NCBI GenBank assembly: GCA_020891255.1
Contig: BQFW01000001.1
Span: 2,356,001 to 2,420,000, forward strand
Reading direction: 5' to 3'
Length of the DNA stretch: 64,000 bases
Source: Entomortierella parvispora E1425
Taxonomy: Eukaryota > Fungi > Mortierellomycota
Shown: positions 1-64,000 of the stretch, one piece after another
Layout of the letters: each line of letters begins with the position of its first letter
Position numbering within the stretch: the stretch's first letter is position 1
Position numbers and translations under genes: made by a program
The notes under the pieces: generated by a model
Seen by the model: the letters and a program-made list of their open reading frames with translations, nothing else
Told to the model about the DNA's origin: nothing
The model's database searches: none

Positions 1-3000
1 AGAACAATAAATGCAAAACAAGGTTAAGTCTCTGAGTTCTCGAGTAACTGATGCAAAAGAATCCGGTTCGTACCCAAGCTTTCTGTGAACATAGCCTTGA
101 CAAGGTTAATGGCGATATCCGCTGGCAAGCCAAAGTCGATGTTATTGATGTCATTTTCTGTGTCAGCACTATCATAAAAGAATGTTGCCAAAATGTGATT
201 AGTAAAATAGTTTTTGTTCTAATTACCTGCAGCTTCAGCTCATTTGCCTCTTACCCAAGGACGCGGCGAGGTTCACACCACTCCAACAGCTGCTGAGCCA
301 TGATCGTTGGCGTGGGCATGTTGGTCTTGGAATCTTGATAGAGCTGGATGAGATGCACCAAGATGGGAACAAAAATCTCGCTCAAGATTACCTGATTCTC
401 GTGAGCAGAATGGAAGTAAACCTGCATGAAGTAGCTCAGACATTGTCGGAGGTGGTTGTTGTTGGCAGTTTCGGGATCAAAATACATTGTAATCAATGTG
501 CGCAAGATCTTATATAAAATTGGCGTGTTAGCAAACATGCATCCCGGTTCAGATCAATTCCCCAAAGGCCCTGAGGAGTACAATACCTGTGCATTCTTCA
601 ACAACTTGGTGAGCATCAACTTGGCCAATCCCTCGGCTGCAATGGCTTGCAGTTCGGGTGTCGTGCTTTCAAGGACCTTTGATAGATCCGTAATGATTCT
701 ATCCTCTGTGATGTTGGCAGCCATGTTCTTCATGCCAAACGTGAGAAGCAAGTCAAAGACAATCTAAGAGACATGTAGAGCTCAAAGTTAGTCACGGAGA
801 TCTAGAAGTAGCACACCTCAAGCCACCACGTGGCACTATACCTTTAGTGAGAGGGCATGCAGTGTGTCGTTGGCGTTGTCTGCGAATATACATGTCAAGA
901 ACAACTCCATGTTGCCTTGAGCAAGCGCTTGATCCAATGCACAAATCAGACCAAGGCATTGCAAACCGAGCTGTTGCATGACTTCCTCATGTCTTGCAAG
1001 GGCTGGAATAACCAACTCGTTTAAAAGACCATACATATACGAGTTCTCTGTGAGGGGCTAGGTGGAAAAAAAAAAGATGTCGATTAAATGCCAAACATGA
1101 TAATGGTGATCTCTCTCCTATATTCCAGTCGCACTTGCTTACCTCTTCGCTCCGTTCCAACATGAATTTTGTAATCGTCAAGCAACGGATACGAATCAAC
1201 GTTGCCTCCATTTCACTCGGTGCCTTTCCAATGTCCTCTGCAGCAACGGATGATCTTCGTCTTGATATACTGCGTTTGCGTTTCCTTGGCGTGTCGGCCA
1301 TATCCAAGGTTTGATCGTCGGGGGAATCATCGTCATCCTAACGTTGGAGGGAAATATTTAGTATCCTTCTCGTATGGCCCAATCTGTGTCTCGATCATAT
1401 CAACCTTACATCCGAGCCTTCGGGATTTCTCAGGTACTCTTGCTCATCAATACTAGTGCGAATATCAGAGATGATCTCAATGACAATACGCGTAAAATCT
1501 TTCTCGTTCAGAGAAATCTTTCCCATTGTCTCCACAATACAATCCAAATGCTTGTCAGGGATATCATCGAGCATGAGCATTTCACCTAGAAGAAACTCGT
1601 GTTGATAAGATAAATGTCCTCAGATCACCAGGGCTCTCCAGCATCTTGCACTTACGAAGAAGGTTAAACATCTTGCGTCGACCGTTTTCGTCCGCGTAGT
1701 CGAGAAGCTTGGCGATCATCAAGAGTTGAGTCACAATGAACTCGGCTTCGGGGCGGTTCTCTTCTTCAGCCTCTTGCATCATGTTGCTGTATTTTTGGAT
1801 GTAGAACGCATGTCGAGTGACCTCTGGAACGGCTTTTTCGAACTGGATGTCATCGTCCTTGCTCCTGCAAAACTCTGCATAGGCTCTGACAAGAAGCGCA
1901 CTTTCTACAGTGAGATTGAACCAAAACACATCTTTCCACGTAATGAGAAGAACGATAAGTCAGTGTCATATTATCAACTCGTCCTTATCCGCTCCGTTGC
2001 ATCAAATATTATATCCTCACCATCAAATGTGAGGTTTCCAATGATGTCTGCTCTGTAGTCAAAGAATGCTCTGAGAACGTCGTCGGCTACGTCGCTGCTC
2101 ATCACGTCGAGGCGCTGTAAGAACTCGATAAGGTTGTCATCTGCTTGCTGGATCCACTTTGTTGCTACCATTTTGGCACATGCCTTCTTTACACCCTCAT
2201 CTCTAAGATGAGGAGATCCCTGAGTGTCAGTCATATTCAAAGTAGAAGCAAAGTCCTAGAAGTCTTAGAGTCCCAAAACCAACCTGTCTGAAAGACCGTA
2301 TCGCAAAAGTCTTTCTCTCTCCCCGATCGAGAGCTTGCGAAAGTCTGAAAGTTCATCCATAGGCTTTGCAAATACACTGCGACGATTATATGGATCAATG
2401 TCCCGTGCACGCTCCAGAATGAAGGGCAATGTCTCCTTGGATTGCTCAATGTTGAAAAGCGCGGAACGGCGAACCTCGCTAGGCATCCAAGTATATACGG
2501 TTAAAACTAACATCACACGATTCTTTGTTCAGTTATTCAGCCGCAGTGATCTATACTTACGAACTCATGTCGTGTTGCATCATGTCCACAAGCTTTTGCA
2601 CCACATTGTCCTCGTTATCGCCAGACTCTTCTTCTCCTTGAAGTTTCGACAGTGCAAAGACAGCTTGAACGCGCACAGCCGACTCCTTATCCTTGACTCT
2701 TTCCATTAGACTGCTCTTGAGCTGGGTATACAGATCATCACTAAGGGATGAAAGTGCAACCGTGTTAGCCATCCAGCAACTGTCGCCAGGGCGAACGGAT
2801 TTTCAAATCAAATCAGCAAACACATACTCCATTGCTCCCAATGAGTTGGTGCTCAAAGCAATAAGCTGACAGCAGCGAAGTCGAACAAGTTTCTCCTTGA
2901 CACGAACTCCCTTCAGCAAGTGGTGCATGAGATACTCCACGAATCTTGACGAGATGCCCTCTGAGCCTTCCTCATCCTCAGTCTCAGTTCCGACCACAAT

Positions 3001-3475
3001 ATCTATTCAAACATATTTTAGTCAACTGTTGTTCATAGTCGCTCCTGTCGACAAAAAATAATAAAAAGTGAGAACCCTCACCTTTCTCTCGCGTGCAGAG
3101 AATAAAAGTGGAGACAAACTGGATAACCCTGTCTGCTACGGGGTCTTTCTTCTTGACAGCGAGGACAACATTGAGATTGCGGATGAATTCCTTGTTGAAT
3201 GCTTCCTCTCCTTGTTCTCCTGCTATTTCGGCGCATTGTTCCTGGATCTTGCGGAGCATGATGGAGTTTTTGCGATGGTTGGCGACGGTTTTTTGAGATT
3301 CCTGAAAGATGGAGGGCACTACGGTCCGCAAAGTGTCTATAGCAGTTGGCTTTTTGGGCTTTGAAGATGCTCCTTTGGGCGTGGACCTGCTGTTGGGAGC
3401 ATTGTTACCGGCGCTGCTGTCTGCTGAAGTAGAAGTAGAAGTGGCGGCCTGGGAGGCCTTTTTCGCCTTGGCCAT
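1..3475 (-). CDS. YCG1: Condensin non-SMC HEAT subunit G (CAP-G/Cnd3), multi-exon, 3' end runs off the window
   Basis: Exon ORFs give IFQESQKTVANHRKNSIMLRKIQ, LRERVKDKESAVRVQAVFALSKLQ, MWMDPSPEVRR-like segment, LQAIAAEGLAKLML, LRQCLSYF; these are typical Cnd3 motifs. GT-AG introns; ATG at 3475. Confidence 0.93.
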
Positions 3476-3780
3476 GAGGTATAGATGAAGGCCGCTGTTC
3501 CTGTGGAGAGTGGATGTGAGTGGCCCTTGTCTTTAGAGTCGAGGGATGCAGGGAGGAGAGACGGAGAGAAGAGAGGACAGCATGCACACACTCACAAGCA
3601 CACAACAAATATTCGCCAGACGCGACTCGGCGTGACCGACGAACCAACCCTTGAATCGATTTAGTGGCGGCTCAAAGCCACAGATGTCTCTCCTGCAGGG
3701 TCATCTTTGACAGACATTCATTCTCTCTTTGCACAACGCACTCGCTCACACATTCGCTCACTCAGGACAGGCACTGGACT

Positions 3781-4332
3781 ATGGATTCGAATCGATCGAC
3801 CCCCGCACGCGACCTTGGCTATTCCCCAGCACCCCAGGAGCGAGAAAGAGGCTCACGGCCACCAAAGTCCATCGGCGTATGTAGCGGTTATAATGGAGAA
3901 GCACATTCCCACAGACTCATGCTGGCCCATGCTGATGAAGTTGTCTTTGCTGACGAATGTACCTTTTGACTTGCTTTACACATGATAGGATCTTCTCAAT
4001 ACTGACCGTGAGGGATCAACGGCTTCATCTTCAGCGGGACCCACAAATCCTTTTGCAGGACTCTCCAAGGCAGAAATTGCAGAGATGCCCGTTCGACCTT
4101 ATCTGGACCAAACTGTTTTGCCTGTGCTTCTGGAGGGGATGAAACAACTGGCGAAAGAGAGGTAACAAAGTCTCCTTTGACCAGTTTGATCCGCTTTGAT
4201 ATCATCCAATATGGTCTCTGACTTGAATACTTTTTACGTCTATTTCAAATTAGACCCCAAAACCCATTGGAATATCTCGGACACTTCTTGTTGAATCACA
4301 GCGACACCGTTGGACGATCCCCTGGCCCATAA
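3781..4332 (+). CDS. DPY30: Dpy-30 / Sdc1 COMPASS subunit (3 exons)
   Basis: Spliced reading gives [39 protein letters not shown], the Dpy-30 motif; TAA at 4330-4332. Confidence 0.88.
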
Positions 4333-4557
4333 AATACCATCGCACCATTTCTCTCCAAGTCCCAGCATCATGCTGCAGCATGATCCATTCTCTGTAATAT
4401 ATTATTCGCCTGTTTCCTTTCCTCTTTCAATTCCTTTGTATGAAATGATGTTTTATTGTCAATGGAGTGAAAATGGTGTTGAGTGTTGATGAAGTGTCCG
4501 GAATCCTAGCTTCCCATAGTCCCCGGTGTATAGTCGGTTTATGTCTTTTTTCCAGAT

Positions 4558-5118
4558 TTACCACAACGCACGGCGCTTCTGACGCTGGATCACGATCTCC
4601 TGTGCCTTCCAGCCCTTCTTCTCAAAGGCCCGTTGCTGGGCCTTCAGACGGGCGACTTGGACTTCTTTTGAAGCTGGGACGTAGCACTGAACAAAAATTT
4701 CGCTGACGTTGTACTTCTTGGCGAGGTAAGAGCGGGTGTACTTGGCGGGGTTCTCGAGACGGAGGGCCTGCATCTCTGAAATCTGTTCTGGGGTCAACTT
4801 CGCGAATGTGGGGCGAGCGGCGACGGCCTTCAATGGTGGGGGGAGATCAGGATGTGAGAGAGGGGTAGTGGTAGCAGAGCCGGGTGTCCTTGAGGAGACC
4901 GAAGCAGGGGAGGGACGAGCGGAGGAGAGGATCGAGGTGGTGGGTCCGGCAGTGGGGCGACGAATGAAAATGGAGCCGTCTTCCAGAGGTGTTGCCTCGT
5001 TGCTGTTCTGGAGTTTGTGACGGAGACGGTAATGGCGGGGGAAGAGGGTGCGGGTGATGTTGGTTCCCATACCACGGGCCAATGCAGGCACGGGCATGCT
5101 CACTGTCGTCTTGAACAT
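4558..5118 (-). CDS. MRPL20: Mitochondrial ribosomal protein mL58 (MRPL20)
   Basis: Single exon: LTPEQISEMQALRLENPAKYTRSYLAKKYNVSEIFV...RRALW, matching the MRP-L20 family pattern. Confidence 0.82.
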   Translation of the reverse strand: MFKTTVSMPVPALARGMGTNITRTLFPRHYRLRHKLQNSNEATPLEDGSIFIRRPTAGPTTSILSSARPSPASVSSRTPGSATTTPLSHPDLPPPLKAVAARPTFAKLTPEQISEMQALRLENPAKYTRSYLAKKYNVSEIFVQCYVPASKEVQVARLKAQQRAFEKKGWKAQEIVIQRQKRRALW

Positions 5119-5478
5119 GGCGATGTGTATGTAAGTGTGTGTAAAGAGAAAAACGAATGCAGGAACGCAATGAATGTGAATGCAACCAACCCGATCAACC
5201 AAGGCAAGGGCTGTTTGGTTTGGTGGCTTTGAAGAGATGTGTTCACGTGATGGGTTTTGCGGCTCCTGTTGGTTGCCCTGAAAGTGGACTCAGCCCCGAG
5301 GGATTTTTGTGTTCAGACCCTCCCTTTGATTTTGATCGCCAAACTGCTCCCGAGGGAGGGCGTTGCTCACCATAAAAATAGGGTCCAAGGGTGCCCTCTG
5401 CCCCTCTCTTCTCTGCCAATCCTTTTCCCACCCACCTCCCTCCCGCACCCACATCCCACCACCCTCAGTGCCACCACG

Positions 5479-7810
5479 ATGCCGCCTGGACAGCACATTG
5501 TCAATGGCAAGAGATCCCCTCCTGGATCTACCATATTCCTGTTCCTCCTCCTGGGACTGGTCTCGCTCTGCAGTCTTCTTTCCATAGAGACCGTAGCTGC
5601 TGCACCTGCGGTGGCACAACTCCGTCCTTTAGAAGGCAAAAGACAAACGCCTTCGAAGGACCTGCATCGGGACCACTTGCTCCTGGCAGACAATGTCTTT
5701 TTGAACATTGAAGACATTCTCGACTCGCCAGAGATGGACCCATGCCAAATGTGCCTGAACGGAATGCAGGTTGCACAGACATTTTCCCGGGAAGCACCCG
5801 AGCTTGTTCCCGGTGTTCTTCGATCGCTTTGTCTTCAATATTCAATCATGAGGGCTGATTCTTGCTTGGGACTAATGGAAAGACTTGGTCCTGAGCTCGC
5901 CAGTATCTTTTCAGAAATGAATCTCGAAGGTTCAGACGGTTATTACGCCTGTGCGTACTCGTTTCCTGGATCTTGCCCTGTCCCTGTTCATGAACCTAAA
6001 CCAATTACCTTCCCCAAACCCAAGCCTGCCGACGCAAAGCAGCCTGCTCCCAGTGGCGAGGTCATTCAAGTTCTACACTTCAGCGATTGGCATCTTGACC
6101 CGTTGTACATGCCTGGTGCGGAGGCCAACTGTTCGCACTCGATGTGCTGTAGAGATTACGGACGATGGAATGACCCTGGGCCGATCAAGAAGCCCGCGTC
6201 CAAGTGGGGCGAAGCCAAGTGCGATGTTCCTATTACACTTGGTCTTAGTGCCATGGAGGCCATTACTCGCTTTGTGCCCAATGCAAGCTTTGGTTTGTTC
6301 ACGGGCGATATCGTCTCGCACGACACCTGGTTGATTACGGAAAAGTATGTGTCTGACGAAGAGACCAGGAGCTATAACATCTTCAAGAAGTATCTTCAAG
6401 ATCTCAAGCTCTATGTTGCTCTGGGAAACCACGACTCTTATCCTGCAGATCAAACCCCTGGGCGAGCCCGACCAGCGATGTATGAGACGCAACAATGGTG
6501 CGTATATCTGATTGATCCATTGACTGTTCAATTGACTCGGCTTGTGAGTGACCCTGTACTGACTCCTCTCCTCTCGACCTGTCTTGCCAACAGGCTTTAT
6601 GACCATGTGGCCAAAATTTGGGAAGAGAACGGATGGATTTCATCTGTTGAAGCCGAACACGCGCGTTCTCATAACGCCATGTTCATGACAAGACCTATGG
6701 ATGGTCTCAAGCTGATCACCTTGAACACCGATCTTTATTATGTGCGCAACTACTTTACTATGCTTGATACAGAGAAGGATGATCCTAGTGGAATGTTTCA
6801 TGATTTAATTCTGGAGTTGCAGGATAGTGAAGACCGCCAAGAAAGAGGTAAGCGCCTCTCAAGCCAGTGACGACAATGCACCATGTACTCCAAAATCTGC
6901 CTTTATAGACTCACACGCTCCCCTCAACGACTAGTGTGGATCATAGGGCACATGGCCCCTGTAACTTTATCATTATCTCGATCTTCTATTCTATTCGAGA
7001 GGATCGTTGCAAGATATTCTCCACATGTTATTGCTGGTATCTTCACAGGTCACTTTCACCTCGACAAGTTTGTGGTTGTTCATGACCCTGATGCTCCGGA
7101 GCAATCTCATGACAGTGCCATCAACGTTGTGTACGAGGGGCCGAGTATCACTCCCCTTGATAATGGCAATCCTGTAAGTTTTCAGATGGCTATCTATGGC
7201 CCGACAATAAACCGTTTGTCGGCACTAACACGCGTTGCATTTTTCTTGCCGTCCAATTTTTTTCTAGGCCATTCGATGGTATGACATAGACGCAAAAACA
7301 TTCTCAGTCGTGGACACGCACACAGTCGTAGCAGACATTATAAGTCAAGCCACTTACTGGGAGGAGCACGATCTCGAGCCTGTATGGAAGCTTGAGTACT
7401 CTGCAAAGTCCTTCTATGGCGATCCAGATGCCCCTTTGGGGCCGCATGACCCCCTGTCCCCTTCATTCTGGTACGACGCTGTGGAGAGAATGAAGGCGGA
7501 TCCCGACCTGTTCAACACGTATTGGTCATACTCGTTCAAATCATCCGCTAGGGCTAGCCCATGCCCGGAGGGTTCTGCGTGTGAGCAGCAGTCCCTCTGT
7601 CAGATGCAGGCTATTACGGTGGTCCAGTCTGATACTTGTACGGCAGAGAGTAAAGAGCAGCACCCAACGAAGAAGGACAAGCCAGAGAAGTTTGCGACAA
7701 CGCGATCAGGTCGAAAGGTCCAGGTGGATGAATACCGAGAACAGCGAGGCATCGAGGAAAATCTTCGCCGTCAACAGGCAGCTTTACACGCACGCAAATA
7801 CGATTTGTAA
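5479..7810 (+). CDS. Acid sphingomyelinase-like metallophosphoesterase with saposin-B domain
   Basis: Signal-anchor hydrophobic stretch, saposin-type Cys pattern (CQMC...C...C), and metallophosphatase motifs LHFSDWHLD, FTGDIVSHD, LGNHD, IIGHM, FTGHFH; introns near 6498-6593, 6848, 7174. Confidence 0.9.
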
Positions 7811-8147
7811 ATAAATATAGCGTATATATACCCGACGCCAAGGTCGCCGAGAAAGAGAAGAATAAAAAAAAAAGGGTGGTGGGTAAAATGTGGCTTAGAA
7901 GATAGCGCGCTTCCCCATTGATGATCGCATTGTCGCTCCTGCAGCATGCCCTGTCTGACAGTCTCCCTCATCCTTTGCTCCTTGTCTCTCTTTTTCTCGC
8001 CACACCATCCTACGAAGGACTTCAGGACCACATCCACTCTCAGACGTCCGAGATCAACTTTAGTTCAGGGACACTCAGGAATACCTCTAATTAACAGACG
8101 ACTAACGACCCGGCACCAAGGACCATTCCTCATTTACAACATCCAAC

Positions 8148-10517
8148 ATGAGCTCAAACATACCGGATGACGATGACGAGTTCCTTTATGGCGGTGCATC
8201 AGGATCTACTAAAGAAGACTCCACTCAAAAAGACAATGGTATGGGGCTGATTAGTCAATTGGAACAAGCTCATGGTTCTTATTCGAGATTTCGCGTCACC
8301 AACATCAATGTACCTTGGGCTTGACGCTTTGTCTTTTGTATCCTAGCCGTGGACAGTGAAGCGTTCGATCTTTATGGAGAAGGAGGAGAGTCTGGGTAAG
8401 CCCCATGTACTTTTCGCCTGTGGTTTTGTGCTGCCGGTCAAGTGAGTTGTGTCCTAATACAAGAGTCCATTCTTTCTTTTCATGTGAATAGATCAACAGG
8501 AGAAGGATCTGCCAGTGCCCCTCAGAAGACTAGCAGCGACTCAAAGGGCCAAGAGGGTGATGAGGCAGATGAAAATGACGAATCGGATGAAGGATCAGAA
8601 GAAGAAAGCGACTCTGTAAGTTCAGGAGGTTTGATGCATTTCTAGAAGATTGGTTCAATAGGCCAGGAGCCTCGTTGACTGACATGCAATTTTTATTCTC
8701 ATTGAACTTGTACAGGATATCGAGATTGTGATGGACGACGAAGACAGCAAACCGGACGCAGCAAAGTAAGAATCCACTTCAAGTTTTTAAATAGGGAAAA
8801 GTGATCAGTCCGCATGTCTCTAACAAAGGACGATATGAACCCATAATCTGCAGGCAAACCGTTGTAAATATCAAATCATCCACGCTGCCAGCCAAGCCTG
8901 GAACGACCACAGTCACCAATGCCAACGGAACAGTGGAAGTCATTGCGGCAACAAAGCCAGGTGCGGTCGATATTAATGCAGTTGGATCTATCGACGGCGT
9001 TGAACTTTACGACGTCGACCTGGATGGCTCTGATGATAAGCCATGGAGAAAACCAGGTGCCGATTTGACAGATTACTTTAACTATGGATTCAATGAGACG
9101 ATCTGGAGAGCATACTGCCAAAAGCAAAAGATGATGCGCGACAATCCCTTTGGCGGAAAGGTAACGGTCATTGTGAATATCAAAGGTGAACCATGGTATA
9201 TGTTCAATGATCTTTGATACTGATGGTGTTTGGGTGTTACCCGTTAGGGATTTGAGTTGGATCCCAAGATCTTGATGGACATGCCCGAGCTCGCTCTTGG
9301 TATGGCAGGAATGGCAGGAATGCCTGGCATGATGCCCGGTATGCCCGGTATGCCAATGATGCCTGGAATGCCTGGAATGGGGATGCCGGGTATGGGCATG
9401 CCCGGGATGCCGAACATGATGGGTCGCGGGATGCCCAATATGAACATGAACATGAATATGGGCAACATGATGAACCCAATGAACCAGCGCGGTGGAGCAG
9501 GAGCAGGACGTGGAGGTCGTTTCATGGGTCCTGGAGGTCCTGGAGGCCCTGGTGGACCTGGCGGACCATCGCGTCCAGATGTTGGCGGGCGCAATGACCA
9601 GAGTCCATCGTTCCCACGCAAGAATAGTGTCGGTGGACCGGATGATAACAACTCGAACGACGGACAGGGCTTCCAGTCTGGCAGCAATAACCAGCCATAC
9701 TATGGCGGGGACGGACCAGGCGGCTTTAACCAGGGTGGCTTCCGAGGAAATGCTCGAGGAGGTATGGGCAACCCAGGTGGCGCTGGACGTGGACGCGGTG
9801 GTCCTGGCATGGGCCGTGGTCAAGGCAACTTTAACCAATGGGATGGGCCATCGTTTGGAGGAGGCGGAGGAGGATTCCAAGGAGGTCGAGGATATAATCA
9901 AGGCTCAAACCCTCAGGCCCAGGGCTTCCCAGGACAGCCAGGACCCGTTAAAGCTCTAAATGATCGGGATGACCGGGACGATCGTCGCAGCCGCAGCCCT
10001 ACCAGCAACGACCGTGATCAACGTGAATCTCGTGAAAGTGGACGAGGCGATCGTGGACGTGACCAAAGCCGAGACCGCGGCACGCGCGATCGCGAACGCC
10101 AGGGAGATCGCGACAGCAGCCGAGTTTCAAGTAGAGATGGCAGTGGTCGAGGCAGCAGTCGCGAGAGGGGCTCAAGGGGCGATAGAGACCGGGACCGTGA
10201 CCACCATAGATCAGACAGGGACCGATCCGAGCGATACGATCGGTCAGACCGATCAGACGACCGCCGAAGTGGCGCCACCAAGGACAGGAGCCAGTCTGAG
10301 AAGGACAAGGTAATGCACCGATGTAGCGTCTGCGCTAGTCTTGAGTCGTGGTTGATTTTTTTGTTAGCTCTGCATCCCTTTTTTTAATGCCTCGTTTTCC
10401 GCTTCTTGTGTTTGTGTTTGTGATTAGGAGCGATGGGACCGCGAGGATGAGATGAGTCGGAAGAGAGGCGCGAGCTCGACTCCTCGGGACGACGAGCGGA
10501 AACGCGGACGGTACTAG
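8148..10517 (+). CDS. FIP1: Pre-mRNA polyadenylation factor Fip1
   Basis: [31 protein letters not shown] Fip1 motif, acidic N-terminus, GMPGM and RD/RS-rich C-terminus; last exon ends RKRGRY-TAG at 10517. Confidence 0.93.
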
Positions 10518-10719
10518 GTTTCTGCGTGGCCTCGATTTGTAGAAAAGAAATACAGAAAAAAAAAGAAACAAACTTTTTGCGAGAGACCCACAGAGAGGGA
10601 GGGGAGGAATGCATGTTTGTGTTCTTTGTCTGTGTGTGTTGAGTGGTGTGTCCAAGTGGTGCTTTGTGCCCTCGTCTGCTTTGCTTTGCTTGTCTGCCTC
10701 TTTTCTTTCTTTCCTTCCT

Positions 10720-10722
<3 letters not shown>

Positions 10723-10757
<35 letters not shown>
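10723..10757. repeat. (CT)n microsatellite
   Basis: Perfect CT dinucleotide run upstream of the P5B ATPase ATG. Confidence 0.95.
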
Positions 10758-10759
<2 letters not shown>

Positions 10760-10904
10760 CCCCCCTTCCACTGCGACCCCTTCTCTCCACTCACTCAGCT
10801 ACCTTGTCTGACCCACCGACCCTGCCCTTCCTCCCTCTTCACCCTCACCCACCGCTAGCAAACGAAAATACTCGCTTCAACACGGAGAGACCCTCGGCTG
10901 TTTA

Positions 10905-13900
10905 ATGGTCCACGCCCCATCCCATGACCCCCTCTCGCCCCGATTGCTCGACCAGGACAATGTTGATTCTATAAACCCAGCTGCTTCTTCTGCAGGGAGT
11001 GCCTTGTCTCGGAACCGTGCCTCCTCCACCGCGACTGTCGCCACCCTGACCTTTGAGCCCGCACCACAACCCTCATCTCCGACTTTGCCCTCTCTTGAAC
11101 ACCACCAGCGATTCAGCTACCCTCGAACAGTCGACTCGAACCGTGCTCATCCCTCAAAGTCCTTCTCATTCAACTCGATTTCAACGCGTGATGACGATGA
11201 GGAAGAGGACGAAGAAGACGAGGAAGAAGACGACGAGGACGTTGGAGACGAGTCCCAACCTATTTTGACCGCAGCAGCACCTGGACGGGCCAAACTTGGC
11301 AAGAAGCCTACATTTCTCGGTGAGTTTGCTTATTGATAACCACGGGGTGGAATGGAGTTGAATGGAGGTCTTTCCAACCGCATCTGACGGTGCACCATGA
11401 AGGTTTGGTTGGTTTGGTTTGGTTTGGTTTGGTTGGTCGGTTAGCTGAGTTGTTCCAGCCCCCCTGATCAGCCAGTTTGCCCAAGGCTGGACGCAGCCCT
11501 GGGTAAAAACCCAGAAAAAACCCCCCTACCAGAGCCCAGGGCATAGGAATCACACACTGACTTTTTTTTTTTTTTTTTTTTTTTGGCTCTGGTCATACAG
11601 GAAGGTCGACGTACGAGAATAGCCGCAGCATACAACATGTGCACCTGGAAGAGGAGGATGTTGAGCTGACCCTAAGCGGATACTGCTTTGTCCAATCACG
11701 TATCTACATGTACTATCTGGCCTGTTTGCTCAGTGGAGGGATCGTCTTTTTGTTGGCGCGCTGGATGCCTCAACGGTACATCATGTTCGTGGCACGATCC
11801 TGCGACATGGGCGATGCTGAGGCGGTGGTAGTCGAGGTAAGCATATGGGACGGGACGGGAAGGAAAATAGGAGGACTCCTTGAGGCGTGTGAACCACGAG
11901 AGTCGATCGATATTCTGGTACTCAGGTGTTTGGGGCTCTGGACGAAGGATGCTCGGCTAATATGATAATCATATATTTGTCTCCTCTGCGTAGAATGGAT
12001 ATGGACAACTGGAAACCCACACCGTGTTCACAAAGTACTATGGAGGGCCCATTGACTCGGTCTTCAGTCGTGCTCAACTGAGCCAGGATCATGGATATGG
12101 CGAATTGCAAGATGTAGATGCCATGGTAAACTGTTGCTTGCAAAAATCATCTGTAGTAGCAATGGTCCAAGACAATACCTAAACGCATTTACCTTTACTT
12201 ACGTCCTAACTTCTTTTTTACATTTTATAGTCGTCGGGCATGCTGCATGATATGCGCTATATTGACTATCAGTACATTCGCTTCATTTTCAACCCAGTCA
12301 CCCAAACATTTATGCAAAACTCATCATGGAAGGACCCGGAATGGTCAACAGTCGCCAATTGTGAGCGGGGACTGGGAAGAGAGAGTCATCAGGAGCGCAC
12401 CATGGTCTTTGGTCAGAATGTGATCGATGTGCAGGAAAAGACTGCTGGGCAATTGTTGGTTCAGGAGGTGCTGCATCCATTCTATATCTTCCAGGTCTTT
12501 TCAATGGCTCTTTGGTTCGCCGACGATTACTACTACTATGCAGCGTGCATCTTTGTCATCTCCACAGTCTCTGTTTTTACCGAGCTAATTGAGACCAAGA
12601 AGACCATGAGGCGAATGAGGAACATGTCAAAGTTTACCTGCAACACAAGAGTTTTCCGCTCTGGGCTTTGTACGTATCTTCAACAAGACATCGTGGCATG
12701 AGATTATTATTTCCTAATTCTAACTAATTGCTTCCTTCCTCTGTTCATGATGTTTATAGGGCGCATCATTGGCTCGGAGGAATTGGTGCCTGGAGATGTT
12801 TTTGAGATCACAGACTCCGGACTCGCTGTATTTCCGTGCGATGCTGTCCTGTTGACAGGAGACTGCATTGTAAACGAGAGCATGCTGACCGGGGAATCTA
12901 TTCCTGTCTCCAAGGTCCCCGTGACAGACAAGGTCCTGCAACTCTTGGATCTCTCCCTCGCCAATATACCCGCAGATCTCGCTCGTCATTTCCTTTTCTC
13001 TGGCACAAAAATCGTCCGAGCGCGACCTGGAACAGCCAACTCAAAGAGACGCCTCAGCGCCGAAGATTCTGAATATGGAATGAGGCAACCCATGCGTGGA
13101 CTTGCCATGGTAGTAAGGACAGGATTCAACACCACCAAAGGCAACCTAGTTCGTTCCATGCTTTTCCCGAAACCAAATGACTTTCAGTTCTATCGGGATT
13201 CTTTCCGGTTCATTGGAATCTTGGCCTGCATTGCTTTCTGCGGTTTCTTGGTCTCCACTGTCAACTTTATCAGGATCGGCGTGCCCTTCCGTCTCATGTT
13301 TATCAAAGCATTGGATCTGATCACCATTGTCGTACCACCAGCGCTGCCTGCCACCATGTCCATTGGAACCAGCTTTGCTATTGCACGTCTCAAGCGAAAC
13401 AGCATCTTTTGCATTAGTCCGACTAGAGTCAACATTGGAGGAAAGATCAACTGCATGTGCTTTGACAAGACAGGAACCCTTACAGAGGAAGGTCTTGATG
13501 TGCTCGGAGTACAGTGTGGAGACAGCGAGAATGGAAACTTCGGACCTTTAATTCAGAAAATCGAGGAAGTACAGTCTGCGCCAGAGTCGATGATTGAAAA
13601 GAGCACCTCTCTTGTTCATGCAATGACTACCTGTCATTCTGTAAAATCTTTGAACGGCGAGCTCATTGGCGATCCATTGGACCTTAAAATGCTTGAGTTC
13701 ACGCGTTGGATCCTGGAGGAGGGTGGGCTCGGAGCGAGAACCTCCAGTGTTTCGGAAACGGCCCACAATCGAGCTCAAGGAAATGGAGGTGGCATTGTAT
13801 CAACAGTTGTTCGACCCCCAGGTACAAAGCAGTTCAATTTAGACGACGTGCTTTCACATCATCCTTCGGAAATGATTGGATCGGTAAGCGAGCAAACAAG

Positions 13901-16143
13901 TCCTTGCTTTCATGTTTCTCTTTACTATTATATTCTAACGAGCTCTTCTGTGTTTGCCAACTTGTAGGACTCACACTTGGAACTTGGAATTATCCGCTGC
14001 TTTGAATTTATATCGTCGTTGAGGCGAATGAGCGTCATTGTCAAGAAGCTGCACAGCCCTGGGATGGACATCTACGTGAAAGGAGCACCGGAGGCCATGA
14101 CCGATATCTGCCTGAAAGATTCTCTCCCTAATGATTACAAGGAGCGCCTGTCCTACTACACTCACCACGGATTCCGTGTCATCGCTTGTGCCACCAAGTC
14201 AATGCCTAATCTGAACTTTGTGCGTGCTCAGCGAGTGAAACGTGAACAAGTCGAGTCGGAACTGACCTTCCTTGGATTCATCGTCTTTGAGAACAAGCTA
14301 AAGCCCACAACCGCGCCAGTCATCACCACCCTCAGCAACGCACAAATTCGTCAAGTCATGTGTACTGGCGATAATGTTCTCACTGCCATTAGTGTGTCCA
14401 GGGAGTGCGGTCTGATCGGCAGAACAAAGGATGTGTACGCACCAAGATTTGTCTCTGGTAATTCTACGACCGAGTTCTCAAAGATTATCTGGGAAAACGT
14501 GGAAGATAACCGCAAGATCTTGGATTCTGTCTCGCTAAAGGTAACTTGGTACCACTGGTATCGCGAAATACAGGGTTGAATGTTCTGATTCTAACATTAC
14601 ATTCTCTTTTAGCCAACCACAAACAGTGGAGACATTTCCCGCAACGGTCGCGAATTCCCAGTGTATACCCATTTGATGAACGACTATGTCCTTGCCGTGA
14701 CCGGCGATTGCTTCCGATGGATGGTCGACTACGCACCGACATCGACACTCAACAGGATGCTTGTAAAGGGTCAGATATTTGCAAGAATGTCTCCGGATGA
14801 AAAGCACGAGCTTGTCGAAAACTTGCAAGGAATCGGCTACTGCGTGGGCTTTTGCGGAGATGGCGCCAATGATTGCGGAGCCCTCAAAGCTGCAGATGTG
14901 GGTATTAGTTTGAGTGAGGCAGAGGCATCCGTTGCGGCACCGTTCACGAGCAGATCGAATGATATTGAGTGTGTTGTCAAAGTTATTCAGTAAGTTGACT
15001 ATTGCTGTGATGGGACCATGTTTCTTCTTTTCATGTTCTAGGGACTGAGCTCTTTGTTCTCAATTTTAGGGAGGGACGTGCCGCCTTGGTGACAAGCTTC
15101 AGCTGCTTCAAATACATGGCGCTGTATAGTATCATCCAGTTCACCACAGTGAGCTTCCTTTATACATTCGCATCCAACCTGGGAGACTTCCAGTTCCTGT
15201 ATATCGATCTTGTGCTCATCTTGCCCATTGCCGTACTCATGGGTCGCACCGAAGCCTTCCCAGTCCTGAGTCCAAAACGCCCAACTGCGAATCTGGTCTC
15301 AAAGAAGGTCCTTACCTCTTTGATCGGCCAAATTCTGATCCAGGGCTTCTTCCAGGCGTCCCTATTCTTCATTGTTCGTGCACAACCCTGGTACAAGCCT
15401 CCAAAATACGAGCGAGGAGAGAAGAACATTGAGGGACTGGAGAATACAAGCATGTTTTTCCTCTCGATCTTCCAGTACCTGCTGGTTTCGGTTGTGTTCA
15501 GCGTGGGCCCTCCTTATAGAAAGCCCATGTCCACTAACAGTAAGTTTTGATAGTGCAGGAGGACCTACTTCCATGCAAGATCGTAGGATCCTTACCTTTT
15601 TTTTTTCTTTCTCCTGTATCAATAGGGCCCTTCGTATTTGTGACCTTTGGGCTGGCGATGTTGTCTGCCTCTATTGTCTTGATTCCCAGCGCTGGAATTT
15701 CAAGCTTCTTGCAACTGCTCGCCCTCCCGTTGAGCTTCCGTGTGTTCATTCTCTTCTTGGCAGGGGTGCATCTTTTCTGTGCTTTTACCGCTGAGCATGT
15801 GTTTTTTCCAATCATTGCTTCTTGGATTGGAAAGTTGATTCAGAGCCGCAAGAGATTGTCGACCGTTCAGGCACCACAGCAACAGAGCCAGTGGCAACCT
15901 CTACCCCAGTCGCAGACTCCTGCACATCAAACTTATCGGATAGATGATGATGCAGACGACGATAATGAGGACAATTACGATCGGGGCAGCGGATCAAGGC
16001 CAAGTACTCCACTGATGCACTCGACTGAGGATTCACATAGCAAGGTGTACCCATCTGAACAGCACATCAGACCTGGGACCAAGATTTATAAGATGGTGGA
16101 AGAGGAGATGAACAAGCATAGACACCAACAAGTCATTCAATAG
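10905..16143 (+). CDS. YPK9: P5B-type ATPase (Ypk9/ATP13A2-5 family, polyamine/cation transporter)
   Basis: [13 protein letters not shown] (P5B-specific), phosphorylation motif [32 protein letters not shown]; about 9 exons. Confidence 0.95.
11402..11437. repeat. (GGTTT)n pentanucleotide microsatellite in ATPase intron 1
   Basis: ggtttggttggtttggtttggtttggtttggttgg read directly. Confidence 0.85.
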
Positions 16144-16373
16144 AATAGAAAAAAAAATAGCGTTTGCTGCATCTCATTCACATGCACTTTTCTCCCCTCG
16201 ACAGATATGTCTCCTCTTTGAATTTATATGCAAATACGAAGAAGTCCTCCGGTGTGTGTGTTTATTTTGATGAATATCTCCAACGGAAGATGGTAGGGGG
16301 AAGGGAGTATATAGCTTTTTGGAGTGACAGGCTAGACTCCCTCATGCAAATAAGAAAAAAGGGAGGACTTCTC

Positions 16374-18096
16374 TCACTTTTCCCGAGAAGAGTTAACAGA
16401 GTTGATCTTTGTCAAGGCCGAGCTCGATGCCGAGGCGGGGTAAGCATTGGCACTAGGGGTATTACCCCTCACAGAGCGTGAGTATTGCAATTGAACCGAT
16501 CTTCTTCCGGGATGATCCTGGGGAGAAGGAGAGGCCATGAGGGCATGGATCTGATCCAAGGAAAGAGCTGAAAGCTCTCTGGCCGAAAGGTCGGACTGGG
16601 CCAAAGGATAGTTGTCTTCAGAAAAGATCCAGTCAGATGGAACGGGGGCACGGGTGGCAACCATGGAGGCGACCTCGGCCTGAATGACCTTACAAAAGTC
16701 GTCCAGGGGCAAGTCATTGTAATCATCGTTGAAAGGGTTCTCAATCTCGTACGCGGCCGAGAGGATACCCAATAGCGTAAAAGCCGTCAACATGGTAGCA
16801 ATAACAACGAGAGGGCCCATGGTAGCGACCAACTGGAAAGGCAAGGCAAAAATATAGATCCAGGTGGCGTGATGCAAATGAATCGAGTAAGCCAAAGGAA
16901 TAGGAGTTCTCAAGATTCGCTCAAAGCCTGTGAGACAGTCCAACATGGAGACCAAGTTGTTGTTCATCAGCGTCAATGTGGAGGCATCGACCTTGCCCTT
17001 GGCACCGCAGCTCTTGATGTAGCTTCCGATATAGTACGACAGCTCGACGGGGATGTTGGTAGGCGTCAGGTAATCAAAGGCCAAAGCATGCTCCACCTTG
17101 GATTGACGACGAGCGCGTCCACCCTCACCATAGGTGGTTCCGGGTGCTCCTGTGGAGGAAGAGGCTTGTTGTTGCTGTTGTTGAGGGAACTGAGCCGAGG
17201 TGGGCGACAGGGCATCGAGACTGACGGGAGGGATGTCCATGCGCCAGTCCATGGGCTGGACCGAAGTAGGGAGCGAGTACTTGGGGAGGTGGGTGAGGAG
17301 ATCGACCATGTCATCGTAATCATAGCCGTACTCTTCACGCAGGTAATGTTTGGTGCTGTATGCAAACGCGATCAAGAGGTTGATGGCCGACTTTTTCTCC
17401 AAAAGATCACGCGTCTCGGTTTCGCCCACGCAGACCCAGATCGCGCGCGTCATGTTGCGGATGCAGAGAGTCATCTGGGACCACAAACGACGTCCTTCCC
17501 AATAGCGATCATAGGCTAGTAGTTTGTTTGCAAGGGAGGACCAAATTAACAAACAAAAGGAAAGGCATGCAGATTACCGAGTATTAGTTCAATGGTCAAG
17601 GCGTAAATAAGCATGTGCGCATGCATGGCGGCAACGGCAAAAGGGCATGGTCACACAAAAAAAAAAAAAAAAAAAGATTGAGCTTTCTTGGCGTACCTGT
17701 ATTTGTGCGGAAAACAAGAAGCAATGACACAACCATGCCCATGACAGTGACCAGGTTCTATGAAAAAAAATGAAGAGAATGAAAACGTGAGCAGAAAAGT
17801 CAGGAAAACGCTGTGAGGTCAAACAGAGCGAGGCGCGGTCATCAGTCCCCAAATCACTGGGATTTTTTTGTCCACAAGCGAAATCAAGGACGAGAAAGAA
17901 GGAAGGCAGAAGAAGTATTTACCAGTGTATAGCCCATCTTCCAGCCTGAATACTCGCTGATGCAAAACACTGCACCAGAGTAGACACCCGTAAGGAGAAC
18001 CTGCCACCAGATCTGAGGGATCACAGTGCCCTTGAGTCGCATCATGAGAGGCCAACGCCGACTCACATGGACCGTGGTACCATACTTGCGCACCAT
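16374..18096 (-). CDS. Bestrophin-family (UPF0187/YneE/VCCN-like) anion channel
   Basis: LLVFRTN, AYDRYWEGRRLW, FERILRTPIPLAYSIHL, EIENPF motifs; ATG at 18096 (MVRKYG...). Confidence 0.9.
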
Positions 18097-19519
18097 TTTG
18101 TGGGTATTGGGGTATGTGGTGGGTGGTGAGGCAGTGGGAAAGAGTGTCGATTCAGAAAAAAAAAGGCGAATGGACAAAGAGGAATGAGGTTCAAGAATGA
18201 GACGAATGAGAGAGTACACGCCGTTCCGTTGATGTCGATAAAAAAAGCAAAGGGGAGGAGAGAGTGGCGGAGATAGAGTGATCGAGGAAATGAAATTGAG
18301 CCGCAGGCGGTGGCAAGAGGACACTCAGGGAAATGTGGGTGAAGAGATTGGATATGAATAAAGGGATGGAGTTGCCGCGCGAAGGGGTTGGGAGGAGAGC
18401 GAAGGTGAGTGCCAGCGCGGGAACAGAGTGAAGAAAAGAGAAAGGAAAAGTGAAGAAGAATAAGGCTAATGAACAGGGTCCGGGGGGTTCCAATCCAGGC
18501 ACCGTCTGACAAAGAACTCTTTTTGATTGCAATTGGAAGCGGAGGGTGGGCCTTTTATCGTCTGTTACCAATGAGAGATATATGGGGCACCCACCGACTG
18601 AACTGATAAGTAACGTATTGTAACCATATTGGAGCACTCTTCACTCACACGACCAACGCCGCACCGTCCCTTCGTCCGCGCTCCAGCTCGATCAGCGCCG
18701 ACTGTGGGCTGAAGCCAATCTATTCTGTCGCTGTCTCTGCTGCTGCTGGATTTAAGACCACATCCGAGGAGGAAGGAACGGCATGCCAGTGGCAAGTGAG
18801 CAAACAAGCTCTCTCTTTTTCTCTCCTGACGCTGTTGACAAAGAGCCCCTGTCCAACTGGACCCTCTGCTGTGCTTGAAAAGGAATGAAATTGATCTGAA
18901 AACCAATGGCATGACTTTCTATTTATTGTCTCGGTGGCAAAAAAAATTACTTTAAATATCTCGGGCAAAGGGGGGCAAATGTACCCTGGCTACCGCTCCC
19001 CCCTGTGGAGCGCTAGCGCGCAGTACGTGTACGTGTCTAGGTTGCTCTAGAGCTGGAGTCATCCGTAGCCTTCATCGTTGCCTATCTCGTCGATAAGACA
19101 GCTGCCGAACACAACAAAAGCAAATGGGAAGAGTTGCCATCAATATTGCCATCGTAACGGATGTTTTATTCATTTAGCGCCTTGGACGATGCTGAAAGAC
19201 AGTCTAGGGTTGGACAACGAGCCCTTGGAGCATTGGAACGGTGCAAAGCTCCGAAGAAGGAGAAATATGTTCCTGTCTCACAGCTGCATATCCTATCCTG
19301 GATCCCAGTAATGGAAGGAATTCGCTTCGGCGGCGCAGCTGCCGCCCCATCGCTGCGGTCGTTGGAGGTGCTGCAGCTGAAGTTGCCAGCCATGGGCCCT
19401 GTCGTGGTTGTCGTACCTCTGACGGTAGAGCAGAAAGTCAGCCTCCTCGCGATCTATGAGATACCGGGGGTATGTTACAGCCGACTCCAATGAGGTATAT
19501 ACAGTGCTTGGGACAACTG

Positions 19520-20220
19520 TTAATAAAACATTTTGCTCTTGGGCGCATCTGCATATCGCTCAGATGTCTGGAGGGCGGATGCAACCGTCTTGAACTTTCC
19601 CCGGATCTTGTCCAAGAGAGCAACCACATCATCATCCAACTGGTTCTCACGAGGGAATGAATTGATCAGGTCAAGCAACGAGTTGATCTTTTTCAAAGTT
19701 CTATTCCCAAGATCCAAAACAAAGAGAACAATGGAAAGAACACGGGTTAATGATAGTCCACAATAGAGAGAGAACCCAGAGACTCTTTTTGATTGTGGAC
19801 AAGGGTGGGTCAATCTCGGTTCAGAAAATGACCATGGTCATGCTCTTTTAGGACGTACTTTTCTGTGATTCTATCCTGATCCAGCATGGCCAATGCCTTC
19901 CAAAGCTGAGCACATCCAGCGTAATATCCTACTTCACGGGAGAGTTCAAAGCCCTTCTCGCAGCCCATGACACGCCCTTCAATGGCTCCGTTCCTTCCGC
20001 CAGCTGCCAGACCATCCTCTCGGCCAAATTCAACAAACCTATGAAGTACCAGATGAAGAGGAAGAGAGAGAAAAGAAAGCAACTTTATTAGTGGCGCTGT
20101 TGCGGCTTGGTCAACGCACCGAGCCAGCTCCAATCAAGTGTTGTCCCATTACATGTTCTCCAGATGGATCAAATCATCCAGATCCAGCTCCTTTGGCAAT
20201 TCCTGTGCAGTTTGGGACAT
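19520..20220 (-). CDS. LTO1: Lto1/ORAOV1-like Yae1_N-domain protein (ABCE1 Fe-S maturation adaptor)
   Basis: Spliced: MSQTAQELPKELDLDDLIHLENMFVEFGREDGLAAGGRNGAIEGRVMGCEKGFELSREVGYYAG (deca-GX3 motif)...LLDKIRGKFK. Confidence 0.85.
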
Positions 20221-20453
20221 TGTCAATTCTATGAATGTGGGTGCAGAAGAGGTTGATCAAGGCTAATTCGTTTTGGAGGAGTTCCTTTTTTTTTCTTTTT
20301 TTTCTTGATCGCTGACAAACAGAAAAGGTCACGTGCATCGACGGGCAGCCTGAGCAGGACGCGACTTTATATCTCACTTCTCTCTTCTTTGCATCACCCA
20401 CAAGCAAGCACGGCGTGTCATTGAATCGACTGCACCGACAGAGAGACACCGCA

Positions 20454-23400
20454 ATGCTCTTCGACCCGGGAACGGTCACCCTGCACAGTTCCTCGGGGGA
20501 AGGCGCCGAGACGCGTGGCTACCTCCACATGCTCGACCTGACGAAGATCAATCGCATGCTACGGCCCATCAAGGCAAAGATCTCGGCCATCCAGCTGGAC
20601 ATTCGAACCCATCCATCCCTCGGCTTTGCACTGGAAAGTAGCGTGTCCGAAACAAAGGCCTCGGAAGAACGTACTCTCCGCAGTCGTGCACAGTCAGCTC
20701 ACCATAGCACGAATACTCGCGGACAATCTATCAGTTCGTCCACATGCTCTGGAACAGGCGTAGGCGCAGGATCCTCAGTCACAGTCTCGGCATCCAGCGC
20801 CAATGCCGCCACGGATGTCCTCGTCAAACGATTTCAGGGTTCGCTTACAGATCAGTTTCAGGATGTCGTTGAAAAAGTGTGGTGGCGTCCGTTTTGCGAC
20901 GACTATCATTTGGCTCCTAATTGCTCAGCGATGTCAGTACGGGAGATGGGACTCAAGCCGAGATCGAACACGCTTGGCATCATGAGCGCATTTGCCGTTG
21001 GTCGAGTTATTGCTGGCCTTTCTGAAGACGAAGCAGATATCGCGGAGAAATATTACCATATCATGCCTGCTCACATGCGAAGGTATTAATTACAACCTGA
21101 TAACAACCTGATAACAACATAACAGCAGCTTTCTGAATTGTCACGCAGCACCAGCTGACCTTCCCTGTCATCCATGTATAGATTTGCAGTGCTGGAACAT
21201 CTTGTAGATATGTGCTTGACCCAGATACGCATTGGCCAGCTAATTGTTCCGCTCGCTTTAATTTGCGCTCGAAGGAGAGCAGACACACAGGTAGTGTTTT
21301 CGCCCGACTAATCGTGGTATAACTATATGCTAGAATGCTTACGTTGACGCCTTTTTATTGTTGCCTCATTACCAGACCATGCGTTTACTGCGACATCTTC
21401 TCGAATGTCAGAATCAGTCATACCAAGTGAATCTCCCCTGGGCTTACAATATGGCGCAGATGGTAGAAAGCGGCGACGTATGGATGAACAGCCTGATACA
21501 GTATAGCCCGCGACAGATCTTCAGCGGCCACTTTCAGAAATTCATTGCCATGATTGAGCCACGCCATAGGGCGATCATAATCCGGCTGGCCTTCGACGCC
21601 CAATTGGACGACGCCACGATGATATCTGAGCGTACCAAGCAGACGAGACTGCACAGCTGGTCGGTGCTCTTAATCAAGGATTCACTCCAGTGTCATGAAT
21701 CAGCGGAAAGCAACTATTCACCTCAATCTGCGGCACACAATCCTTGCGATGAGACACTGGAATACTTTGCAAAACGACTTCTCAGCATGGCAAATAATCC
21801 GCCAGAGGATATTTCTTTCAGCAGCTCTGAGGTGGAAGCTCTGGCTCTCGGGCCAGCATTACATTCGCTGTATGTTGCCGCAACGCGCCCGCCATGCCCA
21901 CATCATGACGCAGCTGTCGATGAGTGGATCCAACTGTTGGACACACGTGCAATGAGCAGTGTTCGGCTCAGCGACTTTGAGACTATATCTCGATCTTATG
22001 GTACTCTGCCGAATCTAAATGCACTGGCAGTGCTTCTGGATGGCCTGGGATTGTATGCTCTTTCGATGAAACTCTTAAACAGAATGTTGAACAACTTTGC
22101 ATACCTGGAGAGAAACTCTGGAAACCAGGACGGAAACCCTTATCGAGTTACCCGTAGGGGTTTAGAAGACCATTTACAAGAGGTGGAGGGGCGGCGAAGG
22201 AACCATGCTTCCAACGATGGCTGGTAAGATCATACTGCCATACATTCCAAGAGCACTATTGACTCGGTTGATAATTATAACTAATATTTTATCGTTTAGG
22301 TCCTATGACGGTATGTTGGGCGATTGGGTACAGCGAACGCCAGATTCCAAGAAAACGCGTCGCCTCAGGATGGACAGCGATGATGACTTTGTTCCAGCCC
22401 CGCGTCATGCCCCAAAAGTGTTTGACTTTGACGACAACCCATTTGACGCCGGCTCGTCATCGCAGGAAGACCGTTCAATTCCAAATGTTCGCCGTAAAGA
22501 CGGTTCTTCTGACTCTGCTGGACGATATCAGTTCAGGGACAAACCCGCTATTGGAGCTCGAAAGTTCTCACGGTTCTCACTGACGCCAATGGCGAGACGT
22601 ACATCATATGCTGTTGGTGGTGAACAAAGCGACTATCTACCCTCGGAATCTGATGCCGATGATAATGGGGACACTGAATTTGGATTCGATCCTGCCAGTC
22701 CGCCCGCTGACTTTTCATTTGCAGGGCTATCCATATCGACTCCGCTTTCTTCTCGGTCATCCCCATCGGTAGATGGAGATAACTATTCTGCAATCTCACA
22801 GGACAGTGAAGGGTCTTTGCCCGGAGAAGAGTCGTCGGGATCAGAGGACATCCGCGAAAGGCCCCGCCACGCGAGCAACCAGACACCAAAGATGATGGTC
22901 ATATCAGATCTTGAGGAAGGACACAGCAGCGACGACTATGTTGGCACTCAGAGGATCCACCATACTGATCATGTGGATTACAGCGATCAAGATGCAGAGG
23001 ACGAGGAGGAGGAGGAGAAGGGGGAGGAAGAGGAAGAGGAAGAGGAAGAGGAGGAAGAAGAAGTTGGCGAGGAGAGTGCGCCGTTTGCAACAAGCGACTC
23101 GGATCCTGAATATGTTCCATCACAGAAATGGAAATCACCTTTGGTCTCTGTTCCTCCCTCAATTTCCTACAGAGAGTTTGTCACCTCGGTGGAGATGCCA
23201 GCGATGATCCGCCGCCTCAGTTTCTCAGCCGGTCCTTCCACATTTGCGGAGGCAATATCTTCAGGTGACGAATACGTCTATATCCCAAGAGATAATGATG
23301 GCGAACACGATGGCCGTGACCATAGTTCGGAAGATGATAACACCAAACCTGAACCAGCAGCTTGTCTAGAGTCGGATTCAGTCGCTGACTCAAGATCGTC

Positions 23401-24238
23401 TTCTCCCTCACGACGCCAACCTCCTTCTAAGGGCTTCTACCGCGGACTGAGGAGCAAGAGGCCCGACTCAAACGTTTGCGCGGTTTCTGAGGGCGATAGT
23501 TCTTCCGACGAGTATAAGCCACGCTCCAGAAACGTCGCGTCCAAAGCACCAAAAAGAAGGACATTGGTCTCTAGACGCAGCCATAGCTCCTCTGAAGATG
23601 ACTCGACCTATGAACCCACCATAACTGCTCGACGACGCCTGAAAAGACAGCCTACTGGCATCAGAGTCGAGAATAACCTACCCGACCTTGAAGATACATC
23701 CCAACCCTTGACAAGAGCCAGGCACCAAAAGACAAAGCAAATTTCATCTCAATCTAATGGCCGAATCCGTACTACCGCTGGCTCGACCGTAAAGAGTTTG
23801 CGTTCAAACACCAAACCATCCATGTCTGGACGCAAGGAATACACCACACCTACCCCGTCTAGTGGAGAAGATACTGGCCTTCGCCTACCAAAACGCACTA
23901 CAAGCGTTAGAAACCAGCGGCTGTACATATCAGAGGATGAAGAAGTCGATGGCATTGATGGCTCTGGGAGTGCCCATCGTCCATTTTGCCAGTCTCCTAG
24001 CCCGCCACATTTACACGAAGTTGCTCGCCATTCCGCACCTTTGCATTCAAAAGTTACTCACCGTGTGCAGAAAAAACGCAGCGCAGCTGTCAATGATGAC
24101 TCTTCCGAGTATGACCCAAGTCCATATCCTTCAAAACGTACTACAAAACGCGCCAAGATACAGGAGAGGCTCCAAACTCGAGTATACGACAGTGAAGATT
24201 CCTGTATTGTCATCTCTGACGATGAGTCTGACACATGA
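20454..24238 (+). CDS. Hypothetical protein: helical N-terminal region plus long acidic/Ser-rich disordered C-terminus
   Basis: Three long same-strand ORFs (20454-21089, 21358-22227, 22205-24238) joined by plausible GT-AG introns; no family recognised. Confidence 0.7.
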
Positions 24239-24563
24239 GAAGCCTGACGCAGCTGCGATGACATTCACAAAGGCAACAACAGCTATGAATTAGTTGAAGA
24301 GTCTGTTGGATCCAATGACGATGCCGTCAGTGTCTAGAGCAGTGCACTGGTAGTGCGTTTTCTTCCAGCCTTGCGCTGGCCGTTCACTTTCCAGCCAATG
24401 AGCTGAGTTTGTCTGTACAATATTATCCCCTCTCACGATGTACCATCAATGTATAACCATCCCCATCCATCCTACCTCATTCCTACCTCATTCGTTATGA
24501 TCGTATGCCATTTGGATTTAATAAAAAAAAATGTTTGATAGGAAGGAAGACAGTATGTATTGT

Positions 24564-27500
24564 CTAATTCAAAATGAATGGTCCTGACAAATGCGACTCA
24601 AAGTCCTGGTCGTTCTCAGGGTTACCGAAATGCTTCAGCAAAGAGATACGGAGACGGTACCTTTGACCACTGGCTCCCTCCAAAGCTGTGGCCGTCGTGC
24701 CATCCTCCTTGAGCAATTGTCCATCCCAGCCCATGACCTGGAAGGCATTGCCCTCCAATTGGTCGTTTCTGGGTACATAGCGAGCCACACCGTTCTTGAG
24801 AACACCGTAACTCTGGACTTGATAGGGATCATCGCCCTCATCGGAGACCAGATCGAGAACCAAGATCTCTGCACCAGTGATCATTCTAAAGACGACCTTC
24901 ATGCTGTTGGGCTGTGATCGGGGGCGACCATCTGCAGTGGGATCAGGCTCGCCCGTTGGGGTATCAAGACCATGAGTTGGGTCGGCATTGATCTCGTTGT
25001 TGATAGACCCAGCCTTGTCCACAACTCCATCGACTCCAACATGAGGAGGACCACGGGCTTCAGAGCTGTTAGAGCGAAGGGGTCGACCGCGGCTATCGAA
25101 GATACGGACTCCAAAGGAAGTGTCCAGAATCCGGACTGTTTTGAAATCACCTTGCATGCCCATGTAAGGGACATGCACCACAGGAGTCTTGGGAGTGACC
25201 TTCTGGGGAGTGAAGCGGACGTATCCAGAGTAGATGATATAGTCGGCAGGGTTTGTCTTGGGGCCATGGAAGGTAAGATCGACATCAGTGGTCGAACCAG
25301 GAGCGACTTTGACAACCCTCTGGGAGTACTTGACAGAGACCTTGGCCTCCACGGCTTTGGGGTTCTTATCAACCATCTTGTTCGAGTCAAAGGGCTTGAG
25401 TCCAGCGGCAGGTATCACGTCAATCTTGTACTGAAGAGGGGTCTGACCGTTGTTGGTGATGGTGAACTTTTGGTTCGCGTTCATGAACATGGTGTCGTTC
25501 AAGGAGATGCGGGAAGGACTGATCTGAGCTTGGGTTGAGAGAGCGTCCATGAGGTTCAGCAAACCAGCGCCTTGCTGGGTCACGGAAGCGTAGCCCTTGA
25601 ATCCCTTTTGCTGCTTGCGAGGCTGGCCCGAGTTCTGGAAAGCCGCCTTGACGGCGTCTGCAGAGTGGTCAGCATTGGGGAGCCCATCAAGGTAAAGGGC
25701 AACACATCCAACAATGTAGGGTGTCGCCATGGACGTGCCTGACAAAGAAGCGTAGGAGCCAAGCTGTACATGGAATAAGTGGCAAAGCGACCATCAGTCA
25801 TTCAAAATCAATAATAAAAAAAAAAAAAAAAAAAGACGTTCAAAGGACGCTGGCTTCGCGTGTTTACCTTGACGGGGAATGTAGACCAGATCTGACCACC
25901 AGGTGCGGCGATGTCTGGCTTGGAGTTCAACTCAGAATCGGGCCCCATGGATGAGAAAACAGAGAGGAATCCACCATTGGGATTGTAGACTTTCTTGGGT
26001 CCATCTCCAGGAAGAAGCCTTATACCCTCCTTCTCTTTCTTTTCCTTGGCAATGGTCTTGAGCAAGTACTCTCCATCGTCTCTGGTAATGGTACGAACCT
26101 TGATCATGGATCCCTCTGTATCAGCAGAGAATCCCTCAGATTCAACATTGTCCATAATAATGGCAGCAGCGGCGTTCGCCAGGGCGGCGTTCGCTAGCTT
26201 GATCCTGAACGTGCATCCACCACGACGGATGAGGGCGATCTTACCCTTCAAGTCCTTGGAAATGGTCTTGCAAGCATCGTCTGGAATTTGAGAAGAGGTA
26301 CCTGGCGCAATCTGGACAAGGGTTGTATTTGCCAAGTCCATACTCACATCACCTACAAACAGGATAGGACGAGCTTGACTGTCGCTTCCAGGCTCATTTG
26401 CATCTTGTTCTGAAGAGTAGCTCGCGTATTCACCATCTTCACTGACGTCCTCGTTCTTGAGCGCTGTCTGATCAATAGTGAAGTAAAGGTTGCTTCGGAA
26501 CTCGTTTTCAGTCGATGCCACAGTGATCAAGGACCCGGCCACACCTGGAGAAGACGATTCAAAGAGACCCATCTGACCCTCGTTACCCATTGCTGCAACA
26601 ATGAGAGTACCATTCTTGGCAAGTTCATCTGCCAGTCGGGCTTCGCGATCTTGGCGCCATCCACCTGGACCACCCAGAGAAAGATTGATGACCTGCATGC
26701 CGTCTGATGCAGCGCGAATAAGGGCTTTCATAATCAAGTCGTTACTGGTGCCACCTTTGCAACCAAAAACTCTGTAGGCGCCCAAAGTCGCTATGATCAA
26801 GGGGTATACAAGCACGAATAATTGAATGAGCACTTGCACTTCTCAACTCCCTTTCTTCTTCACTCTTGCTTATTGACGATGAGGCGGGTTGGTTTCTTAC
26901 CTTGAGGCGCGATACCAATGAAGCTGGTATCGTTAGCAGCAATAATACCAGCAACGTGTGTTCCGTGGCCATCGCAGTCAGACTTGGGATCGTCATCTGG
27001 ACTCTGGCCATCATCGCCGACAAAATCTGTGCCGTATGCGACCTTGCAACCTGGCCCAAAACAACCTCCGAGAGCGGGGTGCTACAGGTGGCGAAGGGAT
27101 TTATTTCAGTGGTGGTTAGTGTAGGTTCGTTGCATCAAACCCATGTCGATGTCGCATTGAGAGATACGTACAGTGTAGTCGACTCCAGAGTCAATAATAC
27201 CAATCTTGATACCGTTTCCGAAGACCTTGAGGGACTCGTGAACCTCCTTGACTCCAGTAAAGTCGTGGCTATCCACATAGAAAAACAGAATCCCGCATCG
27301 TCGAGTCGCTTAGTGATGTCTTTTCAGACACTGTGTGTTTCTAGTTACAACCAAGAGGTGGCTCACTTACACAGGGTACTTTTTCTCTCTTGATCCGCCC
27401 TTGGCGATTGCCTGGATTGTCTGATACACCTCCGGCCTATCGTGCATCACCTGCGTTGTGAAATCAAAACAATAAAAAAAAAGAGAGACGTGAGTACACA

Positions 27501-27969
27501 TCTTAATGGGCAAAGAGTGTGAAGGCCAACACGCCAGACATTTGCTTACCACAGGCTCGACCATTTTGATTCCCTCAATACGATCCAAGATGTCCTTCAA
27601 GGCAGACTCATCCTTGACATCCACGGTCACTGCATTCAATTGACCCCAGAACTCGTGTCGAAGAGTGATACCGGGATGCTCGGTTACTAGTTTAGAAAAA
27701 GCCTCGTGTTGAACGAATTGCTCATGGAAATCTATCCAGTAAGCATGCAACAATGCATTCTCGACCAAGTCTGTTGATCGAATAATGGGATCCTGAAATT
27801 GGGGTTTGTGATGTTTGTACCCGCCTACGGTCGAGCCACCATCAGAAATGACTTTGATTCGCTCCAGAACCTGGGCGAGTCGCTGAGAGTAAACAACAGT
27901 GTTTGAGGCTTGTGACAGGAAGAGGAGAGTCGCAACTGTTGTGGAGAGGATGAAGGAGGGCAACCTCAT
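24564..27969 (-). CDS. Secreted subtilisin-like S8 peptidase with prodomain, PA and Fn3-like (Fn3_5) domains
   Basis: Signal peptide; catalytic triad motifs [18 protein letters not shown]; PA insert [13 protein letters not shown]. Confidence 0.93.
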
Positions 27970-28581
27970 CGCGATCTGTTTAAAGCGTGTCTTTGCAAGT
28001 GTGTGTCGTTGTCGATCCTCGATAGATTTGCAGATGGGGTTGAAAAAAATAATAATGAATAGTTGAACAGGAGTCGGACAAGAGACAAACGAAGAGAAAA
28101 AAGAATTGAAGACTGCAGGTGAGAGGGGCCATTATATAGTTGAGAATAGCTCTTACACAGCTTGCGATGTTGTCCGTTACAACGGCCATTTTGGACTATG
28201 ATGATATCGGGATGAGAAGGAACAAATCTCGAGTTACAGGATTGATTATCGTCTTGACGACCTGGCCCAAGCGATTCCAGCTCACCCCTCCCTTGATTTT
28301 CCTCATTCTGTGTCTCTCTTTTGTGCGTTCCACGTGTATTTTCTTCATTAAATGACGATCTTCCATGCAGGGCGAAGCTGGTCAAGGCGGCTGACCTTGG
28401 AATCGTTCGAAACGAAACCAGAAAAAGAGGGAACGCGATTTTTGTTCCCGCGCCGATTGGTCACGTGGAGCGGAGAGCTTGTTTGGGTGGCTTGTGCTGT
28501 TGTGTCTGTGTGCATGCAACTTGCCATGCATCTTTGTTCTTGGGACTCTCACAGACAGACACCGACAGACATAACAGCATC

Positions 28582-29663
28582 ATGACATCAACATCAGCGG
28601 CCCCGTCACCGGCCTTCACCTTCTCAGCATCCACCTTCCAAAAGTTACATCCTGCAGAGTATTTCCGCAAGTTCATCTCACAGGGTGTCCGCCCAGACGG
28701 CCGCCTTCTCACAGGATTCCGCCCCACTACTGTCCACTATGGTGTCATTAGCACAGCCAATGGCTCAGCCATGGTCCGCGTAGGAGGAACGACCGTTGTT
28801 TGTGGTGTCAAGGCAGAAGTCGCAGAGCCAAGACTGGATTCTCCTGACCAAGGATACCTTGGTATGATAAAAAGCTACCTCTTTTTTTTTCCAACGCGCT
28901 CTCCACGATCGCCTACTCGAAACAGAGATCTTTGCTATATTAACGATATTAACGAAGAACCATGCCTTGTTCCTTCCGATCTCCTTAACAGTGCCCAACG
29001 TTGATCTCTCGCCTATTTGCTCAAGCGCTTTCAGACCCGGCCCACCCAGTGAACAGGCCCAGGTCACATCAGATGCGATCGACCGCGTCTTGAAGGAGAG
29101 CAAGGTTTTGGATTTGAAGGATCTCTGCATCGAGGAAGGCAAGGCCGTTTGGTCGCTCTGGATCGATGTTGTCTGCGTCAGCTACGATGGAAATATCTAT
29201 GATGCTGCTTTGGCATCCGTCATGGCTGCTCTTGCAAATGGTATCTATTGCAATACAAATCTCTTCGATCCCCTTCCTTCGTTGACTTTAACACGCTCTA
29301 ACTTTTTTCTTCTTCTTAATTCTAGTCCGTATTCGCAAACCTACATACGACGAAGGAATTGTCAAAGTATCAGGGGCACAGGAACTGGATGATGACAACT
29401 CTTTCAAGCTGAACTTGAACAGGACACCCTTGAGCGCCTCGTTTGTCCTCTTTGATACCTCATTGGAATTATTGGCTGATCCCAACTTTGCCGAGGAGTC
29501 GATCTGTGAGGGTCAGATTTCTGTAACAGTCGATGAAGAAGGCCAGATCTGTGCTTTGTCAAAGGTCGGTGGTGGATCCAGCTCACCGTCGATTCTGAAG
29601 GAATGTGTTGATCGGGCAAAGGAGAGGAGCAAGGACCTTCGGGCCCTGATGCAACAGCAATAA
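28582..29663 (+). CDS. RRP43: Exosome complex RNase PH-like subunit Rrp43
   Basis: FQKLHPAEYFRKFI...RPDGR, GSAMVRVGGTTVVCGVKAE, DLCIEEGKAVWSLWIDVVCVSYDGNIYDA, LADPNFAEE. Confidence 0.9.
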
Positions 29664-29870
29664 GCAAAAATTAAACAAAAAAAAAAAGATGCTAAAACAT
29701 TCATTATCAAACAAGTTCCAGTGGTGGGTCGCCCCGAGTGTTTGCTTTGGAAAAAAAGAGTATATTACATGTGAAAGAAGAGAAGTTGTGAATGGTGGCA
29801 TGATGAGGGAGGGGAAAGTGTGGGGGGATATGACAATATGCAATGAATGCCTTCTAAATGCTATGATGAA

Positions 29871-31253
29871 TTATTCGGAGTGGAGAGCAGCCTGAAGAGC
29901 ACGCTTGACCTGGGCGCACTTGTCGACAAGAACCTGAACAGCCTGAACAAAGAGATCCTGGGGCTCAATCGATCCAACTGACTCGATGGTGACTACAATT
30001 TGAATGCAAAGAAACGGGAGTGTAAGTGGGTTGAAAATAAAGGATGCTGACCAAGATCGTAGCGTTTGCCCAACTTACAGATAAAGTGATCACGGACACG
30101 GGTGAGCTTGACCTTGTTCTCAAATTCGGCATGACGGAGGACCTCTCTTGAGACGGTATCCTTTCTGGGGTTAACGACAACAGCCTTTTTGACGCCATTT
30201 TCAACAACAACATCAACAACTCCCTCAGGGAAGCACTGCTGGAACTTGACTGCAGACTCGCCTGTGATCTCGCCATTGATCAAGATCTCGGGCAAGAGAC
30301 GGTATGTGGCCGTAGCAACAGGGGACCACTTGGCGTGATCCTGACCAAGTCCCTTTTCACAGTGCATCTCCACATCGATTTCCTGTCCTGGGCGCAACTT
30401 GGCAATAACGATATCATCAAAAACGGGCTTGATGGGGCATTCCTTGAAGCGCTCAGCCTGATCTCCCTTAGGGTCCCAGATCATATCTCCAGAGTAGACG
30501 CTCGAGTGGTTGTACTTCTTAAGGGGGTCGGTTTCCGTGGTAGGGGCGTTGGGGTTGCGTGTGCACCTCACTGCCAACTTGAAGACAATAGTGTTGGTAT
30601 CCATGGGGGTGTCATCCTTGGTCTTAAAGTCGAACTTTGTGGGATCGGCCAAGATAGGGACCAATCCCAAACGATGAGCCAGAACCTCGTCCACGACAAT
30701 AGAGGTGTTGTTCATCACAAAGACGTTGGAGATGGCCATCGTTGGGACCTCGGCGATCAAAATTCTGCGGAAAGCGTTGGCGATAGAGGCGTCGATCCCG
30801 CTCATGTCAAACTCCATTTCAGTCTTTGAAAGGCGGTTGATCTTGATCTTGAACATCTGTTAACAAGAGATAAAATAATGACTGGCTTGTTGAGTATTCT
30901 GGAATAGGTTGATCCTGAAAGTATTTTTGATCAGATCAAAGAACATCCTGACGATAATGTCAAAGGATCACGTACTTCCTTGAAACGCTCCAAGTTGAAT
31001 GCAAGGTCCTGGCCAGGGTAGGTGTGAGGGAAGTCGGTCGAGGCAGTCTAATAACAGAGCGGACCACAGGGGTAGTTCTATTAGCATTCTTTCCATCCGT
31101 TCAAAGACTTGTTGACTTCAGCAGGCAGTGGTCTGTCAGAGTCGCCGTATTCGATAAAAGTCGTACGCTGGTAACACGGTCGCGCTCGACAATGACTCGA
31201 GAGCGCAGGGTCTCAATGTCGTTGTGGGCAAAGTTCTTCTTCTCGGAGACCAT
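29871..31253 (-). CDS. RPC40: RNA polymerase I/III shared subunit AC40
   Basis: FDMSGIDASIANAFRRILIAEVPTMA, KLRPGQEI, GQDHAKWSPVATATYRLLP, RVRDHFIFTIESVG. Confidence 0.95.
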
Positions 31254-31674
31254 GATGAGTATATTTGTATGGGAGAGAGGACGGTGCGATGAAGCAAGCA
31301 AAGAGGCATGCAACAAGTTTCTTTTTTCTTTTTTGAAAAAAACGGGCGTTAAAAAACATTCTACGTCACTGTAGCCAGAAATCGGAGTAAGAGCAGCGAT
31401 TTTTTGGTGGCGGAGTGACTACCATTTAAGTCTCCAGCAGAGCAGCAGTCATAGAGTAAACACAAGAAAAAAAAGAAAAAAGGGACCGAGGCCATTCGCT
31501 TGCATTCAGACCGAAGAGACAGACAACACTCGCCCATTCCATTGGACATTGCCATCCTCCAGCTTCAAACATCCACACCCTGCTCTGTTCTCTGACCCCG
31601 GTCCCTTCCCTCTCAGCCGTTTCGCCTCCTTTTACCCTAACTCCACCATATCACAGAGCGAACAGCATACAAAA

Positions 31675-34615
31675 ATGTCGAACGACTTTGTTATGACCAT
31701 TGACGACGACGACGAGTCGGTCCCTTTCCTTGATGAGGAGGAAATCGAGGTCGAGGAGGTCGCCACCAAGAAAAAGAACAAAAAGAACAAGAAGGGACAC
31801 CAGATGACCAAGGACGCTGGCGACCTTGACCCCAACTTTTCTTTTGATGCCGAAGGAGGCGGACACATGGGAGCCCATCATGACTGGGACTTTACCGCTG
31901 CCCGTGCTGCTCTCCGTGCTCAGGACGAGGTAGGAACCGAGGATCAAGATCAACAGTTGAAGCGACGGATCAGTTACCAAAGTACTGACTGAATTTTATA
32001 TACGCTACAGATGCAACCTGGTTTGAGCTTGGATGATATCATTGCCCGGAAACGTGCTCAGGTTAAGGCAAAGAAGTCAGGCAAGCTCATCGCCCCTATC
32101 GAGGATGAGAAAGAAGTCAACGAGGATGATGAAAGTGGTAAGTGGCGTGAATCTACTGGTCTGTATTCTTAATAGTAACGTCTTTGTTTAAAATCCCATG
32201 CTGATCCTGTTTATGCTTCATGTATTAGAATTTCAAGAGGCACCCGATTCAGATGAGGAGGGCGCTGAGATGGAGGGTATTCAGTTCGACGAAGACGACG
32301 AGGATATCGGTATGTTCATCCTTCCGTGTTCTGGTTAATATCTGCAATGGCGTTTTATTATCTTCAAGCTAATGGCAATGTACTTTTTCTTCAATAGCTG
32401 CTGATGGCTTTGGCGGTGGTCGTGACGAGGATGCTGGATTGGAAGACAACGAAGCCGAGGAGGCTGAGCTTGAGGATGCCAGCGAAGAAGAATCTGGAAG
32501 CGAAGAGTCAGAAGGAGAGTCCGAGTCTGAAAACGAGGATGAAGAAGAGGAGAGCGAGAGTGATAGCGATGAAGAAGAAGAGGAGACAGAGTTCCAGAAG
32601 GAGGTGAGGATCTTACCATGAGGCACTTTCGTGGACACCAGTCAAGTTTTGCGTTCTGACATGTTTTTGTTTTTGTTTTTTTTTTTTTGCAAAAATAGCG
32701 CAAAAGAGCATACTTCGCTCCCGAAACTGATACGCCAACCGAGGTTGCTGAGACTTTTGCTACCATGAACCTCTCCCGTCCCATCTTGAAGGGTCTTGCC
32801 CAAGTCGGATTCATTCAGCCTACCCAAATTCAGGCAAGAACTATTCCAGTGGCATTGATGGGCAAGGATATTTGTGGTGGTGCTGTTACTGGTTCAGGAA
32901 AGACTGCTGCCTTTGTTGTGCCCGTCTTGGAGCGTCTTTTGTACCGATCCAGACAAACTGCTACTTCCCGAGTCTTGATCTTGTGTCCTACTCGTGAATT
33001 GGCCATTCAGTGTCACAGTGTTGCCCAAAAGCTGGCCAGTTTTACAGATATCACCTTTGGTCTCTGTGTTGGTAAGTTCATTGACAGAATGAAGTCCCTG
33101 GATAGTTATTAGAATTGTGTTCTGACCCTTTGTTGGTAATGTTTGATAGGTGGTTTGTCCCGTAACGCGCAGGAGATTCAGCTTCGCACCCGCCCCGATG
33201 TTTTGATCGCCACCCCTGGTCGTTTGATCGATCATATTCTCAACTCTCGCTCATTCACATTGGATCACATCGATATTTTGATTATGGATGAGGCTGATCG
33301 TATGCTCGAGGATGGTTTCTCGGCCGAGTTGACCGAGATTGTGAAGGCCTGCCCCCAGAACCGCCAGACTATGTTGTTCTCTGCTACCATGACCGACAAC
33401 GTTGACGAGTTGATCCGCATGTCCTTGAACAGACCTGTTCGTCTTCAGATCGATTCTTCGAATGCCACCGCCGCTCGTTTGGTTCAGGAGTTTGTTCGTA
33501 TCCGTCAACATCGCGAGGAGGACCGCCCTGCTGTTCTCTTGGCTCTGTGCTCTCGCACCTTTAAGCGTCGCGTTATTATCTTCTTCAGATCCAAGGCTGC
33601 AGCTCATCAAATGAAGATCATTTTCGGTCTCATGGGTCTTCGCTCAGCAGAGCTTCACGGAAACTTGACACAAGAGCAGCGTCTTGCCTCTCTGGAGGAA
33701 TTCAGGGATGAGCGTGTCGACTTTTTGTTGGCCACTGATCTTGCCTCCCGTGGTTTGGATATCAAGGGTATCGATACCGTCATCAACTTCAACATGCCTC
33801 AGAATTACGCCATTTACCAGCATCGTGTCGGTCGTACTGCTCGTGCTGGTCGCATGGGTCGTGCCGTCACATTGGCCGGAGAGAACGACCGCAAGCTTTT
33901 GAAGCTTGCCATCAAGAACGCAGACAAGAGAACTGTCAAGCATCGCGTTATCCCTCAGGATGTTATTACCCGTTACCGCGAGCGCGTTGAGGGATTAACT
34001 GACGGTGTCAAGGAGGTCATGGCTGAAGAGAAGGAGGACAAGGCTCTCCGCCAAGCAGAGATGGAAATGAGAAAGAGTCAGAACTTGTTGAGGCACGAGG
34101 ACGAGATTTACAGTCGACCTGCCAAGACGTGGTTCCAGACTGCTGACGAGAAGAAGTTGGCTGCCGACACGAGTAAGAATGCGTTGAACGAGCCCAAGAA
34201 GCGCAAGGTTGTTGAGGCCGACGCACCCAAGCGCGATCGGTTCGCAGGTATGTCTCGTGCCAAGAAGAGACGTCTCCAATTGTCTGAGGAGGATCACCAG
34301 GATATCAGCTCGCACAGCAAGTCTATTCACTCTGCCAAGAAGGCCCTCAAGCCTACCAGGATCCCCAAGCTTGCACCCGAGAGAGTCGCAACGAAACCTC
34401 AGGACAAGAAGAAGAAGAAGAAGAAGGATGTCGACTTTTCAAGAGACTTGGCCGATGCCTCCAAGAATGGAGTTGCAGCAGCCAAGAAGTTGGGCTCTGG
34501 ATCCAAGTTTGGAGGCAAGGATAAGAAGGACGAGAAGAAGGAGCGCAGCGGCAAGTTGGGCAAGCTCCGTTCCAACAAGGCCTTCAAGAGTTCCAAGAAG
34601 TACAAGAGACGTTAA
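31675..34615 (+). CDS. DRS1: DEAD-box RNA helicase Drs1/DDX27 (60S biogenesis)
   Basis: [33 protein letters not shown]; C-terminal [10 protein letters not shown] and [12 protein letters not shown] characteristic of Drs1. Confidence 0.95.
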
Positions 34616-34771
34616 ATGTCAGATCACTGCCATTTGCATCCCAGCAGATTTATCCCCCCAACCACCCGGTCACCCATCATTCCCGCATCCACCCTTTGCA
34701 TGTCATAATAAATACAAGAACATAGAACAAAACCCTTCAAAGCTCCTTCAATTGAATTTGGTACATCTGTC

Positions 34772-35015
34772 ATGGATGCCTGTCACGATACAGCGCCGTT
34801 ATACCTGGAAACCAGGGTCAAGTATTTGTTCAGCGCGCACGTAACCAGTAACCTTAGTAGCTGTAAACGGAACAGGTTCGATGTAGCAAGGACAATTAGT
34901 CTTCTCGTGGTCCCACACAAGGGTGACCCAGAGGCGGTCAAGCAAGCATATGCTGAGCGATATGGGAAGAACGGGAGCAATCAAGGATTTCATGGGGAAG
35001 GATCTCATTAAATAG
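34772..35015 (+). pseudogene. Possible annexin-repeat relic (frameshifted fragment)
   Basis: TISLLVVPHKGDPEAVKQAYAERYGK, then GAIKDF in another frame, resembles an annexin repeat C-terminal helix; judged by eye only. Confidence 0.25.
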
Positions 35016-35229
35016 TGACAGGGTCGCTGACACCCACCCACGATGGCGTATCGGGACGGCACAGACAGGTTGTGCAATTGCAAAAGCATTTTATTCCCTT
35101 GGGTGAAGCAGGTGCATGATACTTACAATTGGCAGGAAATAAACCACACGCCTGCCAGGGACCAGAAAAAAAGAATGCGGTGACACACCAGGACATCAGG
35201 ACAAATTAATAAAAGAAAAAAAAAAGAAA

Positions 35230-35315
35230 GGATGTGGAGGGTGTCGAACCCATCAAGCAAGCCCAATGAGGACCCGTATTGTTCCAAAGAAAATAGTTGA
35301 AGTTGCTACACATCC
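35230..35315 (-). ncRNA. Putative Pol III small RNA, copy A (86 nt)
   Basis: GGATGTG...CACATCC terminal stem, TAGC after the stem, B-box GGTTCGACACC, followed by TTTC-T10. Confidence 0.5.
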
Positions 35316-35667
35316 GTGAAGGTTTTTTTGAACCTCACTTGATAAACCGTTCTTTGGAGGCGTAGTCGCCTTTTTTTTTTTGGTGGCGTAAAATTTCATG
35401 GCAGCCTAGAAACCCTTGACCTCATGTCTTCACATAGACCAAGCAGCTCTCTTGTGGGTGCAGGGTTTGTTGCCTGTTGATCGTAAGTACAAACCACTCT
35501 TTCACTCTCTTTCTCCACCCAAGGGAAGCTAATTAATGCAGACAAAGCGAATCCATCGCCAGATTCAGGAAAGGGATTCAGAAATTTCACGCCACCAAAA
35601 AAAAAAAAAAAGGCGACTACGCCTCCAAAAGAACGGTTTATCAAGTGAGGTTCAAAAAAACCTTCAC

Positions 35668-35753
35668 GGATGTGTAGCAACTTCAACTATTTTCTTTGGA
35701 ACAATATGGGTCCTCATTGGGCTTGCTTGATAGGTTCGACACCCTCCACATCC
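35668..35753 (+). ncRNA. Putative Pol III small RNA, copy B (86 nt)
   Basis: GGATGTG-TAGCAACTTCAA...GGTTCGACACC-CTC-CACATCC followed by TTTC-T15. Confidence 0.5.
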
Positions 35754-35863
35754 TTTCTTTTTTTTTTTTTTTGGGCAAATGACAAAACAATTGACTTCGC
35801 CTCCAGAAATCTGTCTGCGGCTGGAGTAGCATTCAAGGGCCTTTCTGTAAAAAAACACCTGGT

Positions 35864-35959
35864 GGATGCGTAGCAGCTTCAAATCACTCCAAATACTGAG
35901 GCACTAAGTGTCGCATGGCATTGAACCAACAGCTGAGGGTTCGGACCCTGGTCGCATCC
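35864..35959 (+). ncRNA. Putative Pol III small RNA, diverged copy C (96 nt)
   Basis: GGATGCG-TAGCAGCTTCAA...AGGGTTCGGACCCT-GGT-CGCATCC followed by TTTTC-T11; compensatory T-A to C-G change in the terminal stem relative to A and B. Confidence 0.5.
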
Positions 35960-36070
35960 TTTTCTTTTTTTTTTTGTTGTCTCGTTGTTGTCTCGCCGGT
36001 TTTCATTCAAAACCTCTTGTATGTCACAAACTACCTGTGCTCCAGGTCTGCCCTCCCATGTTCCTGTTGC

Positions 36071-36083
36071 TCCCTCTCCCTCT

Positions 36084-36138
<55 letters not shown>
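36071..36138. repeat. (CT)n microsatellite
   Basis: Perfect CT run at about 36094-36138, preceded by CCCTCT variants. Confidence 0.95.
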
Positions 36139-36141
<3 letters not shown>

Positions 36142-36374
36142 AACTCCTCGATAGTCATCAGCTCTGGTGCCTCCTTCTGTAATGTCGAACTCTTGAGAGT
36201 GTCGACCACCAGATTCTAATAAGTATGCGAAATAGTCACGTGTGGAAGGTTTGACATAACTGATGCGGTACTCCAGGATTTTTTGAGCGACCCTCCTAGT
36301 TGCGAGCTTTTTCGTCTTTTTTTTTTCTTTCTTCACCCTACACCCACAACACCCATCCATTGCTCTCCATTCTC

Positions 36375-38209
36375 ATGAGCGACCAGGGTACTCACACTCT
36401 CCCAAACGAGGTCCTTTTGGACATTCTTCTTCACCTTGCGCAACTCTCTCCTCTCTCAGTTCCAAGACTTGCCCAAGTATGTCAACTCTGGCGATCGATT
36501 CTTCAGACGTATGAAGGCTTACTTTGGAAAGTGGCCACGCTGTGCAGGTTCCCAACTATATGCCTGAATCGATCCTGGGACAGAATCCCTCTCAAGAATG
36601 AGGATGCTATTTGTTTCAACCGACAGAGTGCGGAGTCAGAAGCGATGAAGGGCCAAAGCTGGAAGAACATCTTTCGTTTGCATCACGCCTGGGCACATCA
36701 ATCTGGTCAGACCCTGGTGATATCCCCTCCTTCGACAGAGGATCATGGTCTCACTGCATCCCAGGGCTCCATACCTCTAGACCACCACCAACATTCTGTC
36801 CACCATCATGACCACCACATGCAGGGTCTTCTTTCGGCTCGACCTTCTGATACGGGACCTGAGAGCACTCTGTACCCACCTGCGCTTAGCCCGTCGCCAA
36901 TCACTGATCACAGTATACTTTCAGCGAAAAACAACCTGCAGGAACATAAAGGGGTGAATGACAATCGAGCTGCAAACAGGAGCGACTCGCTGAGCTGTAG
37001 CTCTTGCACCTATGCTGATGTATGTTTGATCCCCCGGGCTGGGATCTGCGTGAGAACGCAGAGAGATCGCTCTCGTCCGCTGATGCAAGTTGTCAACGCC
37101 GAGGCTCTGGACCAAGTTGTTGACCTAGATGACCCTGTGGGTGCCCATCAAGACTTGATCTCCGGTCTGGCGGCCAACGATGAAGGATCGTTGCTAGTGT
37201 CTTGCTCGATCGATAGTACCGTTCGTGTTTGGGAGATTCAAAAGCATTTTACCCTGGAGGACCGATCGAGGAAATCATTCAGAGACCTTTTTCAGAGGTA
37301 TGGATGTCCGATCCAAAACCGAAAGGTATTGATTGGCCACATCGGATGGGTTAATGGTAACGTAAAAAATCAGCGGATCAATGCATGTTTCTTCACACTG
37401 GTTATTGGCATGGTCTAATTGTTCATCACCCTTCCATAGCTGTCGCGATCGAGAAGACAACGGTTGTCAGTGGTGGATCTGATCACACTGTGCGAGTTTG
37501 GGATGCTTTGTCGGGACTTCAAATAAGAGTGATTCCCGACCTCTTTGTCTCGCGAGATCTCGATCTTGGCGTATACTCGGTCGCGATTCATGGGTCCACG
37601 ATCGGCTGCGGCTCTATCATTGAGGGCTACCAAATTCATGATCTCGACTCTGGAGAGCTTCTGTTCGAGATTGACGAGCAGCTTTCGTCCAAGGATCACT
37701 TTCGATTCGAAACTCAACACTATCAGCAGTATGCTGCTCGAATCGCTTTCACAGACACCGTCGTGGTCACGAATTCAAAGTTGGAGGGCGTTCTGTGTGT
37801 CTGGGACCGTCAAAATGGTCATCCCTTATACCGGATTCAGGTTTGTTCACCAAGACCCAGTCCTCCAGAAACGAATAACGCGCCGGACACAAGTCGAGGG
37901 CTTGAGCGCATGAAGGTCCTGGACCCATATGGCAGCAATGGACACTGGGATTCGGACAGATCTACTGTTCACACGTTCAAGATCAACAAGTCAGGCTCGA
38001 TGCTGATGTGCACCTTGTGCGATGGACGCGTTTCACTATTTGAGTTTGGTAGTATGGCCCACGGAGACGCTACTGATCTCTGGAGCATTCAATCGCAAAG
38101 GCCTGTAAGGGCTGGCCAGACTCAGGATCAGCATCCACATCGGTGTGATGGTCAGACAGCCTGGATATGGGTTCGGAGCCATACCGGAAATACAGTTGTC
38201 GCCATTTGA
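36375..38209 (+). CDS. F-box / WD40-repeat protein
   Basis: F-box LPNEVLLDILLHL...LAQVCQLWR; WD repeats LVSCSIDSTVRVWE, LIGHIGWVNAVAI, VSGGSDHTVRVWD; one intron at about 37357-37439. Confidence 0.85.
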
Positions 38210-38382
38210 ATCACCACACAACTAAATAAAACCACCCTAGATAATAAATCATCGTGTGCAAGGGGTCGACCGATTCAGTCCATTGTACTCATGTTTGAAG
38301 CCGATCCCAGCTGATAATTACATGGTTGACTTCTTTGTATCGCGGAAGTACACAAAGGTCAACAACAACAGGGCTCTTCAAG

Positions 38383-38385
<3 letters not shown>

Positions 38386-38416
<31 letters not shown>
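38386..38416. repeat. (GA)n microsatellite
   Basis: Perfect GA run in the 3' intergenic region. Confidence 0.95.
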
Positions 38417-38420
<4 letters not shown>

Positions 38421-38930
38421 TCTCTCATGAATGAAGTAAACGGTTGTATTTATCGGAAGATGGGCGATCATTGTTCATTGTTTTCAAGTACTGCACAGAA
38501 CTAGCTATGTGTCGATCCTGGCCTGCTCTCGGTCAATCAATTGTCTCTTCAATTTGGCCAAACGTACGATCTCTTTGTTCGGATTCGACCCCAGCGTTTG
38601 AGTGTGAAGGATTCTGCCATGGTATATGATCCGCTTGGGTTCCGCCACGGCAAACGATCTATTTGTATTCTGCATCTGGGAGTGGTCTGCCTTGGCATGT
38701 ATTCTACCCATCTGCTGAGATTCTACTGGGTACATCGAGATTGTCTGACCTGTTCTCGGTTGTGTCATAACGTCTGCTGGGAGCAGATAGAGGGCATCCC
38801 TTTTTGGTCGATCCCGGACGCGTCGAGAGACGCGCAGTTCTCAGCCGTCACATTGAGGTCATTGCATTCTTTTTCTCTGGCTCATTTTACATTTCTCTCT
38901 CTTTTTCCCCATCCCTCATCCCTCATTACA

Positions 38931-39707
38931 ATGGCCTCTCGCAACTTTATCCAATCTGGGCGCAAGATCGTCGCCATCGGTCGCAACTTCGCCGACCATG
39001 CCAAGGAGCTCGGCAATGCCGTCCCTAAATCCCCCTTTTTCTTCCTCAAGCCATCGTCGTCCTTCATCGGCGCTGGTGAGAGCATCGAGATCCCCAAGGG
39101 ATGTGAGGTCCATCACGAGGTTGAGCTCGGTGTCGTTATCGGAAAGGAGGGTCGAGACATTGCCGCCAAGGACGCCGATCAGTACATTGCAGGATACACT
39201 CTCGCCTTGGATATGACTGCCCGCAACTTGCAGGAGGCTGCTAAAAAGGCTGGTTTGCCCTGGAGTGCCGCCAAGGGCTTTGATACCTTTACCCCCGTGG
39301 GAGAATTCATCCCCAAGGAGAAGATCCCTGATACCAACAACGTGGACCTTTCGCTCAAGATTGATGGAGTCACCAAGCAGGATGGAAACACACGCGATAT
39401 GATCTTCAAGTAAGGACCTCTTTTTTTCTGATCTCACTCTTTTTTTTTTTTTTTTTTTGATCTTCAATTGGCGGAGCTGGCAACTCACATTGACTATTCC
39501 TATTATTCTCCTAGGATCCCCACCTTGATCGAACATGTCTCCTCTATTATGAAGCTTCAGGAGGGCGATGTCATCTTGACGGGCACCCCCCGTGGCGTTG
39601 GACCTGTCAAGTCGGGCGAGACTGTGACCTGTGAAATGGCTTCTCAGGGCAAAATCATCTCTCAATTGCGCTTCCCAGTCATTGATCGCACTAAGGCCAA
39701 TAAGTAG
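38931..39707 (+). CDS. FMP41: Fumarylacetoacetate hydrolase family protein (FAHD1/Fmp41 acylpyruvase, oxaloacetate decarboxylase)
   Basis: KIVAIGRNFADHAKEL, FFLKP, HHEVELGVVIG, LALDMTAR, AKGFDTF, GDVILTGTP. Confidence 0.92.
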
Positions 39708-39841
39708 AATTCATTCATCTCTCCACTCACAACCAAAAAAAGTATTACAGTCGTTTATTGTTATTTTGTCAAGTTCTCCTCTAAAATATGGCATGTCATT
39801 TGTGGTTGCTGTCGTTTCTGAAGGTGACTTTGACTCATCGC

Positions 39842-42538
39842 TCAAGTCGCCATTTGGGACCCTTTCTTGTAATGAGTATGACAATAGGGTTTACCATTTT
39901 CGACATAGTATGAAGTACTGTCGAATCCGATGTGACACACCTAGAATAAAATGAAGAGTAGATAATAGATGAGTCAATCGAAAAATAACCCCCCTCCCCC
40001 ACATATTGAGTGTGGCAGTTCGTTTTGATAACAAAAACATCCTTATTTCTTACCGAGCATCCAAAGCAGTCTCGGTGCCACTTTCCTTTGAGTGCGTTAA
40101 TGAAATCGCCTTGGATAGGATCCAGACATCCTGTACATTTTGGAGCAAAGAGTCGCAAGTAATCCTTTTCGCAGTAAGGAAAGTCCTCGTGGACCATGTA
40201 ACCATCTTCCTCGAAAGGATCACCACATTCCCGACAGAAGAAATGATCCGGATGCCAACTCTTTCCCAGTGCCGTCAAACATTCCTATTCGATCAAGTTG
40301 TGAGAAAGACCATATTTGTAAGAATCAAATAAGACAGCACTCCCTTTATATATCTTGCACAAACTTACATTTTCAATTGGGGCATTGCAATGGCCACATT
40401 TCGGACTAAACTTGTCATGGTAGTCTTGTGAACAGTAAGGTTGTCCGTCCTTGTGGAAGAACTGAGTGTTTTCCAAGTTGACGTCACAAACCGTGCAAAC
40501 AAAGTGATCCGAGTGCCATCGTTTTCCCATAGCAGTAATCATGGTGCCTACGATCGCCTTGTCGCAACTGGAGCATACATAGGTTGGGAGGACAATATGT
40601 CCAGATCCTTGTCCTGATGTCGGCCTCGCCGACTCTTCCGAAGGAGGTGGGGTGCCCGGGCCGGATGCCTGCTCTTCAGGAACGACAGTAGTTAAATCTT
40701 CCATTGCCTCATAATGAGCGTCTTCTGACTCAGACGTATCCTCCAATGAGATGTTTTTGGATTCCAAAGAAACTAAACCCGCCTCCATCTCTGCCCTGTC
40801 TTCGTCTGTAATGATGCACTTGCTGTCATGTTCAGCGTCATACAACGGAGAATCTCCCAGAATTGGAGGAAGCTCTTTGTCCATAATGGATTCCAGTGGG
40901 GCAATTTCTCCTGGCATTGAACTGTGTGGCGTTTCACTGTCATGTGAGGACTGAACATCAGTTAGCCGTTTTGTCTTTGGAAGGATTGCGCTAAGTGCCG
41001 TTGCACCTGTGCCTTTTGAGAGTGAATTTTTGCGAAGATGGTCCACTGCCTTGCGATTGGTCCATGAGCTCGTTGTTGCATTAACATTCGCGGAGGCAGG
41101 GCTCGTCGTGGAATTGTGAACTTTGCTACCTATGGTTACTGCCCCTGATCCTCCAGTCCCTGCCGCTGCTAAAGCATTGAATTTCGCAGAGTTCGCCCTG
41201 ACTGTTCCAGGTACCGGAGTCGTCCGAGAAGAACTAATCGTATGAGCTGAGGAGGCAGAATTGAGGCTGGCAGAAGATTTTACAGGGGAGGCTCCAACGC
41301 TGAAAACACTCGCGGAGGTCGGCCGTTGGGTAATAGCGCTTGCTGAAGTGGGTGGGGTGATAGACTTTCTCTTGAATTCCCTCGGAGGAGGCATGGGGAC
41401 TCGCTCGGAATCCGAGGGAGCAATACCCTGTGATGGAGTCTTCGGGGTAGACGTTTGAGACAAGCGTCCTGAGCTAGGAGAGTCAAAATGCTCGGCTCCA
41501 AGCTTGGTGGGAATATCTATCTTGGGAGGTACAGGAGGCCCAACGGGCTCGATGGGTGTGTGTGACCGAGACGGCGGCTTGGGCGGGTCGCGTGGTGGAG
41601 GCACAGGTGCCCAGTTATCATCCTCGTCATCCAAAGTCTCGATCTCTGCTTTGGAGGGCTTGATGATAGAGTACTTTGGAATCTCCATGACAGGTATAAC
41701 CCGAGGAGTAATAGTCATTGGCGGAGGATTTGGAGTTGGCGAAACTGGCGCTGGATGTTGTAAATGGACACTTGCCGTCGTAGGCGTAGGAAGGTATCCT
41801 AGAGCAACAGCTTGAGCGGCATGCTGTTGTCGAAGATATTCCTGCTGCTGGTATTGATTATACTGCTCATACTGCTGTTGTTGCTGCTGCTGGAGGTGAA
41901 GATACTGGTCCTGGCCAATGTGCCCAGAGTAAACCTGAGAGGGGGGGCCTTGAGTGTATCCTCCTGGGTGGTATCCTTGCGACGGCCAATTTTGAAACGA
42001 TCCTCCATTAAACGACGCCGGGTGTCCATTTACAGTACCGAAGGCTGCTGCGTGCTGGATTTCCTGTTGCAAAACTACGGGTGGTGAACAGTCGTCCGAT
42101 CCCATCGACTCCATCACCACAGGAACTTCACCCATGGACTCCAAGATTGGCGTAGGTGGTCTTGCATGGTTAGGAGCATGGCTGGGAGCAGGTGAAGCGT
42201 CAAACATGCTCAAGTCCCGTACAGCGTTCTCGAGTTTGGTCGATGTGGGCGTTACAGGTGAAGGAAGCTTTGGCGAAGGGGACACATCCTGGAAGATCCT
42301 GCGGCTGCTGGCTTTGAAGGTCGGAGGGCGTGGACCCGTTAACGTCGAGCGGGACCTTGTCGTTCCTGTTGTGCCCGCCCCTGACGCTCCAGGACCTGAT
42401 GGCTGCCCGCCTACCTTTTGGAGATATAGATCTGAGCAAAGGAGAGTTAGCGGAAATTGTTCCTCTGTCGTCGTCCATCGCGTTGGACACGCGTTTTGTC
42501 GGGCTCTTACTAAGTTGGTCCTTTGTAATATAGGACAT
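39842..42538 (-). CDS. PXL1: Paxillin-like protein with three C-terminal LIM domains
   Basis: Three CxxC...H..HF.C..C...YC LIM units. The first exon MSYITKDQL splices via a GTAAG...GCTAAC...CAG intron onto NLYLQKV; Pro/Ser-rich middle. Confidence 0.8.
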
Positions 42539-43046
42539 GTTGGATTAGATACAAGTGGGATAAAAAGGGACTTGGATGCAGACTGATTGTAGACTGAGTC
42601 TTGTCTGGTTGTTGAAGGGGCGACAACAACGGGTGTGCCCAGTTCAAGGAAGAGGGCGAACGGGACAAGCAAGGAAATAAGCGAGTGATTGAGAGAGGGA
42701 GAGGGGGGGGGGGGTGAGTGAGAAAGGGAATGAGGATGGGAATGGGGAATGGGGAATGGGATTGAGAAGAGAGGCATGGGCCGCATCGCATTCCTCCAGA
42801 AACAAAAGGCGGCCGTGGAGGGGAGCACAGTCATCCCTCCAGGGCGAGTCGGTCAGGGTGAGCCAGGCTTGGTCATCAATTCACCCTGCAGGTCATCCAC
42901 CTCGCTCCTATTCTTACCAAGAATAGGGGGCAACGTATATTCTCTCTTTCTCTCTTTCTCTCTCTCTTGCAAAGCTGTGCCTCTGCCTCTGCATGCCCCT
43001 GACATTGTAACGTTATTATTATTTTCTATGCTTTGGTTTTCAAAAT

Positions 43047-45632
43047 CTACTGCATTCCGAGCTCTTCCATCTCCAGTTGGTTTGACCCAGGCAGATACTC
43101 AGACTCGGAGAGTCCGATTTCCTGCATCAAACCGACCATATCGCCTGACCAGATCCTTGTCATCACAGCGCGGATCGTCTGCTTGGCATACATATCTACG
43201 GCCTCATCTCCCGTCATAGAGTCCACAATCTGTTGCAACAATGGTTTTGGTTTGGGGAACACTTTGACAACCACATTCTTGACCTCCATATCTGACGGCA
43301 ATTGACCGGCGTTCTTGTGGGCCTCCAAACCATAGGCTCCGGCCAGGGTGATGGCGGAATCCAATCCGCCCAACTTGTCCACAAGTCCAACCCTGATGGC
43401 CTCTTTACCGTTCATAACGCGACCTCCTGCGACCTCCTCGACTTGTTCCAAGGTCATCTTGCGGCCATCTGCTACACGCTTGATGAAATCAGTATATGTC
43501 GCATCGATCTGTCGTTTGTAACGGGTCAAGGCAGCTCCCTCGAGGTCATTCAAAACCGAGGTATCGGATGAGCCAGTGAAGAACTGTTCCACGCTGACGC
43601 CGATGAGCTTGAAAAATTCTGGCGTGAAATAGGGTCTAAGGGAAGCTACTCCAATGCTGCCGGTAACAGTGGTCGCTATCAATGGACAGAAAAAAGAGTA
43701 AAAGGTAAGTATCCAAGAGGCGTAGGTCTTTTCCCGCGAATATTGGACATGACTTTGGAGCTTACGTTGAGCAACAATAGCCTTGGCGTGAGTAGAGATA
43801 AAATATCCGCCACTTGCGGACGTGTTTCCAAAGCTCACAACAACAGGCTTCTTTTTCTCGTCTTGGCACCAACGGATTGCATCTCCAATTGTATCACTGG
43901 CGACAACATCTCCACCACCTGAATCAATTCGAAGGACGACTGCATCCACAGAAGGATCATTAGCAGCTTCGCGAATACCCTTGACGATAGTGTTGGCTCC
44001 AAAGTCGCCACCTCCCCTATGTAGATACGTAAAAGGTTGGGTGAATCACCGGTCTACATGCGTCCAGGATTGTCCTAGAACAGATCACTCGTTACCTTTT
44101 GATGCCTCCAATCAAATACACAAGGCCCACAACAAGACTTGGTTCGCCGGTATGTGCCAGTTTGTCTGTGTGCTCAGTGGCCTTGACACGCATGTAATGA
44201 GCAATACCAAGAGCTTTGTTCTTTTCAACCATCTTTCCGCAGTCCCTCTTGTACACGAGTCCGTCAACAAGGCCCTCTTCCTTTGCCTCTGAGCCCATGA
44301 ATGGTCCAATCTGGATAAGGTGGTTCAGTTTTTCAACAGGATCACTTCCCAAGACTTTTTGACGTGACTTTGCAATGTCGGAGAGGATCTGTGAGTTCAA
44401 GCCCTTGAGGAGATCAAACAAGTTTTGTTTCTGAGGAGGTGGGAGCTCTGTTTCCGTGAAAGGGCTGACCATACTCTTGTACTCTTTCCTAGCCTCCGCC
44501 CGAACTGTCAATCAGGTATGGGAATCTGTGTTAGACTATGTGTGATCCAGCTCTAGTCCACTCCTCAGGAATTTAGTTCAATTTACCCAAAATGCCAAAG
44601 CGGCCAAGCAGAGTCTTGAAGAAGGGGACAGTTGAGGACAGGCCGACAAGCGGAATACTTCCAGTTGGCTGCATATAGACCTTATCGAATGCTGAGGCGA
44701 GATAGTACTGGTTTTGGTTATCTGGATTAGCCACCGAACAAAGGGGTAAAAAGGCATCAGTGGTCTGTTTAGATAATAGCAGTAGATCGAAAGTCAGTTT
44801 CCATTTCATACCGAATGAGTCCGTATATGCAATTAATTGGACTTTATCTTCTCCTCCAAGAGCCTTCGCCTTGACTTCCTTGAACTCTTGGATAGCTGTT
44901 CTCAGCTCCTGAATCTGAGCAAGACCAAGCCCCTTTGTTTTTGCAGGAGAATTGCCAGTCGAGAAGTTGGCCACAATGCCTACGATCCTTGGATCCTGAC
45001 GAGCATGCTTCAAGGCAGTGACAATGTCGATCAGGGTGGATACTGGTGTAGGTGAAGTGCCTCCTGCGGCCTTGATGATCTTTTGAATGTTGCCTTTGTC
45101 TGTATCTGTTTCCACGATCGATCTGTTTGTTCAAGGGCAAAATAATGGAGAGACGATCAGGTCTATTGTCCTGGTGGGTGAAGTACAATCATTCTCAGTC
45201 TTGAGTGAGCTCTTACCCATCCGTTATTCTCCAATGAAGGATGGTATTGGGGTGAATTGTGTTTCTGATCTTTTGCTGGCGATAGTTGCTATAATTTCAA
45301 GATTTCCACATTAGTCGGCCGATATTTTCATAAAGAAATAGCCATCAAAGTCCGAGTCCAAGATAAAACACTTGCTAGTAAACATTGGCTCCGCTGTAGA
45401 TGAGAAAGACACCAAAGGCGATTTTTCCTCTATGGGACCAAGCTCGTGCGAACGGGTTTGGTTTCTTTTGCTGCTGCCAGTGGTGGCGCTCTTCCGCTGA
45501 ATGACCCTGCCAGTTTGACTGAGATCCCTGAGATGCGCCAGCTCCATGGCCTTGTCCTTGTCCTGGAGGTGGGGTGCCACTAGCGCCCTGTGACTGTGGC
45601 GGTGATGGCGGCGATGGCGGTTCTGTCGACAT
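43047..45632 (-). CDS. sppA: Protease IV / signal peptide peptidase SppA (S49, double-domain type)
   Basis: LAQIQELRTAI, YYLASAFDKVYMQPTG, EYKSMV (catalytic Lys region), VVLRIDSGGG, SASGGY (catalytic Ser), TGSIGV, GRVMNGKEA...GLVDKLGG. Confidence 0.88.
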
Positions 45633-46317
45633 GTCCTGGAATGAAGGCTACGAAACCTTGGACGCGATCTTCCTCCTTTTGTCCAGGGCCAGAAAAGGCC
45701 ATGGCCGCGGGTGGCTTGCGCGCACGTGACGAAATCTGAGTGGAGGTGGACACCGCAAGAACACAAATGAAGAGCGGGGGGGAAAAACAAGCTCTCGTTG
45801 CTGCTGCCACTGGCAAAATAAAAGGGGGACGGAAGGGGAGGGTGTGAACAATCCGATCTCCCAAGCAAATGTTGGACGACGAGAGTTGGAGCTTTCAGCC
45901 GGTGCAAGCGACAAGGCTCCACAGAGAGCGCGCGAGGGGTGTGACATGGCCTGCTCCCATTTGTCCAGAGCAGCAACTGCCTGCCAACCTTGAGAAAAAT
46001 ATGGTGGCGTTCTTCAATTGATTCCTGTGATAGAGTAGTTAAGATATACTCTGATACTCACTTTCCACTCCCACTCTCTCACCCAGCTGAGGTCTATCTA
46101 TTATCCTTCAATCTATATTCAGCAGGGCAACATTCAAGAGAGGTACTCCTCCACTCGCAACCCTACTCTGCAACGCGGCTTTGTTCTATTGCATTCTTGA
46201 TTCTTCCAATCGGATAAAGGTCTTCCTTTCTCTCCACTCTTTTCTCTCTCTTTTTTGTTTCTTCTCTTCTCATCATCATCATCCATCTCCCCTCCACATC
46301 CCCATCACATCATCACA

Positions 46318-47854
46318 ATGAAGTCAACTCTCTTGCTCGCCACCCTCGCCATCGCCGCCGTTGCCTCCGCCGCCGGCCAGACCTACCTCGAGGAGACCTT
46401 CTCTGACAGCGACTGGGAGGACGTAAGTATTCAAAAAGTCTTGCCTTTGAACATTCTCACACCCTTTCTTTCTTCAACACCGGCATCTATCAAAAGGCGC
46501 GTGTCGATGCCTGGCTGTCTTGCTTACCTGGCCTGCACCAATTCCTAGGCTATATTGTTGTTTTCTCAAACGCTGAGCACCTGTATTCGCATTGACATTC
46601 TTGTTCTCTCCCTACTTTGATTACTTTTTGTCATAGCGCTGGACGACCTCCAACTCCAGAGATGACCTCGGCCAGTTTGAGCTTTCCTCAGGTTCCTGGT
46701 ACGCCAACAAGGAGCACGCCAAGGGCTTGAAGACTTCCCAGGATCACCGCTTCTACCAGATCTCGACTCCCTTCTCGACCGTTGCTGACAACTCCAAGGA
46801 GGATTTGATTGTCCAGTACACTGTCAAGCAGGAGGTCAACCAGGAGTGCGGTGGTTCCTATGTCAAGTTGCTCCCTGAGGGCTATGATGGCAAGACCTTC
46901 AACGGAGACTCTGAATACGCCATCATGTTCGGTCCCGATGTCTGCGGTCCCACGAACCGTGTCCATGTCATCTTCAACTACAAGGGCAAGAACTACCTCA
47001 CCAAGAAGGAGTTCCCCTCCCCCAAGGACTCCAAGACTCACATTTTCCGCTTGACTGTCCACCCCGATCAGAAGTACTCTCTCCACATCGATGGTGAGAC
47101 CAAGGTCGACCACGTCTCCCTGGAGGAGCACTGGGACGTTTACCAGCCCCGCACCATTGCTGATCCCAACGAGACCAAGCCTGCCGATTGGGTCGATGCC
47201 AAGGAGATTGAGGATGTCACCCACGTCAAGCCCGAGAACTACGATTCCATCCCCCGTTACATTGCCGATCCCGAGGCCACTCAGCCTGAGGACTGGGATA
47301 CCGAGTCCGATGGCGACTGGGAGGCCCCTGAGATCGCCAACCCCGACTTTGAGGAGTGGACACCAAAGTTCATTCCCAACCCTGCCTACAAGGGTGAGTG
47401 GAAGGCGACTGAGATCCCCAACCCCGAGTTCAAGGAGGATCCCGAGCTGGCCCATTACAAGATTGGTGGTCTCGGTCTTGATCTCTGGCAGGTTAAGAGC
47501 GGCTCCATCTTTGATGACATTATCGTTACCTCGGATGTCGATGTCGCTGATAAGTACTTGGACCAGTGGAAGACCAACTTTGAGAAGGAGAAGGAGGTCG
47601 TCGCAGCTCTTGATGCCCAGGCCACCAAGTTGAAGGAGGAGGAGGAGGCCAAGAAGAAGGCTGAAGAGGAGGCCGCCGCCGTGAAGGAGGAGGAGCAGAA
47701 GTCTGAGAAGGATGAGCTCGATGAGGATGACGAGGAGGAGGTCGCCAAGGAGAAGGCAGCTGAGACCGAGGCCCCTGCTGCTGTCGAGGTTGAGGAGGAG
47801 GTCAAGGAGACCAAGGAACAGGTCAAGGAGGAGACCAAGCACGACGAATTGTAA
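46318..47854 (+). CDS. CRT: Calreticulin
   Basis: Signal peptide, YLEETF, QYTVKQEVNQECGGSYVKL, IMFGPDVCG, P-domain repeats (KPADW, PEDWD, GDWEAP), GLDLWQVKSG, acidic tail, C-terminal HDEL, no transmembrane segment. Confidence 0.93.
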
Positions 47855-48263
47855 AATAATATTGCCAAATCAACTGAACAAAACCTATCTACAAGAAACC
47901 CTTTTCCTTGTTCGATTAGAACAGCCAATAAATAATGATATCCAAAGGGAATACTCTTTTTTTTGTTGACTTGACGATGTGCAAGAGCCATCATACTTAA
48001 ACAGGGGAAAGAAGTCTTTCACAATAAGAACTCAATTGCTCGTGGAAGGAACCAGGGCGTCAAGGGCGCGCAATGAAATTGAGCATTGCGGAGGAACCAG
48101 CAGATAGAACAGACGCGACAACGTGGCCCTAGATCAGATCTTTCACGGATGCAACAAGGACTTGCACTGGCCTATAGCACTACAGAGAATTACGGAGAGG
48201 CGGTGAGCATCCGATTACCTTCCTTGTTCCTTTGGCACAGACAGAAACTCTTGTGCAAGACAT

Positions 48264-48309
48264 GATACCCTCGGAGCAGTGCCAGGACGTGGATACCCTC
48301 GGAGCAGTG
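48264..48309. repeat. 18-bp direct repeat, 2 copies, period 28 (GATACCCTCGGAGCAGTG)
   Basis: Copies at 48264-48281 and 48292-48309. Confidence 0.9.
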
Positions 48310-48844
48310 GATCGCGCACGTGCGGTGCGGTGATGATGAAGAAGGCTGCAGATCTGGCAGGCAGTCACTCAGGGCCCTGGCCGATGGTTGATATGAATGC
48401 ATCCGAGAGGATGACAGAGTGGGTGAGCCAGGAGCACAGAGGATGGAGATGAGACTCCAGAGGCAGTGTCTATAGCAGGGGGTCACCATGGAGACGGACG
48501 TGGCTGAAAACTTCTTGACGCCCAAGGCGGACCTCTGTTTCACGAAGGGAGAGTTGATGGAAGACAACCCCTCCCCTTTTTGGCTCCTGTCATCATCATC
48601 CTCTTCCTCTTCATCCACTTCTGTCCTCTCATCCTTCAGATTCAAGACAAGTCAGGTCCAGCATCCGTCGATTGGCCCATCTCATCAACCCACTCTCTGC
48701 ATCCCCCGACGAAAGAAGCGCGCCTGGTCTGTCAGGAGTGCCATCCATCACAAGAGGAAGACTCCACGGCTTTAACAAGGCCTCCATTGGCCAAAGCTCC
48801 CCCAAAGCCTCTACGGGCCTATCGTCAAATTCTTCATTGACAAC

Positions 48845-51586
<2,742 letters not shown>

Positions 51587-51752
51587 ATGCCCATTGGCTT
51601 CGGACGTGTTGTTGCATCATTAGAAACTACCTTACATAAATGCAAAACATTATTTTTTTTCAAGTTTGGAGAGTAGAGCTTCTGTTTGCGTTTGCTGCTG
51701 CCGCAGCCATGAACGATCATGGGAAACTGGAGTCAAGTTCAGAAATAATTGT

Positions 51753-53777
51753 TTATTCTTCAATGGAATCGGACTGGGGAAGACTTGACTGAATGACGGC
51801 GCCGCCAAGACACTCATCGTCATCATACAGCACGATTTGCTGAGGGAAAAAAAAGAAAAAAAGAATGAACACGTCAGCACAACACTTTGAAGAGGGGCAA
51901 TAAATAAGCACTTCTGTCGCACCTGGCCTGGCGCAATGGCCCTTTGAGGATCTCTGAATGTCACTCGATAAAATGGTCCTACAGTGCTATTGTTGTTTCC
52001 GTCGACCACCTCGACTGTGCATTGCTCTATGGGAATGTCAGTTAATCATTAGTGCCCCAGCCTACAGCAGTTGACATCCAAAAACGAGAGAATAAGAGTA
52101 AAAAAAAGAACATACGAGGCACTTGACGGTGGCGGATTTGTGCTGTGAATGGGAACTCTTTGGATGCCCCGGGATTTTCCCCGCGTGGATAGCGATTCAG
52201 AATGCTCTTTGGTGGTTCTCCAGAAATCCAATGCCATGACTCTGCGATTAAAGCAGACGAGAACAGTCGTTTGTTTTGGCTAGTTCAAATGAAAGAGTCA
52301 TCAGCTGCCTGGTTCAGACCAAAACAAAGCTAGCTAATTCACTCGGACAAACATTCTTACCTTCCGTCAACCACAATTAATGTATTGGACGGGTAGTCAG
52401 CTCTAAGTACAACCCACCTACAAGATGCAGACTGTTAGTTATGAGTGTCCTTGAGTAGAGAATACACCTCATTATAGCTCATTACAGGAAACAGCCGAAT
52501 TCTTACTTTTGAGGACCATTTGCCACCCCCGAGGCCTGTCCAACGGTGTACTGGAATAATCCCTTGTGATTTCCAAGTACGGGTCCATCCAGTCCATTTG
52601 CTTTAACAACGCCGGGCTTTCCATCGAGGTATTCTCTCAAGAAGTCGCCAAATCTCTTTCGCTGTCCAACGAAGCAGATTCCCATTGACTCTTTCTTTTT
52701 CGCAGCCACAACAAGCTGCTGAGTTCCGGCTGTCAGAGCCATCCTCTTCACAGTCGGCTTGTCGTACTGGGCCAGTGGAAAGAGGACATTTCGAAGGACC
52801 CGTTCAGAAAGAGTTGACAGATAGTAAGTCTGATCCTTGTTGCTATCCGCAGCTCTCAACAGACGGGCTCGACCCGTCACCGGGTCACGTTCCACTCTTG
52901 CATAATGTCCGGTTGCCAAAAAATCCCAGCCTTTGGATTCTAAGGACGAGGGGACCATCGATCCGTCAGCCTCGGCATGCTGTCTCAAGCCCTGGCGGTC
53001 CTTGCCCAGTCCTCCGTTCCGATCGCACCACTCAATCAGTTCTCCAAACTTGATCTCTTTGTTACAAGTAACGTCTGGGTTTGGGGTTCGGCCTCGTTCA
53101 TACTCTTGCAACATCACCTCAAAGACCTGATTCCAGTACTGTCGTGAGAAATCCAGCCGGCGAGCAGGGATACCCAGCTGTTCACACACTGCTTGGACGT
53201 CCGCCCAATCCCGATCAGAGGTGCATACCTTGGGTCGAATACGGGCCGTTCTTTCCAGAACATTCGATGACTGTGTGGACTCACTGGAAGAGGAAGATTG
53301 AGCGGATTCTTTCAGGAATCGAGTGTTGTTGGGGTATACCGCTCCTGAGGCTAGCTCGTCCTGGGTTTCTTCCTGGTGGTTCCAGTTGTGCATGTAGAGT
53401 CCAGTAACGTCGTATCCTTGTTGGCAGAGAATGTGGGCGCACATGGATGAATCGACTCCTCCTGACATCAGTAAAAGAACCTTTTCCTTTGGCTTGTTAT
53501 CATCCTGAGATAATGGCGTCGATTCCGACGACAAAATTGTTGTGGTAGCAGTAGTAGCTCCTGACGAAGAGTATGATCGAGTTGGTCCAGCGGTAAGAGA
53601 CCACTGGTCCCGACGGAAAGGAAATTGACAAGGCCTGGTGAGGCCTGGCTGTGAACTGCTTCTAGAGGAAAGCTGTCGCAGAGCAAGAATCCTTGGCGGG
53701 CATCGACGCTGGCGGACAAATTGCCGGAAAACGATGAGAAAATGAGATCCGGTACTAACTCCAGAGGGAATGGCCAT
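51753..53777 (-). CDS. SLM3: Mitochondrial tRNA 2-thiouridylase (MnmA/Slm3/TRMU)
   Basis: LMSGGVDSS, TPNPDVTCNKEIKFG, ATGHYA, KDQTYYL, KESMGICFVG, AQIRHRQ, AIAPGQ, CLGGAVI. Confidence 0.93.
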
Positions 53778-53999
53778 GGTTAGTCCTAATGTGGCAGCGG
53801 CGATGCGATTGGATTCGACGAATTCAAGAGAAAATAATGGTGAATCCCGATTCCTTTTGAGTTCTTTGGTCAGACCCGACGCCACCAATGTGGCTCTGAT
53901 CCAATGCAGTCACATTTTTCACAAAAAACATGCCCTTGATGCATCGAATCAGATTCAAGTTGTCCATTCCCTATTCTCCGCCACACCACCAGCACTACT

Positions 54000-54839
54000 A
54001 TGAGTGACATTGACGACGACGACTACACCCCCCAGCTCTCTGCCGCCACTTTGGCGGTCCTCCAGCAGCACATGAGGGAGCAGACTGAGCAGCAGGAGCG
54101 TTTCGAAAAGTTGCGCCAGCTGGCCGAAGAAAAGTTTGACGCCGTCAACGCCGAGGAGGTGGACGAGAAGATCACTATGGAATACTTCACAGAGGACTGG
54201 CAGATGAGTCAGTTCTGGTACGACGATGAGACAGCAGGCAAGCTCGCGTCCGAGATCTTTGAGCAGGCCTCGGAGAGCGATGTTGTCTGCTGTATTAGTT
54301 CGCCCACCGCCTATGTCACAGCCATGGTAGGAACATTGGACAAGAAAAAACATCAGAGCAACTATGAAGATTTAGTCCATTGAAGCTTCATCTCTAACTC
54401 CCCTCATGATTTTTCCCCAACAACGCAATTTCACTCGAATCAGGCTGATGACAGGGCAAAGGGTCGTAAGAACAACATGTTCCTGTTTGAGTTTGACACC
54501 CGTTTCGATGTCTATGGCCGTCAATTTATTCATTACGACTACAACAAGCCTACCGACTTTAGACTGGCCACGGAGCTCGAGGGAAAGGTTGATATGATCG
54601 TGGTCGACCCACCTTTCTTGAGCGAGGAGTGCTTGGAGAAGACCCTGGACACGGTCAAGTACCTGTTGAAGCCCAATGGCAAGTTGATCCTCTGCACGGG
54701 ATTGGTCATGGCGAAGCTTGCTACTACCCGTATGCCTGGCCTCAAGATCACCGATTTCCACCCCGGCCACCGAAATGGACTTTCGAACGACTTCAGATGC
54801 TATGCCAACTATGATTCCAAGCGCTGGACAAGACAATAA
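54000..54839 (+). CDS. EFM5: eEF1A lysine methyltransferase 1 (N6AMT2/Efm5)
   Basis: LSAATLAVLQ, EDWQMSQFWY, LFEFDTRF, DPPFLSEEC, HRNGLSNDFRCYANY. Confidence 0.92.
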
Positions 54840-54959
54840 ACATACCGCATTCTTCACATTTTTTTTTCAGTCGTAAGATCTTTTTGTTGAAGGATAGAAG
54901 AGAGTCATGGTAGAAAAGATGTAAGGGCTGATAGGCATTAAGCAGCAAGCGGCCAATGT

Positions 54960-57900
54960 ATTGTAATGGACCATGCAGAAGTTCCGTTTGAACTTGGATG
55001 TTCGATTGTTTTTATTTCTTCTATTTGAAAAAAAGGAGCTATAATGATCTGCGGTCGGTCAAATATCTTCTCTCATGGCAAACGTGAAGCCTCTCTTGCT
55101 CACACTCGACTTTGATGTGATGCCTGGTGCATGGTCTGCTCTGATTCGGTTTCGCTGTGTTGTCTGCTCGAGTGAGGCTGCCGATACGTGGTCCACTAGG
55201 GTTCTGCTTCTGTGCATGGTCTTCTTGTTTCTGAGATCCTCGCTTGGGCCAAAAGATCCCGCTGAGAGCAGAAGGAAGACCCACCCGCCATCCCTAACCT
55301 CCTCCGCCTCAGCCAACTGTTTTTGCATTGTCATGGCCGCCGGATCAAATCATCCAGTAGCCGCCCAGAGTCCCTGCCCAAAATGAGTTAAGAGGTGAGT
55401 AGTCCATAGTACAAAGTCAATCATCAGTCAAATAGCAAGCATTCAGACAGTTGCTGCTCTTGCTCCACTCAATCCCAACAATCATAGACAAACACCACGC
55501 TGCACTTCCTGTTGCCAGGATTGACGCAAGAAGTCTAGAGGAGTTTCACTGCTTCCGGTCCCAGAAGAACAAGAGACAGATTCAGACCCACAGCTCATAG
55601 TCCGCCTTTCGAAATCTGCACAAAATGCCGAAATAAATGACAGAGAGCTTTGCTGGGTTCTAGATCAACACACTTTCTATCCCCAAGGAAGGCGCCTTCA
55701 CGATCTAGAGGGGTAAAGACCACGTTTCACTTCCCAAACTCCCCAACGGAAAGACGTGAGATCTTTAAAGTCATCTTGACAAGAAGTTGCCGATTTCTGT
55801 TGCCAGAGCTCAGCAACCCAAACTGCCAAAAGGACTTTGAAAAAAAAAAATGTATCCACGGTCCTGTTGAAGGACTGGGTGGAAGAGGGAGTGCGCGCAA
55901 CCATATATACGCTTCGATCGCTGACACGGTCATCCAGTGCCAGAAAAGGGCTGCTAGTATATGGGTGTATGATACGACGCTTCGATCTTCGAGGCGGTAA
56001 TCCTGCTGCATCATACGGTTGTTAGCCCACGTTCAGGTTTGGGAGTGCAAACGCAGGACTAAAATGGTATTGCCAATAGGCGCCCTGTTGCCAGGGCACG
56101 TCTCGGCTCGACCAACCGAGACGATCGATTTAACCGTTGCCGGAAAGAGTTGCTACGTTGGTCCTTGTGTGCAGGAGACTAGGGCCTAGGGTAGCCGGAG
56201 TCCTCCTCAATCTAACTACGGGTCCTAGGAGTGCACCACGATTTCGAAGGTATGAGGCTGGTTCCATAAAGGATTCATCTCAGGGACCCTCTCAACTCCT
56301 TGTAATTATCGCCAGAACGGCTAAGCCCCCAACACCTTCCGTGATGAATGACAGCCACAAAGAGGGGGAACCAAGGGCATCTCAAGAGACACCCAAGGCA
56401 GCGTGAACAGAAACGGACACGCGGAGTTTGATAGCCACAGCGCGAAACATACATGGACTATAATGGGATAAAAAAAAAAAGGGCCCACCATGCTTTGCCA
56501 GGACACGACGGCACAGCTCGCAAGCCTCCAGTCCTTCTTTTGGATTCTGTCACCAGAAAACGGCAGTTGAACCACAAGCTGCAAATCACGCTTCTGTTCC
56601 TTGTTGCCAGGGCAAGAAACATGAAATCCCCTTCATCCTCTCACCAAAACTGAATCTGATGAAGAGATGAAAGAAAGAAAAGGGATGGAAGAGCAAGAGA
56701 GAGACACACCCACACCAATACTTAACTTGTGTACCAGAAACCACCACAGAGCGGCGCTACGCAACAGGGGCCAGCGATGCGAGAGAGTCTGCAGAGCGTT
56801 CAGTGAGAAAAGGGAACTTGTGAGAATGCATGGAAGATGACCAGCCAACATACACAAAAGGCAACAAACACGAAAGCAAAAAAAAGAGCCATAACTTACC
56901 AGAGAGAGCCACCCGCAAGCACACCATACATGTCCAGGACAGATGGATCGAGGCCACGACCAAGGCAACCACTATTTCCAAGGAAAAGCAAATACAAGGA
57001 ATAGAGAGAAATGAGTCAACACTGAGCTGGCGGGCGCAGTCGACATTGACGCGTGAGAGAAAATGTCGAAATGAAAGCCGGTCATTAAAGCATGAGAAGC
57101 AAAAAAAAAAAAGAGAGACAGAGTGAAAGGAATGGTGGTTGTGAACCAAGGACATACAAGAACGAAACAACAGAGAGGAGCAAAGTTGGAGTGTGGGTTG
57201 TTCAAGGAGAGGCACTTACCAGTCAGGCTACCATGGAGAGAAAAGGCGGAAAGAGCGACGAGAAAAGCCAAGCCCGAGCGATGTATATGTATGAATCACA
57301 TATGGACCCCTTAAAAATCGACAATCATTCCCTGCTCGAATCCACCCCCCAACGAGTTCAGCTGGCTGGATGCACTCCTCAAGGGCTATCAGGGGAGTGC
57401 ACGCACCCATTCAACAGCTATCAAAGAACTCGGAGAACAAAAAGTTTATAAAATGACTAGGAGGAGCTTGCCGCCCAAGCGAGTCAGTGCTCGTGTGCGT
57501 TGCACACGAGAGCACAGCACACGCGCGTTTTACAAAAAACCTAATTGACATTTAAGCATGCCCCTGAACCCCTGGCACATCTTTTTGAGTGTCGGACTAA
57601 CATCCCTTGCGTGCCACCCTCTTCTTCACTCACACTTCCAACGTACATGTACAATGCTGATTAGCAACAGGCACAAAAGATCGAACACTCTCAACTGCCG
57701 CTCCTGGGCATGGTCCAACTCCCGGTTCGCCAGCTTGGCCCTGCTGAGGTTTCAGCTCTCAAAGGCGCCTCAAAGTCTCCAAGAGTCTGCCTGTCTGACA
57801 GGAAGACTCCCTCCATGAAGTTCAAACCTGGCGCTTATTACTTATCATACTTCAATGGTGTTTTGTCCTCCCAAGTGAAAGGTCTCTTCTCGAGTACCGT

Positions 57901-60447
57901 CATCAATCAATAAAAGTTCTGCGACAAGCACAGCTCTCCACAGCCTGAAGAATCCAACCGTCGAGAATTCCTCTTCTCCACACTCAAAGGCACACCCACC
58001 ACTGACCGTGCATTTGGACTCTGTTGAGGAGTGAATCCAGCCAACTGAACACGTTGGGGGGTGGATTCGAGCAGGGAATGATTGTCGATTTTTAAGGGGT
58101 CCATATGTGATTCATATATATACATCGCTCGGGCTTGGCTTTTTTCGTCGCTCTTTCCGCCTTTTCTCTCCATGGTAGCCTGACTGGTAAGTGCCTCTCC
58201 TTGAACAACCCACACTCCAACTTTGCTCCTCTCTGTTGTTTCGTTCTTGTATGTCCTTGGTTCACAACCACCATTCCTTTCACTCTGTCTCTCTTTTTTT
58301 TTTTTGCTTCTCATGCTTTAATGACCGGCTTTCATTTCGACATTTTCTCTCACGCGTCAATGTCGACTGCGCCCGCCAGCTCAGTGTTGACTCATTTCTC
58401 TCTATTCCTTGTATTTGCTTTTCCTTGGAAATAGTGGTTGCCTTGGTCGTGGCCTCGATCCATCTGTCCTGGACATGTATGGTGTGCTTGCGGGTGGCTC
58501 TCTCTGGTAAGTTATGGCTCTTTTTTTTGCTTTCGTGTTTGTTGCCTTTTGTGTATGTTGGCTGGTCATCTTCCATGCATTCTCACAAGTTCCCTTTTCT
58601 CACTGAACGCTCTGCAGACTCTCTCGCATCGCTGGCCCCTGTTGCGTAGCGCCGCTCTGTGGTGGTTTCTGGTACACAAGTTAAGTATTGGTGTGGGTGT
58701 GTCTCTCTCTTGCTCTTCCATCCCTTTTCTTTCTTTCATCTCTTCATCAGATTCAGTTTTGGTGAGAGGATGAAGGGGATTTCATGTTTCTTGCCCTGGC
58801 AACAAGGAACAGAAGCGTGATTTGCAGCTTGTGGTTCAACTGCCGTTTTCTGGTGACAGAATCCAAAAGAAGGACTGGAGGCTTGCGAGCTGTGCCGTCG
58901 TGTCCTGGCAAAGCATGGTGGGCCCTTTTTTTTTTATCCCATTATAGTCCATGTATGTTTCGCGCTGTGGCTATCAAACTCCGCGTGTCCGTTTCTGTTC
59001 ACGCTGCCTTGGGTGTCTCTTGAGATGCCCTTGGTTCCCCCTCTTTGTGGCTGTCATTCATCACGGAAGGTGTTGGGGGCTTAGCCGTTCTGGCGATAAT
59101 TACAAGGAGTTGAGAGGGTCCCTGAGATGAATCCTTTATGGAACCAGCCTCATACCTTCGAAATCGTGGTGCACTCCTAGGACCCGTAGTTAGATTGAGG
59201 AGGACTCCGGCTACCCTAGGCCCTAGTCTCCTGCACACAAGGACCAACGTAGCAACTCTTTCCGGCAACGGTTAAATCGATCGTCTCGGTTGGTCGAGCC
59301 GAGACGTGCCCTGGCAACAGGGCGCCTATTGGCAATACCATTTTAGTCCTGCGTTTGCACTCCCAAACCTGAACGTGGGCTAACAACCGTATGATGCAGC
59401 AGGATTACCGCCTCGAAGATCGAAGCGTCGTATCATACACCCATATACTAGCAGCCCTTTTCTGGCACTGGATGACCGTGTCAGCGATCGAAGCGTATAT
59501 ATGGTTGCGCGCACTCCCTCTTCCACCCACTCCTTCAACAGGACCGTGGATACATTTTTTTTTTTCAAAGTCCTTTTGGCAGTTTGGGTTGCTGAGCTCT
59601 GGCAACAGAAATCGGCAACTTGTTCTTGTCAAGATGACTTTAAAGATCTCACGTCTTTCCGTTGGGGAGTTTGGGAAGTGAAACGTGGTCTTTACCCCTC
59701 TAGATCGTGAAGGCGCCTTCCTTGGGGATAGAAAGTGTGTTGATCTAGAACCCAGCAAAGCTCTCTGTCATTTATTTCGGCATTTTGTGCAGATTTCGAA
59801 ATGCGGACTATGAGCTGTGGGTCTGAATCTGTCTCTTGTTCTTCTGGGACCGGAAGCAGTGAGACTCCTCTAGACTTCTTGCGTCAATCCTGGCAACAGG
59901 AAGTGCAGCGTGGTGTTTGTCTATGATTGTTGGGATTGAGTGGAGCAAGAGCAGCAACTGTCTGAATGCTTGCTATTTGACTGATGATTGACTTTGTACT
60001 ATGGACTACTCACCTCTTAACTCATTTTGGGCAGGGACTCTGGGCGGCTACTGGATGATTTGATCCGGCGGCCATGACAATGCAAGAACAGTTGGCTGAG
60101 GCGGAGGAGGTTAGGGATGGCGGGTGGGTCTTCCTTCTGCTCTCAGCGGGATCTTTTGGCCCAAGCGAGGATCTCAGAAACAAGAAGACCATGCACAGAA
60201 GCAGAACCCTAGTGGATCACATATCGGCAGCCTCACTCGAGCAGACAACACAGCGAAACCGAATCAGAGCAGACCATGCACCAGGCATCACATCAAAGTC
60301 GAGTGTGAGCAAGAGAGGCTTCACGTTTGCCATGAGAGAAGATATTTGACCGACCGCAGATCATTATAGCTCCTTTTTTCAAATAGAAGAAATAAAAACA
60401 ATCGAACATCCAAGTTCAAACGGAACTTTTGCATGGTCCATTACAAT
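54960..60447. repeat. Large inverted duplication: arms 54960-57382 and 58024-60447, 641-bp unique spacer
   Basis: Arms are reverse complements; about 15 differences found by eye in about 2.42 kb. The ORF track shows mirror-image ORFs in the two arms. Confidence 0.97.
58113..60447 (+). ncRNA. Putative spliced long non-coding (or micro-ORF) transcription unit; mirror copy on the - strand at about 54960-57293
   Basis: TATA-like CATATATATAC at 58113; GTAAGT donors at 58187 and 58507 with AG acceptors at 58434 and 58617; further branch/acceptor signals (GCTAAC 59379, CTTAAC 60016); AATAAA at 60391; no family-like ORF. Confidence 0.4.
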
Positions 60448-60642
60448 CGCCTGCTACATGATGACTGCCGGTCATCTTTTCTTGCCATGGGCAATTTTGT
60501 TCTGGATTGATCATGATTGTATGTTGTGACGAAAGCGGCGTCGCATCCTTTGGCAGTTGACCAATGAGAGAATCATGGAACAATGGGAAGCAGGCACTGG
60601 CCACCACGTTCTTCAGTTTTTTGTTTTTGCAATACCATTTTA

Positions 60643-61458
60643 TTATGTGTAGGTCAGCACCTTCTCCCGAATCTCCTGATCCCACCCGTACTTCCAGAGA
60701 GTCGATCCCTCGGCCCAATTTTTCTCCACCTCTCCAAACCCAAGCCTGTCAATCTCCTCCAGGCACCCTGCCATAATCAGATTCAGAGTCCCATGCAACA
60801 CGGCCTTGAACGGTGACAACCCTTCAAAGTCATCCAAGATCGTCTGTAAACCAGGGCCCAGATAGTTGCTGTACAGGTCTGTGTCATCCCCAGTGTCTAA
60901 CTTGGACCTCAACCCCGCCTCCACTTTGGTCGAGATCCTTTTTTTGATTAGGGGTAGGAAATGACAGATCGATGGTGGCTCACCGCAGATGTAATTTGTC
61001 TCATGACAATCCGTCATCGTCCAAAGGAGGCCGTCCCCACCGTCACCTGTGCCCCTATGGTTGGGCGCCGCGAACTTTGGTAGGACACGTTCTGGTGGGA
61101 TATTCTCGACACAATTTCCTGTAAAATTAGGCTCGTCCTTGAAGATGGCCTCGAATGCTTTTCCGGACAGATCCACGTCCCATGCATTTTGAGCCCTCGT
61201 CACGGATTCTTGAAGGATCTGAATCGCTTCTTGCAACTGGGTTTGGGTGATGGCCATTTCCAAGGGCAGGTCCTGAAAGAGCATGGATCCGATGTTGGTC
61301 CGAAGGAGATCAAAGTAGTGGCTGGACACGATCTGGTACTTGTCTGCAAAGACATGAGGTACCTCTCTTTGGCATTGTCTGTCGCAGGCCAAGGTCAAAC
61401 CCGGTAAAGAGCACAGAGGGAGGAGGAAGAAAGGGAGGACCAGAAGAAGACGGGCCAT
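60643..61458 (-). CDS. Secreted Cys-rich hypothetical protein (intronless)
   Basis: MARLLLVLPFFLLPLCSLPGLTLA signal peptide, then CDRQCQREV..FADKY and CHETNYICGEPPSICHF. Confidence 0.78.
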   Translation of the reverse strand: MARLLLVLPFFLLPLCSLPGLTLACDRQCQREVPHVFADKYQIVSSHYFDLLRTNIGSMLFQDLPLEMAITQTQLQEAIQILQESVTRAQNAWDVDLSGKAFEAIFKDEPNFTGNCVENIPPERVLPKFAAPNHRGTGDGGDGLLWTMTDCHETNYICGEPPSICHFLPLIKKRISTKVEAGLRSKLDTGDDTDLYSNYLGPGLQTILDDFEGLSPFKAVLHGTLNLIMAGCLEEIDRLGFGEVEKNWAEGSTLWKYGWDQEIREKVLTYT

Positions 61459-62137
61459 TTGGATCATTGAGGGAGAAAGGAATAGGGGAGAAGGCAAGGT
61501 ACCTCTCTCAAATAAAAAATAAGGTCTCTTTGTTTGTTTTCTTGTTTGTGTAGATGCTGTTGTACCGGGGGTGTAACTGTTGTTCAGCAAGACAGTGTGT
61601 CCAACAAGTCGTTAGCATCTCAGGCATGCCATTTCCACAAAAAGACAAATGAGCCTCGCAATGCATCATGAACTTACGGAAAGGGAAGGGTTTTTTTGTG
61701 AGAGAGGGAATGTAAAGATGCAGGGGTGAAAGGAAGAGGTGATGAGAGGCTCTTATGGCCAGGGTATCTTGCAACGATGCGATGAATGAGGAAAGAAATG
61801 CAGGAATGGAAGGAAGAGATGGATTCGATCAGTTCAAAGGGTCTCCTCTCGTTTTCTTTTGATGCAAAAGGTTAGGGCGTTGTCTCTCTTTTCTCTGGGC
61901 CTGATTGCTGTGCCACAGAATTGCCTGCCACTGCGCCCATTTCCGCCACGAGCAGAGACAAGTGGACAGAGTTTCGCCCTTCCTTCCTCCTTTTCAATTG
62001 CATCCAACCAAGTTTAATCCCTCTGCTCATCCTGAACATCCACCTATATCAAAAGCCTGTATTTATTTCCTAGCAGGAAAAAATGAGTCGTACATCGTTC
62101 TCTTTTCTCCACTGCCTATTCATCTCCTTTTCCACCT

Positions 62138-63091
62138 CTATCCAAGAAGAGGGGCGGACTCTCCTGACTGGCGACCGACCAAACGGAACACAAAAGGCTT
62201 GAGGGTATAAGCAGCAACAGCAATACCCAAGCCCAACGAGGTCCAGTGAATCGCTGCATCATCCTGCTGCGAGAAAACGCCAAAGAGGTACCAGGCCAAG
62301 ACCAAGGCGCCAGCGACATCTCCTTGCTTGTACTCGATGTATCCAATCACGGTCGATGCAATGAACGCCAATCCTGCAATTGCTAACACGGTCTGGAAAG
62401 TCGAGGGAATACCCTCCTCATTCGCAGGCGACAGGATCGCAAACACGTTGATGATCAACAAAACAAAGATCCAAGCGTGGTACAGGGAGAAGGGCAAATG
62501 CAAAAAGATCATGTCCAGCAACGACTCTGAATCCTCATAGTTGGCCTTGAGTCGGTAGTAGATAAAAGAGACGGCTCCAGTGGCCAAGAACAAGGCAAAG
62601 AGCGCCAAGATGGTATGTCCAGAGCTCTATTGTGTGAACGCGTATTCATGTGTGAATATAGGCGAAAGAGTGGGCATTTGTTATGAGTCAGTTGAAAAGA
62701 GAGGGTCAGGGAAAGAGAGCCAAGTAACTCTCGTCAGAATGACGTTCCTGGTTTTTGACCAAAAAAAAGTAGAAGAAAACAGGGGAGTTACCCAGAGAGC
62801 AAGCCAGATAGCGTTAAAGACCGTAGCCATGACAAAGTGCCAACCAGCAGCCTGGTGGACCTTGTCCGTGAACCACTGGTAGACGACCATGCCGCCAAGC
62901 AAGAAGTGAATCAACGTCCAGATGTAGAAGGTGTAGGCGGCGGGGGTAATGAACGACTTGTGCTTGGAATCATAGGGCGAGTCCTGGTCCCGGTCGCCAC
63001 CAAAGGTGGAGTAGAGGTTGCCAGAGAGCAAAGTCAAGTAGACAATGATGTTGGCGATCTTGGAGATCGAATGCTCGAATTGGATAGCCAT
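62138..63091 (-). CDS. Multi-pass membrane protein, TspO/tryptophan-rich-sensory-like fungal family (2 exons)
   Basis: ITPAAYTFYIWTLIH, HLPFSLYHAW, GDVAGALVLAWYLFGV; about 7 hydrophobic segments; intron at about 62628-62790. Confidence 0.75.
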
Positions 63092-64000
63092 GGCGGAGAC
63101 GGAAGGGGATGAGGTGAATCCAAATTGAATGGAGAAGAAAGAAAGGAAAAAAACAGAGAGACAGACAGCCAAGGAAATAAAATGAGAGCCTTTTTCCCTG
63201 TCTGCCTGACTGGCTGACCATGCCTGCTTGGCACCCTTTCTCTCCCTATGTGGCCATCATTGGCATACTGTATTGGTCTAACGTGAACACAGTTTCACAA
63301 GGTCAATTCAATTGGTGGCTTAAAGTAAAAAAAAACTAAGAAAAGTCACTCTGTGCGTGAACACCGTGAAGGCGAAAATCGCATCGGGGCGAGGGACAGG
63401 GTAGTTAAGTCTTTTAAGGGGTTTTGGGCTGGGCTTTTTATGTTGGAGTTGGTGGCGCGACTGCATTGCACGCTGCATGCTTTCCGCGAACCATTCAACC
63501 ATTCTTAACACCCTTCCTTCTTACTCACTCTAATTCTCAAGATCTCAAGATCCAGAGCGCCTCGTTTCTTTCCTTTCTTCCCCCTCCTTCGCCAAACTAT
63601 CCCTACCGACTGCTCACTATTTTTTCCCACGCTGGACAACCATTAGCCAACGTTTCATCTCCAAACGAGGGAAGATTGCATGTTCAGTTCCCAGAGCCAT
63701 TGGGCGGCAAGGACAACCCAACCCAATGTAGACTTCAATGCGACAACAACTGCTCTTCATGCGCTGGGTATGTTTGCACATTGTCGCACTGTCTGCTTTA
63801 GCATGGAAAACATGGCTGCATAGCGAAAGAAGGATTGGATGTTCATTCGCTTTCTTTGGTGTCTAATGAAGTTCATGCGACTTCGGGATCTAGCTCCTCA
63901 GGGTCATCTTCATCAGCATATGCATTACCACTATCTGAACAGGGGTGAAATGAACGAGAACCAAAACGAAAGAGCGCAAGCTGGTTCGAGTGCAAGCAAT

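Follow-up and report, generated by a model that had tools for sequence, protein, structure and literature searches.

Candidate small RNA genes with tRNA-like ends, most likely transcribed by RNA polymerase III, in Entomortierella parvispora and related Mortierellaceae

Three units flanked by a helicase gene and an F-box gene

The DNA analysed in this work (hereafter the window) is a stretch of 64,000 nucleotides from the fungus Entomortierella parvispora E1425. The features of interest lie between two protein-coding genes, namely a DRS1/DDX27 helicase ORF on the 5' side, which has 100% identity to a deposited E. parvispora protein, and a gene for an F-box/WD40 protein on the 3' side. A preliminary description of this stretch had reported three related small RNA genes in the intervening DNA, and direct reading finds all of them at the positions and with the motifs reported: unit A (35315 to 35230, minus strand) and unit B (35668-35753, plus strand), which are of one type and have predicted RNAs of 86 nt each, and unit C (35864-35959, plus strand), a diverged paralogue with a predicted RNA of 96 nt. 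Each unit starts with GGATG(T/C)GTAGCA(A/G)CTTCAA, carries a B-box-like GGTTCG shortly before its 3' end, and ends in the perfect complement of its own first seven bases; the sixth pair of the resulting 7-bp helix changes from T-A in A and B to C-G in C. The long T runs that had been noted after the units are also present and read TTTCT10CTTTT after unit A (35211-35229, minus strand; resembling a Pol III terminator), TTTCT15 after unit B (35754-35772, plus strand) and TTTTCT11 after unit C (35960-35975, plus strand). The 19-nt 5' motif GGATGYGTAGCARCTTCAA occurs three times in the 64-kb window compared with 0.03 occurrences expected, and none of 100 shuffles reaches three.

All three units exist, but they are not all independent of each other. 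Units A and B lie on the two arms of a single inverted duplication, with the left arm (35211-35397) bearing unit A together with its promoter and terminator and the right arm (35581-35772) bearing unit B. The two arms are 98% complementary, and the window consequently holds two independent paralogues rather than three. Within the RNA, unit B differs from unit A at two positions, both of which weaken predicted pairs in B. The centres of B and C, which had been regarded as unrelated, prove to be diverged but partly alignable when they are aligned together with their flanks, with indels and with residual homology (CATTG, TGA.GG).

Three DNA runs were mapped onto positions 34600-36600 (2,001 letters) of the window. 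In the best run, unit C has a read depth of about 62 and the A/B arms one of about 110-119, compared with about 59-69 for the single-copy neighbours and the spacer between the arms, which puts the arms at 2x and the spacer at 1x depth. The depth equals the number of copies seen in the window (one of C and two of A/B), and the units are therefore not a dispersed high-copy repeat. The preliminary description had named a confident tRNA or SINE assignment with hundreds of dispersed copies as an observation that would speak against a new RNA family, and by this measure the units are low-copy.

Copies in related fungi and the extent of conservation

Relatives were located by synteny, i.e., by the combination of a DRS1 helicase, one or more units, and an F-box/WD40 gene. 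In the three genomes where the units are found, including that of the window, there are seven intact syntenic copies and one truncated copy. The first related locus (L040) is a Logan contig from Mortierellaceae, with an F-box protein that is 66-68% identical; the contig contains the 3' end of the helicase gene, one unit, and the F-box gene. This sole unit is 112 nt long (2528 to 2417), lies on the helicase strand about 340 bp downstream of the helicase, and is the orthologue of unit C. The second locus (L039), from Gryganskiella cystojenkinii, has units around its F-box/WD40 gene, with the helicase on the same contig. Three of these units are intact, namely Gc1 (6658-6747, plus strand), Gc3 (12607 to 12519, minus strand) and Gc4 (11620 to 11530, minus strand), and one, Gc2 (from 6915), is truncated. 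A covariance model (R1) was built from the seven intact copies; the preliminary description had proposed a model of A, B and C as a means of searching related genomes. The model recovers its seven source copies at 53-84 bits (84.1 for A, 81.9 for B and 65 for C) as well as the truncated Gc2 (23 bits) and nothing else in 208 kb; with the filters off, it finds only the three known copies in the 64-kb window.

No unit was found near the fetched helicase homologues of Podila verticillata, M. alpina, E. chlamydospora and three Logan contigs, or near the fetched F-box homologues of Gamsiella, M. sp. AD011, E. beljakovae and one JGI contig, the search having covered the fetched neighbourhoods of these homologues. 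A metagenome search with the pattern GTAGCANCTTCAA..GGTTCG..TTTT (a pattern with two gaps) returned 35 loci, all of them chance matches with neither terminal pairing nor a long T run.

To measure how far the similarity extends, global alignments between species and between paralogues were scored against shuffles. The RNA itself is similar between species (z about 3.4-10.8) and among the Gryganskiella paralogues (z 10-15). Over the first 90 nt upstream, C, the L040 unit and Gc3 likewise resemble each other (z 3.4-14), as do the Gryganskiella paralogues (z 6-13). The same segment of A/B is not similar to that of L040 or Gc3 (z 0.8-1.8) because the upstream element of A/B lies about 20-30 bp nearer to the start. 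The outer DNA (positions -91 to -290 and +25 to +224) does not rise above chance (z -1.6 to 2.4), not even between paralogues inside Gryganskiella, which means that the copies are old and that each of them has been maintained. Only the RNA and the promoter close to it are conserved, and this conservation extends across at least two genera.

The position of the units between the same two genes in three genomes, combined with a B-box that is well preserved in most copies, could also reflect a role of the DNA rather than of a transcript, for example as a boundary element bound by TFIIIC (ETC-like) that separates the helicase gene from the F-box gene, with any RNA being incidental. We consider such a role highly improbable in view of the complementarity between the two 7-nt ends, the hairpins in which pairing is preserved, and the oligo-T tails, all of which are features of a transcript; moreover, the orientation of the genes around the units varies among genomes.

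Additional information comes from a second strain (X3, sequenced under the same organism label from another sample in another study). Its C unit carries 7 substitutions in 96 nt, and the flanks of C diverge about as much as the unit itself. Position 6 of the unit is T while its partner is still G, resulting in a U.G pair; one change affects the otherwise invariant A of AGCA; and one pair of the T-like hairpin described below is broken. For unit B, the promoter and the first 18 nt are 80/81 identical between the strains, and the remainder of B is unaligned at 80%.

The divergence of the second-strain C unit at the rate of its flanks would be expected if the units were tRNA pseudogenes in decay, or remnants of a tRNA-derived SINE, that have no function and resemble each other as a result of recent duplication. 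Local duplications are indeed evident (the A/B inverted repeat and the truncated Gc2), the two changes that distinguish B from A weaken pairing, and in A/B the T-loop, the T-stem and the 7-nt acceptor strand are arranged at tRNA-like distances. On the other hand, the RNA and the promoter are kept amid DNA that is otherwise unalignable, even between paralogues of one genome; the read depth corresponds to the one or two copies seen; changes in the stems mostly keep pairing; and the upstream element, which is not transcribed, is conserved, whereas a retroposed SINE would not bring such an element with it. Together with the lack of a tRNA call from ARAGORN or from the Rfam tRNA model at E<=10, these observations make functionless relics an unlikely explanation.

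Upstream element and predicted RNA structure

The common upstream element that had been noticed ahead of the units is borne out by an exact count: GACTWCGCCTCCA occurs without mismatch exactly three times in the window, once ahead of each unit. For unit A, it reads GACTACGCCTCCA (35355-35367, minus strand) and starts at -52, which is one base nearer to the start than the identical element of unit B (35615-35627, plus strand, starting at -53), as the two arms differ by a 1-nt indel. For unit C, it reads GACTTCGCCTCCA (35793-35805, plus strand), starts at -71, and has 20 nt identical to the element of L040. The invariant upstream core of the aligned copies is T(T/A)CGCCTCCA, which is located at about -53 in A/B, -71 in C, -73 in L040, and -80 to -85 in Gryganskiella. 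All copies also have an AT-rich block at about -31 to -39, and the distance from the upstream element to this block ranges from 22 to 49 nt among the copies. In unit B, the AT-rich proximal region (35637-35660, plus strand) reads TTTATCAAG at -31 to -23, followed by A7 at -14 to -8, and may include a TATA-like box; in unit C, the proximal region (35831-35855, plus strand) reads ATTCAAGGG at -33 to -25 (the corresponding sequence in L040 is ATTCAAAGG), followed by A7 at -15 to -9. The A7 run that had been described just before +1 is thus read in both B and C. In every copy position -1 is a pyrimidine and position +1 is G, and T runs are found 3' of every copy. Inside the units, the B-box agrees with GGTTCGANNCC at 11/11 positions in A/B and at 10/11 in C and the Gryganskiella copies; L040 (GGTTCTATCTC) and the second strain have degenerate forms of it. 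The match to box A is poor, comprising only TAGC of TRGCNNAGTGG.

Mixed Pol III promoters are established for tRNA-Sec, vault RNA, 7SL and yeast U6 genes. A promoter of this general kind appears to be formed here by T(T/A)CGCCTCCA located 50-85 bp upstream, the AT-rich block around -30, the pyrimidine/G start and the internal B-box, and transcription would then terminate at the oligo-T tract. What does not fit so easily is that there is no canonical A box and that the offset of the upstream element varies (from -53 to -85), unlike the strict spacing of a PSE.

The same variation has to be weighed when the units are interpreted as genes of the snRNA type (well-known examples of such promoters being those of U6, 7SK, Y RNA and tRNA-Sec genes), in which a PSE-like element recognized by a SNAPc-like factor and a TATA-like box would direct the synthesis of a lineage-specific RNP RNA and the B-box would only be a structural part of that RNA. 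Of all features, the upstream core varies least, less than the B-box with its degenerate versions in L040 and the second strain; there is an AT-rich block near -30; and the promoter of B is nearly unchanged in the second strain (80/81 identical). However, the offset of the element from +1 and its gap to the AT-rich block (22-49 nt) vary in a way that is unlike known PSE/TATA promoters, and the element is not seen ahead of any known snRNA gene, none being found in the window or the related loci with Rfam at the gathering score. We view this interpretation as rather unlikely in its full form, while a purely external promoter of the snRNA type is a live variant of our main reading, in which the units are structured RNA genes most likely transcribed by Pol III.

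The predicted RNAs follow a common plan. The 7-bp terminal stem GGAUGYG/YRCAUCY is followed by a single-stranded U(N)AGCARC that is conserved, so that the 5' end reads GGAUGYGU(N)AGCARC. The subsequent body is variable, with a stretch rich mostly in pyrimidines and then a hairpin that differs in sequence from copy to copy (AUUGGGC/GCUUGAU in A/B, AUCGGC/GCCGAU in Gc3, UUGAAUCGA/UCGAAUCAA in Gc4). Near the 3' end, a T-like hairpin with a UUCRA loop abuts the 3' strand of the terminal stem or sits 2-3 nt away from it. This hairpin is GAGAGG-UUCRAA-CCUCUY in Gryganskiella, where it abuts the 3' strand; AGGG-UUCGGA-CCCU in C; GAGGG...CCUUC with an enlarged loop in L040; and GGG-UUCGACA-CCC at exact tRNA spacing in A, where the fold shows GGGU/ACCC. 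The tRNA-like spacing attributed earlier to unit B is seen in A/B, but the CTCATTG that had been taken for an anticodon loop is not conserved in the other copies.

In the terminal stem, 98-100% of cells are paired across the copies. Its sixth pair is U-A in A/B, C-G in C, U.G in the second strain and in three Gryganskiella copies, and U.U in L040, and in general the changes in the stems mostly preserve pairing (U-A, U.G, C-G). In a five-sequence RNAalifold alignment, paired cells make up 89.5% compared with 32-54% when the partners are slid, four pairs are changed on both sides, and the covariation score is reached by 18 of 500 shuffles. A seven-sequence MAFFT alignment, in which the hairpins of C and L040 are out of register, gives covariation that is not above shuffles. 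The Gryganskiella copies have folding z scores of -2.4, -1.7 and -3.4; those of A (-1.35), C and L040 fall at about -1.1 to -1.35, and that of B is close to 0 (0.06). With so few sequences, the structural evidence is consistent and suggestive but statistically weak. A D-like stem (CAA/UUG in one form and CAG/CUG in another) was considered and rejected, as positions 12-13 are altered in the second strain with no compensating change.

Relation to known RNA classes and interpretation

At the gathering score, Rfam has no match in the window, and in 11 related loci (144 kb) it yields no vault RNA and at most snoRNA/sRNA matches of chance level. When the threshold is relaxed to E<=10, positions 35150-36050 of the window yield no vault RNA (RF00006), tRNA, tRNA-Sec, Y RNA or 7SK and only chance-level snoRNA/sRNA matches, and positions 11450-12750 of the Gryganskiella contig yield no vault RNA (RF00006), tRNA or Y RNA, again with chance-level matches only. 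ARAGORN reports 0 tRNA genes in the whole window and in the L039 and L040 contigs. The comparison with Rfam and a tRNA finder that had been proposed for the units (for which we used ARAGORN) thus gives no vault RNA, tRNA or Y RNA match, and the suggestion that the units might be vault RNAs or Ro60-associated Y RNAs finds no Rfam match at E<=10 in two species.

Several narrower identifications were also considered and rejected. The ends GGAUGUG/CACAUCC recall 7SK, but we attribute this likeness to coincidence because there is no Rfam 7SK match and the RNA has one third of the size of 7SK. A tRNA-Sec with CUUCAA as its UCA anticodon loop is contradicted by the location of this motif 14 nt from the 5' end without a flanking stem and by its absence in Gryganskiella. 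A primer-binding site is not indicated, since the 3' end of the RNA has no complement elsewhere in the window. A box C/D RNA, for which two CUGA in C and L040 might speak, does not fit A/B and the Gryganskiella copies, from which the CUGA pairs are missing.

Vault RNAs deserve a closer comparison. The units resemble them in size class (~90-110 nt), in their occurrence as clustered paralogues, in the paired ends, in the B-box near the 3' end, in the paralogue-specific centre, in the oligo-T terminator, and in the probable help from an upstream promoter. Vault RNAs beyond vertebrates are too diverged for sequence models, and for this reason the missing match to RF00006 in the two species, where stretches of 0.9-1.3 kb were compared, does not settle the question by itself. 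However, vault genes have both box A and box B in addition to the paired ends, variable centre and clustered paralogues (PMC11012908), and the family described here has a good box B but no canonical box A. Its 3' hairpin abuts the terminal stem in the manner of a tRNA T-arm. The resemblance to the vault motif UAGC..ACUUC is not conserved, with (A)CUUCAA missing from the Gryganskiella copies. The host, finally, is a fungus, and both vaults and MVP are reported to have been lost in fungi (PMC3762200, PMC12547018). The possibility that the units encode fungal vault RNAs of an MVP-built particle, transcribed by Pol III via box A and box B, therefore appears very unlikely to us.

The likeness to tRNA, and to tRNA-Sec in particular, is closer at the ends of the molecule than in its body. 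The units have a 7-bp acceptor-like stem and an adjacent T arm with a UUCRA hairpin and T-loop (UUCRANN), a B-box, and, in A/B, tRNA spacing; like genes of the tRNA-Sec type, they combine an upstream promoter with a B-box, have an oligo-T end, are of similar length, and probably begin with the first nucleotide of the stem. They differ from tRNA in having neither a D arm nor an anticodon arm that is conserved among copies, in a body that varies by paralogue, and, in Gryganskiella, in a T-hairpin with a 6-nt loop and a 6-bp stem. An origin of the family from tRNA is plausible, judging from the geometry of the 3' end alone.

Partial tRNA mimicry without a decoding function is also seen in mascRNA/menRNA and in BC1-type RNAs. 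There, the mimicry recruits tRNA-processing enzymes, and the RNAs are derived from long Pol II transcripts or retroposed SINEs. In contrast, the units have a conserved promoter and a terminator of their own at each copy and are low-copy and syntenic. From tRNA-derived SINEs they are likewise distinguished by low copy number, a conserved upstream element of their own, and an oligo-T tail. With Y RNAs the units share the Pol III-type gene, a length of ~100 nt, an end stem, an oligo-U tail, small paralogue clusters and an external promoter, but there is no bulged lower stem of the Ro60 type, the terminal stem being a plain 7-bp helix. No Y RNAs have been identified in fungi (PMC7281143).

Taken together, the findings favour describing the units as a new family among the Pol III tRNA-like small RNAs, one that is not recognizable as vault RNA or tRNA. 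We estimate a probability of roughly 0.6 that they are lineage-specific (Mortierellaceae) genes whose structured RNA products, 86-112 nt long, are most likely made by Pol III. The novel Pol III RNA family proposed in the preliminary description is supported to the extent that there is a structurally constrained family with Pol III hallmarks and with the same architecture and upstream element in L040 and L039; the vault/Ro60 label attached to it is not. The family of tRNA-ended RNAs of ~90 bases, hitherto undescribed, is probably functional because at least two related fungi have retained it at the corresponding locus. Pol III transcription, the ends of the RNA, its handling by the tRNA pathway, and its function are what we infer from the sequence features.

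In the mechanism that we propose for these Pol III-type genes, the paired first and last seven nucleotides and the T-loop-like hairpin would form the equivalent of the acceptor/T-arm 'top half' of a tRNA, with the D and anticodon arms replaced by U(N)AGCARC, the pyrimidine-rich stretch, and one or two variable hairpins. The oligo-U end and the tRNA-like minihelix could give the RNA access to La and to the tRNA-handling machinery for stability and transport, and the paralogue-specific body would be the likely site of specific binding to a protein or an RNA. A more speculative extension, to which we assign a low likelihood, is that these are tRNA-scaffolded adapter RNAs in which the constant top half and U(N)AGCARC dock a common protein or the tRNA transport system while the body, single-stranded, pyrimidine-rich and specific to each paralogue, picks out different RNA or protein targets. 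Such adapters would be similar in logic to vault and Y RNAs but of independent origin, possibly with an external promoter of the SNAPc type retained in early-diverging fungi.

To our knowledge, few fungal Pol III transcripts are known beyond tRNA, 5S, U6, RNase P/MRP and SRP RNA, and almost nothing is known of those of Mortierellaceae. A conserved and clustered family of this tRNA-ended kind, with its own upstream element, would extend the repertoire of fungal non-coding RNAs by a new class and would give a handle on the types of Pol III promoters in early-diverging fungi. The host is a cultivable soil fungus, which makes the family easy to test, and the family would exemplify the natural reuse of the top half of tRNA as a scaffold.

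Segment duplication in Gryganskiella

The Gryganskiella cystojenkinii contig L039, which carries three intact units of the predicted small RNA genes (Gc1, Gc3 and Gc4), also contains a truncated fourth copy, Gc2, on the + strand at positions 6915-6984. The upstream element and the 5' half of Gc2 are intact. A deletion then fuses them to a stretch similar to the one that lies about 150 nt downstream of Gc3, which points to inverted duplication of entire segments around the F-box/WD40 gene in Gryganskiella. A weak box C/D-like match to snoU25 (17.7 bits, E 1.5) lies between Gc4 and Gc3 on the - strand (L039 11862-11913) and is probably due to chance.

Unit B in a second strain and the tract beside unit C

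X3 is a DNA run from another sample and study that bears the same organism label and is treated here as a second strain. Over the promoter and the initial 18 nt of unit B it is identical to the window at 80 of 81 positions. The next 122 nt of the X3 contig give no alignment to the window's 97 nt at 35686-35782 at 80% likeness; the body may have been replaced, an indel may be present, or the alignment may have failed beside the T run.

A long CT-rich tract (window 36056-36140), consisting of CCCTCT units that grade into ~30 CT dinucleotides, separates unit C from the F-box gene, and contigs assembled from short reads break there.

Helicase surroundings and genus labels

The surroundings of the helicase are rearranged in each genus examined. 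The RNA cluster is next to the helicase in E. parvispora and in the Mortierellaceae contig L040; in Gryganskiella the two are separated by two genes, one for a Tc5-type transposase and the other unannotated and encoding 611 aa (L039 14241-19460). The helicase 3' ends were also compared at the nucleotide level (L001 versus L002 and the window). Similarity to the E. parvispora 3' end is 75% for the assembly labelled Entomortierella chlamydospora, 81% for Gryganskiella and 86% for Podila. Since the E. chlamydospora-labelled sequence is less similar than that of either other genus, relatedness among these fungi, as judged from this sequence, is poorly predicted by genus labels.

Follow-up and report, generated by a model that had tools for sequence, protein, structure and literature searches.

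A palindrome of two nearly identical arms in Entomortierella parvispora carries an unannotated, apparently non-coding transcription unit in each arm and shows a probable footprint of arm-to-arm conversion

The palindromes of the primate Y and X chromosomes consist of inverted arms that are >99% identical and carry expressed genes, and the reports describing them attribute this identity to intrachromosomal gene conversion (PMC3723533, PMC8327919). In Caenorhabditis, kilobase-scale, nearly perfect inverted repeats harbor divergent or convergent pairs of homologous genes and, according to the comparative genomic account of them, are actively maintained (PMC1803023). Here, we describe a palindrome in Entomortierella parvispora E1425, located within a stretch of 64 kb that was analysed as a whole and is referred to below as the window. 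It resembles the primate palindromes, as those reports portray them, in its >99% identical inverted arms, its unique spacer, and the presence of expressed genes in the arms, but its arms are far shorter, at 2.4 kb, it comes from a fungus, without a demonstrated sex-chromosome link, the cargo appears to be a non-coding RNA gene, and conversion is deduced from the pattern of differences rather than from population data. With the Caenorhabditis repeats it shares the kilobase scale, the near-perfect identity, and the homologous gene pair, whereas the kingdom is another, the pair is predicted to be non-coding, and the comparison involves one other strain in the form of short contigs (PMC1803023). 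The palindrome is a known kind of structure; its RNA family is undescribed. Our literature search returned no paper on inverted duplication combined with conversion as a copy-keeping route in Mortierellaceae.

An inverted repeat search returned four collinear inverted blocks, interrupted by indels only, which make up a real palindrome, that is, two inverted arms of >1 kb that are at least 99% identical, with a unique spacer between them. The palindrome and its convergent annotated neighbors are laid out as follows:

54000-54839, plus strand: left neighbor, N6-adenine methyltransferase gene (annotated; intron 54326-54442 confirmed by an RNA contig)
54960-57382, minus strand: left arm, 2423 nt, with a promoter-like inner part and one putatively non-coding transcription unit
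57383-58023, no strand: spacer, 641 nt, unique, without RNA and without a domain
58024-60447, plus strand: right arm, 2424 nt, repeating the left arm in inverted orientation
60643-61284, minus strand: right neighbor, secreted-protein gene (annotated, 213 aa; found only in Mortierellaceae)

Global alignment of the arms (2423 versus 2424 nt) yields 15 events at 99.5% substitution identity: 12 substitutions (8 transitions and 4 transversions), two A-run indels of 1 nt each (55028 and 56470), and one 3-nt indel (55784). Three of the differences (57355, 57362, and 57372) fall within the innermost 28 bp, and 6 of the 8 transitions would pair as G-U in a plus-strand hairpin, which is not significant. 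No target-site duplication was detected by comparison of the flanks, ..GGCCAATGT and CGCCTGCTA.., and the domain search of the ORFs in arms and spacer revealed no transposase, recombinase, or other protein domain. Between the outer ends of the palindrome and the neighbors' stop codons there are 121 and 196 bp. These measurements bear out an earlier note on this DNA, which had placed the arms and the 641-bp spacer at exactly these positions and had claimed about 15 differences, including two 1-nt homopolymer indels and one 3-nt indel, three differences in the innermost ~30 bp, no target-site duplication or transposase, distances of 120-200 bp to the convergent stop codons, and a nonsignificant count of 6 wobble-compatible transitions out of 8. 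Neither a further copy of the arms nor an internal repeat was found within the 64-kb window.

The E1425 assembly is based on Nanopore reads only (SMARTdenovo), with short-read polishing (PMC8759367), and the possibility of mis-assembly, raised by the earlier note, was checked against independent reads. The read evidence consists entirely of Logan contigs, in which strand is lost, variants are dropped, and breaks occur at repeats; they represent E1425's own Illumina DNA run (X1), an E1425 RNA library (X2), and a second strain (X3), seen as short contigs only. One X1 contig of 12.3 kb covers the left flank and then extends 48 nt into the arm, and another of 682 nt (57400-58081) starts in the spacer, crosses the junction, and ends in the right arm. 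In X1, word depth stands at 184-213 over the arms, against 76.5 for the flank and 76.1 for the spacer. The resulting 1x/~2.5x/1x pattern and the junction-crossing Illumina contigs speak against an artefact, and the palindrome is confirmed as genuine in the E1425 genome. Some of the arm differences may nevertheless be Nanopore or Pilon errors, because at 55322 and at the 3-nt indel the Illumina contigs carry one allele only, at full depth.

In the current annotation, the 5.8 kb between the two neighbors are empty, although AUGUSTUS was run with RNA hints. The X2 contigs, which derive from a poly(A)-type library and are recognizable as RNA because a spliced contig of the neighboring gene is present among them, delimit the following features:

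54994-56839, minus strand (inferred): left-arm segment with RNA; its contigs align collinearly with the genome and contain no GT..AG joint
55011-55016, minus strand: AATAAA, just inside the outer RNA limit (the last covered depth bin starts at 54994)
56840-57382, minus strand: inner arm without RNA coverage; putative promoter and upstream region
58567-60413, plus strand: transcribed part of the right arm, with the left-arm limits mapped through the arm alignment
60391-60396, plus strand: mirror copy of the AATAAA in the right arm

On the left arm, X2 contigs occupy 55029-55281, 55291-55419, 55439-55709, 55968-56247, 56300-56478, and 56495-56710. Depth over the transcribed part is ~200-300, compared with 26 for the neighboring gene, and climbs to 1300-12350 over 55420-55987, a peak that coincides with the conserved core described below and is contributed by diverged paralogs. 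Over 56840-58250, a stretch made up of the inner arm (~540 bp), the spacer, and the first part of the right arm, RNA depth is zero in these contigs, from which absence is not provable. The outer two thirds of each arm, and no more, form a transcription unit that is unspliced and absent from the annotation. A multi-intron transcript was considered and rejected, given that the RNA contigs are collinear over 55029-56710 with no GT..AG joint inside the arms and that no RNA covers the GTAAGT sites at ~56897 and ~57215. The AATAAA at the outer end suggests that transcription probably runs outward from the center; the segment 56711-57382 contains 64% A+G on the plus strand, i.e., it is pyrimidine-rich on the minus strand.

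The arm unit is a member of a small family. X1 contigs reveal a third copy elsewhere in the genome, ~98.5% identical and at 1x depth, and diverged paralogs are very highly expressed, as judged from X2 depth. Most of the RNA contigs carry third-copy alleles (165/262 of the depth at 56277), indicating that the arms are expressed, yet are not the main source of the RNA. In the DNA of the strain, some arm segments reach 3 to 12 copy-equivalents, with many contigs that are 90-99% alike and have rearranged joints. Only 2x depth is seen over the outermost 175 nt of the arms, and other copies continue past the inner end into the spacer, the first ~170 nt of which are common to another family copy elsewhere (DNA depth 186 versus 76); hence, the ends of the arms appear not to be common to the other copies. 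Homologues on two soil-metagenome contigs, L007 and L008, define a conserved core:

55495-56110, minus strand: conserved, putatively non-coding core of the left arm, ~600 nt, homologous to L007 and L008
59295-59913, plus strand: mirror copy of the same core in the right arm

Identity of the core to the metagenome homologues is 66% overall and is arranged in near-invariant blocks; L007 and L008 themselves diverge by 2-4% in the core and by 8-18% in its flanks. By these sequence comparisons, the ~600-nt core is non-coding and constrained. A degenerate 288-nt tandem repeat, suggested by the spacing of the GTTGCC motif, was discarded, because its local alignments were no better than those of shuffled sequences. 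Other searches for relatives returned a single chance match to a 21-mer from the arm in a metagenome scan, nothing in bacterial genomes and viral contigs scanned with the conserved two-block pattern, and no further copy in the window or the fetched loci with an nhmmer profile of the family, which is absent from the searched databases and literature.

The arms contain no credible ORF. All ORFs are at most 152 aa long and none has homologues: the 14 ORFs of arms and spacer gave no significant Pfam match, a 95-aa ORF had no homologue among 5.8 billion proteins, and an ESM Atlas look-up of a spurious ORF produced nothing useful. Core substitutions are distributed over codon positions as 41/28/29, with no 3-periodicity, and indels of 1, 2, 5, and 7 nt, which are not multiples of three, occur inside the conserved part. 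The duplicated gene, from its sequence features, is a non-coding RNA gene. Matches to Rfam 15 are at chance level (the best has E 0.083 and falls well short of the gathering score), and a tRNA search of the locus was blank. A snoRNA host gene or snoRNA cluster was set aside: GTGATGA at 56341, the sole perfect C box, was judged by eye not to be conserved in L007 and L008, and Rfam was likewise blank. Telomerase RNA was dropped, since a multi-copy family with highly expressed paralogs does not fit; the only template-like 8-mer, CCCTAACC at 55292, is on the plus strand, and ~0.1 such matches are expected by chance.

Within and around the core, several hairpins capped by GCAA are predicted:

55507-55520, minus strand: hairpin CCUG-GCAA-CAGG with a GNRA loop; UCUG-GCAA-CAGA in L007 and L008
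55796-55807 and 56600-56613, minus strand: two more copies of the GCAA-hairpin motif
56081-56098, minus strand: hairpin GCCCUG-GCAA-CAGGGC, kept in L007 and L008 with a different G+C stem

Two of these hairpins display compensatory changes, among three sequences of which two are close; in the one at 55507-55520, a C-G pair is replaced by U-A in L007 and L008. One GCAA hairpin is broken in L008. Folding of the family alignment surpasses that of column-shuffled versions, with z of about -3 on the minus strand and about -2.5 on the plus strand, a signal that is not strand-specific, and single-sequence folding of the transcribed region reaches z of only -1.3 to -2.2. The core is probably structured, and the two compensatory changes count in favor of reading the GTTGCC motif as a hairpin over reading it as RFX-type DNA sites.

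The differences between the arms are unevenly distributed. The 13 non-homopolymer differences leave a gap of 1387 nt without any difference in the middle of the arms (P = 2.6e-4), and five fall within the last 121 nt. RNA constraint does not explain the identity, since one part of this zone (56715-57015) shows poor conservation between strains. At five sites (55386, 55500, 55533, 55676, and 56277), the two arms have derived alleles in common, the third copy and/or strain X3 carrying the other allele, with which the outgroup agrees. Just outside the outer edges, ~47 nt beyond, there is a weak, decayed mirror similarity. A conversion footprint is present, with a homogenised interior, diverged edges, and derived alleles common to both arms, and the arms have probably been homogenised by arm-to-arm conversion. 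The head-to-head gene duplication homogenised by conversion that had been proposed earlier is supported, the evidence for conversion (edge clustering, common derived alleles, and the weak mirror similarity outside the arms) being indirect; the gene, though, appears to be non-coding and not a protein gene.

We favor, with a probability of roughly 0.6, an account in which the locus is a head-to-head inverted duplication with one complete non-coding gene per arm, separate transcription of the arms, and conversion between them. In each gene, a pyrimidine-rich upstream region would lie beside the spacer, and a ~1.8-kb unspliced transcript would run outward toward the AATAAA ~50 bp inside the outer edge. 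The separately transcribed arms would yield the same RNA, which would make the locus a two-copy gene and not a hairpin. Intrachromosomal conversion would repeatedly overwrite the middle of each arm, keeping the arms near-identical, while their edges would escape and drift. The structure, the copy number, RNA from no more than the outer two thirds, the lack of coding capacity, and the existence of a family with a conserved core are direct results, whereas strand and promoter are deductions, as are the homogenising role of conversion and any function that the RNA may have.

The same identity could also reflect youth. A recent fold-back or template-switch event may have copied a family member into an inverted duplication too recent to diverge, without ongoing conversion, in which case the differences would be new mutations and assembly errors. 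Such an origin would equally predict 99.5% identity and common derived alleles, and it is consistent with the two 1-nt indels in A-runs, as Nanopore assembly would give, with the single Illumina allele at several arm-difference sites, and with the variability of the site between species, as E. lignicola, Gryganskiella, and the metagenomic relative closest to this strain yielded no arm-like DNA. However, it leaves unexplained the clustering at both edges (five differences in the last 121 nt versus none in 1387 nt) and the mirror similarity past the outer edge. Strain X3, with 4.9% divergence in the flanking gene, may also speak against it: a 1x contig aligns to the same left flank and to the arm (130 nt between them unaligned), although it could partly belong to the third copy, and the arm contigs are collapsed at ~2.7x, the same excess, although the inverted arrangement in X3 is not proven by contigs. 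We consider a young duplication unlikely.

Foldback transposons have long inverted arms and a short middle part, with no transposase in the copy, and the palindrome shares this outline. A foldback-like element, or a mosaic of dispersed non-coding repeats copied as a unit, with the RNA being repeat transcription, would fit the 3 to 12 copy-equivalents of arm parts, the rearranged contigs, and the third near-identical copy at 1x depth. It fits poorly with the lack of a target-site duplication, transposase, recombinase, arm subrepeats, or spacer segment matching the termini (no internal repeat of the arms rises above chance), with outer ends that, judged by depth, other family copies do not have, and with a core constrained between L007 and L008, which is unusual for inert repeats. 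We therefore regard this origin as quite unlikely, in line with the lower rank that the foldback alternative had received in the earlier note. Two defined element classes were also rejected, namely, a DIRS-like structure (the arm termini have no match in the spacer, and no reverse transcriptase with a tyrosine recombinase domain is encoded) and a TIR DNA transposon (no transposase domain, and a spacer that matches nothing else in the window).

RNA interference has been a subject of study in early-diverging fungi, Mucor among them, and the locus, a long inverted repeat whose short spacer would permit folding into long dsRNA, resembles in layout the hairpin-RNA (endo-siRNA) loci known from fungi, plants, and animals. 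An arm-spacer-arm read-through transcript would form a 2.4-kb dsRNA to be diced into small RNAs; the geometry would allow this, and a rapidly diced precursor could escape an mRNA-type library. The RNA misses the inner 540 bp of the arm and the spacer, so that no such transcript was seen in the E1425 RNA library contigs, which cannot prove absence. In contrast to hairpin-RNA loci, each arm has its own outward-pointing AATAAA at the outer end, and separately transcribed arms would give identical rather than complementary RNAs; the wobble bias, being nonsignificant, adds nothing. The long hairpin-RNA locus suggested earlier is thus unsupported and, in our judgment, highly improbable. As for a fold-back chimera or mis-joined haplotype, for which a polished Nanopore-only assembly might have left room, it can be practically dismissed in view of the crossed left outer and right inner junctions, the depth pattern, the unique 641-bp spacer between differing, gene-bearing flanks, and the X3 contig joining the same flank to the arm.

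For annotation, the locus is a case of 5.8 kb listed as empty from which RNA is nevertheless made. Of greater use is the cargo, an unannotated, expressed RNA family, apparently non-coding, with a constrained core, which is found in soil metagenomes and absent from Rfam. We put forward tentatively, as a possible though doubtful reading, that this cargo represents a hitherto undescribed family of abundant, structured non-coding RNAs in Mortierella-like soil fungi, with a strongly constrained ~600-nt core bearing several GCAA-capped hairpins and with several genomic copies, some of which rank with the most strongly expressed mycelial RNAs, and that conversion keeps two working copies at this locus. 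If a structured functional RNA were proven, the locus would offer a ready two-copy knock-out target in a culturable fungus.

A repeat search of the window returned four collinear inverted blocks that jointly span 54960-57382 and 58024-60447, two arms 641 nt apart, giving the following arrangement:

54000-54839, + strand: N6-adenine methyltransferase gene (left neighbour)
54960-57382, - strand: left arm of the palindrome
57383-58023: spacer
58024-60447, + strand: right arm of the palindrome
60643-61284, - strand: secreted-protein gene (right neighbour)

Aligned globally, the left arm (2423 nt) and the reverse-complemented right arm (2424 nt) differ by 12 substitutions (8 transitions and 4 transversions) and three indels, two of 1 nt in A-runs and one of 3 nt; three of the 15 differences fall in the final 28 bp. 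The earlier note had described these arms, the 641-bp spacer and about 15 differences, including the indel types and the three innermost ones, and the search and alignment bear it out throughout. The flanks have no duplication in common, in agreement with the reported absence of a target-site duplication (TSD), and the outer ends lie 121 and 196 bp from the stop codons of the convergent neighbours (120-200 bp had been claimed). In a + strand hairpin, six of the 8 transitions would pair as G-U, a bias called weak beforehand and not significant on testing. At several arm-difference sites (55322, 55783 and 56470), Illumina contigs of the strain give one allele only, at full depth, so part of the arm differences may be errors stemming from the polishing of the Nanopore contigs. 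A small hairpin with imperfect pairing (81% over 16 nt, with a loop of 15 nt; common by chance at such seed length) crosses the boundary between left arm and spacer at 57363-57409, and an imperfect GC-rich one lies in the spacer at 57489-57526 (GCTCGTGTGCGTTGC / GCACAGCACACGCGC). Elsewhere, the window holds a second, small palindrome (35211-35355 and 35628-35772; 145-nt arms, 98% complementary, 272-nt spacer) and long CT-rich microsatellite tracts (10679-10788 and 36038-36161).

For the E1425 assembly, Nanopore reads were assembled in SMARTdenovo and the result was polished in Nanopolish and Pilon, with the use of Illumina DNA and a TruSeq RNA library derived from the same cured line (PMC8759367); its contig BQFW01000001.1 (GCA_020891255.1) carries the annotation of the right neighbour's protein. 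We compared 54000-58250 (left flank, left arm, spacer and 227 nt at the start of the right arm) with contigs of three public runs: X1, the strain's DNA; X2, recognised as RNA because its contig over the methyltransferase gene omits, and so confirms, a 117-nt intron with GT..AG ends (54326-54442); and X3, a different sample labelled as the same organism, differing at 41 of 844 flank positions. In X1, one contig of 12.3 kb extends from the flank to 55008 and another of 682 nt spans 57400-58081. Depth in exact arm contigs is 184-213, compared with 76.5 for the flank and 76.1 for the spacer, and together these data rule out, for practical purposes, a fold-back chimera or haplotype mis-join.

No genes are annotated between the two neighbours, and the arms contain no ORFs longer than 152 aa. 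None of the 14 arm and spacer ORFs has a significant Pfam match, a 95-aa ORF on the putative sense strand has no homologue among 5.8 billion proteins, and Rfam and ARAGORN searches gave no RNA or tRNA match. Over 55029-56710, the X2 contigs follow the genome sequence collinearly, at a depth of ~200-300 versus 26 for the neighbouring gene, and show no GT..AG joints inside the arms. Each arm thus yields a non-coding transcript of ~1.8 kb that is not spliced; it was recovered from a library of mRNA type (poly(A) selection is assumed from the TruSeq RNA kit used). The inner 540 nt of the arm and the spacer are absent from stable RNA. Transcription probably runs outward from the centre, judging from an AATAAA on the - strand at 55016-55011 (mirrored at 60391-60396 on the + strand) just within the outer limit of RNA coverage, from the RNA-free inner arm, pyrimidine-rich on that strand, and from the convergence that would result between both 3' ends and those of the neighbours, 121 and 196 bp away. 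Such transcription would yield two identical RNAs rather than complementary ones. The long hairpin-RNA locus that the earlier note entertained is not supported by the available RNA data: X2 depth is zero over 56840-58250.

The transcript belongs to a family. In X1, arm segments reach 3 to 12 copy-equivalents, with many contigs 90-99% alike and some with rearranged joints. At 56277 and 56299, a variant contig at depth 73.8 (one copy) next to ~140 (two arms) points to a third copy, ~98.5% identical to the arms, which accounts for 165 of the RNA depth of 262 at these positions. Over 55420-55987, summed X2 depth rises to 1300-12350 from short contigs aligning there only, indicating diverged, very highly expressed paralogs. 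Used as a phmmer query, a spurious 116-aa ORF matched a 67-aa hypothetical protein. The contig of this protein and the contig of its cluster mate (L007 and L008, drawn from two JGI metagenomes) both show DNA homology to the arm from 55316 to ~56480 (66% identity to the arm, E ~1e-78; 86% to each other). In the alignment, near-invariant blocks of 12-95 nt lie between variable stretches with indels of 1, 2, 5 and 7 nt. L007 and L008 diverge by 2-4% over the counterpart of arm 55495-56110 versus 8-18% on either side, and the substitutions lack codon periodicity (41/28/29 by position); this segment, in the same place as the RNA peak, is a constrained non-coding core. Compared with L007, L008 also bears a tandem duplication of ~110 nt (L008 30-250), at that end of the family unit which is less conserved.

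Folding of these three sequences, two of them close to each other, is suggestive, not proof, of a structured core RNA. RNAalifold gives -127 kcal/mol on the - strand versus -107 +/- 7 in column shuffles (z ~-3; ~-2.5 on the + strand), with 13 compensatory pairs versus 8.4 +/- 2.6 in shuffles. Each arm has four copies of the motif YCTGTTGCCAGR, all on one strand; read on the putative RNA strand, the motif would form a short stem closed by a GCAA loop. In both L007 and L008, the closing C-G pair of the hairpin at 55507-55520 is replaced by U-A, and the stem at 56081-56098 by a different G+C stem; one conserved hairpin is disrupted in L008.

The gene order on the left (43-54.8 kb) is common to E. 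lignicola and Gryganskiella cystojenkinii, and that on the right (60.6-63.1 kb) to Gryganskiella and a closer metagenomic relative; none of the three has arm-like DNA. In E. lignicola, an Arf gene follows the methyltransferase gene after 155 bp, and unrelated DNA follows the secreted-protein gene in the other two. By these comparisons, the palindrome sits exactly where two conserved gene blocks meet (54840-54959 and 60448-60642), a spot that differs in every species compared. The right neighbour (60643-61590) is annotated as 213 aa, but the ORF with a signal-peptide-like start is longer; its homologues turned up only in Mortierellaceae and lack a Pfam domain.

A foldback element, already ranked as less likely, remains so. 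The Pfam search of arm and spacer ORFs gave no transposase, as the earlier note had it, and there is no TSD, no subrepeat in the arms and no spacer segment matching the arm termini. Moreover, the outermost 175 nt of the arms occur only 2x in X1, and at the inner end other copies run ~170 nt on into the spacer (depth 186 versus 76 over 57408-57549); the copies therefore differ in their ends, which argues against a transposon with the palindrome's ends. From this continuation into the spacer, the original extent may be the left arm together with the start of the spacer, in which case the right arm would be the shorter copy.

Why, then, are the arms so alike? With the two homopolymer indels left out, eight of 13 differences fall in the first 916 nt and five in the last 121 nt, around a difference-free stretch of 1387 nt (55876-57261; P = 2.6e-4 for edge clustering). 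Within it, 56715-57015 gives no alignment at 90% between strains, so RNA constraint does not account for the stretch. At five sites (55386, 55500, 55533, 55676 and 56277), both arms have one allele and the third copy and/or X3 another, with which the outgroup contigs L007 and L008 side; the alleles shared by the arms are derived. Beyond the outer arm edges, 47 nt still align mirror-wise, a weak and decayed similarity (its score of 16 is close to the top 1% of shuffles) right at the boundary. In X3, a 1x contig aligns to left flank and arm with 130 nt between them unaligned, and collapsed arm contigs reach ~2.7x the flank depth. Collectively, these observations fit an older inverted duplication, in which arm-to-arm gene conversion would repeatedly overwrite the interior. 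A simply young duplication is unlikely but keeps some weight, because X3 shows a flank-to-arm link and an arm excess, not the inverted arrangement as such. The head-to-head duplication homogenised by conversion, as first proposed, thus essentially stands, with the correction that the duplicated gene specifies a non-coding RNA and belongs to a small family, part of which is highly expressed.

For Mortierellaceae, our search found no literature on palindromes or on long non-coding RNAs. Palindromes of this type are already known, and it is the RNA family that is worth following up.
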